A stretch of DNA of 64,000 nt from Thermoflexia bacterium (GTDB lineage: Bacteria; Chloroflexota; Anaerolineae; B4-G1). A program made the position numbers and the translations under genes. Positions 1-64,000 of the stretch are shown here, piece by piece (positions within the stretch are counted from its first letter, which is position 1; each line of letters begins with the position of its first letter). The stretch spans positions 1-64,000 of the forward strand of contig DUEK01000004.1 in assembly GCA_011192155.1 (NCBI GenBank). The letters run 5' to 3'. Under the pieces are notes generated by a model. That model saw only the letters and a program-made list of their open reading frames with translations, made no database searches and was not told the DNA's origin.

Positions 1-217
1 AACCGCCGATCTGACAGGCTATGTTGCCGAACATGAACGAGCCAAATCCAAAACCTTCATAGTGGAAACGGCCGCCCTCAGAGAAAAGGTAGAAACAATA
101 CATCTCGACCGGCCCCAGGATAGCGGCGGCTATGCCGACCAGTAGCAAAAGGGCCCCGATGGCGACGAGAACAAAGGTCCGATCTTTATAATCTAGATTG
201 CCTGCATGTATTTCCAT
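1..217 (-). CDS. partial hypothetical membrane protein (N-terminal 72 codons; continues beyond left edge)
   Basis: Open minus-strand frame from ATG at 217..215 (MEIHAGNLDYKDRTFVLVAIGALLLLVGIAAAILGP...) with no stop to position 1. Hydrophobic segment. Not in ORF track because it is truncated. Confidence 0.3.
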   Translation of the reverse strand, partial: MEIHAGNLDYKDRTFVLVAIGALLLLVGIAAAILGPVEMYCFYLFSEGGRFHYEGFGFGSFMFGNIACQIGG

Positions 218-238
218 GACGAACCCGCCTCAAATTCT

Positions 239-1759
239 CTATTCCAGATTGCGCGCCACGGCCTGGTGCAGCACGATGTAAAACGTCTGGACGTCGGGAT
301 CGCGCGGATCGTGCACGTCATCGAACAGAATTGTGACCAGTACCCAGCGCTCCCGTTCGAGGGCCAGGTCGGCCCACATGCGGGTGCCGTAATCGTCGGT
401 GGTGCGCCCCGCCGACTGGAACCAGTAGGCAGCCGAGGCCAGGCTGTGGCCCTCCCCGTCGCTCAGGGAAAGAAAGCGCACGGGAAAATCGGGAGCGACC
501 AGGTAGGTGCGCGAGTCGTCGAGCGATAGTCCGTAGACCTCGAAGCAGCGCTCCGGCCAGTGCTGGGCGCGCCAGGTGTTGCTGGTGATGAGGATCATTG
601 AGCCTGTGATATCGCGCCACTCAAAGCGCAGCCTGGTGGCCGAATTGGCGCCGCCCCGGGTCAGCCATTCGATCTCGTCGGGTCGGAGCGGCATTGGCTC
701 GGTGACCAGCCCGGCCGGGAACTCCCACGTCGGCGCGGCCTGCGCCAGCCCGGTCTGCGGGCGGGGGGTGTAGACGAGCGCCATCGCCAGTATGACCGCC
801 GCCAGAGCGGGTGCCAGCCACGCCGGGCGGGTAAGGTCGGGTTGGCAATCCGACCCACGCGCGACCGGTTGCAGCCGCAGGAGCACGACCACGGCCGCGC
901 AGGCCACGACGAAGCCGAGCACGCCGAGCGGAACGTGGATCATCTCGGCGACCGTCTCCCAGCCCGCCACCTGCCCGACGACGACCAGCACGCCGACGCG
1001 GGCCACGTTGGCGGCGAGCAGCAGCGCGGCGAAGGCCAGCGCGGTCAGGAGCCAGCGCAGGTTGAGCCGCCGCCGCTCGATCCAGGTCGCGGCGATGAGG
1101 AACAGCGCGCCGGTCCACAGGCTCTTGACCCCGCTGCACGGCACGTCCACCTGCGAGACGCCGTTTTCCAGCACCAGGATGGTGTCCACGCCGACGGACG
1201 CGACGCCGGCCCCCGCCAGCCCGTCGCGCACGAGGGCGGCGGTCAGGATGCGGACGGGGTAGCCGACGAAGGTTTGCAAGTGCTCGCCGAAGGGGAGCGC
1301 GCCGATGAGCAGCAGCAGCGCGGCCGGCAGCCCCTCGCGCCAGCGAGCCGGCTCCATCCACAGCCCCAGCAGCCCGTAGCTGGCTAACCCGAACAGGCTG
1401 GCCGAGATGGTGTTGATGTCGAGAAAGCGTTCGACGAGCAGGTAGAGCGCCGAGCCGCCGAGGACAAGGGTCAGCGCCGGGACGGATAGCTGCGGCGACG
1501 CGTCGAGCCGCGGATGCACGCGCCCTGGGAGCACACGCCCCCCTCGCGCAAGCGAGGTGCGCACGCGGACGGCAATCAGCACGGCCACGCCGACAAGCAC
1601 GATCTGGTTGGTGCGAAAGTCCTCGCGCGAAAAGATGATCGAGAGGTAGCCGAACATACCTCGGTAGAGCCACAGCCACAGGCCAACCACGCCCACGTTG
1701 GCGGCGATGCGGGCGACGCGATTGGCTGTTGTGTGTGTCAGTGTATTGTCAGTTGACAT
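239..1759 (-). CDS. exosortase/archaeosortase-family transmembrane protein fused to an EpsI-like C-terminal domain
   Basis: 506 aa, multi-TM N-terminal half with conserved Cys motif (VDVPCSGVKSLW) typical of exosortases. About 180-aa soluble C-terminal domain as in XrtA-EpsI fusions. Confidence 0.6.
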   Translation of the reverse strand: MSTDNTLTHTTANRVARIAANVGVVGLWLWLYRGMFGYLSIIFSREDFRTNQIVLVGVAVLIAVRVRTSLARGGRVLPGRVHPRLDASPQLSVPALTLVLGGSALYLLVERFLDINTISASLFGLASYGLLGLWMEPARWREGLPAALLLLIGALPFGEHLQTFVGYPVRILTAALVRDGLAGAGVASVGVDTILVLENGVSQVDVPCSGVKSLWTGALFLIAATWIERRRLNLRWLLTALAFAALLLAANVARVGVLVVVGQVAGWETVAEMIHVPLGVLGFVVACAAVVVLLRLQPVARGSDCQPDLTRPAWLAPALAAVILAMALVYTPRPQTGLAQAAPTWEFPAGLVTEPMPLRPDEIEWLTRGGANSATRLRFEWRDITGSMILITSNTWRAQHWPERCFEVYGLSLDDSRTYLVAPDFPVRFLSLSDGEGHSLASAAYWFQSAGRTTDDYGTRMWADLALERERWVLVTILFDDVHDPRDPDVQTFYIVLHQAVARNLE

Positions 1760-1786
1760 ACTATCGAGCGCTGTTAAGCGCCGCGC

Positions 1787-2260
1787 TCAGTCCGGCGGCG
1801 TAGGGGTGATGACCATCACCTCGACCGCCACCCAGCCGTCGTTGTCGCTCAGGATATCGTCGTCAATGCGCAGGTAGAGGGGGCCGGATTCGTTCGCCCG
1901 CCAGCGGACGCGTTGCCCCACGTAAAACGGTTCTCCGTCCTCGCCGATGCGCCCGATCAGCGCGCCACCGGGCACGTTGGGCAAGGGGTAGAAGGCAGGC
2001 GAACTGTAGCGCCGGTGTCCCTCCGGCCCGTGGTACTCGCCCGGCGTGTACAGCCACGTACCCTGGGCCAGGATGCGCACCTCGTCCCCTTCGCGCACGC
2101 GCACCCCTACGCTCTGCCAGCTCCGGTAGGCAAAGATGCGGGGATTGGTGAGCGATTCCTGATACACGGGGAGCACTGTCGCCTGTGCCGCCAGCGCGAC
2201 CAGCCCAATGGTCGCGATCAGGGTCAGGGCTACCAACATGAGTGATTTTTTCATGGTCAT
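1787..2260 (-). CDS. secreted hypothetical protein
   Basis: 157 aa, N-terminal signal peptide (MKKSLMLVALTLIATIGLVALAAQA). RBS GGAGAGG upstream. Confidence 0.5.
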   Translation of the reverse strand: MTMKKSLMLVALTLIATIGLVALAAQATVLPVYQESLTNPRIFAYRSWQSVGVRVREGDEVRILAQGTWLYTPGEYHGPEGHRRYSSPAFYPLPNVPGGALIGRIGEDGEPFYVGQRVRWRANESGPLYLRIDDDILSDNDGWVAVEVMVITPTPPD

Positions 2261-2293
2261 CCTCTCCGTCGAGACCCTAAGGGTTTTGGGTTG

Positions 2294-3217
2294 TCACTCG
2301 CCGGACGATGGGCTTGCCGGCAGCTCTGCGGGGGGCGCATCTTCGCCGCGCAGGTCTACGATGGGGGTGCCGTCGCCACTGATGACCCATTTGCTGTTCT
2401 CCTTCAACTCCTGGGCGATCAGGTATTGGAGGTACATCTCGGCCAGGTCGCCCTGGCCCTCTAGTTCCGAGAGAATGGCGCGCACCGCCAATTGCTGGGC
2501 CGCGGCGATCTCGGTGATCTGATACGCCTCCGCGTCCGCCTGCCGCTGGGCGACGTAGAACTCGGCATCGGCCAGCGTCTTTTGCTGGGCCGCCTCGGCC
2601 TGGGCCTGCTCCTGGCGCTGCACGGCCACCATGCGGTCCTTAATAGCCGTCATCACCTCGTCCGGCGGCGAGGCGCTCTGCATCTGCACAGTGATGAACT
2701 GGACGCCGTACTGCTCCTCTTTCTCCCGCAGCGCCTCCACCACCTCCTGATTCATGGCGGCCCGACTGTGCATCACGACCGTCATCGCCTTGGTGTTGAC
2801 CACGTCCCGCAGCTTGCCCTGCACGAACTCGAAGACAATACGCTCCGGGTCGTCCACCTCCAGGGCATATCGTTGGGGATCGGTCACGCGGTAGGTGTAT
2901 TGGAGCGAGACGTCCATGGTCACGTCGTCGGAGGTCATGGCCGCCAGTTGTTCGACGTAGCCCAGCCGCTCGTTGACTTTGACGATGATGACAGTGTCCG
3001 CCAGCGGAATCTGCACGTGCCAACCCGGTCCTTCCACAGCGACGAACCGACCGCCGCGCAGGTGCAGCCCACGCTCATATTCGTGGATCTTGTAGATCGC
3101 GGCCCGGCCCAAAAAGATCACGGCGGCCAACAGGATGAAGGCGGCCAGTATGACGACGGCCACTTTGTAGAATCGTTCCAGGGTATTGCGTGAAGGGGAT
3201 GCTACAGTCTCGGTCAT
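2294..3217 (-). CDS. SPFH/band-7 (prohibitin/HflC-like) membrane protein
   Basis: Band-7 core (HVQIPLADTVIIVKVNE...TVVMHSRAAMNQEVVEAL) followed by a long coiled-coil-like tail. Start set at the internal ATG (MTETVASP...) with RBS GGAGGTAGAACA. The ORF-track extension to 3340 is low-complexity. Confidence 0.8.
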   Translation of the reverse strand: MTETVASPSRNTLERFYKVAVVILAAFILLAAVIFLGRAAIYKIHEYERGLHLRGGRFVAVEGPGWHVQIPLADTVIIVKVNERLGYVEQLAAMTSDDVTMDVSLQYTYRVTDPQRYALEVDDPERIVFEFVQGKLRDVVNTKAMTVVMHSRAAMNQEVVEALREKEEQYGVQFITVQMQSASPPDEVMTAIKDRMVAVQRQEQAQAEAAQQKTLADAEFYVAQRQADAEAYQITEIAAAQQLAVRAILSELEGQGDLAEMYLQYLIAQELKENSKWVISGDGTPIVDLRGEDAPPAELPASPSSGE

Positions 3218-3517
3218 TGTTCTACCTCCGAAGGATTGAAGATTGGGTGATGGTGATTTGGAGATGGATGATTTAAGATCTACAGATTTGAGATTTGGAA
3301 AGCTGCGCGAAACATCGTGATAAGAGAGGAAAACTCTCACAGGTTGGCGCCCAAAACCCCGGTAGGCTGTTTTTTGTAGGGTGAAGAACGCCGCAGGGGT
3401 TTTGGCCCTTTTTCAAGTTGTTTCTTAGCAGTAATTTGTGCTTTTGCGCCGTCTCCAGTAAATCCGTCAATCTTAAATCAACAGTGACTGCCCAGACCAT
3501 AGTTACACAGAGATACA

Positions 3518-3590
3518 CGGAGAAAAAGCTTAAATTTCTTTTCAGTTCTCTGTGTCCAAATTAGACTGTCTGGGTAGTTACAATCAACAA
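3518..3590. repeat. GTTACACAGAGA...AAATTAGAC repeat (family D), imperfect about 100-bp palindrome
   Basis: ACACAGAGA...TCTCTGTGT inverted arms. Related copies at 44531..44590 (GTTACACAGAGAAGGCACAGAGATTCACTGAG...AAATTAGAC) and 48226..48250 (CACAGAGGCACAGAGGACACTGAG). Confidence 0.4.
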
Positions 3591-3690
3591 ATCATAAATC
3601 ACCTTGATGCTTCCAGCTTACCAGAATCAGAGCGGTTTGTCTACTGTAATTTCATACAGTTCTACCTGTAGATTCCTACAGGGCGATCAA

Positions 3691-3720
3691 ACAAAAAGAG
3701 CCCGGCGCTCGGCGCCAGGC
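3691..3720 (-). terminator. rho-independent terminator after the response-regulator gene
   Basis: Minus-strand GC-rich stem GCCTGGCGCC-GAG-CGCCGGGC followed by TCTTTTTGTTTG, 30 nt after the stop at 3750. Confidence 0.4.
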
Positions 3721-3749
3721 ACCTCCCAGTCTATCCCTGCTCTACTACA

Positions 3750-4379
3750 TCAAGGGGCGATGCCGTGCTCCGTGGCCCACATCGCCGCCTCCACCCGCGA
3801 GGCCGCTCCCAACTTGTGCAGAATATTGCTGACGTGAAATTGCGCTGTTCGCTCCACCACCTGCAGCTTGAAGGCGATTTCCTTATTGCTCAACCCTTCT
3901 GCTACCAGCCGCAGCACCTCTAGCTCCCGTTTCGTCAGACCGCCCGGTTGTTCTCCTCGCGCCCAGGCCGTCACCGTGGCCGTCACCGTTGGGCTAAAGT
4001 ATCCCTTGCCTCGCGCCGCAGCCCGCACCGCGGCCACGATCACGCTCGGCGCTTCGTCCTTCAGCAGGTAGCCCACGGCGCCCGCTTTCAGCATCCCGCG
4101 CACGTACCGTTCATCGTCGTAGGAGCTGAGGGCCAGTACGCACGCCGGCAAGTTCCGCCGCCGAATCTCGCGCGCCACATCCACGCCCTCCACCTCCGGC
4201 AGTTCGCAATCCAGCACGACCACGTCGGGCTGTGCTGTCTCAATCAACGCCAGCGCTTCCGCGCCGTTCTCTGCCTCGCCCACCAGTTCCACGTCGGGCG
4301 CGCGCTCCAAGAGCACCCGCAACCCCAAGCGTAGGGCGGGGTGATCGTCGACCAGCAGCACACGGATGGTCTCGCTCAC
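3750..4379 (-). CDS. response regulator, NarL/FixJ family (REC + LuxR-type HTH)
   Basis: N-terminal receiver (LLVDDHPALR...D...VVVLDCELP), C-terminal LuxR HTH (LTKRELEVLRLVAEGLSNKEIA). GTG start overlaps the upstream stop (GTGA). Confidence 0.85.
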   Translation of the reverse strand: MSETIRVLLVDDHPALRLGLRVLLERAPDVELVGEAENGAEALALIETAQPDVVVLDCELPEVEGVDVAREIRRRNLPACVLALSSYDDERYVRGMLKAGAVGYLLKDEAPSVIVAAVRAAARGKGYFSPTVTATVTAWARGEQPGGLTKRELEVLRLVAEGLSNKEIAFKLQVVERTAQFHVSNILHKLGAASRVEAAMWATEHGIAP

Positions 4380-5842
4380 GGTTTCCCTTTCAACAGCAAG
4401 TCGAATTCCTCCGCCGCGTCCAGCAACCGGCCCGGCTGTCGCGTGAGGCTAAAGTATTCCCACTGCGTGTCGTGCGGGAAATAGTCCAGGAACCAGCACA
4501 ATGCCTTGATCTGTGGCTCCTCGTTGATCACCCCCAGCGCGGCCGTCAGCCAGCCGCGAGGGTAGTTCTGCGCCGGAGGGACACTTTCGTCGGGGGCAAA
4601 GGTGTTGGCGACGGTGAGGTATACCGGCAGCCCGCGCGTCGTGGAATAGGCATTGACAATGTCCAGCCACTCCCGGTAGACGCGGAACCCGGCCTGGGCG
4701 CCGTTCCACTCCCCCCGCTTCAGATCCAGCCGCGGCTCCTCGTCCGCGTCCCGTCCGGCCAGTTCCGGCGCGGCGGGGCGGCCCGCAGCCTGGACGGCAA
4801 AGCCATCGGGCGCGGTCAGCGGAATGCCAGTGGCCGCTTTCGCCCGCGCCCCTTCGTCCAGCGCAGCTACCAGTGTGTTCGCATAGTTGAGCCAGGGCGC
4901 ATCTATCTCGTAGCGCTGCTCCCCATCCTGGTCGGTGGTCCACGGCTGTACCGGGCCAACGAGCACGCGCACGTGGGGGTTATCCGCCCGCATCACCTGC
5001 ACTGCGTTATCGGCGTGGGCGATCTCTTCGCCGTAGCCGTTGAAGACGCGCGCGTACCATTCCGGCGTCACCGGGTGGGCCGGGGCCAGAGAGTTGCTGT
5101 CCAGCGAGTTGTAGCTGCTGCCGAGGAAATAGCCGTACACGTCTCGCAGGCGCTCGTCCCGGGCCAGCCGTTGCAGGTATTGGAGATACTGGGACAAGGC
5201 TAGATAATCGCCCGCCGGGGGCAAGCTCTGGCCATAGTCGTAATCCACCCGCACCAACACACGCAGCCCTTTTCCCGCAGCTTGATGGACGCGCGCGGCC
5301 AGGTCGTCTATGCCCCAGTGCTCCTCCTCGGCCATCAGCGCGTAGGTCAGTTCCACGTTCCATCCGCTGCGGCCGTGCCAGTCTCGCTCCGGGTTGGCAA
5401 AGACGAGCCCCAGTTTGGTGGGCAGCGGGTTGGTCTGAGCAGCGGGCGGCCCCGTTCCTATCGTCATGCGCCCCCGTTCTATGCAGCCGGTGTGGCAATC
5501 GCGGTAAAAGACGAGCGTGCATCCCCCATCCTCTGGGACGACGAATTTCCACTCCCACACCAGGGCGTCGTCGGGGCCGGTGGGCCATCTCTTGGCCTGG
5601 GCCGGCTGCCCATCCACCGTGAGCAGGACGTAGCTCCACGGAACGCCGTCCGTTACCCGCAGGGTGGCCTCCTGACCGGGGGCGGGGGCGGGCGGCGATA
5701 GCCGCATCTGGGGCCAAAGCAGGCCGATCGGGTCGCCGCCGGGTATGATCACCACTTGCCCAGAGATGGGCAGCAGCCAGTAGCCGCCCAACAGGACCAG
5801 GAGCGGTAGTATCCACCACCACTTCCGCAACCAAGTGTTCAC
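4376..5842 (-). CDS. membrane-anchored extracytoplasmic protein with a glycoside-hydrolase-like (TIM-barrel-like) domain; putative accessory component of the two-component system
   Basis: 488 aa. N-terminal TM helix (WWWILPLLVLLGGYWLL), Pro-rich linker, about 120-aa beta-rich region, then about 330 aa with hydrolase-like pattern (LRVLVRVDYDYGQS..., NPHVRVLVGP...). GTG start with RBS GGAGGAGG overlapping the kinase stop (GTGA). Own stop overlaps the regulator GTG start. Confidence 0.5.
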   Translation of the reverse strand: MNTWLRKWWWILPLLVLLGGYWLLPISGQVVIIPGGDPIGLLWPQMRLSPPAPAPGQEATLRVTDGVPWSYVLLTVDGQPAQAKRWPTGPDDALVWEWKFVVPEDGGCTLVFYRDCHTGCIERGRMTIGTGPPAAQTNPLPTKLGLVFANPERDWHGRSGWNVELTYALMAEEEHWGIDDLAARVHQAAGKGLRVLVRVDYDYGQSLPPAGDYLALSQYLQYLQRLARDERLRDVYGYFLGSSYNSLDSNSLAPAHPVTPEWYARVFNGYGEEIAHADNAVQVMRADNPHVRVLVGPVQPWTTDQDGEQRYEIDAPWLNYANTLVAALDEGARAKAATGIPLTAPDGFAVQAAGRPAAPELAGRDADEEPRLDLKRGEWNGAQAGFRVYREWLDIVNAYSTTRGLPVYLTVANTFAPDESVPPAQNYPRGWLTAALGVINEEPQIKALCWFLDYFPHDTQWEYFSLTRQPGRLLDAAEEFDLLLKGKP

Positions 5843-6972
5843 GCCCTCACCTCCTCCGGCAAAATCGACAGGACAAAGCGCACGCGCGTACCCGTCTCCT
5901 CACCCACGGTGCGGCTTTGCAGTTCCAGGCGGCTCTGGTGACGGCGCAGGATTTCCTCCACCAGCGTCAGTCCCAAGCCGCTGCCCTCTATCTTGCGGGG
6001 GACGGCGCGGTAAAAGCGGCGAGTGACGTGCGGTAGGTGCTCGGCCGGGATGCCGGGGCCGGTGTCACGCACGATGCACTCAACCCCCTCCTCCACCCGC
6101 CCCAGCGAGACGATCACCCGGTCGCCAGGTCTGGAGTATTTGATGCCGTTATCCAGGAGGTTGAGAAAAACTTGCAAGAGACGGCCTTCCTGCCCCACGA
6201 CGAGAGGCAGAAGGGTTTGAGCATGCAAAGAGAGGTCAATCTCTCGCCCCTCCGCCTGGGGCGCGCTCTGAGCAATGGCCTGCTCCACTAGGGCCAGGAG
6301 GTCCACAGGCCGCCGCTCAATCTCGACACTGGTTTCCAGGCGGCCCAGCTCAAGCATCTGGTTGATCAGCCGGGCCATGCGCCTGGTCTCTGTCTGCAAC
6401 AGATGGAGCGACTGTTGGCGAATCTCCTCAGAGACGTCAGGTAGGAGCAGAATTTCCAGATGGGTCAGGATGGTGCCGATGGGGGTGCGCAGTTCGTGGG
6501 AGAGCGCGCTGAACAGGTAGCTGGCGGCCTGCTCAGCCCGGTGCTGGGCAGTGGCCTCCATCACCACGACGATGTCCATCTCGTTCCAGGGAGTGACCCA
6601 CCAGCGGACGACCCGGTCTGAGGGAAGCGAGACGCGGCGGTAGCGCCCCATCGCCCCCATCTCCTGCCGCGCCGCTCCCCGGTCTTCTTCCAGGAGCGGA
6701 ACCCAGGCCGCTTCGGGGAGCAGGCCATCGGGTGAGGTCAGCCCCAGCAGGCGGCGAGCGTAGGGGTTGGCGTAGCGATAGGAGCGCGGGCCATCCAGCA
6801 TCAGCCAGCCAAAGGAGGCGCGTTCCAGCACGGTATGCACGCCCTCCGGGGTGAGGGGCGAGGCCCGGCGCTCTCTACGCCGCCATCGCGCCAGCCGGAC
6901 GGTCAACGAGACGATGGAGATCGTCGCCAGCAGGAGAACAAAGATCACCCAACGCAGGTCGAGGAAGAGCAT
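5839..6972 (-). CDS. sensor histidine kinase (HisKA + HATPase_c), single N-terminal TM helix
   Basis: H-box LSHELRTPIGTIL, N/G1/G2 boxes (NLLDNGIKYS, RDTGPGIP, GSGLGLTLV). TATAAT 11-16 nt upstream of the ATG. Confidence 0.85.
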   Translation of the reverse strand: MLFLDLRWVIFVLLLATISIVSLTVRLARWRRRERRASPLTPEGVHTVLERASFGWLMLDGPRSYRYANPYARRLLGLTSPDGLLPEAAWVPLLEEDRGAARQEMGAMGRYRRVSLPSDRVVRWWVTPWNEMDIVVVMEATAQHRAEQAASYLFSALSHELRTPIGTILTHLEILLLPDVSEEIRQQSLHLLQTETRRMARLINQMLELGRLETSVEIERRPVDLLALVEQAIAQSAPQAEGREIDLSLHAQTLLPLVVGQEGRLLQVFLNLLDNGIKYSRPGDRVIVSLGRVEEGVECIVRDTGPGIPAEHLPHVTRRFYRAVPRKIEGSGLGLTLVEEILRRHQSRLELQSRTVGEETGTRVRFVLSILPEEVRA

Positions 6973-7020
6973 AGTGGGCTAATTATACGGGAGAAGTGGG
7001 CAAGTAGGCAAGTTCGCGTA

Positions 7021-7037
7021 TTGGTTGCAATTTGCAA
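7021..7037. promoter_or_regulatory. palindromic operator candidate (GGTTGCAA-T-TTGCAACC) overlapping the -35 region of the vapBC promoter
   Basis: Perfect 8-1-8 inverted repeat 14 nt upstream of TATAAT (7051..7056). RBS AGGAGGTGG, then vapB ATG at 7073. Confidence 0.35.
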
Positions 7038-7072
7038 CCAGAAATGGTATAATCAGGATAGGAGGTGGACAT

Positions 7073-7315
7073 ATGTCTATTTTGCACGTGCGGAATGTTC
7101 CCGAGCCACTGTATGCACGCTTGAAACAACGGGCAAAGACACAGCGCCGCTCGTTGAGCGCAGAAGTCGTCACCTTGCTGGAATGGGCCGTCGAGGAAGT
7201 AGAGCGTGCGTCGCAAGTTTCCCTGGCGACAATTCGTCGCCGTCGCTTTTTCGAGCCTGCCGCTGTCAACGCGCCTGATAGTACAACACTGCTGCGCGAG
7301 GACCGCGAGCGATGA
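7073..7315 (+). CDS. vapB: VapB-type antitoxin (ribbon-helix-helix/Arc-like)
   Basis: 80-aa protein (MSILHVRNVPEPLYARLKQRAKTQRRSLSAEVVTLLE...). Strong RBS. Stop overlaps the vapC ATG (ATGA). Confidence 0.7.
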   Translation: MSILHVRNVPEPLYARLKQRAKTQRRSLSAEVVTLLEWAVEEVERASQVSLATIRRRRFFEPAAVNAPDSTTLLREDRER

Positions 7316-7767
7316 TAGCGGAACGAGGGGAAAACTTTGATTGTGTGGTTGATGCCAGCGTAGGAATCAAGCTCTTTCTAGTCGAGCCACTTTCGAATCG
7401 AGCTGATGTGCTGTTCGACCGCTTGACCGACGACCCACCGAGCCGGTTCTATGTGCCGGACTTGTTCTTTATTGAATGTACCAACATCCTGTGGAAATAC
7501 GTACGGCGCTTCAATTATCCTGCGGACGCGGCGCGGCAGGATGTCGCAGACCTCACCCAGTTGCCATTGAGGGCCGTTTCCAGCGCGGCGCTGGTGGACA
7601 AAGCTCTGGCCCTGGCTATACAGCACGGCAGTACCGCTTACGATTCAGTGTACGTTGCTCTGGCAGAACGATTATCGGCGCCCCTGGTGACGGCCGATGA
7701 AGCGTTGGTGCGTCGTTTTACCGGTACCAACCTGGATGTGCATTTCCTGGGCGATTGGCCCTGGTGA
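7312..7767 (+). CDS. vapC: PIN-domain ribonuclease toxin VapC
   Basis: 151 aa with PIN acidic residues (VVDASVGIKLF...D...E...D). 4-bp overlap with antitoxin. Confidence 0.8.
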   Translation: MIAERGENFDCVVDASVGIKLFLVEPLSNRADVLFDRLTDDPPSRFYVPDLFFIECTNILWKYVRRFNYPADAARQDVADLTQLPLRAVSSAALVDKALALAIQHGSTAYDSVYVALAERLSAPLVTADEALVRRFTGTNLDVHFLGDWPW

Positions 7768-7769
7768 TT

Positions 7770-8933
7770 TTAGTCTCCCCGCCGCAAGAGACGCAACGCC
7801 GCCTCGGCCAGGATGGCGGCCCCGATGGGGAGGCAGCGCTCGTCAACGTCAAAGCGCGGATTGTGGTGTTTGCGCTCGTCCCCTTCGATGCGGCAGCCCA
7901 GCATGAACATTGCGCCCGGTGCAAGATCGGTAAACACGCCAAAATCCTCGGCCCCCATCTCTGGCTTGTTAGGCCGGACGTGTTTCTCTCCGTCCAACAG
8001 TTCGACGGCCACGTCGCGGATGAGGTCCACCACCTCCGCATCGTTGAGCAGGGGCATATCGCCAAGCTCAATGTGGAGCGTATAGTCGCCGCCGAGCGTC
8101 TGGGCCATCTTCAATGCCCGCTCGATCTCGGCGTGAATCTGTTCCCGCACCTCCAACTCCATAAAGCGGATCGTGCCGGACATTTTGACGCTCTCCGGGA
8201 TCACGTTCTCCGCTTGCCCGCCGTGGATAGAACCGATGCTGACCACCGCAGGGGCGGCCGGATGCAGGCGGCGGGAGACGATGCCATGCAGCGCCAAGAT
8301 AACGTGCCCTGCGATATAGATCGGGTCCACCACCTCGTGAGGCATCGCCCCGTGCCCCCCCTGACCGATGACAGTCGCGTAAAAGGTATCCACCCCGGCC
8401 GAGACCGGGCCAGCGCCGACGATAATATCGCCGACGGGCAGCGCGGCGTCCACGTGCAACGCCAATACTGCATCCACGTCCTCCATCGCGTCATCCTCCA
8501 CCATGCGGGGCGCGCCGCTGATTCCCTCGTCGTCCCCCACCTCCTCGGCCGGTTGGAAGAGAAAGCGCACCGTGCCGGGGAATTGCTCCTCTGACAGCAG
8601 CGTCGCCACGCCCAGCGCGATGGCGACGTGGCAATCGTGGCCGCAGGCGTGCATCACGCCTGGGACCTGCGAGGCATAATCCACGTCGTTAGTCTCTTGG
8701 ATGGGGAGCGCGTCCATGTCGGCGCGGATAGCGATGATGGGATGCCCCTCTCCCCGTTCCGCCGCCACACCGGTGCGTCCCACGCCGGTGCGGACCCGGT
8801 AGCCTAAGGGCGTCAATATCTCCGCCACGCGGGCGGAAGTGCGCGTTTCTTGAAATCCCAGCTCGGGGTGCGCGTGGAACTCGCGCCGCCAGACGGTTAG
8901 TTGTTCTTTGATTTTTTGGGCGTGTTGCAACAT
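7770..8933 (-). CDS. M20D-family amidohydrolase (N-acyl-amino acid / hippurate hydrolase-like)
   Basis: HACGHDCH metal-binding motif, dimerisation insert, 388 aa from MLQHAQKIKEQ... The ORF-track N-terminal extension is not supported by homology. Confidence 0.8.
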   Translation of the reverse strand: MLQHAQKIKEQLTVWRREFHAHPELGFQETRTSARVAEILTPLGYRVRTGVGRTGVAAERGEGHPIIAIRADMDALPIQETNDVDYASQVPGVMHACGHDCHVAIALGVATLLSEEQFPGTVRFLFQPAEEVGDDEGISGAPRMVEDDAMEDVDAVLALHVDAALPVGDIIVGAGPVSAGVDTFYATVIGQGGHGAMPHEVVDPIYIAGHVILALHGIVSRRLHPAAPAVVSIGSIHGGQAENVIPESVKMSGTIRFMELEVREQIHAEIERALKMAQTLGGDYTLHIELGDMPLLNDAEVVDLIRDVAVELLDGEKHVRPNKPEMGAEDFGVFTDLAPGAMFMLGCRIEGDERKHHNPRFDVDERCLPIGAAILAEAALRLLRRGD

Positions 8934-8955
8934 ATATGGTTTCTCTCTCCATCTG

Positions 8956-8990
8956 AGAAACCGGGTTTTTCTGAAAAAACCCGGTTTCTG
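8956..8990. repeat. REP-like hairpin, family A (AGAAACCGGGTTTTT-CTG-AAAAACCCGGTTTCT)
   Basis: Perfect 15-bp inverted repeat between the thioredoxin-reductase-like stop and the M20 start. Same loop consensus as the copies at 29037 and 48322. Confidence 0.6.
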
Positions 8991-8993
8991 CAC

Positions 8994-9896
8994 CTAACGC
9001 ATCAGCAGATAATGGCAGGCCGAGATAGCCGATTTGGCTCCCTCGCCGATGTGCACCAGCACTTGTTCAGACACGTGAGTCACGTCGCCGGCAGCGAACA
9101 CTCCCGGCCAGTTGGTGGCGCAGTAGGAGTCTACGATGATGTGCCCGCGACTGTCGCAATTCACCCACTCCCGCACCAGCCCCGAGTTAGGAGTACGCGC
9201 CAATTTGACGAATACCCCTTTGACCGGTATCTCGCGCACCTCGCCGTCAGGCATCGCCGCCACGATGTACTCTACAGACGCATCACCGCCCACCTCCTGC
9301 ACCCTCGCATCCTTGATAACTTGTACATTCTCCATCTGGTCGAGTTTGCTGACCAACGGGGTCGTTACCAGCGGTTCGTAGGCCAGTAGATAGACCCGAT
9401 GCGCCTTGTGGGCCAGGCTCGCCACGGCCCACTGGGCGCGCCGTCCCTGCCCGACCACGGCTACATCTTTGCCCAGGAACAAACCGGCGTGGGTATCCAC
9501 CGAATAACTCAATCCCCTGCCGGCCAGGCGCTTTTCGCCCAGGACGTCCAGACGTTGCGGCTTGGCGCCGGTCGCTATAACGAGGGATCGTCCCTCGTAG
9601 TGGTGACCTTGCACGGTTTCCAAGACAAAGTGGTCTTCTACAGGCGTCACCTCGGTCACAGTGTCAAAATCGCGCACAAAGTCCAAATAGTCGAGTTGGC
9701 GACGGAAAGCGTCCAGCAATGTCTCGCCGGTGATGGTCTCCCGGCCCTCCATGTCCTCCACCTGCATGGCGTAGGTGGTCTGGCCGCCCCACTGCGCGGC
9801 GATGATCAGCGTCTCCAGGCGTTGGTTGATGGCTGTCGCGGCGGCAGTGATGCCTGCCGGCCCGCCGCCGATGATGATTAGATCATACATTGTCAT
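8994..9896 (-). CDS. thioredoxin-reductase-like FAD/NAD(P) oxidoreductase lacking the redox CxxC
   Basis: GxGxxG (IIGGGPAG), C-terminal GDV FAD motif. The position of the CATC/CAVC disulfide reads GLSYSVDTHAG. Start at MTMYD with RBS GAGGAGG. Confidence 0.7.
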   Translation of the reverse strand: MTMYDLIIIGGGPAGITAAATAINQRLETLIIAAQWGGQTTYAMQVEDMEGRETITGETLLDAFRRQLDYLDFVRDFDTVTEVTPVEDHFVLETVQGHHYEGRSLVIATGAKPQRLDVLGEKRLAGRGLSYSVDTHAGLFLGKDVAVVGQGRRAQWAVASLAHKAHRVYLLAYEPLVTTPLVSKLDQMENVQVIKDARVQEVGGDASVEYIVAAMPDGEVREIPVKGVFVKLARTPNSGLVREWVNCDSRGHIIVDSYCATNWPGVFAAGDVTHVSEQVLVHIGEGAKSAISACHYLLMR

Positions 9897-11347
9897 TCCT
9901 CCTCTCGGGCCCATTCCGCCGGTACAGGCGGGATGAGTTCCTTCTCCATCAAAAAGTGGGTCATATCCTGCGCCTGGCGGATGGTATCTTTTGCCATAGC
10001 AAGCAACTCGTCGCGAGAAAAGCTCAGACGGGCCAGGCCTTGTTCCTGCGCCTTCACGCCGACCGCGGCCGCCTCGCGGGGAAAGACTTCCCAATCCGCC
10101 ATCGTCGGCAGGATGTGATCGTCTTCGATCCCTCGTTCCTCGGCGCAGCGAGCCAGTTCGCGGGCGGCGGCGACGGCCATTTCGTCGGTGATGGTCGTGG
10201 CCCGCACGTCCAGCACGCCGCGGAAGATACCGGGGAAGCCCAGCGAGTTGTTGATCTGGTTGGGAAAGTCACTGCGGCCCGTGCCCACGATACGCGCCCC
10301 GGCCTCTTTGGCTTCCCAGGGCCATATCTCGGGGATGGGGTTGGCGCAGGCAAAGATGATGGCGTCATCGGCCATCCCTTTCACCCACTCCGGCAGGATC
10401 GTGCCCGGCCCGGGCTTGCTGGCCGCGATACAGACGTCGGCGCCGCGCATGGCTTCTTTGATGCCGCCGCGCCGCCCTTCGGCGTTGCTGTTCTGGCAAA
10501 TGCGCCACTTATCTACGAACTCGATCTTGCGCTGCGCGATGTCATCCCGCTCTGGGTGCAGGATGCCCTTGCTATCGCAGGCGACGATGTGGCCGAACGG
10601 GACGCCGCTGGCCAAGATCAGGCGGAGTGTGGCAACGTTGGCTGCGCCGGTGCCGATGACGGCAAATTTGGCCTCCTCCACCTGCTTGCCCACCATCTTG
10701 AGCGCGTTGATCGCGCCCGCCAGGATGACGGTGGCCGTCCCCTGCTGATCGTCGTGCCAGACCGGAATTTTGACCTCAGGGTCGGTGCGCAGCATGTCGA
10801 GCACGCGGAAGCACTTGGGCTGTGAAATATCCTCCAGGTTGATTCCGCCGAAGGAAGGCTGGATCAGTTTGACGGCCAGCATGATGCGATAGGGGTCTTT
10901 GGTGTCCAGGCAGATGGGGACCGCGTCCACGCCGCCCAGGTATTTGAATAGCAGCGCCTTACCCTCCATCACTGGCAGCCCGGCCCAAGGGCCAATATCG
11001 CCCAGGCCCAGCACGCGGGTACCATCTGAGACGACGGCGACTGTGTTCCCCTTGTTAGTGTGCTCATAGACCAGGTTTTGGTCCTCGTGGATGGCGCGGC
11101 AGGGAGCGGCCACGCCGGGCGTGTACCAGATAGCGAAATCATTGACATCACGGATGACGCATTTGGGCGCGGTTTGTATCTTGCCTCGGAAGAAGGGGTG
11201 CAACCGCATCGCATCCTTAGCCGGTTCTTTGGCTTTGGCGAGTAATTCTTCTTTGGTAAACTTCTTGCTATCAGATGGATGCGGCCGCATCGCGTCCTCG
11301 GCCGTTTTTTTGGCCTTGGCCAGCAGTTCTTCTCTAGTTACTTTCAT
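9893..11347 (-). CDS. NAD(P)-dependent malic enzyme (small form) with in-frame N-terminal 27-aa tandem duplication
   Basis: Malic enzyme core (FRGKIQ...[15 protein letters not shown] Rossmann). Start MKV with RBS GGAAGGAG. Residues 4-30 and 31-57 are near-identical repeats. Confidence 0.8.
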
Positions 11348-11698
11348 GGGTTTACTCCTTCCTAAAAACAGTCTATTTGTTCCAAGTCTTTGACCGAAGG
11401 TAAGAGTGGCGAGAGCCTGCTGCGGGGCGGAGTATGATCGCAGTCGGTAGAAAGGGGAAAATCCCGACTGGGCGCGATGGAGGTCGCAGGGGTAGTTAGG
11501 CAACGCAAGATGCGGGGCGCGAGCCTGTATGCCATAGTATCATTATTGTAGCACCACTGTGACGGTAATACAAGTGATATGTGTCATCTTCACCTACGTC
11601 ACATTCCGCGTGTATCGAAAAGCGGGACATTCCCAGACGCGACTGGGAGTGTCCCGAAATATTGAGATGGTGCGATTTTTCGACTTGGGCAACTAGGA

Positions 11699-11954
11699 CA
11701 CGGACAAACACGGGGCTGTGCACACGAATTTCTATTGAGATCAGCAGCTTGTCGGAGTGAAATCGTATCTTCTCAATATTCCGGGATGATTATACCGTAG
11801 CCGCGATTTCTATATCGCGCCAGCCCCGTGAGGTATGGAAACCTTGGCTGCATTGCCCCGACTTTCGCCGGATTTGACAATCCGGCGAGAGCACACTTTG
11901 TGTGACAAGTCTCTCCGATAGACTGCTAGTCCGTGAAATTCGTGTTTGTCCGTG
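11699..11954. repeat. about 256-bp inverted-repeat-bounded element (MITE-like candidate) in 666-bp intergenic region
   Basis: 14-bp inverted repeats CACGGACAAACACG at 11699..11712 and 11941..11954, with adjacent partial inverted CACGAATTTC extension. Internal palindromes, including a fragment matching the 121-bp MITE core (GTAGCCGCGATTTCTATATCGCG at 11797..11819). Confidence 0.35.
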
Positions 11955-12013
11955 TTCAATGATTTAGCTGCACAGGTAGCGATTTTTTTGGTTTATATTC
12001 AATAGAGTGGGCC

Positions 12014-12733
12014 TCAGATGCCCAGGTAGGCTTGGCGCACGTGTTCGTTTTGCCCCAGGTCGCGACTGACGCCCTCTAGCTCGACTCGCCCCTCGGCGAG
12101 GACGTACGTATAGTCACTCACTGCCAGGGCCATCTGCACGTTTTGTTCCACCAAAAGCATGGTGAGACCGGCTTTTTTCAATTGACCGAGGGTTTCAAAA
12201 ATATCCAGCACCAAAACGGGCGCCAGGCCAAGCGAAAGCTCGTCCAGCATCAGGATAATGGGTTCGGCCATGATGCCTCTCGCCACGGCCAGCATCTGCT
12301 GCTCACCGCCGCTCAACGTGCCTGATGTTTGGTCTTTGCGTTCTTTGAGGCGCGGGAACATCTCAAAGACGCGCTCCAGATTGCGTTTGGCGTGAGGACG
12401 CGCCCGTTTGGGTGAGGCGCCCATTTCCAGGTTCTCAGCTACACTCATGTCGGTGAACAGTTGGCGGCCTTCGGGCACCAGCACCAGACCCAGTTCGGCC
12501 TTGGCGTGCGGGGGCAAACGGGTGACGTCCTGCCCGTTAAACCAGATAGAACCCTTCCAGGGACGGTTTAGGCCCATCACGCTTCGCAAGAGGGTGGTTT
12601 TACCGGCCCCATTTGTCCCAACGAGTGAGGTCAACTTGCCCTCCTCGGCGGTCATAGTGGTACCCCAAAGAATTTGCACTTCGCCGTAACCGGCGTCTAC
12701 GTCATGAACTTTTAATATCGTCATTGGTCTCAT
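12014..12733 (-). CDS. livF: branched-chain amino acid ABC transporter ATP-binding protein (LivF-type)
   Basis: Walker A GTNGAGKTT, signature LSGGEQQM, Walker B LMLDE. Confidence 0.85.
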   Translation of the reverse strand: MRPMTILKVHDVDAGYGEVQILWGTTMTAEEGKLTSLVGTNGAGKTTLLRSVMGLNRPWKGSIWFNGQDVTRLPPHAKAELGLVLVPEGRQLFTDMSVAENLEMGASPKRARPHAKRNLERVFEMFPRLKERKDQTSGTLSGGEQQMLAVARGIMAEPIILMLDELSLGLAPVLVLDIFETLGQLKKAGLTMLLVEQNVQMALAVSDYTYVLAEGRVELEGVSRDLGQNEHVRQAYLGI

Positions 12734-13512
12734 TCCCCGTTACCATTTTGCTGCATCAGACGTTCGGCCAGCTTGGGATCGCCCAGGTACGCCTCGATCA
12801 CCAGATCGTTGTTCGCGATCTCTTCGGGTGTGCCTTCGGCAATCAGTTTTCCAAAGCTCAACACCAGGATGCGGTCAGACACGTTCATGATGGCGTGCAT
12901 CACGTGTTCGATCATGACGATGGTGATACCCCGATCGCGAATTTCGCGGATCGTCTCCAACATAGCGTCTATTTCGGAGGGGTTGAGCCCGGCCAGGGCT
13001 TCGTCCAGCAGAAGCAGGTAGGGCTGTGCAGACAGGGCGCGGGCCATCTCCAACCGTTTCTTCTGGGCGACGTTCAGGCTGCCGGCCGGTTGTTCCGCTC
13101 GATCAATCAGGCCGACGAACTCGAGCACCTCGTCGGCGACTCTGGCGGCGTTGGATAGGTTATAATCTTTGGAACCAAAACAAGCGCCCACCATTGCGTT
13201 TTCGCGCACCGTGAGTTCATCGAGTGGCTTGACGACCTGGTGAGTGCGAGCCAGCCCCAGGTGAGCCATCTGATAGGTCTTGGAGCCGGTCACATCTTTC
13301 CCCCGGAAGGAGTAACGCCCCTCTGTAGCCGGATAGACCCCGTTGATCACGTTGAAGAGGGTGGTCTTGCCCGCCCCATTGGGGCCAATCAAGCCCAGGA
13401 TTTGACCCTCGGGTAGATCAAAGGTCACGTTGTTGACCGCTACCAGGCCCCCAAAGTGTTTGGATACGCCTTTTACCTGTAAGATCGCTCGGATGTCGTT
13501 TATCCGCGTCAT
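12730..13512 (-). CDS. livG: branched-chain amino acid ABC transporter ATP-binding protein (LivG-type)
   Basis: Walker A GPNGAGKTT, LLLDE. 4-bp overlap with livF. Confidence 0.85.
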   Translation of the reverse strand: MTRINDIRAILQVKGVSKHFGGLVAVNNVTFDLPEGQILGLIGPNGAGKTTLFNVINGVYPATEGRYSFRGKDVTGSKTYQMAHLGLARTHQVVKPLDELTVRENAMVGACFGSKDYNLSNAARVADEVLEFVGLIDRAEQPAGSLNVAQKKRLEMARALSAQPYLLLLDEALAGLNPSEIDAMLETIREIRDRGITIVMIEHVMHAIMNVSDRILVLSFGKLIAEGTPEEIANNDLVIEAYLGDPKLAERLMQQNGNGE

Positions 13513-14480
13513 TGGAGCACCCTCCGTAGGATGGGGAAGCGGTTGCGCAGCCAGCCGACGACTCCGGCCGGTACGAACAGCACGATCAGCAAGAGCAAGA
13601 CCCCGGCAACCGAGAGTTGGATATCCTTGAATATCGGGCTGGTCAGCAGATAGCCGCGCATGCGCTGGTATGCCGTCGCGCCCAGGATTGGCCCCAGCAC
13701 CGTCCCGTACCCGCCGAGCATGACCATCACGATCAACTCGATGGACGATTGCAAGGGAAAGGCATCGTGAGGCTCAATGTTGCCGTTCTTGAAAAAGAAC
13801 AGGGGGCCGATGATACCGGGGAGGATGGCGGAGATGACGTAGGCCCAGGTCTTGGCGTTGGGGGCAACCACTCCCATTACCTCGGCGGCATCTTCATCTT
13901 CCCGGATAGCCAACAGCCCCAGGCCGAACTTTGATGTTCGGATCAGATAGCTGACGATCACGCTGATCAGGGCGATCCCCGCCAGGACGTAAAAGGCCGT
14001 TTCCAATGCCTGAGCAGCGCCGCCATATTGCTGGTAGACCTGAAAGTTGAGGTTCATGCCGATGGGGCCGCCGAACGGTTCAAAGTTAGTGACAAAAGCC
14101 TGCATCGCCGCGTTGACGCCGATGGTCGCCAGGGCAAAGTAAGCGCCGCGCAGGTGCAGGATGGCCTTGCCCAGAAGAAAAGCCAGCACGCCGGCAGCCG
14201 CTCCCCCCGCCAGCATGGCCAGCCACAACGACCAGCCCTGCGCACTGACCAGGTAAAAGCCAACGTAGCCTCCCAGGCCAAAGAAGATGATGTGAGCAAA
14301 GCTGACGTAACCGGTATAACCCAGGATCATGTTCAGGCTGGAGGCCAGAGCAATGGCTTTGAGGACGGTGAAGAATGCCTCACGGGTGGCTGGCTTGCCC
14401 GTGAGCTTTACTCCTACCGCGATACCCACGATGATGAGCACAGGGAGCAGCAAACCCAGGTGTTTTTGCCAGTTTTTCAT
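13509..14480 (-). CDS. livM: branched-chain amino acid ABC permease (LivM-type)
   Basis: Polytopic permease. Start MKNWQKH overlapping the livH stop (ATGA). Confidence 0.8.
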   Translation of the reverse strand: MKNWQKHLGLLLPVLIIVGIAVGVKLTGKPATREAFFTVLKAIALASSLNMILGYTGYVSFAHIIFFGLGGYVGFYLVSAQGWSLWLAMLAGGAAAGVLAFLLGKAILHLRGAYFALATIGVNAAMQAFVTNFEPFGGPIGMNLNFQVYQQYGGAAQALETAFYVLAGIALISVIVSYLIRTSKFGLGLLAIREDEDAAEVMGVVAPNAKTWAYVISAILPGIIGPLFFFKNGNIEPHDAFPLQSSIELIVMVMLGGYGTVLGPILGATAYQRMRGYLLTSPIFKDIQLSVAGVLLLLIVLFVPAGVVGWLRNRFPILRRVLQ

Positions 14481-15331
14481 TGTTTCGCTCCAAGCAAGCC
14501 ACTCGGCCGAAAGATGATGATGACGACGAACAAACCGAACTCGAATACCGGCACCCATGATGTCTCTATGAAAATGGGAATGACGCCCTCTAGGGCGCCG
14601 AGGATCAGGCCGCCTACGAGCGCGCCGAAGGGGTTCCCCAGACCGCCCAATACGCAGACAACAAAGCTCTTGAGTTGGTAGTTCATGCCTGACAGGACGT
14701 TAAAGGGGAAAAAGGTGGCGATCAAACCCCCGGAAATGGCGGCTACCATCGCTCCCAGTCCAAAACTGAGCGCCAGTATCTGGTTGGAAGGAACACCGAC
14801 CATTTCTGCGGCCATCCGATTGTTCGCCACGGCGCGGATATACCGTCCCGGCCGGGTGCGGTACAAAAAGAGGAACAGACCCGCCGCCGCTAAAACGGCT
14901 ACCAGGGCGGCGACCACGCGCGTACCCGGGAGCGTGATCGGACCGAGCGAGATGCTGCCCAGGGAAAAATCTACGTTCCGGGGTGAGTTGGTCCACAGGG
15001 CCGTTGCCACCCCAGTCATGATCATGCTGACGGAAAAGGTTGCCAGCAGTGTGGACAGTTGAGGGGCGTCAATCACTCGATGCAAGGCAACTGTGTAAAT
15101 CAAAATACCCATTAGCAATCCCACGATCGCCATCAGGAGTATCGCCAGGTAGGGGTTCATTTCCAGGGTATTGAACAGCAGGTACACACCAAACATACTG
15201 TAAACAATGAGTACGTTGTGGGACAGATTGATGACTTTCATCACGCCCCAGATGAGGGACATGCCTATGGCGGCCACCCCGTAGACAAACCCCATCAGCA
15301 GACCGTCGACCAGAAACGATAGGAATTCCAT
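14477..15331 (-). CDS. livH: branched-chain amino acid ABC permease (LivH-type)
   Basis: 284-aa polytopic permease typical of LivH. Confidence 0.85.
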   Translation of the reverse strand: MEFLSFLVDGLLMGFVYGVAAIGMSLIWGVMKVINLSHNVLIVYSMFGVYLLFNTLEMNPYLAILLMAIVGLLMGILIYTVALHRVIDAPQLSTLLATFSVSMIMTGVATALWTNSPRNVDFSLGSISLGPITLPGTRVVAALVAVLAAAGLFLFLYRTRPGRYIRAVANNRMAAEMVGVPSNQILALSFGLGAMVAAISGGLIATFFPFNVLSGMNYQLKSFVVCVLGGLGNPFGALVGGLILGALEGVIPIFIETSWVPVFEFGLFVVIIIFRPSGLLGAKQ

Positions 15332-15352
15332 ACGCGCCTCCTTGCGGCTTTG

Positions 15353-15391
15353 TTCGAGACCCTAAAGGTCTTGAACCTTTAGGGTCTCGAA
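15353..15391. repeat. REP-like hairpin, family B (CGAGACCCTAAAGGT-CTTGA-ACCTTTAGGGTCTCG)
   Basis: Perfect 17-bp inverted repeat between the substrate-binding-protein stop and the livH start. Intercistronic stabiliser/attenuator candidate. Confidence 0.55.
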
Positions 15392-15407
15392 TGATTTGGT
15401 TATTCGA

Positions 15408-16706
15408 TCAAGGAATGGGGTAAATAGTCTCGGCAGTAGCGCCCGCTTGAGGCCAGACGACCTGTTTTACCAGGTTGCCATCGGCATCCTTTTGCCACTG
15501 GATGTACACCATAGAGTGACCAATTTGTAGGCCGTGGGCCTCGGCTGTGGTATCAAACTTGGTGTAGCCGAAAAAGGTCAGTACGTCCATATTGTCCAGG
15601 GCGGCTTTGATAGCGGCAGGATCCGTAGAGTCGGCGTCCTCGATGGCCTTTTGCAGGATCAGGCCGGCCGCATAGCCGCCGGCAGAGTGGTAGGAAGGTT
15701 CCTCGTCGTAGGCGGCTTCGTAGGCTGCGACAAACTCGTCGCTCAGAAGGCCATACCACGCCAGACCGGCTTCGGCTGCCGATTCGGGGGTGTAAGCGGC
15801 CAGAGGTTCCCACTGGCTGGGGCCGATGACGGCATAAGCTGCCTCGCCCAACTCGGCAAAGTCAGGCTCCGGCGGGGCCACCAGCAGGGCGAACATCTTG
15901 ATGTCGACGTCCTTCTCGTATACCTGCCGGGCGAACGTGCTGCCATCCGTCATGTGGCCGCCGCCCAGGATAGCCTCGGCGCCGGTGGCCTCGATTTTGT
16001 TGATAAAGGGACCAAAGTCGGTCGTGTCGCCGGCGTAGCCTTCAAAGATCACGATCTCGTAGCCCAACGACTCGGCGTATTCTTTGGCGGCTTCTACCAC
16101 GCCGGTAGCGAACGTGGCATCCTCGTGAACGATGGCGAGTTTGGTGACGTCGGGATCCAACAGCTTTAACAGATCTATCGCGCCGGTCAGATAGCGACTG
16201 GCGGGGGTATAGATCTGAAAGACCTGGGTATAGCCTTGTTGGTAGTTAGAATCAGCGGCCGCGCCCGTGGTGATCATGACCTTGCCGTATTGCTCGGCGA
16301 TGATGGAGGCGGCAGCGGTCAGGCCGCTGGAATATGGGCTGATCAGCAGATCAGCATTGTCCTCGGTCGCCAGGCGGGTGTACAGCTCCTGCACGCGGTC
16401 TTTGCTGCTTTCATCGTCGTAGGTGGCAAAGTCAAACGTGACCACCGTGCCATCGCCTAGGGTGATTCCGCCCGCTCCGTTCACCTCATTCATCCACAAT
16501 TCCAGGCCCTTGGCCTGGCGGCCGGCCGAAACTTCGAGCTTGCCGGTCAGTGAGGACGTAAAGCCGACGACCAATGTCTTGGGCTCGGCGGCCGGCGCTT
16601 CCGTCGCTTCGGCTGGCGCCTCGGCCGGTGCTTCGGTTGGTGTTGGCGCGCAGGCTGCCAACCACAACATAGAAACGACTATCAGAATATAGCTCAATTT
16701 CTTCAC
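15408..16706 (-). CDS. ABC transporter substrate-binding lipoprotein (LivK/branched-chain amino acid family)
   Basis: GTG start with RBS AAGGAGG. Lipobox LAAC, Ala/Pro/Glu-rich linker, type-I periplasmic binding fold. Confidence 0.8.
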   Translation of the reverse strand: MKKLSYILIVVSMLWLAACAPTPTEAPAEAPAEATEAPAAEPKTLVVGFTSSLTGKLEVSAGRQAKGLELWMNEVNGAGGITLGDGTVVTFDFATYDDESSKDRVQELYTRLATEDNADLLISPYSSGLTAAASIIAEQYGKVMITTGAAADSNYQQGYTQVFQIYTPASRYLTGAIDLLKLLDPDVTKLAIVHEDATFATGVVEAAKEYAESLGYEIVIFEGYAGDTTDFGPFINKIEATGAEAILGGGHMTDGSTFARQVYEKDVDIKMFALLVAPPEPDFAELGEAAYAVIGPSQWEPLAAYTPESAAEAGLAWYGLLSDEFVAAYEAAYDEEPSYHSAGGYAAGLILQKAIEDADSTDPAAIKAALDNMDVLTFFGYTKFDTTAEAHGLQIGHSMVYIQWQKDADGNLVKQVVWPQAGATAETIYPIP

Positions 16707-16892
16707 TTTTTTCCTCCTTATATTATTCAAGAATTGTGTGCCCAGTAAGATTTGGGTGTGTTTAATTTCGGTTGTAGTGTAGGGCCTTGTGCCCGTTAAA
16801 TGGCCTATAAAACGCCCTACCAAACTCCCAACTCATTTGAAACACACCCGTAAGATTTGCCTAAACTCTTCTCCAATAGTCATCCTCCTTTC

Positions 16893-17261
16893 TCACACTT
16901 TGACTGTCTCAGCCAGGTTGGCCGGGCGACGGATCGCTGCCAGCAACTCTTCCGTCGGACATCCTTTCAACAAATAGCCATCAGCCCCGATTTCCAGGGC
17001 TGCGTCCAGGTAGCGGTCGAACACCGCAAGCAGGATGACGCGCGTCTGAGGCCGGCGGGCTTTGATCTGTCGCGCGGATTCCAAACCCATCTTTTCGGGG
17101 GCGATCAAAACTACGTCGGGGAGCGCCAAAGCCACCAGGTCTATTGCTTCGGGACCGTTGCCTGTGGTCAACACGCTGTCGCAGTAATCGCTCAGGACCA
17201 TTTGCAGTCCATCGCGGAACACTTTGTCGTCGTCCACGATGAGAACCTGGCGTGCAATCAT
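16893..17261 (-). CDS. stand-alone receiver-domain protein (CheY-like)
   Basis: VLIVDDDKVFRDG...D...K receiver motifs, no output domain. Start MIARQ with RBS GAGGGAGGG. Confidence 0.75.
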   Translation of the reverse strand: MIARQVLIVDDDKVFRDGLQMVLSDYCDSVLTTGNGPEAIDLVALALPDVVLIAPEKMGLESARQIKARRPQTRVILLAVFDRYLDAALEIGADGYLLKGCPTEELLAAIRRPANLAETVKV

Positions 17262-17405
17262 TTCCCTCCCTCGCCGGACAATCACAACAGCACAGGCAAA
17301 TGATAGCAAAAATCAGGCGGTCTGTCATCGTTCTTACACGCTGACCTGGCAAGAAAAAAGACCGATCTTTCGACCGGTCTTTGTGGTACTTTTGGGCAAG
17401 GGTTT

Positions 17406-18086
17406 CTAATCGTCTTCCGAAAGCAATCCCAACTGGATTGCCTTGGCCACCGCCTCGGCGCGGGTGTTGGCATCCAGCTTTTGCATGGCATTGGCGATGT
17501 GGGTCTTGACCGTGCGCTCCGAGATGAACAGCGACTCGGCAACGTCGCGGGTGCGCGCTCCGCCAGCCAGCAGGAACAGTGCCTCTCGCTCGCGGGCGGT
17601 GAGGTGTGTGCCGGGCGCGGGTTCGGGGGGCGGGGACTCGCTGGCCGTCATCATCTCGCCCAGTTTGTCCAGCACGCGGGCGGCCACCACCGGCTGCAAC
17701 AACGACTCTCCGCGCGCCACCAGGCGAATGGCCCGCACCAGTTCGTCGGGCGAGGCGTCCTTGAGCAAGTAGCCGCGCGCGCCAGCGCGAATGCCGGCCA
17801 TGATGTACTCTTCGTCGGCGTAGGTGGTCAGCACCAGGACGTGGGTATCCGACAGTTCGGCGCGGATGCGCTCGGTGGCCGCGACGCCGTCCACGTTAGG
17901 CATCTTGAGGTCCATTAGCACCACGTCGGGGCGCAGTTGGCGGGCCTGGCGCAGCGCCTCGGCGCCATCCCACGCTTGTCCGACGACGGTGATGTCATCC
18001 TCCACGTCCACGATGGCGCTCAGGCCCTCGCGTACTACGGGGTGATCGTCGGCTACCAGCACACGGATGGGATTCTTTGTGGTCAT
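17406..18086 (-). CDS. response regulator, NarL family
   Basis: REC (VLVADDHPVVREG) + LuxR HTH (LTAREREALFLLAGGARTRDVAESLFISERTVKTH). Confidence 0.85.
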   Translation of the reverse strand: MTTKNPIRVLVADDHPVVREGLSAIVDVEDDITVVGQAWDGAEALRQARQLRPDVVLMDLKMPNVDGVAATERIRAELSDTHVLVLTTYADEEYIMAGIRAGARGYLLKDASPDELVRAIRLVARGESLLQPVVAARVLDKLGEMMTASESPPPEPAPGTHLTAREREALFLLAGGARTRDVAESLFISERTVKTHIANAMQKLDANTRAEAVAKAIQLGLLSEDD

Positions 18087-18097
18087 ATTTCTACTTC

Positions 18098-20893
18098 CTA
18101 TCCCGGCACGATGACTTTTATCTGCGCGCCCTCGCCAGGGACGCTAGAGATGCGCATCTCCCCGCCCAACAGCGAAGCCCGCTCTTTCATCCCGATGAGG
18201 CCAAAGCCGCCATCGTCGCCGGACGGGTCGGGCAAGTTGGCCGGTAAAAGTCCCCGGCCATCGTCCTGCACCACCAGGCGCACTTGCCCTTCCTCAAAAC
18301 CGAGGTGGACGTGGGCGCTGTGAGCCTGGGCGTGTCGCACTATGTTGCTCAATGCCTCTTGCGTGATGCGGAACAGGTTCAATTCTACGTCGGGAGATAG
18401 GGCGCGCTCCTCGCCAGAGATGGAGAAATGTAGGGCCAGATCATTTTCCTCCCGCTCTTGCATCGCCGCAATATAGTTGGCGACCGCTCCGACCAGCGTC
18501 ACACCCTCTAACGTGCGCGGGCGCAGTCCCCACACCGAGCGCCGCGCTTCTTGCAGGCTGTGACGGGCCAAATCGAGCGCGCGCTGGAGCGCCCTCACAG
18601 CCTGCTCCGGGCGGCGTTTGGCCAGCCGTTCCGTGGCCTCCAGTTGCACGATAATGCCGGTCAGCCCTTGCGCCAGCGAGTCGTGTATCTCGCGCGCCAT
18701 ACGGTTGCGCTCGTCCAGTGTGGCCGCCTGGCGACTGCGGCGGTAGAGACGCGCGTTCTCCACTGCCAAACCCACCTGCCCACCGATGGCCGAGAGCAGA
18801 TTCACCTCGTCGTCGCTAAAGCGCCGGTCGCCCCGCGAGGCCACACCCAGGGTACCCACAACACTCTCTTTGGCCTGTAACGGCACGACGGCAAATGAGC
18901 GCAATCCTTCCTCAAGGCTGGCCGGCAGCGGATGGGGCGAGTCTTGGCTTGTGTCTTCTATCAGCAAGGGCTTGCCTGCCTGCGCCACCCAACCATCCAC
19001 CCCGGCGCCTATCTCCTGCTCCGCCGCCTGGCGGGCAAAGCGGGCGGAAAAGCCCTGGTGTGCGCGCAACCGCAGAGTCGTCTCCCCTTCGGCCATCAGG
19101 TAGACCCAACCGGTGTCGGTCTCCATCACCTGCACGACGGCGTCGAGGGCGTTGTTGAGCACGTCGTCCAGCAGCAGCGATTGGCTGACCGTCAACGCCA
19201 CCTGGTTGAGCGCCCGCAGCGATTGTACCTGTTTCTGTAACTCTTCGTCGGTCAGGCTAAAGAGGGCGGCGTTCTCCAACGCCATAGCGGCGTGGTTGGC
19301 AAAGCTGGAAGCCAGTTCCAATTCGGAAGGGCTGTACTGATATGGTTCCGATTTGTAGAGTAGCAAAACAGCCGGCGGCGCGTGTTTAGTGAGCAGCGGG
19401 ATCGCCAGTATGGAGCGATGCCCCTCCGCGCGAGCGCGCTGGCGAAAGTCGGGGTATAGATAATCGCCCTCGATATCCGATACCTGTACCGGCGTTCGGC
19501 TGTGTAGAGCGCGCATAGAGGGCGAGCTTGGCTCGGAAGGCGCGATGCGCAGACGACTCACGTACTGCTCGGACAATCCTCGGCTGGCCCGGATGCGGAA
19601 CTCTCCGGCCTGCTCGTCCAACGCCACGACCGCGCAACGCTCGACGTTCAGTAGCCGCCGAACCTGGTCGAGAATGTTGTCGATTACGTCGGTCACGTCC
19701 AGCGAGGCGACGACGGTCTGGCTGGTCTCTAGCAAAGTGGATAACTCCACAAATCGCTTTTCGATGCTCTGCGCCATACCGGTGAGAGAGCGGGTCAGGT
19801 GCCCGATCTGATCCTGCCGCCCAGATAGCGGGGCGAGTCGCGTCCCTTCCTCCAGGCGCAGACTGCCCCGGCGCCGGCCCACCAGGCGGCTGAACTCTGC
19901 CAATCGTTCCAGGGGGCGGATGACTTGGCGGGAGAGGACCAGCCAGAAAAGCAGGCCGATGACCAGAAAGACGACAGTGGCGGCCAGCACAGCGCGATGA
20001 AAAGTGCGCAGGGTGGCGAAAGCGGCCGTGGTGGGGCGGCTGACGATGACGCCCCAACCTACGCTAGGCACGGGGACGTAGCTGTACAAGATTTCCTCGT
20101 CGTTTTCGCAGAAACAAATGAGGTTGCCGGAATGACCAGAGAGGGCGGGTTGGATCACCTCCGGCGTGATAGAATCCATTTCGTCTAGCAGAAAAGATGG
20201 ATCAGGATGAGCGATCACGTGGCCCGCTGAATCCACAATCAGCACTCGAAACTGCTCTTCGGCCCGGTATTCGCGAGCGATGGTAGCCAGGATGTCCGAG
20301 AGGCTTTGCAGGCGAATGTCCGTAGCCACGACGCCGATGAACTCGCCCGATGCGCTGCGGACGGCTATGGCCGTGGTCGCCACGGGCTGCCTCGTCGGCG
20401 GGGAGACAAAACCTTTGGAGACGACCGGACGATCGGTGTGAAGAGCAGCCTGGAAGTAATCGCGAAAGTCCGACTTGAGGCCCAGCATTGAGCCGGGGCC
20501 GGTCGGATAATGGTACAACATCACGCCGCCCGGCCCCAGGCGGGAGATCAGGCCAATATCTGAGCGAGCGCGGGTCACGTCGGCAAAGAGCGATTGCATC
20601 TCGTCTCTATCCACCGCGATTACGGCCGGGTGCTGGGCCAGTTGGGCCACGGTGCGGAGGGCGTTGTTCAGCGTGGCGTCTGTCTCCAGGGCAATGGCGC
20701 GCGCCAGGGCCAGATCGGCCGCTTTGACATCTTGCTCCAACCGCGCTTGGGCGAAAGAGTCGAAAACGAGCGCGCCAGCGAGTACTGGAACGACGAGCAG
20801 TAGATACAGCGCGAGCAACTGAAGACCAAGGTCTCGCCGGATGGAGAACTTGACTCTCCTACTCTCTTCCTGGTTGCCAGTTGCGATCTCCAA
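18098..20893 (-). CDS. multidomain sensor histidine kinase (TM, HAMP, multiple GAF, HisKA_3, HATPase_c)
   Basis: 931 aa. HisKA_3 H-box REIHDSLAQGLTGI. GAF-like repeats. Apparent TTG start, so the exact 5' end is uncertain. Confidence 0.8.
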   Translation of the reverse strand: MEIATGNQEESRRVKFSIRRDLGLQLLALYLLLVVPVLAGALVFDSFAQARLEQDVKAADLALARAIALETDATLNNALRTVAQLAQHPAVIAVDRDEMQSLFADVTRARSDIGLISRLGPGGVMLYHYPTGPGSMLGLKSDFRDYFQAALHTDRPVVSKGFVSPPTRQPVATTAIAVRSASGEFIGVVATDIRLQSLSDILATIAREYRAEEQFRVLIVDSAGHVIAHPDPSFLLDEMDSITPEVIQPALSGHSGNLICFCENDEEILYSYVPVPSVGWGVIVSRPTTAAFATLRTFHRAVLAATVVFLVIGLLFWLVLSRQVIRPLERLAEFSRLVGRRRGSLRLEEGTRLAPLSGRQDQIGHLTRSLTGMAQSIEKRFVELSTLLETSQTVVASLDVTDVIDNILDQVRRLLNVERCAVVALDEQAGEFRIRASRGLSEQYVSRLRIAPSEPSSPSMRALHSRTPVQVSDIEGDYLYPDFRQRARAEGHRSILAIPLLTKHAPPAVLLLYKSEPYQYSPSELELASSFANHAAMALENAALFSLTDEELQKQVQSLRALNQVALTVSQSLLLDDVLNNALDAVVQVMETDTGWVYLMAEGETTLRLRAHQGFSARFARQAAEQEIGAGVDGWVAQAGKPLLIEDTSQDSPHPLPASLEEGLRSFAVVPLQAKESVVGTLGVASRGDRRFSDDEVNLLSAIGGQVGLAVENARLYRRSRQAATLDERNRMAREIHDSLAQGLTGIIVQLEATERLAKRRPEQAVRALQRALDLARHSLQEARRSVWGLRPRTLEGVTLVGAVANYIAAMQEREENDLALHFSISGEERALSPDVELNLFRITQEALSNIVRHAQAHSAHVHLGFEEGQVRLVVQDDGRGLLPANLPDPSGDDGGFGLIGMKERASLLGGEMRISSVPGEGAQIKVIVPG

Positions 20894-20921
20894 ATCTCAA
20901 ATCCGTCGATCCTGGATATTT

Positions 20922-22880
20922 TTACGCTGCTTTGACGAGTTGTTCGACCGATATGATGGAACCGTATTTCGCTTTCAACGCTTCGAGACCATCTCTCTGC
21001 TCGGCATAGACCTGGAATAACTTGGCCGGGATGTTCTTTTCTTTCCCGTAAGCCTCTTCCTGGAGGTTAATCCGCGCCAGGATGTTGTCCACGTAGAACG
21101 CGAACTGTTTATTGTATAGTTCCCGTGGGTACTCTTTGCCGATCCCGGCAAAGAGCTCTTTGAGGTCATCGTACTTGGGTATAAACCCGATGGGCGTCTC
21201 AATCGCCTCGACGTCTCCGTGCGCCCGCAGTTCGAGCCAGCCCAGCCATACCTTCACGTCACGCTTCTCACCGAGCAGACCATTTCCCTCTCCGCCGCGA
21301 GCCTTGTGCGTCAGGAAATAGTTCAACCCGGCTATGATGGGTTTTGTCTTTAACTTGTCGGAATTAAAAAAGGTAAACTGGGCGTCCATATAGTCGGCCA
21401 GCGGGCCGGGGATAAAAGGCTCATTAGCCCAGGGCTGCCGCCGGACGCCACTGACCCCTACCTCCGTCTTGGTCGCCGCCGACATGATCGAAGCCCCAAT
21501 GACAACTCCCTGGTCAGGGTTCTTGGCGACCCAGACCGGCGGCATAGTGTCGCTATCCCGCCCGCTGTAGGTGATGACTTTTATCTCTGCCCCGCGCGGA
21601 TCCTCGGCCGCGGCCTGGTTATAGTTGCCGATGAATGTGTTATCCACCGTGCAGCGGGCGTTCGGATTAGAAAGCGGAATAGGCTCACCGTTCTCATTCG
21701 TTTTGCCTTCCCACCATTCGCCCTGAAAGTTGACGCCTTTCTTGGGGTGTTCCTCGCCGTTCCCGACCCAGTGCGGCACTCTGTTTTCGTCAATCAACAC
21801 ATTCGTCCAGATCACTTCCGCGCCTGGTTCGCGCAGCGCTTTGATCAAGTATGGGTCGCTTGCGCGGTTCACGTCCCGCACGATGCCAAAGATGCCCTTC
21901 TCCGGGTTGATAGCCCGCAGCGTCCCATCATCGGCGATCCACAACTGCGCCAGGTCGTCGCCGATGAAATCGGTGCCGACCATAGCCGTCGTGGTTTTCC
22001 CGCATCCCGAAGGCGCAGCTCCGGCGCAAAATGTCTTTCTCCCGCCGAGGCCGGTCAGACCGGTGATGAACATATGCTCCGAGAGCTTGTCTTCCTTTTG
22101 ATAATAGGTCGCCAGGTCAACCGCAAAACGATGGTTCCCCTTTTTCAACAGCAGTGTGTTGCCGGCGTAGGTGCAGAACATTGAGAAGGTCGTCAGCCAA
22201 CTCCGGTCCATAAACACGCGGGCGTTCGGTAGGTCCTCCGGCCTATTTGGCCCTTCACTGTGGACGTTGGTCAAGAACAGCCCCGCCCGTTCCGCCTCTT
22301 TGTCGAATTGGTCATAGACATTCCTGTACAGGATGTTGGCCGAGTGCATAACGTAGGTCGAGGTGGTGATCTCTAGCGCAGGGAGCGCAGCCGGAGCGCC
22401 GATAGGGCCACGGCTAAAGAATCCGATCAGCAAGGTCATCCCCTTGGCGATGCCGGTCATGTAGGTTTTGACGTACTCGTATGCTTCATCCCGAAGGATG
22501 CTCTTTGCCAAAGTGCTGGTCTCTTCGCCCTCGTTTACGATGTAGGACGTTCTATCAACGATGCGCGCCTGTTCCTGGCAAAGGTCAAAGTGGATCGTGT
22601 GATTCTTCATCGCCAGAGGCTTTTCCTCGCCTTTTTCGAGGCTCATTTCCCGGACTCGCTGAACGTCCGCCGTCGATCCGGTGTTCACGAAAACTGCATC
22701 AGGGCTGGTCATAGAAATGGCGTTGGCGATTTTCAGCAACGCTTTCTCGTTGGCGATCTGGCTCAGTTTGGCAACAGTTTCTTGATCGCACCTGGCCTCG
22801 AATAGAGCTTGTGCCTCGTCCAGGGTGTTGATCCCGCCGATCTCGGCCAGGATATCAATGCCTTTGTGCAGTTCTAGCAT
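20922..22880 (-). CDS. pckG: phosphoenolpyruvate carboxykinase (GTP)
   Basis: 652 aa. Kinase-1a/P-loop region CAGAAPSGCGKTTTAM and PEPCK-GTP family length and motifs. RBS AAGGAG. Confidence 0.9.
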   Translation of the reverse strand: MLELHKGIDILAEIGGINTLDEAQALFEARCDQETVAKLSQIANEKALLKIANAISMTSPDAVFVNTGSTADVQRVREMSLEKGEEKPLAMKNHTIHFDLCQEQARIVDRTSYIVNEGEETSTLAKSILRDEAYEYVKTYMTGIAKGMTLLIGFFSRGPIGAPAALPALEITTSTYVMHSANILYRNVYDQFDKEAERAGLFLTNVHSEGPNRPEDLPNARVFMDRSWLTTFSMFCTYAGNTLLLKKGNHRFAVDLATYYQKEDKLSEHMFITGLTGLGGRKTFCAGAAPSGCGKTTTAMVGTDFIGDDLAQLWIADDGTLRAINPEKGIFGIVRDVNRASDPYLIKALREPGAEVIWTNVLIDENRVPHWVGNGEEHPKKGVNFQGEWWEGKTNENGEPIPLSNPNARCTVDNTFIGNYNQAAAEDPRGAEIKVITYSGRDSDTMPPVWVAKNPDQGVVIGASIMSAATKTEVGVSGVRRQPWANEPFIPGPLADYMDAQFTFFNSDKLKTKPIIAGLNYFLTHKARGGEGNGLLGEKRDVKVWLGWLELRAHGDVEAIETPIGFIPKYDDLKELFAGIGKEYPRELYNKQFAFYVDNILARINLQEEAYGKEKNIPAKLFQVYAEQRDGLEALKAKYGSIISVEQLVKAA

Positions 22881-22925
22881 ACCTTTTTCTCCTTTGTCTA
22901 TACATTATCAGAAAAACCGGTTTAT

Positions 22926-23345
22926 CTACTGCCCCACAGGGAATTGGACAAATCCTACGACGGAAAAGTGATGGTCGAAGGCGAACGCCTCCGTGAGTTC
23001 CCGTTGCTGCATCAGAGCGAAACTCACTGCGTCGGTATAGCTGAAATCCTGATCGTCGTAGCGGCGCAAAATATCGCGTGCCTGGGCTTCCAGCTTTTGG
23101 TCCGACCAGATACAATGAACAGAAGATGACTGTTCAATGATGTCCAGAAAGGAGATTGCCTTGTGATGCCCCAACTTCCAGACAAGGTTAGTGTACGTTT
23201 CGGAAACGATAAGGTTAGATATCAAGAGACGCCTTTTCTGGGCCAAGACGTCGCCGTAAAATTCTTTGGCGGAGAGATGGTACTTGTCTCTAGGATTAAT
23301 GATCGCAATCCAGGCCGATGTGTCTACAAATATCGGCTCATTCAT
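22926..23345 (-). CDS. vapC: PIN-domain toxin VapC
   Basis: IFVDTSAWIAIINPRD...SETYTNL...D PIN signature. 8-bp overlap with the upstream antitoxin gene. Confidence 0.8.
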   Translation of the reverse strand: MNEPIFVDTSAWIAIINPRDKYHLSAKEFYGDVLAQKRRLLISNLIVSETYTNLVWKLGHHKAISFLDIIEQSSSVHCIWSDQKLEAQARDILRRYDDQDFSYTDAVSFALMQQRELTEAFAFDHHFSVVGFVQFPVGQ

Positions 23346-23601
23346 TTTGACATTCTTCTACCAGATAGCGGTCATGGTTGACAGACCAATCTGTTGGGGT
23401 ATCTGCGTCTCCCCCGGCCAGCCCGATGAGCTGCCAGGCCGGGTCCTCCTCCACGGGCACGACCTCTCGCGCCAGGGATTCCAGCCCGCGCCGCAGCGCT
23501 TCTGCTTTTGAAACATTCAGCTTTTTCACCAACGTATCCAGGATGTTCTGATGTCTCGACCCCAGGTAAACCTGCACCGGTTTCTTTTCTAGTACGGCCA
23601 T
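23338..23601 (-). CDS. vapB: RHH/CopG-type antitoxin (VapB-like)
   Basis: 87-aa protein immediately upstream of and overlapping the PIN gene. N-terminal beta-strand plus helices (VQVYLGSRHQNILDTLVKKLNVSKAEALRRGLE). Confidence 0.65.
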   Translation of the reverse strand: MAVLEKKPVQVYLGSRHQNILDTLVKKLNVSKAEALRRGLESLAREVVPVEEDPAWQLIGLAGGDADTPTDWSVNHDRYLVEECQNE

Positions 23602-23714
23602 CGCCCTCTCCTTGCATTTAACAAAATGAATGTATCACGATGCATTAACTATACTACATTCAAATCCACCTGTCAAATCCAAACCGGCGTACTGGGGCGT
23701 GGAGGACAAGGCGA

Positions 23715-25103
23715 CTAGACGAAAATCTTGCCCGGATTCAGGATATTGTTCGGATCCCACGCCTGCTTGATCCGCTTTTGCATCTCAACCGCCACCGGCC
23801 CCAGCGCCATCTCCAAGTAGGGCCGCTTGAGCACGCCCACGCCGTGCTCGCCGGAGAGGGAACCGCCCAACTCGACCGCCACGCGGAACAAGTCGCCCAC
23901 CGCGCCCTCCACCCGCTCGTACTCCTCCGGATCGCGCTTGTCGAAGAGGATATTGGGGTGCAGATTGCCGTCCCCGGCGTGACCAAAGATGACGATGGGC
24001 AGGTTCCAGCGGGCCGAGATCTCTTTGATGCGGGTGATCAGCCTCGGGATGACGCTGTGAGGCACGGTGATGTCTTCGCCCAGCTTGTTGGGCCGGATGC
24101 GTCCCAGCGAGCCGGAGATGGAATGGCGAGCGTGCCACATCTCTGCGCTTTCCTCCGGCGTGGCCGCCACGCGCACATCGCGGGCGCCGTTCTGGCGGCA
24201 CACCTCGGCCACGATCTCTATGCCGCGCACGGCCTCTGCTTCGTCACCGTCGGTCTGGATGACCAGGATGGCCTCGACGTCCAGGGGCAGTCCCAAGTGC
24301 AGATAATCCTCCACGCTCTTGATGGACGTCTCATCCATGATTTCCAACATGGACGGCTTGGCTCCACTGGACAATACGGCGTTGATCGCTTTACCGGCGT
24401 CGGCCAGTTTAGGAAAGATTGCCTCGGCAGTACGCTCTGTCTCCGGCGGCGTGATAAAGCGCACCGTCACCTCGGTGATGATAGCCAGCGTGCCCTCGGA
24501 ACCGATCAGTAAATGCACCAAGTCGTAACCGGTGACGTTCTTGGTCGCCTTGCCGCCCACGCGCATGATGCGTCCATCGGCCAGCACCACTTCCAGGGCC
24601 ACGACATAGTGGCCGGTGATGCCGTATTTCAGGCAATGCGCGCCCCCGGCGTTGCAGGCGGCGTTGCCGCCCAGAGTGGAGTAATGGTCGCTGGAAGGAT
24701 CGGGCGGATAAAAGTACCCCTTACGGGCCAGTGCGTCCGCCAACTCCGACGTGATGATTCCCGCTTCCGCCGTGGCCATCATATTGTCGAGATCAATATC
24801 CAACAAACGATCCATGCGGGTCAGGGGCAAGACGATCCCCCCGCCGAAGGGAATCGATCCGGCCGACAGGCCAGTGCCCATCCCCCGAGGCACAATCGGA
24901 ATCAGCTCTCGATTGGCCACCTCGAGCACCTTCGAGACCTCCTGTGTGCTGCCTGGCAGAACGACCAGATTGGGCCGGGCGGATGTGAATGTAGAATCGT
25001 AAGAATAAGCCACCAAGTCCTCCGGCGAATTCAGCACGTATTGTTCGCCGACGATGGCCTCTAGTTCGTCAATCACTGCTGGCGACAGTTTGTTCTCAGT
25101 CAT
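23715..25103 (-). CDS. glcD: FAD-linked oxidase (GlcD/D-lactate dehydrogenase family)
   Basis: FAD-binding PCMH domain (VVLPGSTQEVSKVLEVAN...PRGMGTGLSAG) and C-terminal FAD-oxidase domain. Confidence 0.8.
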   Translation of the reverse strand: MTENKLSPAVIDELEAIVGEQYVLNSPEDLVAYSYDSTFTSARPNLVVLPGSTQEVSKVLEVANRELIPIVPRGMGTGLSAGSIPFGGGIVLPLTRMDRLLDIDLDNMMATAEAGIITSELADALARKGYFYPPDPSSDHYSTLGGNAACNAGGAHCLKYGITGHYVVALEVVLADGRIMRVGGKATKNVTGYDLVHLLIGSEGTLAIITEVTVRFITPPETERTAEAIFPKLADAGKAINAVLSSGAKPSMLEIMDETSIKSVEDYLHLGLPLDVEAILVIQTDGDEAEAVRGIEIVAEVCRQNGARDVRVAATPEESAEMWHARHSISGSLGRIRPNKLGEDITVPHSVIPRLITRIKEISARWNLPIVIFGHAGDGNLHPNILFDKRDPEEYERVEGAVGDLFRVAVELGGSLSGEHGVGVLKRPYLEMALGPVAVEMQKRIKQAWDPNNILNPGKIFV

Positions 25104-26292
25104 CGGACGGGTCCTCCAATTGTCTCAAGACCACCTCGGAGAGGTCAGTCACGCGGATGCGGATTTTCTCGCGGCGGGTAGCGCCGGATAGGGTGCGTTT
25201 GCACTGCTGGCAGGAGACGACGGTGTACTTGGCCCCGGCGTCCCGCGCCTGCTCCAACCTCCGACGAGGCAGCGATTGGGCCAACTCTCGATTGTAGGTC
25301 TCCAGATTGCCGCCGCCCCCGCAACAAAGCGAGTTCGCGTGATGGTCGGCCATCTCCACCAGTTCCAGATCGGGGATGGCTCGCAGCACGTCGCGCGGAG
25401 CCTCAAAGATGCCGCCCTTGCGGCCCAGGTCGCAGGAATCGTGATAGGTGACGGTGACTGGCCAGGGTTTCAAGTGCAGCCGTCCCGCGCGAGCCAGTTC
25501 GGCCAGCATCTCCGTCTCGTGCAGCACCTCCAGGCCATCCAGCGCGTCCTCGTCGAGCAGCTCCGGGTAAGTGTGCTTCCACATATGGTGGCAAGAGGGA
25601 CATGACATCACCACGCGGCTCGCGCCGGTGGCTCGCACTGCTTCGATGTTGCGCCGCGCCATCTCCACGGCCCGTTCGACCTCCCCGTTCAGATAGAGAG
25701 GATAGCCGCAGCAGCGCTCCTCGCCGCCCATCAGACCATAGTTCACGCCGGCCCGCTCAAAGATTTGGACCAGCGATTGGGGGATGCTGTAACTGGCCGG
25801 GAACAGCGACGATACGCAGCCCACAAAGTAAGCGACCTCGGCTTGTCCGCCGTGATCGAGGCCGGCGGGCGGCGACTCCAGGTTGGAGGTCCAGCCCAAT
25901 CGCTGTTCGTTTGCCTCGCCGGAAATGTTGCCGGCGGCGACGATGGTCTCGTCCAGCCGTTGCAGCGAGCCGGGCAGCAGGCCGCTGCGGGCCATGTCGG
26001 CGCGCACCTGAGTCAGGATCACGTCCAACTGGACGCCGCTGGGGCAGGCCTCGCGGCAGGCTTCACACATCAGACAGTTGTAGAACTTGTTGGCATAGAC
26101 CTCGCCGGTCGAAAGTTCGTTTTCTCCAACGGCGCGGTAGAGGGCCACCCGCCCTCGCGGCGACAGCGTCTCGATGCGCGTCTCACGGTAGACCGGGCAG
26201 ACCGCGAGGCATTTGCCGCAGCGGATACATTGGAGATATAGTTCTTCGGCGATCTCGCCGACGGTGCGTGTTTCTGTGTTGTCAGTTGTCAT
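25096..26292 (-). CDS. glcF: iron-sulfur subunit (GlcF/LutA-like; 2x[4Fe-4S] + two CCG domains)
   Basis: CIRCGKCLAVCP and CLMCEACREACP ferredoxin motifs, then Cys-rich CCG repeats. 8-bp overlap with glcD-like gene. Confidence 0.75.
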   Translation of the reverse strand: MTTDNTETRTVGEIAEELYLQCIRCGKCLAVCPVYRETRIETLSPRGRVALYRAVGENELSTGEVYANKFYNCLMCEACREACPSGVQLDVILTQVRADMARSGLLPGSLQRLDETIVAAGNISGEANEQRLGWTSNLESPPAGLDHGGQAEVAYFVGCVSSLFPASYSIPQSLVQIFERAGVNYGLMGGEERCCGYPLYLNGEVERAVEMARRNIEAVRATGASRVVMSCPSCHHMWKHTYPELLDEDALDGLEVLHETEMLAELARAGRLHLKPWPVTVTYHDSCDLGRKGGIFEAPRDVLRAIPDLELVEMADHHANSLCCGGGGNLETYNRELAQSLPRRRLEQARDAGAKYTVVSCQQCKRTLSGATRREKIRIRVTDLSEVVLRQLEDPSDD

Positions 26293-26317
26293 CTAGCACT
26301 CCAAATTTTGTGATTTT

Positions 26318-27616
26318 TTATCTGTTTGCATCGGAAACCACCGGCAGCGTCAACAGCGCGTGGGGCACGACGAGCACGTCCAGCGCGTTCCCCAATTCGC
26401 AGGCCGCCAATGCCAGCGCCTCCTTCATCGTCGCGGCGGGCGTCATCTTGCAATCCCGCACCACGTCCGGCGTCTCGCTGCCCACGATGACGACGCGGGC
26501 TTTTTCTAATACCTTGGCCATCACAAAGGCTCGCTGCTGGCCCGGCGGGTAGCCGTGCTTGCGGGCGTCGTCCAGGATAAATTGCACGTCGGGCGCGTCC
26601 CGCATCGCGGCCAGAAAGCGCCGCTCCCCCACGCCGTCGCCAGCCCCTTCCTCGCAGCGGGCCGGGATGATGAGAAACCCGCCCGGCTTGACCACCGGTG
26701 TCGGCGCGAAAAATAGATAGGATGCGGCGCGGCTGGCCTGGTAGAGGTTAGCGTCCTTGGGAAAGCCGGCCCCGCCGATGGCGACATCGTACTGGTGGGG
26801 GATGGGAACCTCGTAGATGGAGCGGGCGAACTCGACCAACTGGGCGTGGGTCTCCTCCATCTCCCCGGCCTTGACGCACACGACGCGCTTTTCGTCGTCC
26901 AGCACCACGTTGATGATAAAGCGCAGGTTGGCGCGGCGGGCGGCCTCGGTGACGGCGTCGTGGAAGGGGTTGCCCTCGATGCGGCCCAGCCGGGTGCGGG
27001 GATCGTCTATAAAGGCCGGGCCGTGAGTGTGCGCGATGAGCGCTTCGCCCGCCGCCCCCACCGCCAACGTCTTCCGCCCGCCAGAGTACCCGGCGTATTG
27101 GTGAGGTTCGACGATCCCGGTGGCGATCAGCAAGTCCGCCTCCACCGCCGCACGGTGAGCGGAGACCGGCGTCCCGCCGGGCGTCACGCCCAGGTCGACC
27201 AGCGCCTTGGGGTTCTGCGGCTCGTTGTCGATCACACGGTAGCGATCTACCACAGACTGACCCAGCTTGGCGACCTTTTCCTCGTCCGTCGAAGGGCGGT
27301 GCATACCGATGCCGCACAGCAGGGTGATGTCCTCGTCGCGGACGCCGGCCGCCTCCAGTTCCCGCAACAGCGCGGGGACGAGGAGTTGGTCGGGGCTGGC
27401 GCGGGTGATGTCGGTAAAGACGATGCAGACGCGGTCGCCAGATTTTGCCATCTCCCGCAGCGGCGGCGAGCCGATGGGATGGGTCAACGCTTCGGCGATG
27501 GCAGCTTTCACATCGCTCAACGGCTCAACTTGTTTGGAGGCGACCACCGTGCCGCGCATACCCGGCGGTAGGTCAAATTCAAGCGTTGATTTACTGTACG
27601 GAACGTGATATTTCAT
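26318..27616 (-). CDS. larA: LarA-family (nickel-pincer-dependent lactate racemase-like) protein
   Basis: 432 aa with DUF2088/LarA N-terminal domain architecture. First gene of an operon with the glcF/glcD-like genes. RBS AAAGGAG. Confidence 0.65.
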   Translation of the reverse strand: MKYHVPYSKSTLEFDLPPGMRGTVVASKQVEPLSDVKAAIAEALTHPIGSPPLREMAKSGDRVCIVFTDITRASPDQLLVPALLRELEAAGVRDEDITLLCGIGMHRPSTDEEKVAKLGQSVVDRYRVIDNEPQNPKALVDLGVTPGGTPVSAHRAAVEADLLIATGIVEPHQYAGYSGGRKTLAVGAAGEALIAHTHGPAFIDDPRTRLGRIEGNPFHDAVTEAARRANLRFIINVVLDDEKRVVCVKAGEMEETHAQLVEFARSIYEVPIPHQYDVAIGGAGFPKDANLYQASRAASYLFFAPTPVVKPGGFLIIPARCEEGAGDGVGERRFLAAMRDAPDVQFILDDARKHGYPPGQQRAFVMAKVLEKARVVIVGSETPDVVRDCKMTPAATMKEALALAACELGNALDVLVVPHALLTLPVVSDANR

Positions 27617-27636
27617 ACAGACTCCTTTCTTATTAC

Positions 27637-27650
27637 CCCACCAATGATGT
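27637..27650. promoter_or_regulatory. 14-bp palindrome TGATGTAAACATCA immediately upstream of the larA RBS (operator candidate)
   Basis: Perfect inverted repeat of GntR/FadR-like shape (GT-N-AC core), 20-34 nt upstream of the larA ATG. Confidence 0.3.
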
Positions 27651-27971
27651 AAACATCACCTAGCGTGGGTGTTACTGTAGCACAGACCTTCTAACGAGGC
27701 AAGTGCATATCATCACCCGCGACGGTGTATAACATCACAACGATAGTGCTGCCAAAAATTCGCGAATGTGAGCGAAACTGAAGCACTTGAACAAATCGCA
27801 CAAAACGTGGTAACCTCAAGCATCGGGAGGTGTAATCGTTCAGATGCCTCCCCTTTTTCTAACCGCAGAGGGCGCTGAGATGATCAAAAAGAAAGAACTC
27901 GACATGCTCTGCGGTAAAACGGGCACCTGAACGGTTACGCGGAATTCGCTTGTCATTATCAAATCTCTGAA

Positions 27972-29012
27972 TTACATCGTCACGACAACGCGGTACGTAT
28001 CGGATCGCAGGGCGGCCTGCAAGCCCTCCTCTAGCTTCTCAAAGGGTAAAATCAGTGAGATGAACGGTTTGAGGTCAACCAACCCCTGGGAGATCATGCG
28101 CACGGTTTGGAGCACGTCCTCTTTGTCCTGGCTCATTGTGCCGGTCAGCACGATCTCTTTACTGTGAAAGGTGTTGGGGTCAATCGAGATCTTGTCGCCG
28201 CGCGGGTGGATGCTGGCATAGATGTGGACGCGCCCGCCCTTGGCGACCGCTTCCACAGCCTGCTCCACCGCCTGGGCCGTGCTGGCCGCGCAAAAGACCA
28301 CGTCCGCGCCGCGGCCGTTGGTTGATGCCTTCACCTGGCCGGCAAACATCTCTTGGGTGGGATCAATGACCTCATCGGCGCCCATCTCCTGGGCGAAGGC
28401 TGTTCGTTCGGGGTTAGGCTCGCTGATGATGACGCGGGCGCCGATCTGCTTGGCTAGCATCAGGTGGAACAGGCCCATGATGCCCGCCCCAACGACGACC
28501 ACATTGTCGGTTCGCTTCACACCCGCCTTGCGCACACTGCGCAGAACGCAGGCCAGTGGCTCGGCGAGGCATATCTCCTCGAACGGCGCATCGTTGTTGG
28601 CCTTGTAGAGCTGATAGTCTTCGAGCAAGATGTACTCTGCCAGCCCCGCCGGGCCGGGCACGTCCGTCTCGCGGAAGGGTTTGCGATTGTTGTCGCAGAT
28701 GTTATCCAGTCCGCGCCGGCACGATTCACAGTAGCCGCAGCGCGTCAGCGGCGAGGCCATTACCCGGTCGCCTATTTGTGTGTCCGTGTAGACCTGACGG
28801 CCCAGTTTGACCAGTTCGCCCGAGACCTCGTGCCCGCCGGCCAGGGGATAAAAGTGCTCCTCGCCGGTGTACACCCGCTGCTCCCAGGTGCATAACGCGC
28901 ACGCCTTGACTTTGACCAACGCCTGGCGGGGGCCAGGTTCAGGGATAGGGAGTTCGTCAAAGCGAATCTGTTTAGGCCCGACAAAAACCGCTCGTTTACA
29001 AGTTCCTGCCAT
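27972..29012 (-). CDS. zinc-dependent alcohol/polyol dehydrogenase (MDR family)
   Basis: Catalytic Zn (C..H..E) and structural Zn (CGYCESCRRGLDNIC) motifs, Rossmann GAGIMG. Start MAGTCK with RBS AAGGAG. The ORF-track extension to 29069 overlaps the hairpin. Confidence 0.8.
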   Translation of the reverse strand: MAGTCKRAVFVGPKQIRFDELPIPEPGPRQALVKVKACALCTWEQRVYTGEEHFYPLAGGHEVSGELVKLGRQVYTDTQIGDRVMASPLTRCGYCESCRRGLDNICDNNRKPFRETDVPGPAGLAEYILLEDYQLYKANNDAPFEEICLAEPLACVLRSVRKAGVKRTDNVVVVGAGIMGLFHLMLAKQIGARVIISEPNPERTAFAQEMGADEVIDPTQEMFAGQVKASTNGRGADVVFCAASTAQAVEQAVEAVAKGGRVHIYASIHPRGDKISIDPNTFHSKEIVLTGTMSQDKEDVLQTVRMISQGLVDLKPFISLILPFEKLEEGLQAALRSDTYRVVVTM

Positions 29013-29036
29013 TGATGACTCCTTTATTGCAAAATC

Positions 29037-29083
29037 AGAAACCAGGTTTTTCTGTAAGCGAAGCGGCAAAAACCTGGTTTCTC
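29037..29083. repeat. REP-like hairpin, family A (AGAAACCAGGTTTTT-17 nt loop-AAAAACCTGGTTTCT)
   Basis: 15-bp perfect inverted repeat. Overlaps the aldolase stop codon and sits upstream of the dehydrogenase RBS. Confidence 0.6.
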
Positions 29084-29084
29084 T

Positions 29085-29879
29085 CTACTTGAGGTACTCC
29101 AGCGCCGCGTCCACACTCGCATCCTCGTGGATAATGGCCGCGATAGCGGCCGTCATCTTGTCCGGCTCGGGATAGCGCCAGATGTTCCGACCGACCGCGA
29201 CGCCGCTGGCGCCGGCCTGCATCGACTCGTGAATCGAGTTCAGCAGATCGCGGGGGGCCTTGGACCTGCCGCCGCCCAACACGACGAGGGGCACGTACAC
29301 CTGTTCACAGATAGCGCGGAAACTCTCCACGTCGCCGCTGTAGGTGGTCTTGATGAAATCCACACCAAGTTCAGCGCCGATGCGGCAGGCGTGGCCGATA
29401 TTCTCCGGCGTCCACATTTCGGTCGGGTTCTCGAACCCACCGGGCAGCATCTCGGCCATCACGGGTACGTTCCACTCGGCGCATTGAGAGATCAAATCAG
29501 ATAGGTATGGCAGCGTCACCGACTCGTACACTGAGCCTGGCATACCCATACAACAGACAGCGTCGGCTCCAACCCGTAGCGCATCGTAGACGTCGTATAT
29601 CAACTGCATCGGCCCGCGCTCCTGGGCCAACAACGAACCGCCGCCATCGACGCGCAGGAGGATGCCCATAGCGCCGATCTCTTTGGCAAACCGCGTGACG
29701 ACGCCATAGGTCGTCAGCATACCGTCCGCGCCGCCGGCTCGAATCTTGCGGATGACCTGGCCCGGTCTCTCCAACCCTTCCATCATACCAAACACAGCCG
29801 GATGGTCCATCGCGACGATCAGCGTCTTGCCGTCCTCGCGAAAGATGTGGTTCCAACGATGGGTTTTGAGTCCGATCAT
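29085..29879 (-). CDS. class I (DhnA/archaeal-type) aldolase family protein
   Basis: 264 aa with Schiff-base lysine context DFIKTTYSG and (beta/alpha)8 pattern. Confidence 0.7.
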   Translation of the reverse strand: MIGLKTHRWNHIFREDGKTLIVAMDHPAVFGMMEGLERPGQVIRKIRAGGADGMLTTYGVVTRFAKEIGAMGILLRVDGGGSLLAQERGPMQLIYDVYDALRVGADAVCCMGMPGSVYESVTLPYLSDLISQCAEWNVPVMAEMLPGGFENPTEMWTPENIGHACRIGAELGVDFIKTTYSGDVESFRAICEQVYVPLVVLGGGRSKAPRDLLNSIHESMQAGASGVAVGRNIWRYPEPDKMTAAIAAIIHEDASVDAALEYLK

Positions 29880-29914
29880 TCTTTGTTCTCCTTTGTGCTC
29901 TGTGATGTGAAAAA

Positions 29915-29950
29915 GTGAAACGTGAAACTTGATCGCGTTTCACGTTTCAC
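29915..29950. repeat. perfect palindrome GTGAAACGTGAAAC-N8-GTTTCACGTTTCAC (family C)
   Basis: 14-bp arms, between PTS gene stop and aldolase start. Built from the same GTGAAACG/GTCAAACG heptamer-like units found at 55611..55698 and 56204..56237. Confidence 0.55.
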
Positions 29951-29969
29951 GAATCACTTGGCGCCGTTG

Positions 29970-31751
29970 CTAGAAGAGCCCGATCTCGATGGCCTCGCCT
30001 GTTTCCATATTGAGGCCAGGCCAAATGGGATAGGAACCCAACACACCAACCAGGATAATGATGATCATAATCGTCGTCGGCGACACGTTCTTTTTGGCGA
30101 CCAGCCACCAGATGAGCAGTACCAACAGCAACGGCAGCAGATTGGGCATAAAGCTATCTATGATCGACTGAATCTGGAACGGAGTACCGCCAATCATAAA
30201 GGCCACCGAAGTCGAGAGACTAACGAACTGTACGACCAGCGCGCCCATGATAAAATTGCCCAGCACGCCCGCGCCGGTAATGACGCGGTTCAGCGTGCCG
30301 CTCCTCAGGATATTGGTGACAGCTGCGCGTCCCTGCTTGTACCCCTGCCACCAGATGAACCAACCGCCGCCCCAGATACCGGCCGCCATCAAAACGATAA
30401 AGACGATGGGACCGAGAATGCTGCCGCTGGTCGCCTGGGCGATATTCCCGCCCAGCGCGATGCTCATACCGATGGAGAGCGCGATGGGGATCAGGATACC
30501 CTGCTGAAGTGTGTCGCCGATACCCGCCATCGGCCCCATCAGACCGGTCTTTACTGCGTTGATGGCGTCATCGCTGATGTCGGCTCCGGCCGCGCGCTCC
30601 TCTTCCATCGCAATGACAATACCGTGAATCACACCACCCGCGTCCGGCTGCGTGTTGAAGAAAACCATGTGGCGCTTGAGCGCGGCGCTGATATCTTCCT
30701 TGCTCTTGTACAATTTCTTGATGATGGGCGTCATACTGTGCATAAATCCCATGCCCTGCATACGCTCCCAGTTGTAGGTCGAGTGGGAGAAGAATAGCCA
30801 GCGCACAAAGGCCCGGAAGACGTCATTTTGCGTGAGCAGGCCGGGCGCTTTACGTTCCTCGGCGCCCTCGATCACTCCTTCGCTGCCAAACCCTTCAGTG
30901 AACAGCACGTGGACGTATGCCATGCAGGCGCCGATAATGGCCATCACCAGTAGATTGGCGCTCCCACTCATCATTGAGGTGACGAGAAAGCCCACGAAAA
31001 AGTAGGGCCAGACGTTGCCCTGGAACAGGAATTTGAGGTTGAGCGCGATACCCAAAGCCGCGAGCATGCCGCTGGCAGCATATAGCCCGCTCATCACCCA
31101 GATAGCGTTCGCGTCAATCCATTCCAGCGCTTCGGCGACTGCGGTGGAACCCAGATAAGCGGCAATCATCACTGGCACTGCATAGATCAGGAACAGGAAA
31201 GGCTGGGAGTAGATATAGTTACTGCGTGCCGCTTTCTCAATATTCCCTTCCTCAGCAAACTTGTCCGCCCAGTGGGGGATGATGGAGCACGTAGACATAC
31301 GCAGCGACCAAGCCAGGCTACCCAGCAATCCCAGCGGCGCAGCCACTGCCAACGCTGCGTCTGCGCCCAAACCGCCGCCCAGCGCCAGTGCCGTGCCCAG
31401 GTAACCTGCCAGTCCAGGGTCACCGGGCAGCGAGCCGCCCGCCGAGATCCATCCCAGGTAGAGCACGTTGATGTTGGCGCCAATGGCGACCCCTTCACCG
31501 GGCCGTCCCATCACGATGCCGACCAGCGCGCCGGCGACCAACGGGCGGTAGAGCGCAGTAAAACCGAGGTTGGCGAACCAGGGCGACATGGAAAAGTAGT
31601 ACAGAATGCCGATGATGAGGGCCATCACGAGATTCATGCGCATCGGCTCCTCTTGCGTCACTGGCGCAGCCTCGACCACGACGACGCTCGCCGCCATCAA
31701 CAACATACTAACAGCCATAGCTATGCCGATTTGCTTCTTATTCACTTTCAT
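29970..31751 (-). CDS. PTS mannose/fructose/sorbose-family permease, fused IIC-IID
   Basis: 593 aa. N-terminal half resembles EIIC(Man). C-terminal half contains the EIID hallmark VFFNTQP. RBS AAGGAGAAG. No EIIA/EIIB/HPr/EI in window. Confidence 0.6.
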   Translation of the reverse strand: MKVNKKQIGIAMAVSMLLMAASVVVVEAAPVTQEEPMRMNLVMALIIGILYYFSMSPWFANLGFTALYRPLVAGALVGIVMGRPGEGVAIGANINVLYLGWISAGGSLPGDPGLAGYLGTALALGGGLGADAALAVAAPLGLLGSLAWSLRMSTCSIIPHWADKFAEEGNIEKAARSNYIYSQPFLFLIYAVPVMIAAYLGSTAVAEALEWIDANAIWVMSGLYAASGMLAALGIALNLKFLFQGNVWPYFFVGFLVTSMMSGSANLLVMAIIGACMAYVHVLFTEGFGSEGVIEGAEERKAPGLLTQNDVFRAFVRWLFFSHSTYNWERMQGMGFMHSMTPIIKKLYKSKEDISAALKRHMVFFNTQPDAGGVIHGIVIAMEEERAAGADISDDAINAVKTGLMGPMAGIGDTLQQGILIPIALSIGMSIALGGNIAQATSGSILGPIVFIVLMAAGIWGGGWFIWWQGYKQGRAAVTNILRSGTLNRVITGAGVLGNFIMGALVVQFVSLSTSVAFMIGGTPFQIQSIIDSFMPNLLPLLLVLLIWWLVAKKNVSPTTIMIIIILVGVLGSYPIWPGLNMETGEAIEIGLF

Positions 31752-31763
31752 TACGGCTTCTCC

Positions 31764-31916
31764 TTGCGACTGGAGTCTGGCAAATTTTCAGAATGCCCAC
31801 ATCTTGGGGTAGGCAACAATAAAGGCGCTAGATATGGGGGTTCGTAGTAGCGGCTTTAGCCGCTTTTGAGCCTTTTGGACGGCTGAAGCCGTCACTACGA
31901 ACAAAAACGCCAGACT
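31764..31916 (-). promoter_or_regulatory. about 150-nt structured 5' leader of the PTS gene (nested inverted repeats)
   Basis: Outer inverted repeat GACTGGAGTCTGGC (31764..31777) / GCCAGACTCCAGTC (31903..31916), the former abutting the RBS. Inner imperfect inverted pair TTCGTAGTAGCGGCTTTAGC / GCTGAAGCCGTCACTACGAA. Confidence 0.35.
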
Positions 31917-32009
31917 CCAGTCACTTAAACTAGCTTGCAATTTTTTTCATCTCTGGTAAACTTTTACCCTGCCGCCGTTGGGCGGCGTCTTTGCGGCAAG
32001 TGAAAGGGC

Positions 32010-33575
32010 ATGGTAATGAAACGATTGCAGCATTGGTCGCTTTTGGCTAGGGTGTGCGCGTTGTGCGTCATTGCCGCCTGCGCGCGCCCCGCGCCTGAAC
32101 AAGAGCTTGAAGTTGTCGAGCAACCGGACTCTTCCACGTCACTTTCCCCTGTGCCTACGCCTACGGTAGTTCTTTCCCCCGCCTACCCCGGCGCATACAC
32201 GGGCACGCCCACGCCCAATCCACCGCCTGCCGGCAATCCCAACGGCGAGGGTGTGGAATCATACGTCGTGCAGCCGGGTGAGACGTTGAGCCTGATCGCG
32301 GCTGTGTTTGGCTGCACCGTCGAGGAGATCGCCGCTGCCAGTGGTTTATCCGATGCGAACAGCATCGGCGCCGGTCAGGCGCTCTACATCCCCACCGCCG
32401 CCACCGAGACCGGTCCATACCTCAAGCTGATTCCCGATAGTGAACTGGTCTATGGCCCGGCCTACATCTACTTTGACCTGGCGGGTTTTGTGGCCGAACA
32501 GGATGGCTACCTGGCGGGCTACAGCGAGCAGGTCGAGGGCCGCACTCTCAGCGGCGCAGAGATCGTGCAGCTCGTCTCTCAGCGCTTTAGCGTGGGGCCG
32601 AGGGTGTTGCTGACGCTGCTGGAGCTGCGCTCTGGATGGGTCACGCAGCCCCAGCCGGCCGAAGAGACACTCACCTTCCCGCTGGGCTATGTCCAATCGT
32701 ACCACGAAGGACTGTTCCAGCAGCTAAGTTGGGCGGCGGTGCGGCTCAACGAGGGATACTATGGCTGGAAGCAGGGCGACCGCGCGACGGCGCGCGTGCG
32801 CACAATGCGCGTGAGCAACGGAATCCGCGCCTCGTTCGCGCCGGGGCTTAATCCGGGCAGCGCCGGCGTGCAGAACTGTCTGGCCGAACTCTCCGCCACT
32901 TGGGACGAATGGCTGACGCTGATCGGCCGCGATGGTTTTGCGGCTACCTACGAGCGGTTTTTCGGCAATCCCTTCGCTTATGCGGTGGAACCGTTGCTGC
33001 CGCCCGATTTGGCGCAGCCAGAGTTGCATTTGCCGTGGGAGGCCGGGTATACGTGGTATTTCACCGGCGGCCCGCACGGAGGCTGGGGAAACGGCAGTGG
33101 CCGCGCCGCGCTCGACTTTGTACCGGGTGACAAGATACCGGATTGCACACTCTCGAAAGAGTGGGTGGTTGCCGCCGCGCCGGGGCTGGTCTTGCGCAGC
33201 AATTATGGGGAGGTGCTCGTGGACCTGGACAGTGATGGTTTTGAGCAGAGCGGCTGGGTGTTGCTCTATATGCACGTCAATGCCCATGACCGTGTGGCAG
33301 TGGGCGCGGCGCTACAGCGCGGCCAGCGCATCGGGCATCCTTCCTGCGAGGGCGGCTACGCCGAAGCGACGCACCTCCACTTTGCCCGCCGCTACAATGG
33401 CGAGTGGATCCCCGCCGGCAGCGGCCTGGCACCGATGGTGCTTTCTGGCTGGACGGCCCACGAGGACGTGATGCCCTACGACGGCGCGGTGACGCGCGGC
33501 GACGAGGTGCGCGAGGCCTGCGAGTGTTGGAACGAGGAAATCAACGGCCTGGTTTCAGATAACGCCAGACCTTGA
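32010..33575 (+). CDS. LysM + M23-family metalloendopeptidase lipoprotein
   Basis: Lipobox VIAAC, Pro/Thr-rich linker, LysM (YVVQPGETLSLIAAVFG...), C-terminal M23 motifs (HGGWGNG...D, HLHFA). Confidence 0.8.
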   Translation: MVMKRLQHWSLLARVCALCVIAACARPAPEQELEVVEQPDSSTSLSPVPTPTVVLSPAYPGAYTGTPTPNPPPAGNPNGEGVESYVVQPGETLSLIAAVFGCTVEEIAAASGLSDANSIGAGQALYIPTAATETGPYLKLIPDSELVYGPAYIYFDLAGFVAEQDGYLAGYSEQVEGRTLSGAEIVQLVSQRFSVGPRVLLTLLELRSGWVTQPQPAEETLTFPLGYVQSYHEGLFQQLSWAAVRLNEGYYGWKQGDRATARVRTMRVSNGIRASFAPGLNPGSAGVQNCLAELSATWDEWLTLIGRDGFAATYERFFGNPFAYAVEPLLPPDLAQPELHLPWEAGYTWYFTGGPHGGWGNGSGRAALDFVPGDKIPDCTLSKEWVVAAAPGLVLRSNYGEVLVDLDSDGFEQSGWVLLYMHVNAHDRVAVGAALQRGQRIGHPSCEGGYAEATHLHFARRYNGEWIPAGSGLAPMVLSGWTAHEDVMPYDGAVTRGDEVREACECWNEEINGLVSDNARP

Positions 33576-33599
33576 AGGTTTCAGAAAACCCTCAAGGTC
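33568..33599. repeat. REP-like hairpin, family B (GACCTTGAAGGTTT-CAGA-AAACCCTCAAGGTC)
   Basis: Overlaps the stop of the + strand M23 gene and lies 0-18 nt from the stop of the convergent minus-strand gene. Bidirectional terminator-like. Confidence 0.55.
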
Positions 33600-34918
33600 T
33601 TTATCCGCGAGACAAAGTCGGCCAGAGAAAATTCGTAGCGGTCGGCAAAGTTGTCGGTAGGCAGGGATAGGGTGAGGGTCAGGTCTTGCAGGTCGTAGAC
33701 GATGGTCCATTGCGTGGAGGTGTGAACCGCGGCCATCACTTCCATCATTTCCTCGGTATCTATCTGTCCGTCTCCATCTTCCAGCGCGCCGACGGCGGTC
33801 TGGTAGCGTGGGCAATCGGGTTGGTCGGCGGGGCCGGCCCAATGGCTGTTGGTCATCACCTGATAGGCGGTATCCGCGCGGCTGACCACCACTCCCTCGG
33901 CCAGGAATTCTACGACGGCGGATGCGCCGCTGCGATCGGCCAGCAGGACGTGGGTGCCGAACTGAGGGCTGAAGGCAAAAGGAATTTCCTGTAGCAAACT
34001 GATCGCTTCTTCTACATCGGCGCAAGTTTCCAAAAGGATGTGATAGACTTGCAGGTCTATCAGCGCCGGATGCGTACCGGTCGGATAGCCGGCCGCGTCT
34101 ACTGCGGCGACGCCGAGCGCCAGTCCCTGGTCATTCATTCCATCAAAAGCGGTAAAGTTGGGCGCGCCGACGGTCATGACGACGTTGGGGTAGGCGTCCT
34201 CTGGGTAGGCAAAGACGAGCGTTGTTTGGGGCATACTGCTGTTCCAATCGTTGTTGCGACCCAGACGGGCGTGGCCGTCGGCCGTCATCTCTGGCCGGGC
34301 AAAGGCAACGCTGCAAAAGGGGTTATACACCACGCCCGGCAGCAAAAAGCTCCACCAATCATCCCAGACCGGGATGCCCTCGCTCACGTCATCCAGGTTC
34401 AGGTCGTAAGCGGCATAGATACCGCGCATTTGTTCGACTGTACCTGTATGAACCTCTGTGTACAAGTCGAGCATCGCGTGGGCGGTTTCTTGTTCGTCGG
34501 CGGTGAGCGGGCGGGGGGAGAATCGCTGCTCCTGGTACCATTCGCCAAAGGCTTGGCCGATTTCCTCATAGGTTCCAGCCACCTCGATTTTCTCCAGCGG
34601 ATAGCTCGAGACGATTTTCTCGGTCGTCCAGTAAGCGCCAGCGATGGGGGTGGGAGTAGGTTCTGGCGTGGGAGTGGCGGTGGGGATCTCGGTGGGCGTC
34701 GGTGTGGGCACGTTTGTCGATGTGGGGAGCACTGTGGCGAGGGCGGCATGGGTTGCTGGAGGAAAGGGGTTAAAGGGCAGGCGCGGGTTGATGGCAATGG
34801 TGAGGTAACAGCAACTCAAGGCAGCGGTGGCGACAAGGGTGAGGATGGTGAGGATGTTGGGGAGCGAGGGCTTACCTTGTTCTTGCTGAGAGAGGGTCTC
34901 TTTTAATTTGGATAACAT
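33581..34918 (-). CDS. secreted Ntn-hydrolase-like protein (C45 / choloylglycine-hydrolase-like fold, tentative)
   Basis: 445 aa. Signal/TM, Pro/Thr-rich linker. NPFCSVAFA putative self-processing Cys and GRNNDW motif. Confidence 0.4.
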   Translation of the reverse strand: MLSKLKETLSQQEQGKPSLPNILTILTLVATAALSCCYLTIAINPRLPFNPFPPATHAALATVLPTSTNVPTPTPTEIPTATPTPEPTPTPIAGAYWTTEKIVSSYPLEKIEVAGTYEEIGQAFGEWYQEQRFSPRPLTADEQETAHAMLDLYTEVHTGTVEQMRGIYAAYDLNLDDVSEGIPVWDDWWSFLLPGVVYNPFCSVAFARPEMTADGHARLGRNNDWNSSMPQTTLVFAYPEDAYPNVVMTVGAPNFTAFDGMNDQGLALGVAAVDAAGYPTGTHPALIDLQVYHILLETCADVEEAISLLQEIPFAFSPQFGTHVLLADRSGASAVVEFLAEGVVVSRADTAYQVMTNSHWAGPADQPDCPRYQTAVGALEDGDGQIDTEEMMEVMAAVHTSTQWTIVYDLQDLTLTLSLPTDNFADRYEFSLADFVSRIKTLRVF

Positions 34919-34919
34919 T

Positions 34920-35576
34920 TTACTTTCCTGTCTGGTGGACGGGCAGTGGGCCGTCCATTAGCTCAACCGCCTGGCGCACGCTCTTTACGTCAGGATTGCG
35001 CAGGGCGTGGGGTGGAGCGGCGCGGTCGTCGGTCATGATGGCGACTGTCCCGCTGTGGCAGGGTATGGCCATATCCACTATGTACTTGACGCCCCGCTCG
35101 CGCAGAGAGTACTCGCGCTCGGGGTAGAACCCGGCCTCTTTGAGGGTGACGTACAGTCCGTCGGCGCCGGAAGCATAGAGGTCGTTGACTTCCTCGGCAG
35201 CGGTGAAGCGGTCCCAGGAAGTTTCGATAAAAGTCACCCTCCTCCAACGCAGGCTGGGGATGGGTTGTTCCAGTTGCATCAGCGGCCCTACCTGGAGTTT
35301 GTAGTACATCTCGTCGGCGCGGGGATGAGATGCTTCATCGGGGAACAGGTCGCGGCGGTAGGCTAACTCGTGGCCGCGCATGGCCCCATAGTAGCGGACT
35401 GACCATTTCTCATCGCCAAAGGCCTTGGTAAAGTAAAAGGCCAGCACGACAGCCTCAATGGTGCTCTGGGGGGCGTGTTTTTTGGGGATGCGGTACCAGC
35501 CCTCTTCCTGCGCGATCTTGAAATCGCGCCGGTTGTTCATTATGGCGACCAGGACGCGGTCGGATGCGTGGAACAT
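34920..35576 (-). CDS. hypothetical protein
   Basis: 218 aa from MFHASDRV with RBS GAGGAAACGAC. No confident family. Confidence 0.5.
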   Translation of the reverse strand: MFHASDRVLVAIMNNRRDFKIAQEEGWYRIPKKHAPQSTIEAVVLAFYFTKAFGDEKWSVRYYGAMRGHELAYRRDLFPDEASHPRADEMYYKLQVGPLMQLEQPIPSLRWRRVTFIETSWDRFTAAEEVNDLYASGADGLYVTLKEAGFYPEREYSLRERGVKYIVDMAIPCHSGTVAIMTDDRAAPPHALRNPDVKSVRQAVELMDGPLPVHQTGK

Positions 35577-35708
35577 GTCGTTTCCTCGATGTTTTTTATC
35601 ATTATGCCCGAACAAGCTCGGGACTCTGATACATTTTATTATAGTCCAACCCCAATAGTTACACAAATACCTCTCTCCCGCTGCCTCAACAGAAGAACCT
35701 GCCAGCTA

Positions 35709-36824
35709 TCAGCCGCTTTGGGAAAGGTGCTGCAGGCGGGCGGCGCACACGCGCGCGGGGAGCACGCGCACGCCCAGCCCCGGCCCGGTGGGCACAGAGA
35801 GCGTCGAATCCTCGTTGAGCGTAAAGTTTGGTTCAGCGACATCTTTGCCCTCGGGGTAGTAACGGATCGAAGCGGAGATGTCGCCGGGCAGGGCAAAGTT
35901 GGGCAGCGCGGCCACGGCTACGTTGGCCGCCCGCCCCACGTTCGTCTCCAACATGCCGCCGCACCAGACCGGTACGCCTCGCTCCACACCCAGGTCGTGT
36001 ATCTGCCTGGCGGCGGTCAGGCCGCCCACGCGCCCTACCTTGATGTTGATGATGCGGCAGGCCCCGATATCCAGCGCCCAGCGGGCGTGCTCCGGCGAGT
36101 GGATGCTCTCATCCAAGCATACGGGCGTGCGGAGTTGGGCTTGCAACTTGGCATGGTCCACGATGTCGTCGTGGTGAAACGGCTGCTCAATGAGCAGCAG
36201 ATCGAACTGATCCAGCTCGCGCAGAGTAGGGGCGTCGGCCAGGGTGTAGGCGCAGTTGGCATCCACTTGCAGCGGCAGGTCGGGCCAGCGCTCACGCACA
36301 GCACGCACCACATCCACATCCCAGCCCGGCTTGATCTTGAGCTTGATGCGCCCGTACCCCTCGTTCACGTGCTGCGCCACCCGCGCGAGCAGTTGGTCGA
36401 GCGTCGGCTCAATGCCCACGCTCACGCCAACCCTCACCCGCTCCGCCTGCCCTCCCAACATCTCGGACAGGGATACACCTTGCGCCTGCGCCAACAAGTC
36501 CCACACCGCATTCTCCAGCGCGGCTCGCGCCATCGGGTGGCCTTTTACCGGGCGGAAGCGGGCCACTACATCGGCGGGCGAGGTCACCTCCTGCCCCAGC
36601 ACAGCCGGGATGAGGAAATCATGCAGCACGTGCCAGGCAGTCTCGATAGTTTCATACGAGTACCACGGCCCGTCGCCGGCCACGCACTCGCCCCAGCCGG
36701 CAAGCCCCTCCGCGTGGACAGTCACCAGGATGCAGGGGCGGTTGACCTCGCGCCCAAAGCTGGTCTCGAATGGGTGCGCCAGCGGTAGTTCGATATGATG
36801 TAGTTCGATGCGTTCAATTTTCAT
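35709..36824 (-). CDS. enolase-superfamily MR/MLE-subgroup enzyme (N-succinylamino acid racemase / dipeptide epimerase-like)
   Basis: KxK (KLKIKPGW), metal ligands D (QVDAN), E (IEQP), D (LDES). C-terminal barrel residues. Confidence 0.8.
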   Translation of the reverse strand: MKIERIELHHIELPLAHPFETSFGREVNRPCILVTVHAEGLAGWGECVAGDGPWYSYETIETAWHVLHDFLIPAVLGQEVTSPADVVARFRPVKGHPMARAALENAVWDLLAQAQGVSLSEMLGGQAERVRVGVSVGIEPTLDQLLARVAQHVNEGYGRIKLKIKPGWDVDVVRAVRERWPDLPLQVDANCAYTLADAPTLRELDQFDLLLIEQPFHHDDIVDHAKLQAQLRTPVCLDESIHSPEHARWALDIGACRIINIKVGRVGGLTAARQIHDLGVERGVPVWCGGMLETNVGRAANVAVAALPNFALPGDISASIRYYPEGKDVAEPNFTLNEDSTLSVPTGPGLGVRVLPARVCAARLQHLSQSG

Positions 36825-37653
36825 TTTGGTTCTCCTTTCTCAACAAGTAATAGCTCTGATTGTTTTCGAACAATAGATCAACTATGGTATACCCGGCGTC
36901 AAAGACAGCCTCGAACAACTCACAGGTGTGCGTCCGCCAGTCACAAGCCAGTTTCAGGTCAGCCGATTTGATACTCTGGAAATGAGCCGGTATCTGGACA
37001 AGTATTCGATCTCCCTCAATGGGGAGAACTTGGCGCGGCGGTTCGCCGGAGAGGGCGGGGTTCAGGATAGCGACGCCCTCGGCCCGCAGCGCGGCGAGCA
37101 CAGGCCCAACCCAATCGCCGCGCAGGCGTTCGGCGACGTGCGCGCTGCTGATGCGCCAATCCACCTGGAAGCGGTCGCTGGGCAGCCCGGCGTTGAGTTC
37201 GCCCAGCCTGTCGCCGTACACGTCTCGCAGATAGGTGTTGCACGTCACGCCCAGCTTGCGAAAGTTGAGCCGCGCGTTCCGGCTCTCCAGGGGGTCAAAC
37301 GTCCACCTGATGTGGTCTATTCCCTGGGCCAGCACGCACTCCCGTTGGGCCAGCTTGAGCTGGTAGCCCAGGTTCTGATTCTGGTAGGCGGGCAACACGC
37401 CGGCCATATCAGACCAGTGTTTCACCTGGCCCTCTGCGGTCAGTTGAACGAGACCAAAGAGAAAGCCAACGAGCCGCTCTTGTCCCGGCGCGATGTCGAA
37501 CGCGCCCAGCACTAGCCCACCGCTCTTTTGAATGGAAAACAACATGTGGTCGGGCACGATCTTGACGTCCTCGAAATGCCACACCTGGCGTTGGATCTGC
37601 TCTACAGCCTGGTATTCTTTGATAGTTTTGAGGGGGCGAATCTCAATGTTCAT
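36814..37653 (-). CDS. GNAT-fold acyltransferase-like protein with about 100-aa C-terminal extension (paralog 1)
   Basis: 279 aa. Acyl-CoA-binding-like segment (YQNQNLGYQLKLAQ) and FDPLESRNARLNFRKLG. 57% identical to the adjacent paralog. Confidence 0.5.
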   Translation of the reverse strand: MNIEIRPLKTIKEYQAVEQIQRQVWHFEDVKIVPDHMLFSIQKSGGLVLGAFDIAPGQERLVGFLFGLVQLTAEGQVKHWSDMAGVLPAYQNQNLGYQLKLAQRECVLAQGIDHIRWTFDPLESRNARLNFRKLGVTCNTYLRDVYGDRLGELNAGLPSDRFQVDWRISSAHVAERLRGDWVGPVLAALRAEGVAILNPALSGEPPRQVLPIEGDRILVQIPAHFQSIKSADLKLACDWRTHTCELFEAVFDAGYTIVDLLFENNQSYYLLRKENQNEN

Positions 37654-38540
37654 TTCTGTTTTCCTCGACGCGGCGACCAGCCCTTTTCCAGCAGATAGCA
37701 GCTTGTCCCTTTCTCAAACAACAGGTCAATGGCGGTGTATCCTGCGGCAAAGGCGGCCTCGAACAACTCTCGGGTGTGCGTCCGCCATGCGCGGGCCAGT
37801 TCCATATCGGCCGCTTTGACGGCCTGGAAGCGGGCCGGTATCTGGATGAGCAACCGCTCTCCCTCAATGGGATGGGCCTGGCAGGGCGGTTCGCCGGGGC
37901 GGGCGAGGTTCAGGATGGCGGCGCCCTCGACTTGCAGCGCGGCGAGCGAGTGGCCGGCCCAGTCATCGCGCAGCCGTTCGGTGACGCGCGCGCTGCTGAT
38001 ATGCCAATCCACCTGGAAGCGGTCGCTGGGCAGCCCGACGTTCAGTCCGCCGCGCATACTACCGTACAGGTTTCGCAGATAGGTGTTGCACGTCACGCCC
38101 AGTTTGTGAAAGTTGAGCCGCGCGTTCCGGCTTTCCAGCGGATCGAACGTCCAAGTAATCAGGTTTATTCCCTGGGCCAGCACGCGCTTGCGCTGGGCCA
38201 GCTTGAGGCGGTAGCCTACATTCTGGTTCTGGTACGCCGGCAACACTCCAACCATGTGGGAGCAGTGCTTTATTCTGCCATCATGCGTCAGGCCGACAAA
38301 GCCAAAGGCAAAGCCGACGAGCCGCTCTCCCTCTCCTTTTGAGGAGGATTCAAACGCGCCCAGCACCGCCCCGCCGTTCTTCTGAACGGTGAGCAGTACG
38401 TGGTCAGGTACAAAGTCTGCCGCGTTGTGCTGCCAAGCTTCCTGTTGGAGAGGGCCTAAAGCCCGGTACTCTTCGATGGTCTTGAGAGGGCGAATCTCGA
38501 TAGTCATTGGCCTGCTCCTCGACCGGTCATACCCAATCAT
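37650..38540 (-). CDS. GNAT-fold acyltransferase-like protein (paralog 2, tandem duplicate)
   Basis: 296 aa. Same architecture (IEIRPLKTIEEY..., FDPLESRNARLNFHKLG). 4-bp overlap with paralog 1. Confidence 0.5.
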   Translation of the reverse strand: MIGYDRSRSRPMTIEIRPLKTIEEYRALGPLQQEAWQHNAADFVPDHVLLTVQKNGGAVLGAFESSSKGEGERLVGFAFGFVGLTHDGRIKHCSHMVGVLPAYQNQNVGYRLKLAQRKRVLAQGINLITWTFDPLESRNARLNFHKLGVTCNTYLRNLYGSMRGGLNVGLPSDRFQVDWHISSARVTERLRDDWAGHSLAALQVEGAAILNLARPGEPPCQAHPIEGERLLIQIPARFQAVKAADMELARAWRTHTRELFEAAFAAGYTAIDLLFEKGTSCYLLEKGWSPRRGKQK

Positions 38541-39516
38541 CCAGCTCGCCCAAAGCGGCGGCGCCGCTGCTCGATGCAGGGTTAAAATGCCACCGCTCCA
38601 GCATCTCTTCCAGCCCCTGCGTCAAGCTGAATTGAGGCTGGAACCCCATCTCGATCAATTTTGACGAGTCCACCTCAAAGCTGATCTCTGTCAGAATATC
38701 TTGGTCTGTATACCACACTGGGGCGTTAGGCACAATGGCCTGCAAGGTGCGCGCGATGCGGTTGATAGAGGGGTTTACCACGACGGCGTTTATGATCTCT
38801 CCCTCGGTTCCAGAATCGGCCAGGCACAACCGCAGAACCGCCGAGGCGTCGCGCACGTGGATCAATGGTCGGAGCTGCTCGCCGCTGCCGTGGATGACCA
38901 TTGGCCGCCCGACGCCGGCCTGGTAAGCCAGACGGTTGGCTATGCCGTCGAACCGCATCGCGGGCGCGTTGCCAAAGACAGTGCCCAACCGTACGATTGT
39001 GTAGGGCGACCGTATCGCCTCTTCCTCGCCCTTTAGTTTCGAGATCGCATAAGGCCCGATGGGGCGGCGCGTATCCGCCTCTCGGAACGGGCCGCCCGGC
39101 CCATACACGCTGGCTGAGCTGACGTACAACAAACGGGGCACGTTTGCGCTCAGGGCGCAATCTACCACAGAGGCCGTGCCCCAATGGTTGACCTGCTCTG
39201 TCCATTCAGGATGATCAAAGTTGAGCGGCGTCTTGACAAGCGCGGCCAAATGGACGACTGTTTGGGCGCCGCGCATCGCTCGTCCCAGGTTGAGACGGTC
39301 CAGGATATCTCCCTCGATGAACTCGTACCGCCCACCGGTCGGCAGGTCCATCAGGCCGCAAAAGTGCTGGCGCTGCAAGTTATCGTATATTCGGATAGTG
39401 TAATCCGAAAAACGCGGATCTGACGCCATGTCGCGGACGAGTTGGGAGCCGATATAGCCCGCTCCGCCCGTCACCAGAATGACCGGCCTTTCATTTTGAC
39501 TTTGCTGGTTGATCAT
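38527..39516 (-). CDS. NAD-dependent epimerase/dehydratase (extended SDR)
   Basis: VTGGAGYIGS Rossmann, YxxxK (YAISK). Start MINQQ (second ATG; RBS GGAGGAA lies in the first). Confidence 0.8.
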   Translation of the reverse strand: MINQQSQNERPVILVTGGAGYIGSQLVRDMASDPRFSDYTIRIYDNLQRQHFCGLMDLPTGGRYEFIEGDILDRLNLGRAMRGAQTVVHLAALVKTPLNFDHPEWTEQVNHWGTASVVDCALSANVPRLLYVSSASVYGPGGPFREADTRRPIGPYAISKLKGEEEAIRSPYTIVRLGTVFGNAPAMRFDGIANRLAYQAGVGRPMVIHGSGEQLRPLIHVRDASAVLRLCLADSGTEGEIINAVVVNPSINRIARTLQAIVPNAPVWYTDQDILTEISFEVDSSKLIEMGFQPQFSLTQGLEEMLERWHFNPASSSGAAALGELDDWV

Positions 39517-39517
39517 T

Positions 39518-40267
39518 TCATTCCTCCACATTCACACTATTCAGGAACTCCAAGTTCCCCCATTCCGTGTGCAGGCCGCACTCGGTCTTCTCTGTACCCG
39601 CCCACCGCCCGGCACGCTCCTCCTCGCTGGTAGAGATCGGGCGCGTGCAAGGCGCGCAGCCAACGCTGAGATAGCCTGCGGGATACAGCGGATGGTATGG
39701 TAGCCGGTGGCGCTCAATGTACTCCCATACCTCTTGTTTTGTCCAGTTGAGCATAGGGTGGATTTTCAGCAAGCCCGTCGGTTGTAGTTCGAGCACGCGC
39801 AGGCTGCTTCTGTGTGTGGTCTGGTCGCGCCGCACGCCAGATACCCAGGCGCTCATCCCGACGAGCATCCGTTGCATCGGCTCGACCTTGTTGATGTAAC
39901 AGCACAGATCCGGGTCACGACGGTAGAGTCCCCCGCCGTACCTTTCCAGCAGTTGGCTCTTCCGAACAGCCGGGCGCACCACGACAATGTTCAGGCCGTA
40001 GCGCGCCTGCAGTTCGTCGCGGAAGGCCAGCGTCTCCAAAAAGTGAAAGCCAGTATCAATGAAAATCACCGGCATCTCGGGACACACCTGCGCTATGATG
40101 TGCAGCAACGGGACGCTCTGCGTCTGGAACGACGAACTCGCTATCGCTTTCGGTTTGAAGGTCTCCCAGGCCCAGGCCAGGATATCCCCGGGCGACCAGC
40201 GGTCGAGACGGTCGTTAAAGTGGGATATGTCCAGGCCCAGCCGGGTTGTTGCGCGATTTTGCGTCAT
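39518..40267 (-). CDS. cysH: phosphoadenosine phosphosulfate reductase-family protein (CysH-like)
   Basis: PP-loop-like SSFQTQS, C-terminal ECGLH motif characteristic of CysH. Start MTQNR inferred. The ORF-track extension would overlap the next gene. Confidence 0.65.
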   Translation of the reverse strand: MTQNRATTRLGLDISHFNDRLDRWSPGDILAWAWETFKPKAIASSSFQTQSVPLLHIIAQVCPEMPVIFIDTGFHFLETLAFRDELQARYGLNIVVVRPAVRKSQLLERYGGGLYRRDPDLCCYINKVEPMQRMLVGMSAWVSGVRRDQTTHRSSLRVLELQPTGLLKIHPMLNWTKQEVWEYIERHRLPYHPLYPAGYLSVGCAPCTRPISTSEEERAGRWAGTEKTECGLHTEWGNLEFLNSVNVEE

Positions 40268-40305
40268 TGTGTTGATTCCGGCCCGCCCCCACGCCGCTAG
40301 CGGTT

Positions 40306-40839
40306 CTATACCTGCCTGACTCTGATGTTCCCTACGAAGCAATTCACTTGCAACTGAATCTTGCGCTCGGCTGTCTCATAACCATCGCTGGCCAAGTGGA
40401 TGGGCGTCAGAAAGCTATCGCGCTTTTGGCCCAGCATCCTGGCATCGGTGAAGAACGACGTGGATGAAACGGACACCCCCACGCCCTGCGGCGCGAGCAG
40501 CCTCACACCGCCCACAAAGCCCAAGACGCGAATCTGCGTCTCGCCTGTGGGGATGTCTGCGCCGGTCATGTCCAGCCGCACGTCTCCTACGCCGATCCAG
40601 ATCTCCTCGTCGGCCACCTGCCAGTCCCCGTGGCGGCGAATGTCGCCCAGCAGCTTTAGCTGAACCGATTCGTCGGGGCCGATCAGTCGCGGGCGTAGCA
40701 GCAAAAAGACTCCCAGCAGGATCAGCCCAACCGGGAAGCAAAAGTCTCCCACGTCTACTTTGAATATGCTCCCGATCAGGAGCATCAGCCCAAGCAATGT
40801 GATCGTGCCGCCGATAAAGATTTGCCGTTTGTTGCTCAT
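40306..40839 (-). CDS. LiaF-like / DUF2154-type membrane protein
   Basis: Two N-terminal TM helices, then a beta-rich domain. No liaSR nearby. Confidence 0.45.
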   Translation of the reverse strand: MSNKRQIFIGGTITLLGLMLLIGSIFKVDVGDFCFPVGLILLGVFLLLRPRLIGPDESVQLKLLGDIRRHGDWQVADEEIWIGVGDVRLDMTGADIPTGETQIRVLGFVGGVRLLAPQGVGVSVSSTSFFTDARMLGQKRDSFLTPIHLASDGYETAERKIQLQVNCFVGNIRVRQV

Positions 40840-41010
40840 ATCTTTTTCCTCCTTTCGTCACTGTGAATTTACACTCTTGCAATTATACTCAGAATCATTG
40901 TTGAGTGCCAATTTGCGCAAGGAGGGTTTGATTTTCTACCCAGTCTGGCTATAATTTGGTCGAGACCACGGGGTAGACGGAAATCAACATCTGATAAACA
41001 CGGAGGAACA

Positions 41011-42048
41011 ATGTTGGAGAAAATGAGAAGCTGGCGACCGCCCGATCATTGGCTCAAGATCACGACCATTGATTGCCACACCGCAGGCGAGCCGTTCCGC
41101 GTCATTACCGGCGGTTATCCCGATCTGCCGGGCGATACTATCCTGGCCCGCCGCCGCTATGCACGCGAGCATCTGGATCACCTGCGCACCGCGCTGATGT
41201 GGGAGCCGCGCGGCCACGCCGATATGTACGGCTGCATCGTCACCCCGCCCGTCAGCCCAGAGGCCGATATCGGCGTGCTCTTTATGCACAACGAGGGGTA
41301 CAGCACCATGTGCGGGCACGGCATCATCGGCATCACCACGGTGGCGCTAGAGACCGGCCTGCTGCCAATGACCGCGCCAGAGACGGTGATCAAGATTGAC
41401 GCCCCGGCGGGGCTGATCACGGCTCACGCGCGGGTGGCCGAGGGGCGCGTGAGAAGCGTCTACTTTCACAACGTGCCCTCGTTTGTCCTGGACTTGGACC
41501 AGACGGTCGAGGTGGCGGGCCTAGGCGAGGTGCGCTACGACCTGGCCTTTGGCGGCGCGTTCTACGCTTACGTGCAGGCCGAGGAGGTCGGCCTGACCTG
41601 CGCGCCGGATAACTTTCGCGCCTTTATCGAAAAAGGGCTGGCCATCAAGCGGGCTATCGTGGCCAGCCGGCCCATCCCCCATCCTTTCGAGGAGGATTTG
41701 AGTTTTCTCTACGGCCCCATCTTTATCGGGCCGCCGATGGAGGCGGATTCGCACAGCCGCAACGTGTGCGTCTTTGCCGAGGGAGAGGTGGATCGCTGCC
41801 CGACCGGCACGGGCGTCAGCGGGCGGCTGGCGATTCATCACGCGCGGGGCGAGCTAGGCGTGGGTGAATCTATCGTCGTCGAAAGCATCATCGGCACGCG
41901 CTTTAGCGGCCGCGTCGTCGAGACCACCACCTTTGGCCCTCACCAGGCCATCATCCCAGAGGTGGAGGGCGCGGCCCACATCACCGGCCGCCACGAGTTC
42001 TTGATTGATCCCGACGACCCGCTCAAGGATGGGTTTATCCTGCGCTAA
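41011..42048 (+). CDS. proline racemase-family enzyme, Cys/Thr type (predicted trans-3-hydroxy-L-proline dehydratase)
   Basis: First catalytic motif STMCGHG retains Cys. Second motif DRCPTGTGVSG has Thr where racemases/epimerases have the second Cys. RBS ACGGAGGAACA. Confidence 0.7.
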   Translation: MLEKMRSWRPPDHWLKITTIDCHTAGEPFRVITGGYPDLPGDTILARRRYAREHLDHLRTALMWEPRGHADMYGCIVTPPVSPEADIGVLFMHNEGYSTMCGHGIIGITTVALETGLLPMTAPETVIKIDAPAGLITAHARVAEGRVRSVYFHNVPSFVLDLDQTVEVAGLGEVRYDLAFGGAFYAYVQAEEVGLTCAPDNFRAFIEKGLAIKRAIVASRPIPHPFEEDLSFLYGPIFIGPPMEADSHSRNVCVFAEGEVDRCPTGTGVSGRLAIHHARGELGVGESIVVESIIGTRFSGRVVETTTFGPHQAIIPEVEGAAHITGRHEFLIDPDDPLKDGFILR

Positions 42049-42079
42049 AGTTGCAACGTCGTTGCTGTGATGGCAGTGG

Positions 42080-42802
42080 TCAGACGTCTTTGCTCTGCCA
42101 TATCAATCGTTCAATGAGGTTTACGATCCAGCTCTCCAGCCGGGCCTGGTAGCGCCAAAAGAGCCAGGCCAGCGCAGCCGCGCCCCCGCCCAACGGGATC
42201 CACGCCCACACCGGCAATTGCGCTGCGCGCGCGCCTACCCAGCAGGAGACGAACACCCCCGGCAGCCGCCCAAATGTAGCCAGCACGAGCATGGAGGGAA
42301 TCGAAAGGGGGCTGAGGCCGATCAGGAAACAAGCGACGTCGTCGGGAACAAAGGGGAACAGAAAAACGAGAAAGAAAAAGAGCGGCCCTCGGCGGCCGGC
42401 GAGCCTGTCCCAGCGGGCCAACGTTTCCCCGCTCACCAGCCACTCGACCACCGGCCGCCCAAGCCAGCGGGCCAGCCCCATCGCCAGGGCCGTCCCCAGC
42501 AGCAGGCCGGCCATGCTGTAGAGCGTGCCCAGCCAAAGGCCGTAGAGGTAGCCGTTCAGCAGGCCCACGAACTGGCCCGGAAGCGGGGCCAGCAACACCT
42601 GCGCCACGTTGAGCGCGACGCTGACCAGCGGCCCCCAGGGGCCAAATCCGGCCACCCACTCCCGCGCGCGCTCCGCATCGGAAAAGAAGGCGAATAGCGG
42701 TTCGCGCCAGACCCACAATGCGCCACCAATGGCAACGATCAACCCGGCGAGCAACGCGGCCCGCGCCCAGGCTAAATTGTCACCGCGCTGCTTGTCCCGC
42801 AT
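42080..42802 (-). CDS. TVP38/TMEM64 (DedA-related) family membrane protein
   Basis: Motif FVPDDVACFLIGLSPLS and 5-6 TM helices. Confidence 0.75.
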   Translation of the reverse strand: MRDKQRGDNLAWARAALLAGLIVAIGGALWVWREPLFAFFSDAERAREWVAGFGPWGPLVSVALNVAQVLLAPLPGQFVGLLNGYLYGLWLGTLYSMAGLLLGTALAMGLARWLGRPVVEWLVSGETLARWDRLAGRRGPLFFFLVFLFPFVPDDVACFLIGLSPLSIPSMLVLATFGRLPGVFVSCWVGARAAQLPVWAWIPLGGGAAALAWLFWRYQARLESWIVNLIERLIWQSKDV

Positions 42803-42804
42803 GG

Positions 42805-44133
42805 CTAACTCTCACTTTGAGCCGGTTTCAGCTTCAGAGTGAACAAGAACCCAAGCGCCACGATCGCGGCCGTTGCGCCAAAGAGCGCGGTGTAAGAGGT
42901 CGTTTCTAGCAGCCAGCCCCCCGCCATCGGCGCCAGGGTCAACGCGCCCATTAGTGTGTTGCCCAGGCCGACATAGGCCGGGCGCATCCCGTCCGGCGCG
43001 ATTTCCAGCAGATAGTTGAAAAAGCCCAGCATCCACGCGCTGTTCACGATCCCCAGCGCCACATAGACCAGGGGATAGGCCCAAGCCAGCCAATCGCCGC
43101 CTGCCAGGTGAACGGACAGCGCAAAGAGTGGCCCGGCCGCCGCCGCCGCACTACCGATGCGAATCACATAGCGCGGCCCCCAGCGCTCGCTGACCCAGCC
43201 CAACACGATGCTGGTGACTATGCGCGTCAGCGTCTGGGCTACCACAAAGTCGCCAATGATGCTTGGCGGCAGATGCAGCACATCGGCGGCGTGGCCCACG
43301 TAGAATGAAGTCGCCAATCCCATCATGCCCACTAATATGCGGCAGATCATCAAGTTACGAAAGGCCCGGTCGCTGACCAAGAGTTTCCACCAGTTCTCTT
43401 GAGTCTGGTTGCTCGTTTCCTGGCTCACGTCGTTGGGCGGAGGTTCCCGCAGGAGAATCAGTGCGATTGCCGATGGGACGAGCGCCACGCTTGCCAGCGT
43501 AAAGAGCATGGCATAGTTGCTGGGGAAAGGGCGGTGGGCCAAGATCAAGCCCACCAACGCCCCCGCTCCGATGCCCGCCACACCGATGATGAACTGCGCC
43601 GTCCCCATCAGTCGCCCGCGCTGTTTCAACGGAATGGCTCGCGCCAGGATGTCGAACCAGGCCACGCTGGTAAAGCCGTCGGCGGCGGCAAAGAGGCCGA
43701 GGCAGATGAAAAACAGAGCCAGCATAGAGATAGGATAGCGGGGCAGCGCGGTCCACAGCGCGGCCGCTATCATGCCGAGAAAGACCCGCCCGCCCAGCCC
43801 GGCCAGCAGGTACGGTTTCTTGCGCGGTTTGTTGTTGATGTAGCGCGCGGTCGCCAATTGGGGCAGCAGCCAGGCGCCCGTAAAGATTGTGTTGACCAGC
43901 CCAATGATGGGGGCCGAATCGGTCAGTTGGCCAACGAGCGCGGGCATCACTGTACTGACGTCTATGAAAGTAAAGGCCAGCCCGAAGGAGGCATAGTCTA
44001 CCAAGAAGGCGTAAAAGTTCCAGCGATAATGAGGGGACGGCGCGCCGGGCAGTTTGCTCACAGAGTCTCTTCGGAGATGATCAAATCGGCCGTCGCGACG
44101 TTGGTTGCGATGGGTACATCGTGGACGTTGCAA
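42805..44133 (-). CDS. MFS transporter
   Basis: 12-TM MFS with loop 2-3 motif. Possible alternative GTG start at 44061 overlapping the mgsA stop (GTGA). Confidence 0.8.
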   Translation of the reverse strand: MQRPRCTHRNQRRDGRFDHLRRDSVSKLPGAPSPHYRWNFYAFLVDYASFGLAFTFIDVSTVMPALVGQLTDSAPIIGLVNTIFTGAWLLPQLATARYINNKPRKKPYLLAGLGGRVFLGMIAAALWTALPRYPISMLALFFICLGLFAAADGFTSVAWFDILARAIPLKQRGRLMGTAQFIIGVAGIGAGALVGLILAHRPFPSNYAMLFTLASVALVPSAIALILLREPPPNDVSQETSNQTQENWWKLLVSDRAFRNLMICRILVGMMGLATSFYVGHAADVLHLPPSIIGDFVVAQTLTRIVTSIVLGWVSERWGPRYVIRIGSAAAAAGPLFALSVHLAGGDWLAWAYPLVYVALGIVNSAWMLGFFNYLLEIAPDGMRPAYVGLGNTLMGALTLAPMAGGWLLETTSYTALFGATAAIVALGFLFTLKLKPAQSES

Positions 44134-44459
44134 GCGCGCAGCAGTGTCTGAATGTCTGGGTCGTGGGGGTGCTTGTCGAGTGGGTCAACAAAGAAGAACA
44201 CGGCGTCCACCTCGCCCTGGGCCACGAGGGCCGCGATCTGCGCGTCCCCGCCCAAAGGCCCCGAGAGCAAACACTCGACTTCAAGCCCTACTTTTTCTGC
44301 CAGCAAGTGCCCGGTTGTGCCCGTGGCGACGAGATTGAAATTTGCCAGTTTTTCCCGGTTGAACGTAGCAAAGGCAACCATGTCAGCTTTCTTGCCATCG
44401 TGCGCAACTATGGCAATAGTCTTATCTAACGTTTTACCCGGCCTATCATTATTCTGCAT
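44058..44459 (-). CDS. mgsA: methylglyoxal synthase
   Basis: IAIVAHDGKKADMVAF, HDVPIATNVATAD motifs. Start MQNNDRP with RBS GGGAGGAAAAAT. Confidence 0.85.
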   Translation of the reverse strand: MQNNDRPGKTLDKTIAIVAHDGKKADMVAFATFNREKLANFNLVATGTTGHLLAEKVGLEVECLLSGPLGGDAQIAALVAQGEVDAVFFFVDPLDKHPHDPDIQTLLRACNVHDVPIATNVATADLIISEETL

Positions 44460-44778
44460 AATTTTTCCTCCCATGGCGTCCAAATGACGTTCAAGAGTGT
44501 GCTTTACTACCGGACATTTTTTCAGATGTGTCAAAAACAGTTACACAGAGAAGGCACAGAGATTCACTGAGACATTGAAAATTAGACAAAGCGCTGTTCC
44601 ATACTCAGCAGATCCAAATTTCAGACCTCGGAGGTCTCGGAAGGTGACATTGGCAGTAAAATTGCTTAGATTGCGCCCGTAAATTCTCCGTGAATCTCTG
44701 TAATCATACACTTGGCAAAAGTGTCTGGTGGCAAAGAGTGTACCACGAAGTAGTATGCCGTCAAGCTAATCTTGTTGG

Positions 44779-44821
44779 ACAAAAACAAAGCCGGCGAGAC
44801 CTATGCGGCCTCCCCGGCTTT
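44779..44821 (-). terminator. rho-independent terminator of the sigma/anti-sigma operon
   Basis: On minus strand, stem AAAGCCGGGGAGG...CCGGCTTT followed by GTTTTTGT. Preceded by a second perfect hairpin GGGCAAATTGCCAATTTGCCC at 44826..44846. Confidence 0.5.
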
Positions 44822-44848
44822 TCAAGCGGGGCAAATTGGCAATTTGCC

Positions 44849-45901
44849 CTACGTGTTGATGTTGGGAGTTTCGGGCGATTCGACCGGCGGTGGCACCGGC
44901 GCGGGCGGCGTGTGAGCTATGGCGCCAAAGCGAGTTAGCGCCACAGCGCCCAGTCCCAGGCAGCCCAGGACGAGGGTCAAGAGTACCCCCAACACACCCA
45001 GGCAAGGGAGCACGCCTAGCCCGGTCGTCACTAGCGTGATGAGCAATGTTCCCAGTCCGGCGGCCCACAGCGGCGCGACCGCGCGGACATTGAGCGCCTG
45101 CATCAGCCGCTGGCCCACCAGAGCGCCAACGCCGATCCAGCCGAACAGCCCGGCCACGCCCAGGGCAAGCGCGACCAGCATCGCGATTGGCGAGAGACAG
45201 ATCGTGACCAGCAATGCAATGGCGAGCGCCACGGCTGCAAAAGCGGTCAGCAACCCTATCCCCAAGCTGGCCCCCGGCGACTCGACCACAGTCCGCCCGA
45301 CCCGCATTACCTGCTGCGGCCAGATCAGCGCCGCCAACCCGGCCACCGCAGAGATCACCAGCACCGAGGCCACACCTCGTATCACATTGAGCGCCCAGGT
45401 AACGGCCTGTCCTGCGCCAGAGATCGAAAAAGTAGGTGGAGAGGGAAGTACGGGGACAGGGATGCCGTACCAGTGTTCAGAGGGGAATTCGCCCAAAGGG
45501 ACGCCCTCAATGATTCCTCCATCCACCTGCGCTCCATCCTCTTGATCGAGGTCGCAGTTCCAACTGCATACTACGTTTCCGCCCACTTGTGCGCTATCGC
45601 CCAGGTAGATGTCACCGCCAGAGACGACCAGTTCTCCCTTAATGTCGCCCTGCGCCTCAACATTGCCGTTCCAGACAATGACAGAGCCGGCGACGCGGCT
45701 GCCGGGTTTCAGAGTCACGTCACCATCAAAGACGACCAGGTCGCCGTCCAGCCGCTCATCCTCTTCCAATGCATAGTCCTCGCCCCAGATAGTGATGCCG
45801 CCGTCGCCGGGCGGGCTGCCATCCGCTAGCGCTGGCGCGATTGGAAAGTACAACCCCAATGCCAGTAGTGCGATCAACCACATGATCCATCGTTTATACA
45901 T
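44849..45901 (-). CDS. membrane protein with bactofilin-like (DUF583 beta-helix) N-terminal domain and multi-TM C-terminal domain
   Basis: Repeats GDVTLKPGSRVAGSVIVWNGNVEAQGDIKGELVVSGGDIYLGDSAQVGGNVV, then Ala/Leu/Gly-rich TM region. RBS GGAGGAAAAT. Confidence 0.5.
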   Translation of the reverse strand: MYKRWIMWLIALLALGLYFPIAPALADGSPPGDGGITIWGEDYALEEDERLDGDLVVFDGDVTLKPGSRVAGSVIVWNGNVEAQGDIKGELVVSGGDIYLGDSAQVGGNVVCSWNCDLDQEDGAQVDGGIIEGVPLGEFPSEHWYGIPVPVLPSPPTFSISGAGQAVTWALNVIRGVASVLVISAVAGLAALIWPQQVMRVGRTVVESPGASLGIGLLTAFAAVALAIALLVTICLSPIAMLVALALGVAGLFGWIGVGALVGQRLMQALNVRAVAPLWAAGLGTLLITLVTTGLGVLPCLGVLGVLLTLVLGCLGLGAVALTRFGAIAHTPPAPVPPPVESPETPNINT

Positions 45902-45915
45902 AATTTTCCTCCATA

Positions 45916-45947
45916 GACCTTGAGGGTTTCAGAAAACTCTCAAGGTC
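45916..45947. repeat. REP-like hairpin, family B (GACCTTGAGGGTTT-CAGA-AAACTCTCAAGGTC)
   Basis: Intercistronic, between the DUF4097-like stop and the bactofilin-like RBS. 30/32 identical to the copy at 33568. Confidence 0.55.
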
Positions 45948-45948
45948 T

Positions 45949-46836
45949 TTAATCAGAGATTTCTATCAGATGCAGCGTGCCTACGCCTGTTGTAACCTCG
46001 ATGCGCAGTTCTACCTCCGCTTCGCCAAAGGCGGCGTTGACGTAGGTATCACCATCGCGCTCCAGGCCCGACGCATTCACGTTAGAGAGTCCTCCCTCCA
46101 CGTCAACCTGCACGCCCACGTCGTCAGGCAGCCGCAAGGTGAGAGCGCCGACGCCGGCCGTGACGCGCACGTCGGCCGAGCGAGACCAATCTCCGGTCAG
46201 GTCCAAGTCGATGTTGCCCACGCCGCCCTGCACCTTTATCATCTCTGGGCTGGCATTGCCGATTCCGACCACTTCCAATCTCGAGGCTCCGGCATCCAGT
46301 GTGAGATCGCCCATCTCGGCCCCGTTCGGCTCACCGAATTGCACCGAGAAATCGCCTGCGCCCAGGTCCAGGTCTAGTTTCACGAGTTGCAAGCCTGTAA
46401 GGTCCAGGTTGCCCTTGCCCGCGCCGACTTGGAGGTTCACATCGAGCGGTATTTCGGGCGAGAATTCCAACTCCCACTCATTGCGAGTGTTTCCGGTGGG
46501 AAAGCCCCACTCTTCGTCGGCGCCGCCCTGCTCAATGGTTAGTACGTGGGCCGCATAGGTCACTTCCGGCTCCCATTGTTCGACGTTGTAGCGAAAGTGC
46601 CCAGAGAAGAGTTGATCGGAAGCACCGGCCTCGATCTCTAGATCTCCCGCGCCAAAAGCAAGCTCTACGGCAACCGGCTCGTCATCCTCGAGGGGGATCG
46701 CCTCCCGTTTGTCCTGCATCTCGCCGACTTGGATTGTTGGCACTTTGATGTCTGGTACCTGCGGCGGCTCATCGCACGCAATTTGGCTGCCCAGCAACAA
46801 GAGCAGCGCCAGTATGATTGTGATATACTTTTTCAT
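45949..46836 (-). CDS. lipoprotein with DUF4097/toast-rack-like beta-repeat domain (LiaG-like putative adhesin)
   Basis: Lipobox GSQIAC. Repeated G-x-G-x-L/D beta-strands (VGAGKGNLDLTGLQLVKLDLDLGAGDFSV...). Confidence 0.5.
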   Translation of the reverse strand: MKKYITIILALLLLLGSQIACDEPPQVPDIKVPTIQVGEMQDKREAIPLEDDEPVAVELAFGAGDLEIEAGASDQLFSGHFRYNVEQWEPEVTYAAHVLTIEQGGADEEWGFPTGNTRNEWELEFSPEIPLDVNLQVGAGKGNLDLTGLQLVKLDLDLGAGDFSVQFGEPNGAEMGDLTLDAGASRLEVVGIGNASPEMIKVQGGVGNIDLDLTGDWSRSADVRVTAGVGALTLRLPDDVGVQVDVEGGLSNVNASGLERDGDTYVNAAFGEAEVELRIEVTTGVGTLHLIEISD

Positions 46837-46858
46837 TTTATGTACTCCCTTTGGTGAT

Positions 46859-47506
46859 TCAAATTTGTTTGATTTGAGAATCTAGCATCGCGTTGCGCGC
46901 GCGGCGCACTGCGCCTATCCATAGGCCGTTCAACGTCAACGTCATTGCCAGCCCACACAGACCCAGGAAGGCCAAGGGGACGGCGACGGTTTCCATCAAG
47001 ACCAGCAGCGCGCGCCCCACTGATCCCAGGAAAGCGAGCAACTGCACGATGGTCGTCGGGCCGCCGCTGACGAGGGCCGGCAGGATGCCGGCTATATTCG
47101 AAAAATCCGCAAAAATGGGGGCCGGCAGGATGCCGGCTATATTCGAAAAATCCGCAAAAATGGGGGCCGGCAGGATGCCAGTCGCGTCCAAAAAGCCCAC
47201 AAAGATGGGAGCCAGCGCCAGCAGCGCCAGCGACACCGTCCCCAGGGTCAGCGTCGCGCCGCCGACGACCGCGCGACGGGCCTGATCTCGGCGAGCCAGG
47301 CGCGTCATCACCTGTACGCGCACGCGGAGCGGGGGTTGCACCATCGGCGCGGCGGAGAACAGGGTATCAAGTGCCTGCAGGCTCTGCCACCCGGCCTGAC
47401 ACGCGCCGCACGCGGTCAGGTGTTCGTCCAGGAGCGCGCTATCTGCGTCATTGAGACGACCATCCAGCCGCTCGGACATCATTTGACCAGCCTGTTTACA
47501 TCGCAT
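46859..47506 (-). CDS. anti-sigma factor, zf-HC2 type, single-pass membrane, with internal tandem 15-aa repeat
   Basis: HLTACGACQ zinc motif, TM segment. GILPAPIFADFSNIA repeated (45-bp DNA tandem repeat 47077..47181). Overlaps the ECF sigma gene by 11 bp. Confidence 0.7.
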   Translation of the reverse strand: MRCKQAGQMMSERLDGRLNDADSALLDEHLTACGACQAGWQSLQALDTLFSAAPMVQPPLRVRVQVMTRLARRDQARRAVVGGATLTLGTVSLALLALAPIFVGFLDATGILPAPIFADFSNIAGILPAPIFADFSNIAGILPALVSGGPTTIVQLLAFLGSVGRALLVLMETVAVPLAFLGLCGLAMTLTLNGLWIGAVRRARNAMLDSQIKQI

Positions 47507-48080
47507 ACTTGATATCTCCTTGCATTGTCTCTGCCAGGGTGCGCCGGGCGCGAAAGAGCCGAGATTTGACCGCGCTCACCGTCAGGTTCAGCGACTCGGC
47601 GATCTCTTCGTAGGAATGATCGTACCAGTAGAGGAGCGTGATTGCCGCCCTATCGGTGGGTGAGAGAGCCGTTAGCAATTGTTGTATCTGTTGTTCCCGC
47701 TCGTGCTGCACTGCCACGGATTCTGGGTTGGGGTCGGTGCTTATCAAGCGCTCCGTTCGCCCGCCCTGAACAGCGATCTCTTCTGTGAGCGAGAGCCAGT
47801 TGATGCGCCGCCGCCGCAACCGGTCAATGCAGTAGTGTGAGGCAATGGACAGTATCCAGGAATGGAAAGGGCGCTGCGGGTCGTAGGTGTGCAATTTGGT
47901 ATAGACGCGCAGAAATGTCTCCTGGGTCGCTTCATCGGCCTCATCCGTGTTGCTCAGCATCCGGTAGGCCAGGTTGTAGACGGGCGTCTGGTAAGCCACG
48001 ACCAGGCGACCAAATGCGACTTGGTCGCCCGCCCGCGCTAGTTGAATCCACTCTCTTTCTTTTTCGTTTTCGTCGGTCAC
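47496..48080 (-). CDS. ECF (group IV) RNA polymerase sigma factor
   Basis: Sigma-70 region 2 (ETFLRVYTKLHTYDP...FHSWILSIASHYCID) and region 4 (EEIAESLNLTVSAVKSRLFRAR). Confidence 0.85.
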   Translation of the reverse strand: MTDENEKEREWIQLARAGDQVAFGRLVVAYQTPVYNLAYRMLSNTDEADEATQETFLRVYTKLHTYDPQRPFHSWILSIASHYCIDRLRRRRINWLSLTEEIAVQGGRTERLISTDPNPESVAVQHEREQQIQQLLTALSPTDRAAITLLYWYDHSYEEIAESLNLTVSAVKSRLFRARRTLAETMQGDIKYAM

Positions 48081-48321
48081 ACGTGTGCTCCCACCCCGGC
48101 CCGAATACTTCCAGGCAGTCTATATACGCACCAATCTTGGCAGGGTTGCAGGTTATTTTCGTTGTTTAGAGTGGGTTTGTCAAGTTTGAGTTGTCTGGTG
48201 ATTACCCACAAATATGCAGATGTCAGGTGATCGTTTTTTCACCACAGAGGCACAGAGGACACTGAGCCTATATTTCGCATCCTGGCGCAGCCTATTTGTG
48301 TCTTTTTCAAAAAGCGGGGAA

Positions 48322-48356
48322 AGAAACCAGGTTTTTCAGAAAAAAACCTGGTTTCT
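48322..48356. repeat. REP-like hairpin, family A (AGAAACCAGGTTTTT-CAGAA-AAAAACCTGGTTTCT)
   Basis: 15-bp perfect arms. Located in the 750-bp divergent intergenic region, not at a gene end. Confidence 0.6.
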
Positions 48357-48553
48357 CACTGGCCCAGACGGCGAATCTGCCCAAGTTGGGTTTGGAAGAA
48401 CAAAGTGTCAAGCCCCAAATCAAGCTGTCCAGAGGTGCGGAAAATAGGCTGAGACAGGGTATTTTTGTGTTTTCTTTCTCTACCGTACACTTTGTGATCA
48501 CGAATAACACAAATGAACAAATGACACGAATCTGTGTTGAAATGAATAAAAAA

Positions 48554-48674
48554 CAGCAACTCCCGTTATGGGGGAAAAGTCAGGTCGTAACCGCGATTTC
48601 GCAATCGCGCAGGGCGCTTTACGCGGAAAAACAGACGCGATTTGGAAATCGCGGCTACAAAACGGGAATTGCTG
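48554..48674 (+). mobile_element. 121-bp MITE-like element, copy 1
   Basis: CAGCAACTCCCGTT...AACGGGAATTGCTG terminal inverted repeats. Internal nested palindromes. About 95% identical, in inverted orientation, to 62908..63028. Confidence 0.6.
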
Positions 48675-48831
48675 AGCTGTGGTGAGATGTGGGTAATCAC
48701 CAGTGAGATGTGCTTTGGTGCAACACGCCTACACTTTGGGTTTTCATTCAGGTGTGATAAAATAGCGACCTCACAATGGGAACAATACACAGCTTGAGCA
48801 ACAGAGCAATTTCCGGTGGGCGAGGTGCTTT

Positions 48832-49032
48832 GTGATCCGCGTCAATAATCGCGATGAGATCGAGTGGGAAGAGGGATTGACCGTCTCCAATCTGCTGACA
48901 CGGTTTGGCTATACCTTTGTCCACATCATTGTCAAAATCAACGGCGAGGTAATCCCCCGCGAGGCGCACGCCACCCACACCGTCCCCGATGGCGCGGACG
49001 TGCGGGTGATCCACCTCATCGCCGGTGGATGA
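48832..49032 (+). CDS. thiS: ThiS/MoaD-like sulfur-carrier (ubiquitin-fold) protein
   Basis: 66 aa ending in GG. Pattern MIRVN..EIEWEEGLTVSNLL...INGEVIPR...DGADVRVIHLIAGG. GTG start. No thiF/thiG/moaE nearby. Confidence 0.5.
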   Translation: MIRVNNRDEIEWEEGLTVSNLLTRFGYTFVHIIVKINGEVIPREAHATHTVPDGADVRVIHLIAGG

Positions 49033-50431
49033 TGGCGGCGCTTGGGAGAAACCATTGAGCGACGTCGTCGAGTCACTCCAAACGATTGATCTGCGCATCG
49101 AGCATCTGAACCGCACCATCCTCAAACTTTCTGTCCCCTCAGTGATGGAGAGTATACTGACCACCCTAGTCTATCTCGTTGACGCGATCCTCGTCGGCTG
49201 GCTGAACGATCCGGCTGCGCTGGCGGCGGTGGGTTTGAGCGGCATGTTAATGTGGGCCGCCGACGGCCTGTTTGGAGCCATCTCGGTCAGCGTGTCGGCG
49301 CTGGTGGCCCGCTTTTGGGGGGCGGGGGACTTTGAAAACGCGCGCCGAGTCGCTGGGCAATCCCTCATTTTGAGCATTTTGGCGGCGCTGGCACTGATGG
49401 CCCTGCTGATTCCCGCGTCTGAACTTTTTCTCCAGGTGATGGGGGGCGAGCGGGATGTCGTGCTGCGCGGGGCAGAGTACATTCGCATCCTCTTGGCGGC
49501 AGCACCCGTCAGCTTTACGCTTATCGTCGCCAACAGCATTATGCGGGCCACTGGCGATACCCGCAAGCCGATGACCATCACTGGCATGATGAACTTGTTC
49601 AACGTGGCTTTAGCCTATGCGTTGATCTTTGGGCTTGGCCCGATCCCGCGACTGGAACTGCGGGGGGCGGCCCTGGCGACCAGTTTGGCCCGCGCGCTTG
49701 GCGGCGTCATCGCGTTGAGTGTTCTGTTTTCGCCCAAAACGCCCATTCACCTGCGGTTGAGGCACCTCCGCCGCTGGGATTTCGGCCTCATCTGGCGCAT
49801 CATCCGCATATCGCTGCCAAACGTCGGCGAGACAATCGTCTCTCGGCTTGGCTTTATTCTGTTTATGCGCATCGTCTCCGCCCTGGGCACGATTGCGCTG
49901 GCCGCGCACCAGATTGCTCTGTGCGTTGAGTCGCTGGCCTTTATGCCCAGTTGGGGATTGGCGACGGCGACGGCGGCCCTAGTCGGCCAGGCGTTGGGCG
50001 CGCAGAAGGAGAACGTAGCCGAACAGGGCATCCGGCGTACGTTGCTGATGGGGAATGGGATGATGACCCTGATCAGCGCCGTGTTCGTCGCTTTTGGGCC
50101 GGCAATTGTACGGCTCTTTGGCATCCAGGATGTGGATTTGGCGAGCATGGCGGCCACGGCTATTCGCACCTCGGCTCTGGAGCTGTTTGGCCTCTGCTCG
50201 TTGATGATCATCGCCGGCTGTCTGCGTGGGGCGGGCGACACCCGCACACCGATGACGGTCACACTGGTGGGCACGCTCCTGTTCCGCGTACCGACGACCT
50301 ATCTCTTTGCCATCACCCTGAACGCGGGGTTGAGGGGCGTCTGGCTGGCGACGGCGGTGGATTGGAGTATGCGGGCGCTGATCATGTTCTTTCTCTACAT
50401 GCGCGGCAATTGGAAGACGGTCAATATCTGA
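49025..50431 (+). CDS. MATE-family efflux transporter
   Basis: 12 TM, two MatE repeats. GTG start overlapping the thiS-like stop. Start uncertain. Confidence 0.75.
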   Translation: MDDGGAWEKPLSDVVESLQTIDLRIEHLNRTILKLSVPSVMESILTTLVYLVDAILVGWLNDPAALAAVGLSGMLMWAADGLFGAISVSVSALVARFWGAGDFENARRVAGQSLILSILAALALMALLIPASELFLQVMGGERDVVLRGAEYIRILLAAAPVSFTLIVANSIMRATGDTRKPMTITGMMNLFNVALAYALIFGLGPIPRLELRGAALATSLARALGGVIALSVLFSPKTPIHLRLRHLRRWDFGLIWRIIRISLPNVGETIVSRLGFILFMRIVSALGTIALAAHQIALCVESLAFMPSWGLATATAALVGQALGAQKENVAEQGIRRTLLMGNGMMTLISAVFVAFGPAIVRLFGIQDVDLASMAATAIRTSALELFGLCSLMIIAGCLRGAGDTRTPMTVTLVGTLLFRVPTTYLFAITLNAGLRGVWLATAVDWSMRALIMFFLYMRGNWKTVNI

Positions 50432-50479
50432 ACAAGGAGGCCCAAAATAAACAAGCGGCTAGATGTACTGTGTGCTAAA

Positions 50480-51607
50480 ATGACTAAAGCTGGGATAGAT
50501 GCGGCCCTCTTGCTCCATCACCGCGATATACTCTATTATGCCGGTGTTGCGCGCCCGGCGGCTCTGCTCGTCTCTCCTGGCGACGCGGCGCTTTTCGTGC
50601 GACGCGGTCTTGAGTATGCTCAACAAGAGGCCACTATCGCGCGCGTCGAACCGATGAAGGGGTTTTCCAGCATCGCCGAGGTCGTGGACGAGCTGGGATT
50701 GACCGGCGGCGTGATGGGCACTGAGCTTGATCTGGTTCCAGCGCAGCTCTACCGGCGGTTGGCGGAGACGTTCCCCGCCTGGTCGCTGGCCGACATCACG
50801 CCACTGGTGCTGACTCAACGCATGGTCAAGGGCGAGAACGAGATCACCGCTACGCGCCGCGCGGCCGCCGTAGCCGACATCGGGCACGAGACTGCCCGCC
50901 GAACCGTCGCGCCAGGTGTGAGCGAGTTGGCGCTGGCGGCCGAGGTGGAAGCGGCAATGAGGCGGGCCGGCCACGAGGGGTTCCAGCCGCTGCGCCACCC
51001 CGGCGCGCGTGGAGCGGGGGTGCTGCTGGCGAGCGGGGAAAACCTGACCATACGCGGAGGTCACGGCCTGGTGGTGACTGGCGCAGGGCTAGGTCCTGCT
51101 ATGCCCTACGGCCCCTCCCACCGGGTGATGGAGCCGGGCGACTTGGTCGTTGTGGACATTGGCTCCACCTACACGGGCTACACTGGCGACGAATCTCGCA
51201 CCTTTGTCGTGGGACCGGCCACAGCGGAGCAGCACGCACTCTTTGGGGTGGTCCGCGCGGCGGAGGAGGCAGTGCTTGAGAGTTTGCGCCCTGGCGTCCC
51301 TATCGTTGGTCTCTATCTCGTGGCTGAGAAAGTGATTGCACAAGGCAGCCGGCCTTTTTTCTCTCCCGGCAGTCTGACGCTGCCCGGATTTGTCGGTCAC
51401 GGCATTGGGCTGGAACTGGACGAACCGCCCGTGCTCTGGCCGCGCGCTGAGGCGCGCTTGCAGGCGGGGATGGTGCTCGCCATCGAGATTGAGGTCAGCG
51501 CGCCCGCTCAGGGGATGATGATCAAGTTGGAGGACACCGTCGTCGTGCGGCCGGATGGGTGCGAGGTATTGACTCGTACGCCGCGCGAGTTGATCGAGTG
51601 TGGTTAG
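50480..51607 (+). CDS. M24-family metallopeptidase (Xaa-Pro aminopeptidase/creatinase-like)
   Basis: Creatinase N-domain plus pita-bread domain metal ligands (D...D...H...E...E: VVDIGSTYTGYTGDESRT, HGIGLELDE). Confidence 0.8.
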   Translation: MTKAGIDAALLLHHRDILYYAGVARPAALLVSPGDAALFVRRGLEYAQQEATIARVEPMKGFSSIAEVVDELGLTGGVMGTELDLVPAQLYRRLAETFPAWSLADITPLVLTQRMVKGENEITATRRAAAVADIGHETARRTVAPGVSELALAAEVEAAMRRAGHEGFQPLRHPGARGAGVLLASGENLTIRGGHGLVVTGAGLGPAMPYGPSHRVMEPGDLVVVDIGSTYTGYTGDESRTFVVGPATAEQHALFGVVRAAEEAVLESLRPGVPIVGLYLVAEKVIAQGSRPFFSPGSLTLPGFVGHGIGLELDEPPVLWPRAEARLQAGMVLAIEIEVSAPAQGMMIKLEDTVVVRPDGCEVLTRTPRELIECG

Positions 51608-51646
51608 AGCGTTCGGCTCGCGCCGGGAATGAAGAAACCAGGTCTC

Positions 51647-53476
51647 TTATGCGGCGACCGGTATCGTGAATGTGAAAGTTGTCCCTTCTCCAAGCTGGCT
51701 TTTCACCTTCATCTCGCCGCCCTGAAGCTCCACCAGGCTCTTGGTTATGCACAGCCCCAGCCCCGTGCCGGGCATATCGCGCACTGCGGGATTTTCTGAT
51801 CGGAAGAACTTTGTGAATAGTTTTTCCAAATCCTCCGGCGACATGCCAACGCCCGTATCAGAGACGGTACAACTGACATAGCCATTCTGCTGCCGGGCGT
51901 GTACCTTGATGCTGCCCCCCTCAGGGGTGTATTTGTAGGCGTTGCTGAGCAGGTTGATCAAGATTTGCGTCAGCCGCGCCTGGTCAGCGTGGATCAGCGG
52001 CAAGTCCTCCGACATCTCCACCATCAACTGCTGTGATCGAGCCTCGACCTGCCCTTGCGTAGATTGCAAAGCCTCCGTCAGTGCGTCTTTCAGAGCCGTC
52101 GGCTGCATTTCGAGTTTCAGATGCCCGGTCTCAATGCGAGAGACGTCCTGCAGATCTGAAACCTGGATTTGCATACGCTTCACGTTGCTGCTGATGGTTT
52201 GGATAAACTGTTCTTGTTGGGGGGACAATTCGCCAAACATTCCCTTCAATAGCATCTCGGCATAGCCCCGGATGGATGTCATCGGCGTGCGCAGTTCGTG
52301 GGCGACGAACGAGACAAACTCTGTTTTGGCCTGGTTGGCCTGTTGAACTTGATCGTACAACTGGGCGTTCTCGATCGCCATAGCAGCGTGACCCGCTAAC
52401 TGGCCAGCAAATTGAACACGAGACAACTGGAATGCAGCGCCTTTATCCCTTCGCAGGTCCAACAGCCCCACTGTCCGATCCTCGTAACGAATGGGAACCA
52501 GCATCCGTGTGGCCTCGATCAAAATAGGCTCTTGGCTGCTCATAACTCGCTTGACTATATCCGGCTTTGGTTCCGCCAGATTTTTGTCGCCAGCGCGGGA
52601 AACCGTGCTCACGTTGCCGTTTTCGTCCAGGATGCACAATGTCCCCACGTCCGCCCGCGTGGCCTGCATTGCCCAGGAAAGCGCCAGGTCTAGCACCCGT
52701 CCAAGATCCAGGCTGGTGGCGTTCAGTTCCTGATCAATATGTTGCAATGTTGTCAGTTCCTCTACTCGCGCGCTCAAGGCCTGATCGGTCATCGTGTACA
52801 AACGGGCGTTCTCGATGGCGATGGCGGCTTGGCTGGCGAACGCCGTCAGCAAAGGTAAATCAGACTCGGAGAAAACATTCTCTCGAATTCGGTTATCCAG
52901 GTAAAGAGCGCCGATCACCCAGTCCCGGATGTGCAATGGCACGCAGGCAATTGACCGCAGATTGTAACCGACGACACTCTCTTGCCCTGAGAAGCGAGGG
53001 TCACGTTGAGCATTGGTGGTCAGCACCGGTTCCCCTCCATCCACCGCCTCACGCACCACTGTCTGACTGACTTCCAAGTCGGAAGCGTCAACACTCTCCT
53101 GATCAAAGTTCTGAGCTGCCCGGATATCTAGATGGCCTTTTTCGTCCAAGAGCATCAGGCAGCCCCGTTCGGCGCCTGTGAGGTGGATGAGTGAGTCCAT
53201 CACCAACCCCAATGTCTCTGTCAGGTCAAGCGACGAGTTCAAAACTGTGATGATTTCGTAGAGGGTCGCCACCTCCGCTCCCTCCGCCGATCCTCCGGCT
53301 AGGTCCATCACCATCTGTTGCCATTCCTGGAGACGGGCGATCAATTGCTCGTGCGGAATCCCGTGAGGTTGCCTCAGCGCGTTTTGTACTACACGCATGC
53401 TCTCCAGAAGTGTTGCAGTTGTGCCTCCTCCCACTGTGATTGTAGCTTTATTCATTGTGGCTTTTGTCTCCTTCAT
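51647..53476 (-). CDS. orphan sensor histidine kinase with tandem GAF domains (cytoplasmic)
   Basis: H-box AHELRTPMTSIRGY, HATPase N/G boxes. Two GAF domains. No TM. No adjacent regulator. Confidence 0.8.
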   Translation of the reverse strand: MKETKATMNKATITVGGGTTATLLESMRVVQNALRQPHGIPHEQLIARLQEWQQMVMDLAGGSAEGAEVATLYEIITVLNSSLDLTETLGLVMDSLIHLTGAERGCLMLLDEKGHLDIRAAQNFDQESVDASDLEVSQTVVREAVDGGEPVLTTNAQRDPRFSGQESVVGYNLRSIACVPLHIRDWVIGALYLDNRIRENVFSESDLPLLTAFASQAAIAIENARLYTMTDQALSARVEELTTLQHIDQELNATSLDLGRVLDLALSWAMQATRADVGTLCILDENGNVSTVSRAGDKNLAEPKPDIVKRVMSSQEPILIEATRMLVPIRYEDRTVGLLDLRRDKGAAFQLSRVQFAGQLAGHAAMAIENAQLYDQVQQANQAKTEFVSFVAHELRTPMTSIRGYAEMLLKGMFGELSPQQEQFIQTISSNVKRMQIQVSDLQDVSRIETGHLKLEMQPTALKDALTEALQSTQGQVEARSQQLMVEMSEDLPLIHADQARLTQILINLLSNAYKYTPEGGSIKVHARQQNGYVSCTVSDTGVGMSPEDLEKLFTKFFRSENPAVRDMPGTGLGLCITKSLVELQGGEMKVKSQLGEGTTFTFTIPVAA

Positions 53477-53847
53477 TCCAGTTCCTTTTTGGGCTTTTTG
53501 ATACAGAATTGCACCACTGCTATCCGGCGAGCAAGCGAGAGAGACTCTCTCCCCGATGATGACAACAGGATACCACAAAAGGAGCTGACGGGAGTTGCGA
53601 TGCAGTTACGATTTGGTTAACGCACTGCAGGACGCTGCTCAGGGGGTATAATCTGTGGAGATCCGGAATCTTGGCTGAACATTTGTTCCCTACTCCCTAT
53701 TTCTACATTTGGCAGACAACTTTTCCCATGATATACTGGCGTAAATTGCTCTACTGTAACATATTCGAGAGACATTGCCAATCATCCAACCGGCGGCGGG
53801 CGAACCCTCGCTGGACGGCTACAAATAATCATCAAGGAGGAAACACC

Positions 53848-55614
53848 ATGACCCTAAACCTGGATGCAATCGGCAAGAAAATCGGTCCCATCACTACCGA
53901 GTACAATTGGAAGGACATCGTCCTCTACGCGCTGGGCGTGGGGGCCGGCTTTGACGAGTTGGAATACGTCTACGAAGACCGGCTAAAGGCGATCCCGTCT
54001 TTTGCCGCCACCGCCCTTTACGATTTTCTGGGTGAGTTTGTGGCTATCACGGGCGTCAACCTGGCAGGCATCCTTCATGGGGAGCACGATCTGATTTTCC
54101 ACAATCCCATTCCCCCAGAGGGCGGTGCGCTCACCAGTGAGGCGCGTATCACCAATATCTACGACAAGGGCGAGGGCAAGGGCGCGCTGGTGATCGGCCA
54201 GGTGAATACTTACCACGAGGATGGGCAAAAGCTGTTCACCAACGTCGCCACCCTGTTTTCCCGGCTGGATGGCGGCTTTGGCGGCGAGAACGCGCCCCGG
54301 ACGACGTTCGAGTTCCCAGACCGGGAACCGGATTTCGAGGAACTAGCGCAGCCCTCAGCCGACCAGCCTCTGACCTACCGGCTTTCGGGCGACACCTTTG
54401 CTTTGCACGTTGACCCCGACTTTGCTCAGATGAGCGGCTTTGAGCGACCCATCATGCATGGCCTGTGTACCCACGGCTACGCCTGCCGCGCCGTCATCAA
54501 ACATCTGTTCCCCGGTGAGCCGGAGCGGATGACGCACTTTCGCAATCGCTTTTCCAAGGCGCTCTATCCGGGTACGCCGATCAAGACCCAGATATGGCAA
54601 GTCGAGGAAGGAAAAGCTCTTTTCAGAACCATCAACGTCGAGACGGGCAAGGCGGTACTCGATCGGGGCGTGGTCGAGTGGATGAGCCGGGGGGAGGCGG
54701 AGAAGCGAGGTAAGGGCGGCATTCGATTTGACAGCCAGGTAGCCATCGTCACCGGCGCTGGCGGCGGCCTGGGCCGCGTCTATGCGCTGGAATTGGCGAA
54801 ACGGGGCGCCAAGGTAGTGGTCAACGACCTGGGCGGCGCGCGCGATGGCACGGGTAAAGGCTCCGCCCGCCCCGCCGACGCGGTTGTGCAGGAGATTCAG
54901 GAGGCTGGCGGCGAGGCGGTCGCTAACTATGACTCGGTCGCCACGCGGGAGGGGGGCGAGGCAATCGTCCAGACCGCGCTGGATAGCTTTGGCAAGGTGG
55001 ACATCCTCATCAACAACGCCGGCATCCTGCGCGATAAATCCTTCGCCAAGATGACGCCGGAGCAATGGGACGGTGTGCTGGCGGTACATCTGCAAGGGGC
55101 CTACAACGTCACCGCTCCGGCTTTCCGCGCCATGCGGGAGAACGGCTATGGGCGCGTGGTGATGACCACCTCGGCGGCGGGGCTGTTCGGCAACTTTGGG
55201 CAGGCCAATTACAGCGCGGCCAAGATGGGACTGGTGGGAATGATGAACACACTCAAGCTGGAGGGAGCCAAGCACAACATCAAAGTCAACACCATCGCGC
55301 CCCTGGCCGCTACCCGGCTGACGGAGGACGTCATGCCGCCCGATATGCTGAAAAAGCTCAAGCCGGAAATGGTCGCGCCGCTGGCGCTCTATCTCTGCGC
55401 GGAGCAGTGCGCCGAGAGCGGTCTGGTCGTGAACGCCGGCGGCGGGTTCTTTAGCCGAGCGGCGGTGGCCTCTGCGCCCGTCGTGCAGGTTGGTGACGGG
55501 CAGCAAGCGCCCACGGTGGAAGAGATTCACCGTCACTGGGCCGAAATTGACAGCCTGGAAAGCAGCCGGCAGTATCAAGATGCCAATGCAATGTTGATGG
55601 ATATGCTGGCGTGA
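53848..55614 (+). CDS. bifunctional MaoC-like (R)-hydratase (double hot-dog) :: SDR 3-hydroxyacyl-CoA dehydrogenase fusion
   Basis: N-terminal hot-dog pair, C-terminal SDR (VAIVTGAGGGLGRVYAL, NNAG, YSAAKMGL). Start at MTLNLD with RBS AAGGAGGAAACACC. Domain order is the reverse of eukaryotic MFE-2. Confidence 0.8.
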   Translation: MTLNLDAIGKKIGPITTEYNWKDIVLYALGVGAGFDELEYVYEDRLKAIPSFAATALYDFLGEFVAITGVNLAGILHGEHDLIFHNPIPPEGGALTSEARITNIYDKGEGKGALVIGQVNTYHEDGQKLFTNVATLFSRLDGGFGGENAPRTTFEFPDREPDFEELAQPSADQPLTYRLSGDTFALHVDPDFAQMSGFERPIMHGLCTHGYACRAVIKHLFPGEPERMTHFRNRFSKALYPGTPIKTQIWQVEEGKALFRTINVETGKAVLDRGVVEWMSRGEAEKRGKGGIRFDSQVAIVTGAGGGLGRVYALELAKRGAKVVVNDLGGARDGTGKGSARPADAVVQEIQEAGGEAVANYDSVATREGGEAIVQTALDSFGKVDILINNAGILRDKSFAKMTPEQWDGVLAVHLQGAYNVTAPAFRAMRENGYGRVVMTTSAAGLFGNFGQANYSAAKMGLVGMMNTLKLEGAKHNIKVNTIAPLAATRLTEDVMPPDMLKKLKPEMVAPLALYLCAEQCAESGLVVNAGGGFFSRAAVASAPVVQVGDGQQAPTVEEIHRHWAEIDSLESSRQYQDANAMLMDMLA

Positions 55615-55698
55615 AACATCAAACGTCAAGCGTCAAACGTGAAACGTGAAACGTCAAACGTCAAGCGTCAAACGTGAAACGTCAAATGGGAAACGTGA
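55611..55698. repeat. tandem array of GTCAAACG/GTGAAACG heptamer-based units (about 2 x 30 bp)
   Basis: Sequence gtgaaacatcaaacgtcaagcgtcaaacgtgaaacgtgaaacgtcaaacgtcaagcgtcaaacgtgaaacgtcaaatgg. Starts at the stop codon of the MaoC-SDR gene. Confidence 0.6.
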
Positions 55699-55709
55699 GA
55701 GAGGAAACG

Positions 55710-56213
55710 ATGAACTATGAGGAGTGGGTCGCAACGGTGCCGGAGGAGATCAAAGCTGATTCCCTCTGGAAGATGACCGCCTACCGGTTGGCGTTGTTTC
55801 TGGGTGATCTGGGGTGGTATGATACGGCAAAGTTAGTGCGAAACCGGCACTTGACTGGCCTGTCTGACCAGTTGTACAGAGCTTTAGGATCCGTCAGCGC
55901 CAATCTGGCCGAGGGATACTCACGAGGCTCCGGCAAAGATCGCGCCCGTTTCTACGAATACTCTCTCGGTTCTGCCAGAGAAAGCCGGGACTGGTACTTT
56001 AAAGCCCGGCACGTTCTTGGTGAAGTCGTTTTCCAACACCGCCTACAGTTGCTCACTCGGGTGATCCAACTCCTTCTAACTACGATCCCCCAACAGCGCG
56101 GTCGTGCGCTGCGGGAACGACCAGGGACCTATCAAGTAGCCTATGACGAAGCGAACGAGGCGTTGGAATCCCTGCTCCAACACGTCCCCCTTCCCGATTC
56201 GGATGACGAATGA
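55710..56213 (+). CDS. four-helix-bundle protein (TIGR02436; 23S rRNA intervening-sequence-protein-like)
   Basis: 168 aa. Diagnostic LGSVSANLAEGYSRGSGKDRARFYEYSLGSARESRDW segment. RBS GAGAGGAAACG. Confidence 0.75.
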   Translation: MNYEEWVATVPEEIKADSLWKMTAYRLALFLGDLGWYDTAKLVRNRHLTGLSDQLYRALGSVSANLAEGYSRGSGKDRARFYEYSLGSARESRDWYFKARHVLGEVVFQHRLQLLTRVIQLLLTTIPQQRGRALRERPGTYQVAYDEANEALESLLQHVPLPDSDDE

Positions 56214-56237
56214 CGTTTGACGAATGACGTTTGACGG
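56204..56237. repeat. inverted-orientation GTCAAACGTC repeat pair (GAATGACGTTTGAC x2)
   Basis: Immediately after the four-helix-bundle stop. Reverse complement of the CGTCAAACGTC units in the 55611..55698 array, so the gene is bracketed by inverted repeats. Confidence 0.55.
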
Positions 56238-56272
56238 GCCAGAAGGCAGATTAGAGTCAAGGAGGAACTATT

Positions 56273-57481
56273 ATGGCTACAGGAATTCGAGATAAAGTCG
56301 CCATCATCGGGATGGGCTGCACAAAATTCGGCGAGCGGTGGGACGTTGGCTCTGAGGAATTGATGGTCGAGGCGTTCGAGGAGGCGATAGTGGACGCCGG
56401 CATTGAGCGGAACGAGATCCAGGCCGCCTGGCTGGGCACTTGCTTTGAGGAGGCCAGCGTTGGCAAGAGCGCGCTGCCGCTCTCGCTGACCTTGCGCTTG
56501 CCCAGGATACCGGTAACGCGCGTCGAGAACTTTTGCGCCACCGGGACGGAGGCCTTTCGCGGGGCCTGCTACGCCGTCGCCTCCGGCGCTTATGATATCG
56601 CCCTGGCGTTGGGCGTGGAAAAGCTCAAGGATATTGGCTACGGGGGTCTGCCCAACTGGGGCTCTGGCGCCGGCGCGTTGACGTGGCAGTTCATGCCCAA
56701 CGTGACCGCGCCGGGGGCCTTTGCTCAGTTGGCGACCGCCTACGCCGCCAAGCACGATATTTCCATCAACGACCTGAAGCAGGCGATGGCCCACGTTTCT
56801 GCCAAAAGCCACGCCAACGCCGCGCTCAACCCCAAGGCCCACCTGCGCAAGCCGGTCTCTGTTGACCAAGTGATGGCCGCCCCCACCATCGCCTACCCCT
56901 TGGGGCTGTTCGATTGCTGCGGCGTCAGCGACGGCGCCGCCTGCGCCATCGTCGCCACGCCGGAAATCGCCGAGAGGCTGGGCAAACAGAACCTGGTCAG
57001 CGTCAAGGCGCTCCAACTGGCGCTCTCCAGCGGCGAGGAGATGGGGTACAATAACTGGGACGGTGATCACTTTATCACCACTTCCACATGTAGCACCAAG
57101 GCCTACGAGGAAGCGGGCATCACCAATCCGCGCGAAGAGATCAGCATGATGGAGGTACACGATTGTTTCTCCATCACCGAGCTGGTGACGATGGAAGACC
57201 TGCACATCTCCGAGCGCGGTCAGGCGCCCCAAGACGTTCTGGATGGATTCTACGATCTGGACGGCCAGATCCCGTGTCAGCCCGACGGTGGGCTAAAGTG
57301 CTTTGGACATCCCATCGGCGCATCGGGGCTGCGGATGTTGTACGAGATGTATCTCCAGTTCCAGGGGCGGGCGGGCGAGCGGCAACTGGACAATCTACGC
57401 TATGGACTGACGCACAACCTGGGCGGCATGCCGTACATGAACGTGAGCGCTATCGCGATTGTGGGGCGGTACGGGGAATGA
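56273..57481 (+). CDS. SCP-x/nsLTP-type thiolase-fold protein
   Basis: Active-site Cys context (VENFCATG), C-terminal GHPIGASG. RBS AAGGAGGAAC. Confidence 0.8.
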   Translation: MATGIRDKVAIIGMGCTKFGERWDVGSEELMVEAFEEAIVDAGIERNEIQAAWLGTCFEEASVGKSALPLSLTLRLPRIPVTRVENFCATGTEAFRGACYAVASGAYDIALALGVEKLKDIGYGGLPNWGSGAGALTWQFMPNVTAPGAFAQLATAYAAKHDISINDLKQAMAHVSAKSHANAALNPKAHLRKPVSVDQVMAAPTIAYPLGLFDCCGVSDGAACAIVATPEIAERLGKQNLVSVKALQLALSSGEEMGYNNWDGDHFITTSTCSTKAYEEAGITNPREEISMMEVHDCFSITELVTMEDLHISERGQAPQDVLDGFYDLDGQIPCQPDGGLKCFGHPIGASGLRMLYEMYLQFQGRAGERQLDNLRYGLTHNLGGMPYMNVSAIAIVGRYGE

Positions 57482-57819
57482 AACGTAAAGGTGTGAAGCG
57501 TGAGTACGTTCACCGGGAGTTGAATCAGGAGGTTACCGCCATCGGTGGACGGTACGCGCTGGTGAAGGAGGCGCGTTTGCCCTTCCGGGGACGGGAGGTG
57601 CTGTACCTGGTTGGTTATGGCGTTTTCGATACGGCCTGTTGCGGCGTCGGCGGGTGCGCGTATGCGCGGGTGACGGGCTTTGTCCAAGAGTGGAAGTGCG
57701 AGACAAACGAGGACGGTCTTGCAGTGTCTTTCGTGGAGCCAATCCGCGACGAGATCATCCAGAAGGAGGTGCGACAGCTGATAAAAGAGCGAGAGACAGT
57801 TCAGCAGATCGAATTCTAG
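57478..57819 (+). CDS. small Cys-containing protein translationally coupled to the thiolase (possible DUF35-like partner)
   Basis: 113 aa, ATGA overlap with the thiolase stop. CCx4C...C cluster (DTACCGVGGCAYARVTGFVQEWKCE). Confidence 0.4.
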   Translation: MKRKGVKREYVHRELNQEVTAIGGRYALVKEARLPFRGREVLYLVGYGVFDTACCGVGGCAYARVTGFVQEWKCETNEDGLAVSFVEPIRDEIIQKEVRQLIKERETVQQIEF

Positions 57820-57838
57820 TGAAAATCTGGAGGTAAAA

Positions 57839-58792
57839 ATGACAAAGTTTATTTCGTTACTCTTTTGTGTGGCTTTCCTAGCCTTTACCATCACTGCCTG
57901 TGGGCCAGATCAAACTCCCACCGAGCCCCCTCCAACAGTTCCTGCGGAGCCGGGGGAGACGCTCGTTGAAACTAGTGCACCACCTACCCCAGAACCAACC
58001 ACCGAAGCGCCGCCGCCCACCGCAGCGCCGGTCTTGGAACCGCTGCCGCCCGAACCACAAGAGATCGAGTTCCAGGCCGCGGACGGTCAGGCTTTGCTGG
58101 GCGTATACTATCCGGCGGCGGTCAACCCCGCGCCGATGGTCGTGCTGCACCATTGGGCCCCCGGAGATCAACGCGACTGGATCGAGATCGCCTACTGGCT
58201 GCAAAATCGCGGCCTGGGAGGTCAGACCGATCCGGCGGCTCCCTGGCTCGACTCATCCTGGTTCCCGCCAATTCCGCCCGAGTGGGAGGAGCAGTCGTTT
58301 GGGGTCTTTACCTTTACCTTCCGCGGTTGCGAGGGCGGCTGCAGCTCGTTTGAGCCGGATGGATGGCTACAGGATGCGCAGGCGGCTATGGAGACGGCGC
58401 GAGGGCTCGAGGGCGTGAACCCGCAGCGGATCGTCGCCGTCGGGGCCAGCATCGGAGCCGACGGCGGTCCCGACGGATGCTTCTGGCTCAACCAACAGTA
58501 CGAAAACAGTTGCTTGGGAGGGTTCTCGTTCTCTCCAGGCAGCTACCTGAAAGTGCCCTACGCCGACGCCGTGGACGCTCTGGGCGCAGAGCAGCCGCCC
58601 AAACCGGGCTGGTGCCTATTCGCGGTCGAGGACACGGCAGCAGCCGAGGCCTGCCAATCGGCTACAGGCGATCACTACCGGGTTGTTCAGTACGAGGGGC
58701 AAATGCACGGTATGGACTTGATTAACCCCGATGTAGAACCGAACGCATTGCTCTTGCTGCTCGAGTTCATCGCGTTGAGTATGGGGCTTTGA
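57839..58792 (+). CDS. lipoprotein, alpha/beta-hydrolase-like (dienelactone hydrolase-like)
   Basis: Lipobox ITAC, Pro/Thr/Glu linker, GxSxG (VGASIGADG). Confidence 0.5.
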   Translation: MTKFISLLFCVAFLAFTITACGPDQTPTEPPPTVPAEPGETLVETSAPPTPEPTTEAPPPTAAPVLEPLPPEPQEIEFQAADGQALLGVYYPAAVNPAPMVVLHHWAPGDQRDWIEIAYWLQNRGLGGQTDPAAPWLDSSWFPPIPPEWEEQSFGVFTFTFRGCEGGCSSFEPDGWLQDAQAAMETARGLEGVNPQRIVAVGASIGADGGPDGCFWLNQQYENSCLGGFSFSPGSYLKVPYADAVDALGAEQPPKPGWCLFAVEDTAAAEACQSATGDHYRVVQYEGQMHGMDLINPDVEPNALLLLLEFIALSMGL

Positions 58793-58804
58793 TGAGAGGT
58801 GACA

Positions 58805-58840
58805 AAACCCTTAGGGTCTTTGAGGAGACCCTAAGGGTTT
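58805..58840. repeat. REP-like hairpin, family B (AAACCCTTAGGGTCT-TTGAGG-AGACCCTAAGGGTTT)
   Basis: Perfect 15-bp arms between the lipoprotein stop and the fadD RBS (GGAGGAAC). Confidence 0.55.
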
Positions 58841-58864
58841 CAGGATCGAATAGGAGGAACTGAC

Positions 58865-60580
58865 ATGGAGAAACCCTGGTTGAAACATTACGATGAGGGA
58901 GTGCCAGCGACGATAGATTATCCTTCCATACCGTTGGATCAATTCCTGACGGATGCGGCGGCCAAGCACCCCGATCACGCCGCTATCGTGTTTGGCGCGG
59001 CGCTCGGCTCGCGTGTGATGGACGCACAGCTCACCTACGGCCAACTGGACGACGCAGTGAATCGCTTCGCGGCGGGCCTGCAAAAGATGGGCGTCCAAAA
59101 GGGCGACCGGGTAGCCATCATGCTGCCCAACTGCCCCCAGTTCGTCATCGCCGCCTACGGAACCTGGCGCATCGGCGGCATTGTGGTCTGCTGCAACCCG
59201 CTGTACGTGCCGCGCGAGGTCGAGCACCTGGTCAACGATTCCGGCACAGAGACGATAGTCGTGATGAGCAGCCTCTACGAGCGGGTCAAGTCCATCCGCG
59301 CCGCAACCGGCCTCAAGCGCGTGATAGTCACCAATATCAAAGAGTACTTTCCCGGCCTGCTCAAGTTTCTGTTCACGCTGGCCAAGGAGAAGAAAGAGGG
59401 CCACAGGGTGGAAATCTCTGACGACGCGGACACGTATTGGTTCCAGAGTGTCCTCCAAAGCACAGCGGCCCAACCCGCGCCGGTGAAGATTGAGCCGGAG
59501 GAGGTCGCCACGTTGATCTACACTGGTGGCACCACGGGCGTGCCCAAGGGGGCGCAACTCACCCACCACAATTTGGTCTCCAATGCCACCCTCCTCAACG
59601 TCTGGTCCAAGAGTAAGGAGGCCGAGGACGTAATGATCGCCTGCATGCCCTACTTTCACGTCTATGGCCTGACGGCCGGCATGAATACTCCTATCGCCAA
59701 TGCTCTCACCATCGTCCAGATTCCCAACCCGCGTGACATGGTGCACGTGCTCAAGTCCATCGAGAAACACCGCGCCACGTACTATCCCGGCGTGCCGACC
59801 ATGTTCATCGGCTTTAACAACTTTCCGACGCGGGACGAGTACGATCTGACGTCGCTGCGCTTTGCCGTGAGCGCGGCCGCGCCACTGCCCCCGGAGGTGC
59901 AGCAAAAGTTCGAGACCATCACCGGCGGCAAGATGGTCGAGGCATATGGACTGACCGAGACTAGCCCGGCGGCGTGTATGGACCCCATCGAACACCCCCG
60001 CGCCCGTTCCATCGGCGTGCCCGTGCCAGATACTGAGCTCAAGATCGTGGACGCGGACACCGGCACACAGGAGATGGAGGTGGGCGAGGTCGGCGAGATC
60101 ATCATCAAAGGGCCGCAGGTGATGAAAGGGTACTGGAATATGCCCACCGAGACAGCCAACGCCATCCGCACCGGCCCAGACGGCCAGACTGGCTGGTTCT
60201 ATTCTGGCGACATCGGCTATATGGACGAGGACGGCTACTTTCACATCACGGATCGCAAGAAGGACATCATCATCGCCGGCGGCTACAACATCTATCCCGC
60301 CGACGTCGAGGCGGTGCTGTTCGAGCATGCGGCGGTGAAGGAGGCAGCCGTGGTCGGCGTGGTGGATCCGCGCCGGGGCGAGTCGGTCAAGGCCTTTATC
60401 GTGCTCAAGGAGGGAGAGAGCGCCACAAAGGACGAGATCATTGCTTTTTGCCGCGAGCGGTTAGCGATCTACAAAGCGCCGCGCTTTATCGAGTTCCGCG
60501 ACGATCTGCCCAAGTCCATCATCGGCAAGGTGCTGCGCCGCTCGCTGCGTGATGAGGAAGCGCAGAGCGTGGAGAAATAG
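58865..60580 (+). CDS. fadD: long-chain-fatty-acid--CoA ligase (AMP-dependent synthetase)
   Basis: AMP-binding motif IYTGGTTGVPKGAQLTH, YGLTET, C-terminal IIGKVLRR. Confidence 0.85.
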   Translation: MEKPWLKHYDEGVPATIDYPSIPLDQFLTDAAAKHPDHAAIVFGAALGSRVMDAQLTYGQLDDAVNRFAAGLQKMGVQKGDRVAIMLPNCPQFVIAAYGTWRIGGIVVCCNPLYVPREVEHLVNDSGTETIVVMSSLYERVKSIRAATGLKRVIVTNIKEYFPGLLKFLFTLAKEKKEGHRVEISDDADTYWFQSVLQSTAAQPAPVKIEPEEVATLIYTGGTTGVPKGAQLTHHNLVSNATLLNVWSKSKEAEDVMIACMPYFHVYGLTAGMNTPIANALTIVQIPNPRDMVHVLKSIEKHRATYYPGVPTMFIGFNNFPTRDEYDLTSLRFAVSAAAPLPPEVQQKFETITGGKMVEAYGLTETSPAACMDPIEHPRARSIGVPVPDTELKIVDADTGTQEMEVGEVGEIIIKGPQVMKGYWNMPTETANAIRTGPDGQTGWFYSGDIGYMDEDGYFHITDRKKDIIIAGGYNIYPADVEAVLFEHAAVKEAAVVGVVDPRRGESVKAFIVLKEGESATKDEIIAFCRERLAIYKAPRFIEFRDDLPKSIIGKVLRRSLRDEEAQSVEK

Positions 60581-60744
60581 GATGCAGATTCACACAGATT
60601 ATTTGCCGATAACCTCCAAGACAGATGCTCACCTTTCCCCGAGTTTTAAATTATACCCCCCATATGTACTGGTATGCCACTCGACGCTTCTGCTACGGAA
60701 TCCCTCTTTGGAGTCACATTGTCAAAATAGTTTATGATACTACT

Positions 60745-61611
60745 ATGCTAAAATTATCACGGAACGACCCATGTTGGTGCGGGAGCGGAAAAAAGTACAA
60801 GTACTGCCATCTCGAGCAAGATCAAGCAGCGCATCGCCGACGCAGGAAGGCGAGAAAACATTCATCTGATATTATCATCAAGACCGATGAGCAAATTGAG
60901 GGCATCCGCAGGAGCAGCCGTTTGACCCGCGACATCCTGGATATGCTGGAGGAGCGGATCGTCGTTGGCGTCGCCACTGGCGACATCAATCGCTGGGTTC
61001 ACACGTACACCCTATCACACGGCGCCGCTCCTGCGCCGCTGAACTATCGAGGCTTTCCCAAGAGCGTCTGCACCACGCTCAACAATCAGGTCTGCCACGG
61101 CATCCCCGACGGCACCGTGTTGAAAGATGGCGACATCCTCAACGTCGACGTCACCTCCATTCTGGACGGCTACTATGGCGACGCCAGCCGCATGTTCCTG
61201 ATTGGCGAGGTCTCTGAGGAAGCGCGCAAGTTGGTGCAAGTGACCCGTGAATGTCTCTATCTGGGGATTGAGCAGGTAAAGCCGGGCCACACCCTGGGCG
61301 ACATCGGCCACGCCATCCAGCAGCACGCCGAGCGGCACGGTTACTCTGTCGTGCGGGATTACATCGGGCACGGGACGGGTCTCCAGTTCCACGAACCGCC
61401 GGAGGTGCGCCATTTCGGGAAACCTGGAACTGGCGAGATGCTCGCGCCGAACATGGTCTTTACCATCGAACCAATGATCAATGCCGGCGATTACAAAGTC
61501 GAGATACTAAAAGACGGCTGGACGGTCGTGACCGCCGACGGCTCTCTCTCGGCCCAGTGGGAACACACTATGCGTGTCACTGAGGATGGCGTGGAGGTGT
61601 TGACGGGGTAG
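60745..61611 (+). CDS. map: type I methionine aminopeptidase with N-terminal SEC-C zinc-finger motif
   Basis: PCWCGSGKKYKYCH SEC-C motif, then MetAP pita-bread ligands (D..D..H..E..E). Confidence 0.85.
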   Translation: MLKLSRNDPCWCGSGKKYKYCHLEQDQAAHRRRRKARKHSSDIIIKTDEQIEGIRRSSRLTRDILDMLEERIVVGVATGDINRWVHTYTLSHGAAPAPLNYRGFPKSVCTTLNNQVCHGIPDGTVLKDGDILNVDVTSILDGYYGDASRMFLIGEVSEEARKLVQVTRECLYLGIEQVKPGHTLGDIGHAIQQHAERHGYSVVRDYIGHGTGLQFHEPPEVRHFGKPGTGEMLAPNMVFTIEPMINAGDYKVEILKDGWTVVTADGSLSAQWEHTMRVTEDGVEVLTG

Positions 61612-61629
61612 GAAAATGGAGAATGGCGA

Positions 61630-62154
61630 ATGAGCGAAACAAAAGGGTACGTACAAGTCTATACCGGCGATGGCAAGGGCAAGACGACAGCCGCGCTAGG
61701 ATTGGCATTGCGCGCATCGGGCCACGGAATGCGCACCTACATCGGCCAGTTTATGAAAGGGCAGCCCTACGGGGAATTGGACGCGCTGCGCGACAATTCT
61801 CACATCACTATTGAGCAGTACGGTGACGTGCGCTGCATCCATCGCGAAGAGGTCACTTCCGACCACATAGCCCAGGCTCAGCGCGGGCTGGCGCGGGCGC
61901 GGGAGGCGCTGCTTTCAGGCGAGTACGACATCGTCGTGCTAGACGAGGTCAATGTAACCATCTGGTTTGGGCTGCTGAGTGTGGAGGAGGTGCTGGCGTT
62001 TCTGAACAAAAAACCAGAGCGCGTGGAGGTGATTCTCACCGGCCGCCGCGCGCCGCATGAATTGATTGAGCGAGCCGACCTGGTGACAGAGATGCTGCCG
62101 GTCAAGCACTATTACGAGCAGGGAGTATTAGCGCGAAAGGGGATTGAGCGATAG
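61630..62154 (+). CDS. cobO: ATP:cob(I)alamin adenosyltransferase (CobO/BtuR family)
   Basis: P-loop-like GDGKGKTTAALG, typical 174-aa length. Confidence 0.85.
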   Translation: MSETKGYVQVYTGDGKGKTTAALGLALRASGHGMRTYIGQFMKGQPYGELDALRDNSHITIEQYGDVRCIHREEVTSDHIAQAQRGLARAREALLSGEYDIVVLDEVNVTIWFGLLSVEEVLAFLNKKPERVEVILTGRRAPHELIERADLVTEMLPVKHYYEQGVLARKGIER

Positions 62155-62188
62155 GGAACATGAAACGTAATGTGTGCTCAGAGGTTAT

Positions 62189-62884
62189 GAGATGACTAAT
62201 ACCGTCGTTCAAATCAACACAGGCTTGGTCAATGTTTTCCTGATCCAGGGCGGCGCGGGCTGCATGCTGGTGGACGCCGGCAACCCCGGTCAGGCGGACC
62301 TCATCCTAAAGCAGCTGGCGGAGCATGACGTCGCTCCCGATGACGTGCGCCTGATCCTGATCACCCATGGGCACATTGACCACTTTGGCAGCGCGGCGGC
62401 CTTGCGCGAGCAGACCGGCGCGCCGGTAGCCATCCACGCGCTGGACGCCGTCGCCGCGCGGCAAGGCGCCCATCAGCCGGATAGCCTCCAACCGACGAAC
62501 CGCTGGATCGGCTTGGCAATGCGGTTTCCGTTCCTCCATCTGCCCAACCGCGCCCCAGCCTTTGAGCCGGACGTGGTGATTGAGGAAGAATGGCGATTGG
62601 ACGAGTACGGCATCGCCGGGCGGGCGGTTCACACGCCGGGGCATACACCCGGCTCTATCTCGGTGCTGTTGGACGGCGGCGAGGCCATTGTCGGCGATAT
62701 GGTGATGGGCAAGCTAATGGGGCTGATCCGCAAGCCGGGGCCGCCCGTCGTCGCCTGGGATTTGGAGCAAAACCAAGAGAGTGTGCGCCAGTTGCTGGCC
62801 CTCTCGCCGCGCGTGGTGTACGTTGGGCACGGCGGCCCGTTTCGGGCCGAGGACGTATCCGCCGAGTGGAACACCCAACCCTGA
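62189..62884 (+). CDS. MBL-fold metallo-hydrolase
   Basis: HxHxDH motif (ILITHGHIDHFG), downstream His/Asp ligands. Start MTNTV with GAGG 9 nt upstream. Confidence 0.75.
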   Translation, partial: EMTNTVVQINTGLVNVFLIQGGAGCMLVDAGNPGQADLILKQLAEHDVAPDDVRLILITHGHIDHFGSAAALREQTGAPVAIHALDAVAARQGAHQPDSLQPTNRWIGLAMRFPFLHLPNRAPAFEPDVVIEEEWRLDEYGIAGRAVHTPGHTPGSISVLLDGGEAIVGDMVMGKLMGLIRKPGPPVVAWDLEQNQESVRQLLALSPRVVYVGHGGPFRAEDVSAEWNTQP

Positions 62885-62907
62885 ATTTTCAGATATGCTC
62901 TTGGCTG

Positions 62908-63028
62908 CAGCAATTCCCGTTTTGTAGCCGCGATTTCCAAATCGCGTCTGTTTTTCCGCGTAAAGCGCCCTGCGCGATTGCGAAATCGCGGCTACGACCT
63001 GACTTTTCCCCCATAACAGGAATTGCTG
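62908..63028 (-). mobile_element. 121-bp MITE-like element, copy 2, with 9-bp target-site duplication
   Basis: Terminal inverted repeats CAGCAATTCCCGTT / AACAGGAATTGCTG. Flanked by direct repeats TCTTGGCTG at 62899..62907 and 63029..63037. Inverted relative to copy 1. Confidence 0.7.
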
Positions 63029-63111
63029 TCTTGGCTGAACGACGGCGAGCGTATCCTAAAACGGAATTTGTGTTATAATCTGTGAAATCTTTATAGGAGG
63101 AACAAGCTACC

Positions 63112-64000
63112 ATGAACCCGATTCAAAAACGTATTGACGCGATGAATCAACGAGTGGCCGATCTCCAGCAGGCGGGGCTGTATTTCTATCTACAACCCCT
63201 GGATGAACTTGACGGGGCCTGGGTCACGACCGGCGGGCGGCGCATGTTGAACTTTGCCTCCTACGGCTACTTGGGCCTGTTGGGCCATCCGAGGATCGAG
63301 GCAGCAGCTCAAGCGGCGCTGGCCCGCTACGGGACCGGCACTCACGGCGTCCGCATCCTGGCCGGCACGCTGCCGCTGCACAACGAACTGGAGCAGACCA
63401 TCGCCCGCTTCAAAGGAGCCGAGGCAGCTATCGTCTATTCTAGCGGCTACGTCACCAACTTGGCGACCGTATCGTCGCTGGTGGGCCGCAACGACACGGT
63501 CATCTGCGACAAGTTCAACCACGCCAGCATCGTTGATGGCTGCCTGCTCAGCGGAGCCAAGTTCGCGCGCTTCCGTCACAATGACATGGCCGGCCTGGAA
63601 AAGAGGTTACAGCAAGCCAACCCCGGCGCTGGCACACTGGTCATCGTGGACGCCGTCTTTAGCATGGATGGCGACGTCATCAACATGCCCGAGGTCAGCC
63701 GGCTGTGCCGCGAGTACGACGCGCTGCTGATGGTGGACGAGGCCCACAGCCTGGGAGTGCTGGGCGAGAAAGGGCACGGCATTGAGGAACACTTTGGGCT
63801 TGAAAAAGCGATTGACGTGTATATGGGCACGCTCTCCAAGACGATCCCCAGCGTCGGCGGGTACGTGGCGGGAAGCCAAGATTTGATCACCTACCTGAAG
63901 CACGTGGCGCGAGCGTTTGTCTTTTCGGCCGCGCTGCCCCCGGCCCAGGTGGCTGCGGCCAACGAATCGTTCAAAGTAATAGAGGATGAGCCAGAGCGGG
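63112..64000 (+). CDS. class-II aminotransferase (8-amino-7-oxononanoate synthase / 2-amino-3-ketobutyrate CoA ligase / SPT family), 3'-truncated by window edge
   Basis: Open frame from ATG 63112 to window end. PLP-lysine region (GTLSKTIPSVGGY), DEAHS motif. RBS GGAGGAACAAGCTACC. Confidence 0.75.
   Translation, partial: MNPIQKRIDAMNQRVADLQQAGLYFYLQPLDELDGAWVTTGGRRMLNFASYGYLGLLGHPRIEAAAQAALARYGTGTHGVRILAGTLPLHNELEQTIARFKGAEAAIVYSSGYVTNLATVSSLVGRNDTVICDKFNHASIVDGCLLSGAKFARFRHNDMAGLEKRLQQANPGAGTLVIVDAVFSMDGDVINMPEVSRLCREYDALLMVDEAHSLGVLGEKGHGIEEHFGLEKAIDVYMGTLSKTIPSVGGYVAGSQDLITYLKHVARAFVFSAALPPAQVAAANESFKVIEDEPER

Follow-up and report, generated by a model that had tools for sequence, protein, structure and literature searches.

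A conserved operon of histidine kinase, pseudo-glycosidase and NarL-type regulator in Chloroflexota: a candidate three-component system

Several bacterial signalling systems are known in which an extracytoplasmic protein informs a membrane-bound regulator of transcription. In the QseE-QseG-QseF system of Enterobacteriaceae, the kinase is activated by direct binding of an accessory protein located outside the cytoplasm (PMC12691602; PMC6075780). In Bacillota, YycH and YycI control the kinase WalK, most probably via transmembrane (TM) helix contacts in a ternary complex (PMC7355866, which cites Szurmant 2008). The RsgI anti-sigma factors of Clostridium thermocellum, in turn, carry surface modules of glycoside hydrolase (GH) families 10 and 5 that sense polysaccharide and control transcription (PMC6852018). 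Accessory proteins that feed kinases are increasingly recognised; few families are known, and no pseudo-glycosidase is among them. Described here is an operon in which a protein with a degenerate GH-type barrel is encoded between a histidine kinase and a NarL-type response regulator. It lies in a stretch of 64,000 nucleotides (hereafter the window) from positions 1 to 64,000 of contig DUEK01000004.1 of a Thermoflexia bacterium (Chloroflexota; assembly GCA_011192155.1). A literature search found no paper describing either the family of the middle protein or the trio operon.

Operon anatomy and the two-component partners

The three genes lie on the minus strand in the order kinase, middle gene and regulator, with a promoter on their 5′ side and a terminator on their 3′ side:

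6982..7011, minus strand: sigma-70-like promoter, TTGCCT-18 nt-TATAAT (10/12 matches; 3 sites found against 0.6 expected)
5839..6972, minus strand: histidine kinase, 377 aa, of PhoR-like architecture and lacking an extracytoplasmic sensor domain; H-box His159 (SHELRTP)
5839..5842, minus strand: GTGA overlap of kinase stop and middle-gene start, read from the sequence
4376..5842, minus strand: middle gene, 488 aa, an extracytoplasmic pseudo-glycosidase of a new family, based on homologue search
4376..4379, minus strand: GTGA overlap of middle-gene stop and regulator start, read from the sequence
3750..4379, minus strand: response regulator, 209 aa, with a receiver (residues 7-119, E 4.7e-26) and a GerE/LuxR-type helix-turn-helix (residues 148-202, E 3.5e-20)
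3700..3720, minus strand: intrinsic terminator 30 nt past the regulator stop, a 9-bp stem (8 GC pairs) followed by TCTTTTTGTT

An earlier note on this DNA had described three minus-strand genes joined by two GTGA overlaps, an arrangement confirmed here and now bracketed by transcription signals. It had also called the products co-translated stoichiometric partners; the overlaps are real, but an overlap alone says too little about stoichiometry. A 4-nt overlap occurs at the kinase/middle junction in 23/67 related loci and at the middle/regulator junction in 13/66, and spacing across these loci is tighter at the former junction than at the latter. The kinase ATG has no Shine-Dalgarno sequence and lies ~10 nt past the end of the -10 element, which leaves room for a very short leader at most. 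A similar TTGC...(T/C)GTATAAT sequence is kept 10-12 nt before the start in two close relatives (L005 and L015). An operator common to the regions upstream of the kinase genes was looked for in related loci and not found, because these regions are highly variable.

The kinase is divided as follows:

6895..6951, minus strand: TM helix, residues about 8-26, from hydropathy and conservation among 57 orthologues
6553..6837, minus strand: cytoplasmic PAS-like domain, residues about 46-140, from a weak Pfam PAS_8 match (E 0.015)
6331..6519, minus strand: HisKA (DHp) domain, residues 152-214 (E 4.1e-14)
5866..6192, minus strand: HATPase_c domain, residues 261-369 (E 5.6e-23)

Its outside-facing part is confined to a conserved 7-residue stub, MLxLDLR, that precedes the single N-terminal TM helix; an Arg-rich cytoplasmic stretch follows the helix, and an external domain is absent. 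Hydropathy and domain searches therefore bear out the description of a sensor-less kinase with one TM helix, and with about 7 external residues the protein would be unable by itself to sense the outside. Its PAS-like domain carries the motifs FGWLxLx, YRYANPYARRLLGL, GRYR and VRWWVTP, conserved among the 57 orthologues. The catalytic motifs SHELRTP (with His159), DNGIKYS, DTGPGI and GSGLGL are intact, and the protein possesses both hallmarks of a two-component kinase, an H-box His within HisKA/DHp and a HATPase_c domain with N and G boxes. The regulator retains the acidic pocket (Asp11 and Asp12), the phospho-acceptor Asp57 and the conserved Lys107 of its receiver and, by its C-terminal GerE/LuxR helix-turn-helix, belongs to the NarL/FixJ (LuxR-type) family; it is a family member and not a NarL equivalog, as its score against NF007935 is 177.7 bits and the cutoff is 250. 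In domains and residues the two proteins thus constitute a classical two-component system, and their pairing rests on co-operonic linkage. A HisKA kinase with a NarL-type partner, previously remarked on as uncommon, is indeed less usual than a HisKA_3 kinase with such a partner but not unprecedented, FixL-FixJ being a precedent.

A clan GH-A-type barrel without its catalytic residues

The middle protein comprises an N-terminal hydrophobic segment, a β-sandwich and a barrel:

5762..5818, minus strand: hydrophobic segment, residues about 9-27, the only one in the protein, ending in the conserved LLP-I-x-G28
5459..5710, minus strand: β-sandwich module, residues about 45-128, with seven strands in the AlphaFold model (block pLDDT about 67-89)
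5483..5497, minus strand: Cys116-x3-Cys120 (DCHTGC), invariant columns in a hairpin loop of the β-sandwich
4385..5419, minus strand: clan GH-A-type (β/α)8 barrel, residues about 142-486, matching clan GH-A (4/7 superfamily) in fold
5114..5119, minus strand: Ser242-Ser243, where clan GH-A has its Asn-Glu (acid/base) motif after β4, from alignment A2, hhalign and family statistics
4784..4792, minus strand: Gln351-x-Ala353, in place of His-x-Tyr at the end of β6, which is invariant in the sister family
4610..4612, minus strand: Val411, at the position of the nucleophile Glu where β7 ends, from alignment and hhalign

The earlier proposal of a glycosidase-type TIM barrel behind a β-rich module, in a protein that could not be assigned to a family, holds in both respects. 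Searches of Pfam and NCBIfam (E up to 1), PADLOC, PHROG and PDB sequences gave no family match, and PADLOC offered no meaningful match by which the protein could be placed in a defence system. Homologues of ~490 aa fall into more than 713 clusters, every one of them named 'hypothetical' and from Chloroflexota, and this dead-barrel family is present in at least 151 species-level Chloroflexota genomes. Membership in a described GH family was likewise unmatched in Pfam, NCBIfam and PDB sequences, and the sole hint of one is a sub-threshold Cellulase (GH5) match (E 0.0024) of a single protein from a rare, catalytically intact and uncharacterised sister family. A profile search of this sister family against PDB sequences returned no match; PHROG, 50,697 phage genomes and IMG/VR likewise gave no match to it, and its alignment is too divergent to serve in a pattern scan. 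A phage context of the sister family (tail and lysis regions) was apparent only from reading contigs.

The nucleophile Glu, invariant in the sister family, is lost in all members of the dead-barrel family, with neither Glu nor Asp at this position in any of about 199 members. Most members, though not all, have also lost the acid/base residue: among ~180 scored, about 140 have Gly or Ser, about 28 Asp and 3 Glu. With both catalytic Glu residues (acid/base and nucleophile) and the β6 His/Tyr gone, the barrel in the window would be unable to act as a classical retaining glycosidase, and no clear catalytic family with intact residues emerged for it. The suggestion that the protein binds or cleaves carbohydrate accordingly survives in its first half, cleavage being unlikely and binding the better reading. 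In the roughly 30 members whose acid/base position is still acidic (Asp or Glu), residual or non-canonical chemistry may persist. Asn413, near Val411, is retained and is invariant, as are Asn245, Glu369, Trp450 and Asp453. Column identity over the barrel is uniform (0.80), and an enrichment of conservation at the active-site face was tested and not found (0.76 versus 0.78; barrel overall 0.80), so that a retained binding pocket remains putative.

The N-terminal segment has a column identity of 0.72-0.76 and is predicted to act as a signal anchor or, alternatively, as a Sec signal peptide that is cleaved off; a cleavage-site-like pattern (Pro at -4, Ile or Val at -3, a variable -2 and an invariant Gly at -1) fits the latter. 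The C-x3-C motif is found in about 196/201 members, in a loop flanked by strands 108-114 and 121-128 of the AlphaFold model, and Cys116 and Cys120 probably form a disulfide.

Conservation of the trio and possible roles of the middle protein

Across species-level Chloroflexota genomes, the kinase lies directly upstream of the middle gene in 72/76 informative loci (those without a kinase by ORF calling were mostly artefacts, and the kinase counts were corrected with tblastn), and what follows downstream in 70/79 loci is a NarL-type regulator or a receiver truncated at the contig end. The gene order is thus kept well beyond the window, and the earlier three-component reading is supported. A search anchored on the kinase recovered the middle gene in 5/6 informative loci, one of them on the window's own contig. 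Linkage to two-component genes persists with an OmpR-type regulator, in the order OmpR-kinase-middle in four loci, and with a HisKA_3-type kinase, as in a locus (L080) that combines the middle gene with a GAF-HisKA_3 kinase and a NarL regulator. No universal neighbour besides kinase and regulator was found among the conserved neighbours of related loci, and as for a conserved regulon adjoining the trio, the search yielded merely a Band_7/SPFH gene and a 157-aa gene, in about 16/82 loci. Identity to the window is 62.3% for the middle protein versus 55.1% for the kinase and is higher for the middle protein in 50/50 complete trios; purifying selection is, judging from sequence comparison, stronger on the middle protein than on the kinase.

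Individual loci depart from this pattern. In L091, an 84%-identical kinase occurs and the middle gene is absent; in L025 and L052, the middle gene is present and the two-component genes are absent. An apparent kinase-middle fusion in L047 was rejected: the kinase is read in a different frame, and the ORF owes its length to a high-GC extension on its upstream side.

We consider it moderately probable, from the sequences compared here, that the trio forms a three-component system in which the middle protein is a non-catalytic co-sensor, probably glycan-binding, that feeds the kinase and through it the regulator. An outside-facing protein of GH fold that has lost its catalytic residues would probably be the sensing partner of a kinase that lacks a sensor. 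The ligand of the middle protein would lie outside the cytoplasm and would most likely be a glycan, perhaps a polysaccharide of the cell surface; having bound it, the protein would alter kinase activity via contact at the outer membrane face. The surfaces in contact may be its YWLLPISGQV segment and the MLxLDLRW stub and TM helix of the kinase, all of them conserved. The kinase would then phosphorylate the NarL-type regulator, from His159 to Asp57, and transcription would change. What the data show directly is how the operon is built, which domains its products contain, what fold the middle protein has, that its catalytic residues are gone and that the trio is kept across Chloroflexota. We infer the sensing role of the middle protein, a glycan as its ligand, its touching the kinase, the direction of the regulatory effect and a regulon. 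Should the N-terminal segment be removed as a signal peptide, the two proteins could not meet through TM helices, and the middle protein would have nothing but the 7-residue stub of the kinase to touch. The N-termini of kinase and middle protein co-vary clade-wise, and this is not counted as evidence of contact because the co-variation follows clades and is confounded by phylogeny. A point against the co-sensor reading is the well-conserved cytoplasmic PAS-like domain, which could be the kinase's real input.

The same domain, with its strongly conserved motifs, lends some weight to a different account, in which the middle protein is cargo or output. It would be an envelope protein with a structural or glycan-binding function that simply shares its expression with the two-component system and may be autoregulated by it, and the kinase would sense through its PAS-like domain or TM helix in the manner of PhoR-type or intramembrane-sensing kinases. 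The PhoR-like kinase, the likeness of the middle-protein N-terminus to a cleavable signal peptide, and the loci in which either the middle gene or the kinase stands without the other all agree with it. We nevertheless judge it unlikely, as the middle gene has kept its place between kinase and regulator across most of some 80 species, in which no other neighbour is conserved, its linkage outlasts changes of kinase or regulator class, and its junction with the kinase is the tighter one. To our knowledge, output genes rarely sit between a kinase and its regulator, which also counts against this account.

Rather less probable still is that the middle protein is an enzyme of non-canonical chemistry acting on an envelope glycan (with another nucleophile or base, by substrate-assisted catalysis, or as a lyase, transglycosylase or phosphorylase), whose product or activity the kinase monitors. 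The very high and uniform conservation of the barrel is what an enzyme would show, and the five invariant residues, the subclade with Asp or Glu at the acid/base position and the existence of catalytic sisters point the same way; yet the nucleophile is missing in every member, and in the window protein it was replaced together with the Asn, Glu, His and Tyr of the GH-A constellation, with no acidic substitutes at these positions. A PhoR-type phosphate sensor, accompanied by a middle protein without a glycan-specific signalling role, is very improbable: PhoR (TIGR02966, 179.5 bits, aligned over kinase residues 54-355) and PnpS are among the best NCBIfam matches of the kinase, PhoR being the top one, and an external domain is absent as in PhoR, but membership is rejected by scores far under the curated cutoffs (334.2 bits for TIGR02966; 141 against 390 bits for NF008235), the partner is a REC + GerE protein of NarL type and not of the PhoB type (OmpR family), pst and phoU are absent from the conserved neighbours, and the likeness is generic since models of WalK, CreC and NblS score nearly as high.

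The co-sensor reading, if correct, would offer a testable model of how the widespread, little-studied Chloroflexota might detect glycans outside the cell or monitor the condition of their envelope, and a clean natural example of the transition from enzyme to receptor. Two uncharacterised families are defined in either event, the dead-barrel protein and its rare, catalytically intact sister.

Comparison with known systems

A bolder form of the co-sensor reading, which we regard as doubtful, would make the trio a bacterial counterpart of Klotho and the FGF receptor. Here a sensor-less kinase would depend on a dead GH-A barrel as its obligatory co-receptor for the ligand; the barrel, whose origin would be an undescribed glycosidase family also present in phage tail and lysis regions, would read a cell-surface or environmental glycan and signal via the 7-residue stub, possibly held in the former active-site groove, and the TM helix. 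The likeness to beta-Klotho is one of analogy only, as that system is eukaryotic and has a tyrosine kinase, tandem GH1 domains, a C-terminal anchor and a peptide-hormone ligand.

Among bacterial systems, QseE-QseG-QseF has the same gene order of kinase, accessory protein and regulator. QseG, however, is an outer-membrane lipoprotein of unrelated fold, unlike the GH-A barrel of the middle protein; QseE has its own periplasmic domain on which QseG docks, which the trio kinase lacks; and QseF is of NtrC type, whereas the regulator here is of NarL type. No sequence relationship between QseEGF and the trio was detected with Pfam and NCBIfam, and searches with the same databases (E up to 1) found no homology of the middle protein to QseG, YycH, YycI, LpqB or LiaF. 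The RsgI proteins share with the middle protein a GH-type surface module tied to the control of transcription. Their sensor, however, forms one polypeptide with an anti-sigma factor, the signal is passed on by proteolysis and not through a histidine kinase, and their modules belong to recognised GH families. Membership among RsgI-type anti-sigma factors was rejected for the middle protein, as it has no RsgI domain and its gene neighbours encode a kinase and a regulator and not sigI.

The PhoR-type kinases resemble the trio kinase in their TM anchor, cytoplasmic PAS, HisKA and HATPase_c domains and lack of an external sensing domain, owing to which their signal arrives through partner proteins; the trio kinase differs in its one TM helix, NarL-type partner, genomic context without pst or phoU and below-cutoff score. 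In Actinobacteria, MtrA-MtrB-LpqB forms a phylum-wide trio of regulator, kinase and extracytoplasmic accessory protein, and its order matches the OmpR-kinase-middle order of the four loci mentioned above. LpqB is a lipoprotein of a fold unrelated to that of the middle protein, and the MtrB model gives the kinase 96.7 bits against a cutoff of 450. YycH and YycI (PMC7355866) are N-terminally anchored and, like the middle protein, mostly extracytoplasmic and encoded just 3′ of their kinase. WalK has its own extracellular domain and an OmpR-type regulator, unlike the trio, and neither YycH nor YycI resembles a glycosidase; against the WalK model the kinase reaches 138.9 bits, with a cutoff of 725. 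In one feature, an accessory gene conserved within the kinase/regulator operon (72/76 and 70/79 loci, with the link kept through partner swaps), the locus agrees with three-component systems such as QseEGF, WalK-YycHI, MtrAB-LpqB and LiaFSR.

Operon architecture and two-component partners

The operon consists of three minus-strand open reading frames at exactly the positions that the earlier note had given, with the two GTGA overlaps it claimed present at the kinase/middle and middle/regulator junctions alike, and with GGAGG standing 5' of the middle gene.

7011..6982, minus: sigma-70-like promoter TTGCCT-18-TATAAT, ending ~10 nt 5' of the kinase ATG
5839-6972, minus: histidine kinase, 377-aa ORF
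4376-5842, minus: middle gene, 488-aa ORF
3750-4379, minus: NarL-type regulator, 209-aa ORF
3720..3700, minus: terminator-like 9-bp GC-rich hairpin and T-run, 3' of the regulator stop

The GTGA junctions, promoter and hairpin with its T-run therefore delimit a clean tricistronic operon; that the overlaps make the products stoichiometric partners does not follow, because translational coupling does not mean stoichiometry.

Pfam assigns the kinase a HisKA domain (E 4e-14) and an HATPase_c domain (E 6e-23), with PAS_8 as a further, weak match. Its top curated NCBIfam match, PhoR, scores 179.5 bits against a cutoff of 334.2 and was rejected as an assignment, the protein being PhoR-like in architecture only; WalK, CreC and NblS models give similar scores. 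Hydropathy places a single hydrophobic segment within residues 1-30, and this is followed by RLARWRRRERR, so that ~7 residues face outward, in agreement with the proposal of one transmembrane helix and essentially no external domain. The regulator combines REC and GerE domains with Asp11, Asp12, Asp57 and Lys107 intact and scores below the NarL equivalog cutoff. Pairing of HisKA with a NarL-type regulator, noted earlier as uncommon, is indeed less common than that of HisKA_3 with NarL, yet it has a precedent in FixL-FixJ.

The middle protein as a degenerate barrel

No family could be assigned to the middle protein previously, and none matched in Pfam, NCBIfam, PADLOC, PHROGs or PDB sequences. 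The window belongs to a Chloroflexota metagenome-assembled genome, and the middle protein matches 'hypothetical protein DRJ03_03150 [Chloroflexi bacterium]' at full identity. It has >713 homologous clusters, the best 120 of which are 473-512 aa long with 61-100% identity; among the clusters listed none bears a functional name and every named source is Chloroflexota. An exhaustive HMMER search recovered only 159 related representatives among 1.84 billion cluster representatives, which marks the family as compact in sequence space. The AlphaFold model (35 sequences, pLDDT 72.5, pTM 0.67) comprises an N-terminal helix, a seven-stranded beta-sandwich (residues 45-128) containing an invariant C116-x3-C120, and a run of alternating beta/alpha elements (residues 144-485). 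A P-[IV]-x-G28 pattern at the N-terminus is compatible with cleavage by signal peptidase; instead of being anchored, the protein may thus be released.

The HMMER search also returned a sister family of distant, barrel-only relatives (~345 aa) in which GNExN, HxY and ExN are invariant. The two families are homologous over window-protein residues 142-486 (hhalign probability 100%, E 3.9e-60), which together with the model upholds the suggestion of a glycoside-hydrolase-type barrel preceded by a beta-rich module.

Catalytic positions in the sister family and the window protein
After beta4 (acid/base): sister family Asn-Glu; window protein Ser242-Ser243
End of beta6: sister family His-x-Tyr; window protein Gln351-x-Ala353
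End of beta7 (nucleophile): sister family Glu; window protein Val411

Two defining features of clan GH-A enzymes are thus absent from the middle protein. Across ~200 members the nucleophile position is Ser, Ala, Thr or Val and never acidic, the beta6 Tyr is missing from all, and the acid/base position is Gly or Ser in ~140, Asp in ~28 and Glu in 3, a pattern that fits stepwise decay with the nucleophile first to go. Judged by its sequence, the middle protein is a pseudo-enzyme representing an undescribed pseudo-glycosidase family; of the carbohydrate-binding or -cleaving roles envisaged earlier, binding is preferred and cleavage is disfavored by the replaced catalytic residues. Nor, on sequence conservation, is it drifting: in 50/50 complete trios it is better conserved than the kinase (62.3% vs 55.1% identity to the window), and columns of the barrel average 0.80 identity. 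The pocket face shows no enrichment of conservation.

The catalytically intact sister family (L105:4569-5606; L084:2000-3049; proteins P0180, P0196, P0197, P0203, P0216 and P0272) is undescribed and rare, with no match in Pfam, PHROG or PDB sequences. Some members are encoded on phage contigs, with siphovirus tail genes on one side and a GH19/transglycosylase lysis region on the other, as in L105, where Sipho_Gp37 and Laminin_G_3 stand upstream and GH19 and transglycosylase downstream; others occupy cellular contexts. Within clan GH-A, these proteins may be phage depolymerases or lysins of a new family.

Genomic linkage and flanking genes

Among genomes scanned at one per GTDB species, 151 contained a middle-gene relative, and the 80 loci fetched were all from Chloroflexota (Anaerolineae, Thermoflexales, Caldilineae, Ardenticatenaceae). 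The trio neighborhood recurs widely: after tblastn correction of ORF-caller artefacts, an orthologous kinase lies immediately upstream in 72/76 informative loci and a regulator downstream in 70/79 (62 NarL-type, 8 receivers cut by the contig end). Four-nucleotide overlaps occur at 23/67 kinase/middle versus 13/66 middle/regulator junctions; kinase and middle gene are thus the tighter pair. No other universal neighbor was found among the related loci.

The middle gene keeps two-component neighbors even where the partner class changes. Four loci (L003, L055, L059, L072) have the order OmpR-kinase-middle, and in their kinases the DHp helices carry other residues at positions (161, 170, 177, 206, 214) whose conservation elsewhere is at least 80%, which in sequence terms fits partner rewiring. 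One locus (L027) has its kinase on the opposite strand, and three (L025, L052, L080) have no adjacent HisKA kinase or regulator. In L080 (7613-11291), the middle gene precedes a multi-TM GAF-HisKA_3 kinase, with a DmsC-like membrane protein in the region and a NarL-type regulator ~3 kb downstream, leaving only L025 and L052 without a two-component neighbor. The L025 (= L002) homologue (3876-5693), with Asn-Asp at the acid/base site, lies directly 3' of a 605-aa protein listed with GH_cat/GH_C domains in a precomputed table; a Pfam scan of a separate translation of that region gave no match. A reciprocal, kinase-anchored search found the middle gene in 5/6 informative loci, L089 among them being the window's own contig. 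In L091, the kinase (3501-4622) shares 84% identity with that of the window; downstream it has neither middle gene nor regulator but a lipoprotein gene in convergent orientation and gyrB, and it is either orphaned or an assembly/rearrangement artefact.

Several features flank the operon in the window.

7023-7039: perfect 8-1-8 palindrome GGTTGCAAATTGCAACC
7025-7315, plus: FitA-like RHH antitoxin
7312-7767, plus: PIN toxin (pair within 7025-7767)
2294-3340, minus: Band_7/SPFH membrane protein
1787-2260, minus: 157-aa protein, signal-peptide-like N-terminus, no Pfam match
239-1759, minus: 506-aa exosortase (EpsH family, E 4e-23), long C-terminal extension

The palindrome lies between the divergent genes, immediately 5' of the kinase promoter, and overlaps the -35 element of the toxin-antitoxin pair's promoter-like site; it is probably that pair's operator and could affect the kinase operon as well. 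Past the terminator, the Band_7 and 157-aa genes, which follow the trio in ~16/82 related loci, could be regulon members or mere synteny of close relatives. Exosortases have links to exopolysaccharide and biofilm systems, and the one downstream could relate to a surface-glycan signal; no conservation of it beside the trio was seen. Elsewhere in the window, tblastn detected two more genes with receiver domains and a further catalytic region of a histidine kinase (16920-18068 and 51656-52345, both minus), none of them adjoining a middle-gene homologue.

Proposed mechanism and known systems

The evidence best supports a three-component system in which the dead barrel would act as extracytoplasmic co-sensor, sustaining the original interpretation once binding replaces cleaving, coupling replaces stoichiometry and the membrane anchor becomes putative. 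The barrel would sense outside the cell for a kinase lacking an external domain. Its ligand is inferred to be a glycan from ancestry, since some sister enzymes lie in phage tail/lysis regions, whose enzymes usually target host surface glycans. In 57 kinase orthologues, conservation extends to the outward-facing stub MLxLDLRW and to a number of motifs of the PAS-like domain, and this domain could instead be the real signal input. Within the N-terminal part of the middle protein, conservation peaks at YWLLPISGQV, which shares the outer membrane face with the kinase's conserved stub and TM helix, so membrane-proximal contacts would, by analogy, permit YycH/YycI-like control (PMC7355866). A regulon or shared operator of the trio was looked for and not found. 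On this reading, an undescribed pseudo-glycosidase family would form the core of such a three-component system.

Among known systems, MtrAB-LpqB is a phylum-wide trio, and QseE-QseG-QseF has the same gene order as that described here. The QseEGF accessory protein activates its kinase directly (PMC12691602, PMC6075780), WalK is most probably controlled by YycH/YycI through TM contacts (PMC7355866), and the GH10/GH5 modules of RsgI exemplify glycoside-hydrolase-type modules serving as polysaccharide sensors (PMC6852018). The middle protein is non-homologous to the accessory proteins of the QseEGF, WalK-YycHI, MtrAB-LpqB and RsgI systems.

Follow-up and report, generated by a model that had tools for sequence, protein, structure and literature searches.

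Untagged palindromic hairpins near gene 3' ends in a Chloroflexota genome are copies of a dispersed repeat family

Intergenic DNA at this locus is punctuated by short inverted repeats, raising the question of whether these hairpins are independent transcription terminators or copies of one dispersed element, and of what such an element might do. In the window, by which we mean the whole 64,000-nt stretch analysed, we identified seven copies of a small palindromic element and two solo arms, all intergenic. Every site listed in the original prediction exists and lies within 1 nt of where it had been placed. The family A hairpins have perfect 15-bp stems (AGAAACCNGGTTTTT/AAAAACCNGGTTTCT) and loops of 4, 16 and 5 nt (A1, A2 and A3, respectively):

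8956..8989: A1, AGAAACCGGGTTTTT-CTGA-AAAAACCCGGTTTCT, between a thioredoxin-reductase-like (TrxR-like) gene (minus strand, stop 8994-8996) and an M20 peptidase gene (minus strand, ATG 8933); RNA fold -23.8 kcal/mol, z -4.9
29037..29082: A2, with the long loop CTGTAAGCGAAGCGGC, between DeoC-type aldolase and Zn-alcohol-dehydrogenase genes, 2 nt past the aldolase stop (29085-29087, minus strand) and with the dehydrogenase ATG (29012) 24 nt on
48322..48356: A3, away from any gene end, in the 944-nt spacer that separates the divergent ECF sigma gene (minus strand) and ThiS/MatE (plus strand); fold of -25 to -26 kcal/mol whichever strand is read
48297..48321, minus strand: 25-nt tail that travels with A3, TTCCCCGCTTTTTGAAAAAGACACA as the minus-strand read

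Family B, examined within the window and the sampled loci, accounts for the other four hairpins, and two units stand alone:

15353..15391: B1, TTCGAGACCCTAAAGGT-CTTGA-ACCTTTAGGGTCTCGAA, 17 bp, perfect, flanked on the minus strand by the stop of a branched-chain amino-acid binding protein (15408) and the ATG of a livH-type permease (15331); fold -29.7 kcal/mol, z -9.4
33567..33600: B2, 15 bp with one mismatch (A.C on the plus strand, G.U on the minus), between convergent LysM/M23 peptidase (plus strand) and C45-type acyltransferase (minus strand) genes and containing both stop codons (33573-33575 and 33581-33583)
45915..45948: B3, 15 bp with one mismatch (A.C in sense RNA, G.U on the antisense strand), at a minus-strand toast-rack/LiaF-like to bactofilin-like junction, abutting the toast-rack/LiaF-like stop (45949-45951) and 13 nt before the bactofilin-like ATG (45901)
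58805..58840, plus strand: B4, AAACCCTTAGGGTCT-TTGAGG-AGACCCTAAGGGTTT, 15 bp, perfect, 12 nt past the stop (58790-58792) of an unassigned ORF, with the ATG of an AMP-binding enzyme (58865) 24 nt on; fold -27.8 kcal/mol, z -5.0
2272..2286: solo family-B arm AGACCCTAAGGGTTT with no partner arm, between a Band7/SPFH gene and the next minus-strand gene; fold of the surrounding region not significant (z -1.1)
44623..44637: second lone unit, the 7+1+7 palindrome AGACCTCGGAGGTCT, in the spacer that follows the bactofilin-like gene

The hairpins are real. Perfect stems of at least 15 bp occur five times in the window and never in 30 Markov shuffles, while AAACCNGGTTT occurs six times (0.04 expected), A[GA]ACC-N5-GGT[CT]T eight times (0.13 expected) and AGACC-N5-GGTCT twice (0.07 expected). 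Predicted RNA folding energies lie between -20 and -30 kcal/mol and the z-scores between -3.7 and -9.4. Each element is 33-46 nt long and consists of two arms and a 3-16 nt loop, nothing else, and each arm of the family A and B hairpins is itself a 7+1+7 palindrome, a property absent from the original prediction. The stems of both families have a G+C content of 34-47% in a 60% G+C genome. Five of the seven copies are perfect and the remaining two carry one recent transition each, unlike the imperfect palindrome, with a bulge or mismatch, that gives REP hairpins their polarity. Those two copies, 33567 and 45915, had been cited as an example of compensatory substitution; this proved wrong, as two single transitions separate them and each of these disrupts a pair (giving A.C or G.U) that a perfect common ancestor would have had.

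Gene context bore out the earlier placement of the hairpins at gene ends and between cistrons, and of the copy at 48322 at no gene end. In six of the seven, the hairpin begins within 0-16 nt of the preceding stop codon; five of these six lie inside operons, 13-24 nt before the start of the next cistron, and a Shine-Dalgarno sequence intervenes. Overall, five copies separate same-strand cistrons, A3 occupies a divergent spacer and only the copy at 33567 lies between convergent genes. The same bias holds for 135 family-A copies drawn from the window and other loci, with 57 between same-strand, 29 between convergent and only 7 between divergent genes (chi-square p = 5e-4); the other copies overlap a called ORF or sit at the edge of a locus and could not be classified. 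The upstream stop lies at a median distance of 36 nt and the downstream start at one of 93 nt, and the hairpin is nearer the stop in 38 cases versus 17 (p = 0.006). In these respects the element resembles REPs, which are short palindromic repeats (20-40 nt) with many extragenic copies and a 3'-end bias. The neighbouring genes have no common function. One hairpin is overlain by a spurious 129-aa ORF call in the metagenome record of the window itself.

We searched for the pattern outside the window and found it abundant in related genomes. Among the matches listed, at least 132 exact copies of the family-A hairpin are spread over 115 genome loci, with 28 of 28 specified stem bases identical throughout, and single genomes contribute up to about 26 of the 115 listed loci. 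By the phyla given in the record titles, carriers are Chloroflexota, filamentous cyanobacteria, KSB3 and planctomycetes, so that one consensus is common to phyla with genomes of 35% to 70% G+C; cultured carriers include Microseira wollei NIES-4236 and Calothrix parasitica NIES-267. In cyanobacteria some copies are tandem or nested, the hairpin sitting inside other palindromic repeats or at the apex of another hairpin. Of 2.9 million viral contigs, just 2 contain the family-A hairpin, and phage carriage is therefore not its main habitat. A plasmid BLAST with the 33-mer gave no match, probably an uninformative result, as the low-complexity filter masks its A and T runs. Rfam 15 yielded nothing at the gathering score across the whole window, and only chance-level matches at E < 1 (E = 0.19-0.27, 21 bits) around A3 and a cyanobacterial copy. 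Full-text literature searches with the stem, the loop and co-occurring REP sequences returned unrelated primers and miRNAs only, and the family-A core returned nothing relevant.

Comparison of orthologous junctions showed that family A has been kept at two of them through 13-19% protein divergence. At the TrxR-to-M20 junction, two relatives (L172 and L173) carry the same hairpin with a 16-nt loop and compensatory changes (AGAAGCC/GGCTTCT and CCGAG/CTCGG). At the DeoC-to-ADH junction, stems are identical at 30 of 30 positions across three lineages, the window and relatives at 87% and 83% amino-acid identity (L174 and L176) in which a short CTG loop replaces the long one; the adjoining spacer is unalignable and third-codon identity in the flanking genes is 0.56-0.66. 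One further lineage, L175, has no such hairpin at this junction. Base-for-base retention of the stem despite synonymous divergence argues for either concerted evolution among the copies or a sequence-specific partner, and the swapping of long and short loops at orthologous sites suggests exchange between copies.

At two other junctions, the aligned loci show either lineage-specific insertion or replacement by unrelated hairpins. B3 is confined to the lineage of the window itself (L001-L003 and L121). A relative at 89% amino-acid identity (L122) has a different 30-nt filler at the site, and in relatives at 58-69% the spacer measures 9-35 nt and holds no hairpin like it; B3 is missing from close relatives and is therefore not essential there. 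At the junction between binding protein and permease, a strong hairpin is found in all five lineages examined, with unrelated sequences (B1-type, B4-type and the GC-rich CCCCGCAGGCGC).

The stems covary significantly, as had been claimed. Of 128 copies, 121 have a complementary centre pair, with all four pair types in use. When copies were collected by one arm only, both members had changed in 8 of the 15 pairs, and none of 500 shuffles of that set reached any of five covariation measures. The loop behaves differently. It had been described as conserved and is not a family feature, varying freely in 128 copies elsewhere, and 4-nt and 16-nt loops interchange at orthologous sites; we therefore rejected a conserved loop as the recognition site. 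These data establish a dispersed repeat family in related genomes with a strong 3'-side bias and covarying stem pairs.

A3 merits separate mention. Tandem Repeats Finder reads it as 2 x 20 nt, and the hairpin with its tail occurs twice in another Anaerolineales MAG (L028 and L072), where similarity stops at the tail. We rejected A3 as a piece of a larger conserved RNA, as beyond the hairpin it shares only the 25-nt tail with the two copies in that one MAG.

What do the hairpins do? With moderate confidence, we favour an untagged REP-like stem-loop repeat that accumulates a few nucleotides past stop codons and acts as an intercistronic or 3'-end RNA hairpin. Enterobacterial REP/BIME (PU) elements are likewise many-copy short palindromes, extragenic and found after stops or between convergent genes, and their proposed role, as mRNA 3' stabilisers or partial terminators, is alike. 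The malE-malF intercistronic REP even shares the position between binding-protein and permease genes of an ABC operon. Families A and B differ from REP/BIMEs in having no GTAG foot, perfect rather than bulged stems, a relatively A+T-rich composition and self-palindromic arms, and whereas REP/BIME families are usually species- or genus-specific, the family-A consensus spans phyla.

Under the RNA-hairpin reading, transcription of the upstream gene would allow the element to fold with the energies predicted above, and since most copies have no sense-direction U-tract, RNA polymerase would mostly read through. The hairpin could then stop exonucleases that work 3'-to-5' and define a point of processing or partial termination, and the upstream cistron, for example an ABC-transporter binding protein, would out-accumulate downstream cistrons. 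Between convergent genes the hairpin may serve as a two-way insulator. If family A is given a 10-bp stem based on CCNGG and its outer AGAAA/UUUCU pairs are taken as the flanking A-tract and U-tract, its anatomy would be that of a weak symmetric bidirectional terminator. A structural role is supported by the binding-protein-to-permease junction, where the hairpin is always present while its sequence turns over. Copies may have arisen by inserting into hairpin or palindromic DNA, by the inverted duplication of one 15-nt palindrome, or through gene conversion between copies.

Several observations speak against this reading. Neither A3 nor either solo unit lies at the 3' end of a gene, and hairpins starting 0-4 nt past a stop would be melted by terminating ribosomes. 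B3 is lineage-specific and its single mismatch is A.C in the sense RNA, with G.U on the antisense strand, and in a test for RNA-level selection, G.U outnumbered A.C on the sense strand of single-mismatch hairpins by only 32 to 19, which is suggestive and not significant. Finally, a purely structural role leaves the conserved stem sequence and the self-palindromic arms unexplained.

Pairing alone does not explain the base-for-base conservation of the stem across lineages and phyla. We entertain, as a tentative alternative, that family A is a sequence-defined 33-nt element whose 15-bp stem is recognised or copied by a putative factor common to Chloroflexota, filamentous cyanobacteria, KSB3 and planctomycetes. 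The shared factor would be a hairpin-specific nuclease, transposase or binding protein that moved between phyla. If this is true, family A would be among the smallest known mobile or recognised elements with a cross-phylum range, and the self-palindromic arms, nesting in the apex of other hairpins and stem conservation beyond pairing would be signatures of recognition.

Small dispersed repeats (SDRs) of heterocystous cyanobacteria, a set of specific consensus sequences named SDR1-8, are reportedly 21-27 nt long and confined to one cyanobacterial subgroup. They reportedly resemble family A in being very small, untagged hairpins with compensatory changes, and both are nested in other repeats and beside tandem heptamers (Elhai et al. 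2008, cited in PMC3733652). Family A, at 33-46 nt and in at least four phyla as titled in the records, differs from this description.

It is unlikely that the hairpins are true REPs or REPINs, that is, single-stranded DNA substrates copied by a REP-associated tyrosine transposase (RAYT, HUH-Y1) with any effect on RNA a by-product. Size, copy number and the bias to the 3' side of genes resemble those of REPs, as does the nesting of the cyanobacterial hairpin inside other palindromic repeats. The loop of the long-loop variant carries GCGAAGC, a heptamer that forms an unusually stable DNA mini-hairpin. Because its arms are self-palindromic, the element has the appearance of an inverted doublet, the architecture also seen in REPINs (Bertels & Rainey, PMC3116915; Di Nocera et al., PMC3733652; Quentin et al., PMC6006769), and the short form could derive from the longer by central deletion. 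The phylum range also overlaps: GTAG REPs have been reported in cyanobacteria, Chloroflexi and the PVC (planctomycete) superphylum (PMC3733652), and RAYT classes in cyanobacteria and planctomycetes (PMC6006769). Families A and B nevertheless have neither the GT[AG]G tag that defines these "double-foot" REPs nor a CGTC foot; their arms begin AGAAACC or AGACC, no fixed tetranucleotide flanks the 128 copies, and the perfect stems contain no polarity-giving bulge. A regular expression for the HuH and Y motifs (PMC6006769) gave no hit in six-frame translations of about 1.3 Mb (window and sampled loci), a weak negative given that RAYTs are usually single-copy. The window also contains canonical doublets that would be natural RAYT substrates:

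48587-48658, 62924-62995, 31840-31902 and 44829-44852: GTAG-tagged REP doublets, a separate family

Of the earlier proposals, a dispersed REP/BIME-like family distinct from independent terminators has held up and a role as an RNA module is probable. Recognition by a RAYT finds no support here, and a conserved loop as the recognised part is contradicted by the variable loops.

Equally improbable is a neutral origin, in which the hairpins are selfish or mutational by-products, template-switch palindromes kept perfect by quasi-palindrome correction or gene conversion at no benefit to the host. The lineage-specific B3, the REP doublet that shares the spacer of A3, the loop swaps at orthologous sites and the tandem and nested cyanobacterial copies speak for this account. 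It is opposed by the 3'-of-gene bias and depletion between divergent genes, by the hairpin that is always found between binding protein and permease despite sequence turnover, and by persistence of the element at two junctions through 13-19% protein divergence.

We give still less weight to independent intrinsic terminators or attenuators that came to look alike by converging on an A-tract, an ACC...GGT stem and a T-tract. Canonical terminators in the window and its relatives do share a AAAGACCGG...CCGGTCTTTTT design (17357-17382, L162 and L165), family A read with a 10-bp stem is followed by UUUCU, and A2 is followed by GAUUUUG, its 16-nt loop exceeding the limits of the terminator scan. Bidirectional intrinsic terminators are similarly symmetric, with an A-rich flank, a stem with a G+C base, a loop and a U-rich flank, and family A is enriched between convergent genes. 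Its only U-tract, however, is UUUCU, which is paired in free RNA, and most window copies lie within operons just upstream of a Shine-Dalgarno sequence with no sense-strand U-tract. Scanning for at least 5 U in the 8 nt after a stem-loop called only 15353-15391, on the plus strand and hence antisense to its minus-strand operon, and left the other six uncalled, in agreement with the earlier statements that most copies lack a T-tract and are not independent terminators. Five of seven copies lie between same-strand cistrons rather than at the end of a transcription unit, and one is at no gene end. Independent terminators would also not share sequence by descent, as family-A copies do: the specified bases are invariant in at least 132 copies, and orthologous stems are identical where neutral positions have diverged. 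The hairpins are copies of a dispersed palindromic element.

Least probable of the functional accounts, and very doubtful, is that the arms are double-stranded sites bound by a dimer of, for instance, a regulator or nucleoid-associated protein, or resemble DNA uptake signals, with the hairpins incidental. Each arm is a 15-bp 7+1+7 palindrome, solo arms exist, and stem sequence is conserved across lineages and phyla beyond pairing. Neisseria and Haemophilus uptake sequences are often inverted pairs behind genes. The arms of A, B2/3 and B1/4 nevertheless differ, and there is therefore no single motif; compensatory changes preserve complementarity between arms and not each arm's own palindrome, and the neighbouring genes have no shared function. 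DUS/USS elements are one short motif found genome-wide, genes included, at about 1 per kb. Arm motifs in the window are confined to the hairpins and the two intergenic solo units, at roughly 1 per 4 kb and with at least three sequences, and we rejected a DUS/USS-like element.

MITEs that act as RNA hairpins (Correia/NEMIS, ERIC, RUP and Nezha) are also non-coding, gene-adjacent, co-transcribed and stably folded, with presence/absence differences. They measure 100-300 bp, within the usual 50-500 bp of MITEs, and have terminal inverted repeats around an internal segment and target-site duplications. Our element, with 33-46 nt in total, a 3-16 nt loop and no flanking direct repeat, was rejected as a MITE; no target-site duplication was found at B3 against empty orthologous sites or in cyanobacterial flanks. 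Sites of the parS, Noc and CsrA types were rejected for misfits in half-site order or loop content.

For annotation, these hairpins are neither genes nor classical terminators. For operon biology in uncultured Chloroflexota, they probably mark where cistron ratios are set, with binding protein versus permease the clearest case. A sequence-specific partner, once identified, would make an untagged counterpart of the REP-RAYT system accessible to experiment.

The sites listed in the original prediction are all present in the window, together with a second solo unit absent from that list. Hairpins A1 to A3 (family A) each have the perfect 15-bp stem AGAAACCNGGTTTTT / AAAAACCNGGTTTCT; B1 to B4 form family B. 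Genes around them were assigned from Pfam and ORF calls, with the M20 peptidase start placed from orthologues.

Hairpins and solo units of families A and B, with adjoining genes
8956-8989: A1, loop CTGA; 4 nt from the upstream thioredoxin-reductase-like (TrxR) stop, 22 nt from the downstream M20 peptidase ATG at 8933
29037-29082: A2, 16-nt loop; 2 nt from the upstream DeoC-aldolase stop, 24 nt from the downstream Zn-ADH ATG
48322-48356: A3, loop CAGAA; in a 944-nt divergent spacer, no gene end adjoining
15353-15391: B1, 17-bp perfect stem; 16 nt from the upstream binding-protein stop, 21 nt from the downstream livH-type permease ATG
33567-33600: B2, 15-bp stem with one mismatch; between convergent M23 and C45 genes, both stop codons inside the hairpin
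45915-45948: B3, 15-bp stem with one mismatch; abutting the upstream toast-rack/LiaF-like stop, 13 nt from the downstream bactofilin-like ATG
58805-58840: B4, 15-bp perfect stem; 12 nt from an upstream ORF without assignment, 24 nt from a downstream AMP-binding enzyme gene
2272-2286: solo arm
44623-44637: second solo unit

Perfect hairpins with stems of 15 bp or more number five in the window and zero in 30 first-order Markov shuffles; AAACCNGGTTT is present six times against 0.04 expected, and A[GA]ACC-N5-GGT[CT]T eight times against 0.13. Predicted RNA folding of the hairpins ranges from -20 to -30 kcal/mol (z-scores -3.7 to -9.4), and the fold of the lone arm at 2272-2286 is not significant. 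Every arm taken alone also reads as a 7+1+7 palindrome (AGAAACC-N-GGTTT(C/T)T, AGACCTT-G-AAGGT(C/T)T or AGACCCT-A-AGGGT(C/T)T), a feature that the original prediction overlooked, so that the two arms of one hairpin repeat each other in direct as well as inverted orientation; A3 is read as 2 x 20 nt by Tandem Repeats Finder. Common to both families are the stem base (A)GA(A/G)ACC...GGT(T/C)TC(T), the stem top GGTTT/AAACC and, in the window's genome, a CTG/CAG loop core.

We scanned one genome per species with an exact family A pattern of 28 specified bases and found at least 132 copies at no fewer than 115 loci, establishing that the motif extends beyond the window. Among the matches listed, with taxa assigned by record title, carriers were filamentous cyanobacteria (35-53% G+C, HIP1 sites in the flanks; isolates include Microseira wollei, Calothrix parasitica, Limnoraphis, Argonema and Aerosakkonema), Chloroflexota (54-71% G+C; Anaerolineae, Promineifilaceae, Ardenticatenaceae, Thermoflexales), KSB3 bacteria (Candidatus Vecturithrix, UASB270) and three contigs nominally of planctomycetes. 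The hairpin was present in just 2 of 2.9 million viral contigs. Subtypes are lineage-specific: cyanobacterial copies mostly have a C:G centre pair and 3-nt loops (TGA, TGG), and Chloroflexota copies mostly an A:T pair and 4-nt loops (CGGA/TCCG, TCTG/CAGA). The loop, proposed to be conserved, therefore differs across the family in both length and sequence. Family A copies favour the 3' ends of genes: 57 lie between same-strand, 29 between convergent and 7 between divergent genes (p = 5e-4), and the median distance is 36 nt to the upstream stop versus 93 nt to the following start codon (p = 0.006); gene calls were crude with over-extended start codons, making this estimate conservative. In cyanobacteria the hairpin also shows insertion-like behavior, occurring in tandem, at the apex of a conserved ~110-nt inverted repeat and within a GTTCGTAGTAATCGCTTTAGCG REP (short palindromic repeat). 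The inverted repeat, ATAGCATTCCTAAATCATTTGTGAGA...TCTCACGACTCAT.TAGGATTGCTAT, is conserved in several marine cyanobacterial genomes (L018 850-960, L024, L086 1000-1110, L094) with the hairpin exactly at its apex, and has no Rfam match.

Compensatory change in the stems is real. The two centre bases, which the family A search pattern did not specify, were complementary in 121 of 128 copies, with all four pair types used. A second set was seeded by the left arm only, and its right arms were picked by consensus similarity, which biases it against compensation; even so, both sides had changed at 8 of 15 pairs, 28 cells were changed on both sides where shuffling gave 7.1, not one of 500 shuffles attained any of five covariation measures, and the signal collapsed in slid registers. 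These results uphold compensatory substitution in general; the example originally offered (33567 versus 45915) instead comprises two independent transitions, each turning a pair of a perfect ancestral stem into an A.C or G.U mismatch. Either selection on pairing or a process that symmetrises palindromes would produce such change.

We compared four gene junctions with relatives. The window's source, a Chloroflexota metagenome bin, is ~90% identical in nucleotides to an Anaerolineales MAG over one gene. At toast-rack/bactofilin, B3 occurs only in the window's own lineage: an 89% (amino acid) relative has an unrelated 30-nt filler instead, and 58-69% relatives have 9-35-nt spacers with no comparable hairpin, indicating a recent gain of ~34 nt. 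At binding protein/permease, a strong hairpin is present in each of the five lineages: B1 with a different loop in a 93% relative, a B4-like AAAGACCCTTAGGGCCT-CGC-AGACCCTAAGGGTCTTT in an 86% relative, and unrelated GC-rich CCCCGCAGGCGC hairpins in 89% and 84% relatives; structure here is constant while sequence turns over. The GC-rich hairpins, one or two per junction (CCCCGCAGGCGC...GCGCCTGCGGGG; L165 9878-9990, L169 9931-9970), form a further lineage-specific family of repeats, found at this junction in relatives without family B there. At TrxR/M20, 82% and 81% relatives have family A with compensatory pairs (AGAAGCCAGGTTTTT...AAAAACCTGGCTTCT in L172, AAACCGAGTTTT...AAAACTCGGTTT in L173) and a 16-nt loop, CCATAAGCGGAGCGAC or its reverse complement, that is the loop of A2. 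At DeoC/ADH, 87% and 83% relatives have A2 stems identical at 30 of 30 positions but a short CTG loop, and an 86% relative has heptamer repeats in place of the hairpin. Long and short loops swap at fixed sites. The coding DNA on either side shows 79-85% identity (0.56-0.68 at third positions), so it is the stem sequence itself that has been maintained or homogenised.

Families A and B are a dispersed palindromic repeat at the 3' sides of genes. Its pairs covary, and it has long persisted at some junctions while being gained or replaced elsewhere. We think it reasonably probable that they are untagged REP-like repeats that act as intercistronic or 3'-end RNA hairpins. The strongest argument for an RNA role is the binding-protein/permease junction, which always has a hairpin, whatever its sequence, and is paralleled by the malE-malF REP. 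If transcribed, such an element would block exonucleases, mark a processing point or terminate transcription weakly in both directions. This does not explain the constancy of stem sequence across lineages and phyla, the self-palindromic arms or the spread of copies. Gene conversion among copies, insertion targeted to hairpins and a partner that recognises the sequence would each cover part of this.

The REP/BIME-like assignment originally proposed holds for size, copy number and position. By published REP definitions (PMC3733652, PMC6006769), however, both families lack the GT[AG]G or CGTC foot and their stems are not imperfect, and a HuH...Y motif search for the anticipated REP-associated transposase (RAYT) had no match in 1.3 Mb, a weak negative given that RAYTs are single-copy. 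Mobilization as a RAYT-driven REP is unlikely, and we are equally doubtful that the repeats are neutral selfish palindromes. Convergent terminators are less likely again: as predicted, most hairpins lack a T-tract, and a consensus terminator scan called one of the seven, 15353-15391, on the strand antisense to its operon, leaving the other six uncalled while calling genuine terminators nearby at 17357-17382 and 29915-29950, so the hairpins are not ordinary terminators. Family A would nevertheless have the layout of a weak symmetric terminator if its outer AGAAA/UUUCU pairs are taken as A-tract and U-tract (10-bp stem, CCNGG base, then UUUCU). dsDNA-binding or uptake-like sites are the least probable reading.

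Several other repeats lie nearby, including canonical GTAG-tagged repeats separate from families A and B.

Other repeats and repeat-associated features in the window
48587-48658 and 62924-62995: GTAG-tagged, REPIN-like doublets (GTAGCCGCGATTTCCAAATCGCG, 26 nt, CGCGATTGCGAAATCGCGG(C/T)TAC), 97% identical over 125 nt with flanks
11797-11819: solo copy of the same repeat
31840-31902: GTAG-tagged inverted doublet GTTCGTAGTAGCGGCTTTAGCCG / CGGCTGAAGCCGTCACTACGAAC
44829-44852: 'double-foot' REP GTAGGGCAAATTGCCAATTTGCCC, with a GTAG that doubles as the bactofilin-like gene's TAG stop; next comes a canonical A-tract/T-tract terminator (44787-44821)
17357-17382: canonical terminator AAAGACCG...CGGTCTTT(TT) after a GerE-type response-regulator gene
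29915-29950: hairpin of CGTGAAA/CGTCAAA heptamers in inverted order, then a T-tract, between PTS EIID-like and DeoC genes
55610-55698: tandem array of ~12 of the same heptamers
47074-47179: 45-nt unit repeated 2.4 times in perfect tandem (100% matches), in frame (15 codons per unit), within a zf-HC2 anti-sigma gene (46859-47506, minus strand)
48296-48685, plus strand: 129-aa ORF spanning A3 and a REP doublet
48100-48165: region upstream of an ECF sigma gene with an ECF-type AAC...CGT promoter-like pair GCAACCCTGCCAAGATTGGTGCGTATAT

The 48587-48658 and 62924-62995 doublets fit the known GTAG REP class, and the first shares A3's spacer. The ORF at 48296-48685, spanning A3 and that doublet, is annotated as a gene in a public metagenome record (L001 7217-7606), has no Pfam match and is most likely spurious, a product of the repeats. 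The 48100-48165 region is conserved with the 89% relative (L122 1840-1900), and synteny breaks off immediately upstream, at the position of A3 and the doublet. The 31840-31902 doublet is a second repeat type common to the window and cyanobacteria, as its near-relative GTTCGTAGTAATCGCTTTAGCGATT abounds throughout cyanobacterial loci; GTAG repeats of the GTTCGTAGTA...CTTTAGC type are also abundant there. L122 retains the double-foot REP in altered form, and the REP is seen again in L117. The 17357-17382 terminator, which has the AGACC/GGTCT stem base in common with family B, is kept in position and design in 93% and 89% relatives (L162 8053, L165 7991). The heptamer array resembles the STRR repeats of cyanobacteria, and three relatives have the same kind of heptamer hairpin, with differing heptamer numbers, at orthologous junctions; outside the window, features of this heptamer type lie at L174 9066, L175 3255, L176 9072 and 4989, and L064 6239. 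Finally, (T)AAGCG(A/G)AGCG, containing GCGAAGC, recurs as loop or flanking sequence in a number of palindromic repeats that are unrelated to one another, in both Chloroflexota and cyanobacteria (window 29055-29067; L172 4780, L173 9951, L167 7223; cyanobacterial L013, L037, L109) and may be a small module in its own right.

GTAG repeats have been described before in cyanobacteria, Chloroflexi and the PVC (planctomycete) superphylum (PMC3733652). The same paper notes that there are also untagged palindromic families without an explanation, and families A and B are members of this untagged class. Together, the hairpins are a real feature and a new, untagged variant within the known class of REP-like, stem-loop repeats, and the cross-phylum consensus and sequence-level conservation at orthologous sites make them of wider interest than the window alone would.

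Follow-up and report, generated by a model that had tools for sequence, protein, structure and literature searches.

A LarA-family racemase gene in an Anaerolineae operon with Fe-S and GlcD-like dehydrogenase subunits: a candidate route for a polar 2-hydroxyacid

Introduction

A compact minus-strand operon from an Anaerolineae bacterium (Chloroflexota), in which a larA-like gene is followed by genes for an Fe-S/CCG protein and a GlcD-like flavoprotein, raises the question of which 2-hydroxyacid its products act upon and how its expression is controlled. The operon was analyzed within a 64-kb stretch of DNA, referred to here as the window. The proposal developed below is that of a catabolic operon for racemization and subsequent D-specific oxidation of a polar 2-hydroxyacid, malate being favored, under CRP/FNR-type control; taken as a whole, its chances are judged to be about even.

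Operon organization and conserved neighborhood

The operon genes and their syntenic neighbors are as follows.

26318..27616, minus strand: LarA homolog, 432 aa, first gene of the operon (Pfam Lar_N, 1.4e-61; LarA_C, 1.9e-15)
25096..26292, minus strand: Fe-S subunit, 398 aa, with an N-terminal 2x[4Fe-4S] ferredoxin-like region and two CCG domains
23715..25103, minus strand: GlcD-like FAD-dependent D-2-hydroxyacid dehydrogenase, 462 aa (Pfam FAD_binding_4 and FAD-oxidase_C)
27622..27626, minus strand: larA ribosome-binding site AGGAG, 5 nt 5' of the larA ATG (sequence reading)
20922..22880, minus strand: GTP-dependent PEP carboxykinase (PEPCK), syntenic, downstream of the operon (NF003253, 539 bits; cut-off 504)
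9893..11503, minus strand: malic enzyme, member of the conserved synteny block (Pfam malic and Malic_M)

The larA stop codon is separated from the Fe-S gene by a 25-nt gap that contains a GGAG ribosome-binding site, and glcD begins before the Fe-S gene ends, with an 8-nt overlap (ATGACTGA). The Fe-S subunit matches CCG in two stretches (7.6e-33) and the 4Fe-4S dicluster family Fer4_8 (3.9e-13). An earlier sequence-only reading had described a tight three-gene operon without an adjacent regulator gene; the open reading frames, domains, gap and overlap all agree with this, and no regulator gene was found next to the operon.

The LarA-homolog family is common in Anaerolineae, where hundreds of its genes sit with Fe-S/GlcD, Ldh_2, PEPCK and malic-enzyme genes. 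Fe-S and GlcD genes lie downstream of the LarA ortholog in 35 of the 65 GTDB loci that have at least three downstream genes, and accompany it in 19 (plus 6 partial) of 42 metagenome loci, in several gene orders and at 57-70% identity. Among 44 fully flanked GTDB loci, all three partners (Fe-S, GlcD and Ldh_2) are present in 19, and the LarA ortholog stands alone in unrelated contexts in 16. The Fe-S partner has been swapped between lineages (27-80% identity). Most loci with Fe-S and GlcD genes also carry the Ldh_2-type dehydrogenase, and PEPCK and malic enzyme are often present: most class A loci have PEPCK, of either the GTP or the ATP type, after glcD, and malic enzyme comes after PEPCK in L003, L006, L008, L010 and others; in class B it adjoins the module at L052 and L147. 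In the window, a vapBC-like insertion lies between the operon and the PEPCK gene, and two-component-system and ABC-transporter genes have displaced the malic enzyme gene. We infer a functional tie of both enzymes to the operon from this synteny only. The route suggested by the earlier reading, racemization followed by oxidation to the 2-keto acid by a D-specific FAD/Fe-S dehydrogenase, fits the domains, the translational coupling and the recurring linkage.

The LarA homolog and its cofactor

The LarA homolog retains every cofactor-binding and catalytic residue (signature D69 R72 H106 H172 Q173 Y174 K182 H198 Y292 Q293 S295 R296 Q361 R362), and the NPN-binding and catalytic residues are unchanged in 120 of 120 close homologs and also in many representatives down to 35-40% identity. 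Because the alignment places the cofactor Lys and the His pair in this protein, the objection foreseen in the earlier reading, that these conserved residues might be lacking, falls away. Judged by its residues, the protein is a predicted nickel-pincer-nucleotide-dependent 2-hydroxyacid racemase or epimerase: K182 would tether the cofactor, with H198 as its ligand and R72 holding it, H106 and H172 would form the acid/base pair, and the enzyme would convert a 2-hydroxyacid between its L and D forms.

LarB, LarC and LarE were not found among about 58 open reading frames of the window scanned against Pfam, and tblastn of the window yielded nothing at E<1e-4 when the verified LarB, LarE and LarC proteins of relatives served as queries. 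The absence of these genes from the window, as first reported, therefore stands, but not as an anomaly, since bona fide larB-larE-larC genes adjoin the same cluster in two relatives. In L041, LarB, LarE and LarC score 306, 296 and 206 bits (cut-offs 175, 150 and 90), and L036 carries 90-96% identical copies beside the same cluster. The three genes are expected to be located elsewhere in the genome.

The substrate pocket Q173 Y174 / S295 R296 / Q361 R362 is unlike that of lactate racemases, which is F,F / V,K / W,E-or-Q (PMC11770544). At helix alpha14, malate racemases have H or Q followed by K, and lactate racemases have W followed by E or Q (PMC11770544); the segment G-Q-Q361-R362-A aligns without gaps to G-A-H350-K351-A of the malate racemase Mar2 and to the W/[E,Q] of three lactate racemases, with R362 at the position held by Lys in malate racemases. 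The catalytic K298 of LarA is replaced by Arg, which occupies this position in no characterized member. All NCBIfam equivalog scores fall under their cut-offs; the best is to the LarAH6 malate racemase model (369 bits; cut-off 500), vs 348 bits to the LarA model NF033504 (cut-off 460). The best PDB match is 9EID, an aliphatic broad-spectrum LarA (2e-76, 261 bits, vs 212 bits to Mar2, 6D6Z). By signature, the protein fits the Group 25 rows of Dataset S2 (PMC7583248), a LarAH group listed as 'unknown function' (Desguin et al. 2020, Sci Rep 10:18123). Outside the Anaerolineae set, the nearest representatives of 50% clusters share 37-58% identity with it.

The dehydrogenase subunits

The GlcD-like protein scores 470 bits against TIGR00387 glcD, under the 568 cut-off, and its PDB matches are, in order, 9QGZ, LctD (7QH2), mouse LDHD and then D-2-hydroxyglutarate (D-2-HG) dehydrogenase (D2HGDH); overall similarity is 303 bits to glycolate oxidase, 276 to LctD and 245 to LDHD, vs 172 to D2HGDH. 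The catalytic residues R326, H375, H382, E419 and H420 are present and, by homology, would form the metal and glycolate-moiety site at which the D form would be oxidized to the 2-keto acid. Two polar pocket residues, S330 and N384, kept in about 35 of 38 LarAH-linked homologs, are equivalent to Thr390 and Asn443 of D-2-HG dehydrogenase, which also oxidizes D-malate. In D-lactate enzymes and GlcD these positions are hydrophobic: W351/I407 in LDHD, L/Y in LctD and Y/L in 9QGZ. The critical Lys401 of D2HGDH is not aligned; G342 is found there, and a conserved K340 lies two residues earlier. The Fe-S subunit scores under cut-off with every NCBIfam model (LdhH C-terminus 171, TfrB 156, GlpC 139 and GlcF 96) and is presumed to be the electron exit of the dehydrogenase; it would take electrons from the flavoprotein and pass them to a further acceptor.

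Which substrate?

From the sequences, both pockets look suited to a polar or acidic compound, for example malate, and not to lactate. The substrate is most likely a 2-hydroxyacid whose side chain is polar or anionic, and malate is the leading candidate. Malate is favored by the polar-then-cationic Q361 R362, the best NCBIfam score (LarAH6), S330/N384 of the GlcD-like protein, the Ldh_2 partner with its best scores to L-sulfolactate and malate-type dehydrogenases, and the PEPCK/malic-enzyme synteny; against it stand the change of K298 to Arg, the lack of Lys at R362, the score of 369 under 500, the closeness of 9EID, the greater overall likeness of the GlcD-like protein to glycolate oxidase, LctD and LDHD, the missing Lys401, the 16 fully flanked loci with a solitary ortholog, and the class B linkage to an IolN-like, AFOR and cupin cluster. 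Were malate the substrate, the oxaloacetate produced would supply the PEPCK and malic enzyme encoded after the operon.

L-lactate had been offered as an example substrate. The LarA homolog would then racemize L- and D-lactate, the GlcD/Fe-S pair would act as a D-lactate dehydrogenase forming pyruvate, and pyruvate would reach PEP by way of malic enzyme, malate dehydrogenase and PEPCK, so that lactate assimilation could account for the PEPCK and malic-enzyme genes as well. Public annotations label the family 'nickel-dependent lactate racemase', 9EID racemizes lactate among other substrates (PMC11851776), the GlcD-like protein is overall nearest to glycolate oxidase, LctD and LDHD, the Ldh_2 family includes L-lactate dehydrogenases (Pfam name), and among true lactate racemases no context is more common than a neighboring FAD dehydrogenase (group 1, COG0277 at 35%). 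Lactate is nevertheless disfavored because the Q,Y / S,R / Q,R pocket departs from the hydrophobic F,F / V,K / W arrangement (PMC11770544, PMC7583248), and the score with the LarA model is below its cut-off. Furthermore, subsite B of the GlcD-like protein has Ser and Asn, vs Trp/Leu/Tyr/Phe and Ile/Tyr/Leu in D-lactate enzymes, and neither a lactate permease nor EtfAB genes were found in the window or in relatives. Use of lactate is thus considered unlikely, and weaker than use of malate.

The same two steps might instead act upon another polar 2-hydroxyacid, such as 2-hydroxyglutarate, 3-sulfolactate, glycerate, tartrate or a keto- or hydroxy-acid made by the cluster linked to LarAH in class B loci, which we regard as possible but doubtful. 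That cluster, which comprises an IolN equivalog (490 bits; cut-off 245), AFOR, a cupin and a protein of unknown function, is linked to the LarAH gene in 15 GTDB loci in three arrangements and hints at an acid derived from a sugar or a cyclitol. A Zn-ADH that matches IolM weakly is encoded upstream of larA in the window; in class B, it is found downstream. The polar character of both pockets, the D2HGDH-like Ser and Asn, and the Ldh_2 partner, which scores best with L-sulfolactate dehydrogenase (251 bits; cut-off 500) and malate-type dehydrogenases, are likewise compatible with such acids. However, 2-hydroxyglutarate racemases have Y,F,[H/Q],T with no cationic residue, gluconate epimerases have small E,V,A,H for hexonates whereas the pocket here is bulky, no sulfolactate/sulfopyruvate genes (suyAB, comDE) were seen, the 64-kb window has no IolN-like gene, and the syntenic PEPCK and malic-enzyme genes suggest C4 acids.

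The control region

The elements upstream of larA are as follows.

27725..27738, minus strand: box 1 (GTGATGTTATACAC), conserved upstream element of the operon promoter (14 aligned species)
27703..27716, minus strand: box 2 (GTGATGATATGCAC), abutting the -35 hexamer and centered near -41.5 (14 species)
27674..27702, minus strand: putative promoter, -35 TTGCCT (27697..27702), 17-nt spacer and extended -10 TGCTACAGT (27674..27682) (sequence reading)
27645..27658, no strand assigned: inverted repeat TGATGT-AA-ACATCA (TGATGTAAACATCA), in the predicted 5' leader between the -10 and the ribosome-binding site

The sequence-only reading had placed a perfect 14-bp palindrome at 27637..27650 and taken it for an operator. 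The element actually lies 8 nt away, at 27645..27658, and because its central AA is not self-complementary, it is a 6-2-6 inverted repeat with TGATGT and ACATCA arms rather than a perfect palindrome. That it is the operator of a GntR/LutR-type repressor is improbable. Its position between -10 and ribosome-binding site is typical for a repressor, it resembles box 1 (GTGATGTTTACATC vs GTGATGTTATACAC) and it is the single match in the whole window. On the other hand, the window holds 22 6-2-6 repeats vs about 15.6 expected, such repeats being no rarer than chance, 11 of 100 shuffles contain the pattern, with up to 1 mismatch, one or more times, and no GntR or LutR gene is nearby. The repeat persists in L001 and L002, contigs of the same species; in L007/L106 and L098 the orthologous promoter regions lack it, although they share the promoter and boxes 1 and 2. 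It also forms the tip of a leader hairpin (-18.5 kcal/mol, z = -1.96), and we propose that it is a species-specific third copy or a leader hairpin.

The conserved boxes lie 45-95 nt further upstream, and the control region of two boxes and promoter is common to at least 14 species. Box 1 occupies the equivalent place 5' of the first operon gene in the 14 aligned species. Box 2 has the family consensus GTGA-N6-TCAC, with the GA of GTGA and CACTTG invariant in 14 species, and resembles CRP/FNR sites (TGTGA-N6-TCACA). The promoter was read from the sequence and was not picked up by a simple promoter scan; the -10 TG, TA and final T are invariant in alignment A2. Transcription would start from this conserved predicted promoter, and the boxes, at and upstream of the -35, are probably bound by a CRP/FNR-type regulator encoded elsewhere.

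Comparison with known systems

The scheme of a racemase coupled to a D-specific dehydrogenase is already known, and the operon represents no new kind of system. The LarA homolog most resembles LarAH group 25 (Roseiflexus Rcas_2707, Haloterrigena Htur_2912), with which it agrees at the positions of the published logo (D R H H Q Y K H .. Y Q S/T R .. G Q R) and shares the motifs VEPHQYAGYSGG, NLYQASRAA and GxQRA[FY]. The eight group 25 genomes in Desguin et al. 2020 gave no informative neighbors, only a helicase COG; unlike that record, the window gene and its hundreds of Anaerolineae counterparts adjoin Fe-S/GlcD, Ldh_2, PEPCK and malic-enzyme genes. LarA homologs beside COG0247 (Fe-S) and COG0277 (FAD) genes already appear in Table S1 of Desguin et al. 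2020.

The malate racemases Mar2/LarAH6 (6D6Z), Mar1/LarAH5 and LarAH62 have the fold, NPN site and catalytic residues in common with the window protein, helix alpha14 of Mar2 likewise carries a polar and then a cationic residue (G-A-H-K-A vs G-Q-Q-R-A), and malic enzyme also occurs near group 6 genes, at 15%. In contrast to the malate racemases, the window protein has Arg for Lys at both the K298 and K351 equivalents, loop Q,Y rather than Y,K, and S for Q before the K298 equivalent.

The lct cluster of Acetobacterium woodii, which we take to consist of the FAD dehydrogenase LctD, EtfAB, a permease and a LarA-type racemase, follows the same logic (cf. LarA of L. plantarum, 5HUQ), with the racemase channeling the L form to a D-specific VAO-family flavoenzyme, and among solved structures only one matches the GlcD-like protein better than LctD (7QH2). 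It differs in that the electron partner here is CCG/Fe-S rather than EtfAB, no permease is present, and the pocket is not hydrophobic. GlcDEF and the GlcD plus Fe-S dehydrogenases, split or fused (including E. coli YdiJ), combine a GlcD-type FAD subunit with a 2x[4Fe-4S]/CCG module, as here; Shewanella Dld-II and Desulfovibrio DVU3027/28 are presumably D-lactate/D-2-HG dehydrogenases of this kind. Unlike GlcDEF, the operon lacks GlcE and has Ser/Asn at subsite B, and its subunits score under the cut-offs of GlcD, GlcF, YdiJ and LdhH. The context of LarA with COG0277 and ETF is documented for group 1 (Desguin et al. 2020).

Finally, although the GlcD-like protein differs from human D-2-hydroxyglutarate dehydrogenase (6LPN) in having Gly at Lys401, Phe for Tyr432 and lower overall similarity (172 bits), the two have the catalytic Arg, His, His, Glu and His in common, and Thr390 and Asn443, which bind the distal carboxylate of D-2-HG or D-malate in 6LPN, correspond to Ser and Asn in the operon's flavoprotein.

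Operon organization and occurrence

The larA-like gene and two genes downstream of it occupy three minus-strand ORFs that together span 23715..27616:

26318..27616, minus strand: larA-like gene (432 aa; Pfam Lar_N 1.4e-61, LarA_C 1.9e-15)
25096..26292, minus strand: Fe-S protein (398 aa; 4Fe-4S dicluster domain and two CCG domains)
23715..25103, minus strand: GlcD-like flavoprotein (462 aa; FAD_binding_4 and FAD-oxidase_C)

The larA stop lies 25 nt from the Fe-S start, with GGAG within the gap, and the glcD start, preceded by GGAGGA, overlaps the Fe-S stop by 8 nt (ATGACTGA). Upstream, 355 nt separate larA from a gene for a Zn-dependent alcohol dehydrogenase, while the 113-nt gap downstream of glcD carries the near-consensus TTGACA-17-TATAGT promoter (promoter-like site 23648..23676) of a small antitoxin-like ORF and a PIN-domain toxin. 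This tight packing, the flanking gaps and the separate promoter after glcD argue that the trio forms a self-contained operon, as the sequence-only reading had proposed.

The window has a G+C content of ~60%, and its LarA protein is identical to the database protein P0001, named 'MAG: nickel-dependent lactate racemase [Chloroflexi bacterium]', the contigs of which (one 46-kb ENA, one 4.7-kb JGI) have the same gene order. The best 120 database clusters, which carry the names Chloroflexi, Chloroflexota or Anaerolineae, are 83-100% identical to the window LarA. For most subfamilies within the LarA superfamily no substrate is known so far; this one is unusually well conserved and abundant, with relatives encoded in at least 530 GTDB species-level genomes (one genome per species), nearly all of them Anaerolineae or Chloroflexota. 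The best 80 of these relatives share 73-88% identity, and all come from Chloroflexota MAGs except one labelled Acidobacteriota.

Cofactor, catalytic residues and maturation genes

The window LarA protein passes the Pfam thresholds for PF09861 (207.7 bits, cut-off 23.3) and PF21113 (57.6 bits, cut-off 25). Residue equivalences were taken from gap-free HMMER alignments with Lactobacillus plantarum LarA (6C1W/8EZF), Thermoanaerobacterium LarA apoprotein (2YJG), a broad-spectrum LarA (9EID) and the malate racemase Mar2 (6D6Z).

Table. Functional residues of L. plantarum LarA and their equivalents in the window protein
D72: D69
R75 (phosphate contact): R72
H108 (catalytic): H106
H174 (catalytic): H172
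K184 (cofactor tether): K182
H200 (nickel ligand): H198
Y294/Q295: Y292/Q293

The lysine tether and both catalytic histidines are present, so that the loss of these residues, which the sequence-only reading had named as fatal to its own proposal, was not found. The cofactor residues K182, H198 and R72 are invariant across 120 close homologues, and the enzyme presumably depends on nickel-pincer nucleotide (NPN) as its cofactor. The sole departure among the residues considered catalytic is Arg296 (YQASR) in place of Lys298. This region reads YQxVK or YQAQK in LarA, Sar and Mar2, while Arg occurs throughout the clade of the window protein. Because a positive charge is kept at this position, enzymatic activity is still plausible.

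Genes for cofactor maturation had been reported as missing, and their absence from the 64-kb window was confirmed: AIRC/LarB, DUF111/LarC and LarE-type domains were not found by Pfam among the window ORFs, the sole PP-loop protein in the window is a PAPS reductase, and tblastn with verified LarB, LarE and LarC from relatives found nothing in the window. This absence is probably unremarkable. Motif searches of the fetched loci encoding relatives of the window LarA placed larB-larE-larC directly after LarA–ADH–Fe-S–GlcD–Ldh_2–IclR in two Anaerolineales MAGs, L041 (17064..19827) and L036 (16866..19629), and a lone larC 7 kb from larA in L039 (10461..11603). NCBIfam models confirm these assignments (LarB 306 bits, cut-off 175; LarE 296, cut-off 150; LarC 206, cut-off 90; LarC2 156, cut-off 50). 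The clusters in L041 and L036 suggest that the lineage makes the NPN cofactor and that the maturase genes are simply not always clustered.

Substrate pocket of the LarA homologue

Substrate specificity in this superfamily has been assigned to the pair of residues that follows H174, to the one that precedes K298, and to W358/T359 (PMC7583248, PMC11770544).

Table. Residues at the specificity positions (L. plantarum LarA numbering)
Lactate racemases: after H174, F, F; before K298, V; W358/T359, W, E/Q
Malate racemases: after H174, variable; before K298, Q in Mar2; W358/T359, H/Q, K
2-Hydroxyglutarate racemases: after H174, Y, F; W358/T359, H/Q, T
Gluconate epimerases: after H174, E, V; W358/T359, A, H
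Window LarA protein: after H174, Q173, Y174; before K298, S295; W358/T359, Q361, R362

The hydrophobic pocket that defines lactate racemases (F175, F176, W358, then E/Q; PMC11770544) is replaced in the window protein by Q173, Y174, Q361 and R362, and the pocket is unlike that of a lactate racemase. At the positions where malate racemases have H/Q followed by K, Q361 fits the first, but the second is Arg362 rather than Lys. The numbering of Mar2 K351 relative to LarA is off by one residue between the 2020 and 2024 papers, and pairwise alignments were used here; in the gap-free alignment, the window sequence G-Q-Q-R-A-F corresponds to G-A-H350-K351-A-A in Mar2 and to D-Q-W-[E/Q] in three lactate racemases. 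The Q-R of group 25 shares columns with the malate-racemase 'GHK' motif in the 2020 logo.

The full string DRHH-QY-KH-YQ-SR-QR is unvarying in 120 of 120 close homologues and is seen again in many representatives of 50% clusters, some of them as little as 35-40% identical. The window protein carries the signature of LarA-homologue group 25 (D R H H Q Y K H. Y Q S/T R. G Q R), and the same string is printed for 'Group 25' (Roseiflexus, haloarchaea) in Dataset S2 of Desguin et al. (2020; PMC7583248), a group described there as of 'Unknown function' and without informative neighbours. Searches of the literature turned up no characterisation of group 25, of Anaerolineae LarA or of LarR. The top NCBIfam score was obtained with the LarAH6 malate racemase model (NF052593; 369.2 bits, cut-off 500), followed by LarA, lactate racemase sensu stricto (NF033504; 347.6 bits, cut-off 460), LarAH5 malate racemase (NF052595; 325 bits, cut-off 462) and LarAH10 (300 bits, cut-off 540), which places the protein outside every characterised NCBIfam equivalog.

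The GlcD-like dehydrogenase and its Fe-S partner

Among solved structures, the GlcD-like protein most closely matches a 'glycolate oxidase' (9QGZ, 303 bits), Acetobacterium woodii LctD (276 bits) and mouse LDHD (245 bits), and less closely human D2HGDH (172 bits). The residues that bind the metal and the glycolate moiety are conserved (R326, H375, H382, E419, H420). The side-chain subsite is hydrophobic in LDHD (W351, I407, S365, V101); D2HGDH has a polar and cationic subsite (Thr390, Lys401, Tyr432, Asn443) that holds the distal carboxylate of D-2-HG or D-malate, and GlcD and D-lactate dehydrogenases have hydrophobic residues in place of Thr390 and Asn443 (PMC10589216, PMC7801405).

Table. 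Residues at two side-chain positions of the flavoproteins
Window GlcD-like protein: Arg+4, S330; His+2, N384
Bacterial 3PM9: Arg+4, S; His+2, N
LctD: Arg+4, L; His+2, Y
9QGZ: Arg+4, Y; His+2, L
LDHD: Arg+4, W; His+2, I

S330 and N384 fit Thr390 and Asn443 of D2HGDH, whereas the Lys401 position is G342 (with K340 nearby) and the Tyr432 position is F373, so that the match to the D2HGDH pocket is incomplete. S330, N384 and the nearby R335 and K340 are conserved in ~35 of 38 LarAH-linked GlcD homologues; two unlinked GlcD paralogues differ at these positions. The LarA and GlcD pockets of the window are both polar and point the same way, and neither protein qualifies as a malate or 2-HG enzyme of a characterised kind. 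The flavoprotein would be D-specific and would pass its electrons to the CCG/Fe-S subunit.

The Fe-S partner has been exchanged among three lineages (the window versus L003, L010, L020, L022, L036 and L041): by identity to the window protein there is a window type (75-80%), a second type (52-57%) and a GlcF/LdhH-like type (27-29%). Because the partner varies while GlcD stays at 55-87%, the electron-exit module looks interchangeable.

Two described systems were considered and rejected. GlcDEF glycolate oxidase was set aside because GlcD scored 470 bits (cut-off 568) and GlcF 96 (cut-off 333), with no GlcE-like gene; an Lct-type cluster (LctBCD plus racemase) was set aside for want of EtfAB genes and a lactate permease, ETF and permease domains being absent from the window ORFs and from the recurrent neighbours.

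Gene neighbourhoods across relatives

The neighbourhoods of 80 GTDB loci (the best 80 of at least 530) were annotated by tblastn and by a gene caller that scores codon log-odds and had confirmed genes as its training set. Same-strand Fe-S and GlcD genes lie within four genes of larA in 35 of the 65 loci having at least three downstream genes. Flanks of four or more genes on both sides are available for 44 loci; of these, 19 carry Fe-S, GlcD and a dehydrogenase of the Ldh_2 family, six have Fe-S and GlcD without Ldh_2, two have Ldh_2 alone, one has GlcD alone, and 16 have none. An independent sample comprised 80 JGI metagenome loci (57-88% identity), scanned with the distant clade member P0128, a query that mostly re-sampled the Anaerolineae family via the shared EPHQYAGY pattern; of those with enough downstream DNA (n=42), 19 have both Fe-S and GlcD and six more have one of the two. 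New orders appeared there, among them Ldh_2(-) GlcD LarA and LarA GlcD. Since the LarA–GlcD linkage outlasts such rearrangement, functional coupling is argued.

Two architectures predominate. Class A loci (80-88% identity to the window LarA), to which the window belongs, have the order Ldh_2 – [23S-IVP protein] – LarA – Fe-S – GlcD – [vapBC] – PEPCK, followed by malic enzyme – Pyr_redox_2 – M20 peptidase. In the window, PEPCK and malic enzyme are split by a two-component system and an ABC transporter, and Ldh_2 was not found by tblastn, as is also the case in L007/L106 and L098. Class B loci (73-77% identity) have a main arm LarA – Zn-ADH – Fe-S – GlcD – Ldh_2, an IclR-family regulator on the opposite strand, and a divergent arm AFOR – IolN-like hydrolase – unknown protein – cupin. 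A malic-enzyme gene comes after the module in L052 and L147 of class B as well.

Several further features of these neighbourhoods were observed. The PEPCK slot after glcD holds a GTP-type enzyme in the window (20922..22880), L006, L007, L010, L017 and L018, and an unrelated ATP-type enzyme in L003 (14112..15764), L008, L021, L024, L029 and L079, an in-situ non-orthologous replacement inside one synteny block. A vapBC-like pair (an 87-aa ORF and a PIN-domain protein; 22926..23601 in the window) is inserted between glcD and PEPCK, as it is in L006, L007, L017 and L031, and another such pair, FitA-like/PIN, is found at 7025..7767. In L003 (9568..9996) and nine further class A loci, ldh2 and larA are separated by a gene for a 23S-rRNA-intervening-sequence-type four-helix protein (PF05635), of which the window has a paralogue elsewhere (55674..56213); tandem CCTGAAA-like heptamers sit directly before the larA start.

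In 15 GTDB loci a set of four genes adjoins the LarA orthologue, arranged in one of three ways: divergent from larA in L036, L041, L043, L052, L056, L066, L073 and L083, on the same strand in L035 and L069, and also at L063, L067, L074 and L084. It encodes an IolN equivalog (3-dehydro-scyllo-inosose hydrolase; 490 bits, cut-off 245), an aldehyde:ferredoxin oxidoreductase (AFOR), a cupin and a protein of 304-353 aa that matches no Pfam family, and it hints that the substrate in those lineages derives from a cyclitol or a sugar acid.

Upstream of the window operon, on the same strand (27972..31751), lie genes for a fused PTS mannose-family IIC-IID protein (593 aa), a DeoC/LacD-family aldolase and the Zn-dependent dehydrogenase, the best match of which is scyllo-inosose 3-dehydrogenase IolM, below cut-off. 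Such a set of sugar-uptake genes is unusual for Chloroflexota. Two more racemase/epimerase-type genes are present in the window, one of the mandelate racemase/muconate-lactonising-enzyme family (35709..36824) and one of the proline racemase family (41011..42048; 384.7 bits).

Promoter region

The following elements were read upstream of larA:

27725..27738, minus strand: box 1, GTGATGTTATACAC
27703..27716, minus strand: box 2, GTGATGATATGCAC, related to box 1
27697..27702 (TTGCCT), 17 nt, 27674..27682 (TGCTACAGT), minus strand: putative promoter
overlapping the palindrome, minus strand: third related box, GTGATGTTTACATC
27645..27658: TGATGTAAACATCA, 6-2-6 inverted repeat

A perfect 14-bp palindrome at 27637..27650 had been put forward as an operator. 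The element is in fact the 6-2-6 inverted repeat at 27645..27658 and is not unusual: 22 such repeats were observed in the window against ~15.6 expected, and 11 of 100 shuffles matched its pattern. It is kept only in the same-species contigs L001 and L002. In L007, which encodes an 88% identical protein from another species, identity is ~85% over boxes 1 and 2 and the promoter, and conservation stops exactly at the palindrome. The palindrome is probably not a notable element. It may be a third weak site, or it may form the tip of a leader hairpin; the predicted larA 5' leader (27614..27680, minus strand) gives an extended hairpin capped by the palindrome (-18.5 kcal/mol, z = -1.96; equalled by 9 of 200 shuffles), a structure not conserved in L007 and L098, where the leaders are longer and different. 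Rfam families were not found anywhere in the window.

An alignment of 14 species (A2) gave the consensus GTGACGTTATGCAC – N8 – GTGA-N6-TCAC-TTGCCC – N17 – TGCTACAnT, in which CACTTG and the TG and TA..T of the -10 are invariant. A search for the box in 1.24 Mb of related loci returned 14 intergenic matches, six of them upstream of the first operon gene (two before LarA in L007 and one before Ldh_2 in each of L008, L010, L032 and L051). Centred near -41.5 and adjoining the -35, box 2 has half-sites that recall CRP/FNR sites (TGTGA-N6-TCACA). L. plantarum LarR is a Crp/Fnr-type regulator. CRP/FNR, GntR and IclR regulators are not encoded in the window.

Substrate and significance

A racemase feeding a D-specific dehydrogenase, as first suggested, is right in outline; lactate, the example substrate then given, is probably wrong in view of the polar pockets. 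With moderate confidence, the substrate would carry a polar or anionic side chain. Malate is favoured because the motif G-x-[H/Q]-[K/R]-A is similar to the one in malate racemases, because the malate-racemase model gave the top NCBIfam score (though below cut-off), because the Ldh_2 partner best matches L-sulfolactate and malate-type dehydrogenases, and because PEPCK and malic enzyme downstream use oxaloacetate and malate. These two enzymes could also serve pyruvate-to-PEP conversion, and the overall similarity of the flavoprotein sides with the lactate/glycolate group, which makes lactate a possible substrate; were it the true one, the finding would be ordinary. Other polar acids are a further possibility, above all in view of the IolN/AFOR linkage in class B.

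The LarA subfamily with the group 25 signature and K298R is uncharacterised and very widespread, and its function is directly testable through its partners and polar pockets. Three lines stand behind a concrete and cheap test: the recurrent FAD/Fe-S dehydrogenase and Ldh_2, the PEPCK/malic-enzyme neighbourhood, and the matching pockets. A positive assay would give a function to a whole clade now annotated 'lactate racemase' and would also show how D/L-hydroxyacids are handled in these widespread anaerobes.

In its most specific form, which we consider unlikely as it stands, the proposal is that group-25 LarA is a malate racemase that, paired with an FAD/Fe-S dehydrogenase specific for D-malate, takes L-malate to oxaloacetate by a route of two enzymes that does not depend on NAD. 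If true, it would give a nickel-pincer enzyme a central-metabolic role in a very abundant uncultured lineage, and relatives bearing Ldh_2 could run a malate/oxaloacetate cycle that moves electrons from NADH to a membrane or Fe-S acceptor. The malate route would then be a functional analogue of malate:quinone oxidoreductase, feeding PEPCK. LarA homologues near COG0247 and COG0277 genes have already been tabulated for groups 1, 4 and 6 (Desguin et al., PMC7583248); the association is thus not new, while its extension to group 25 appears to be.
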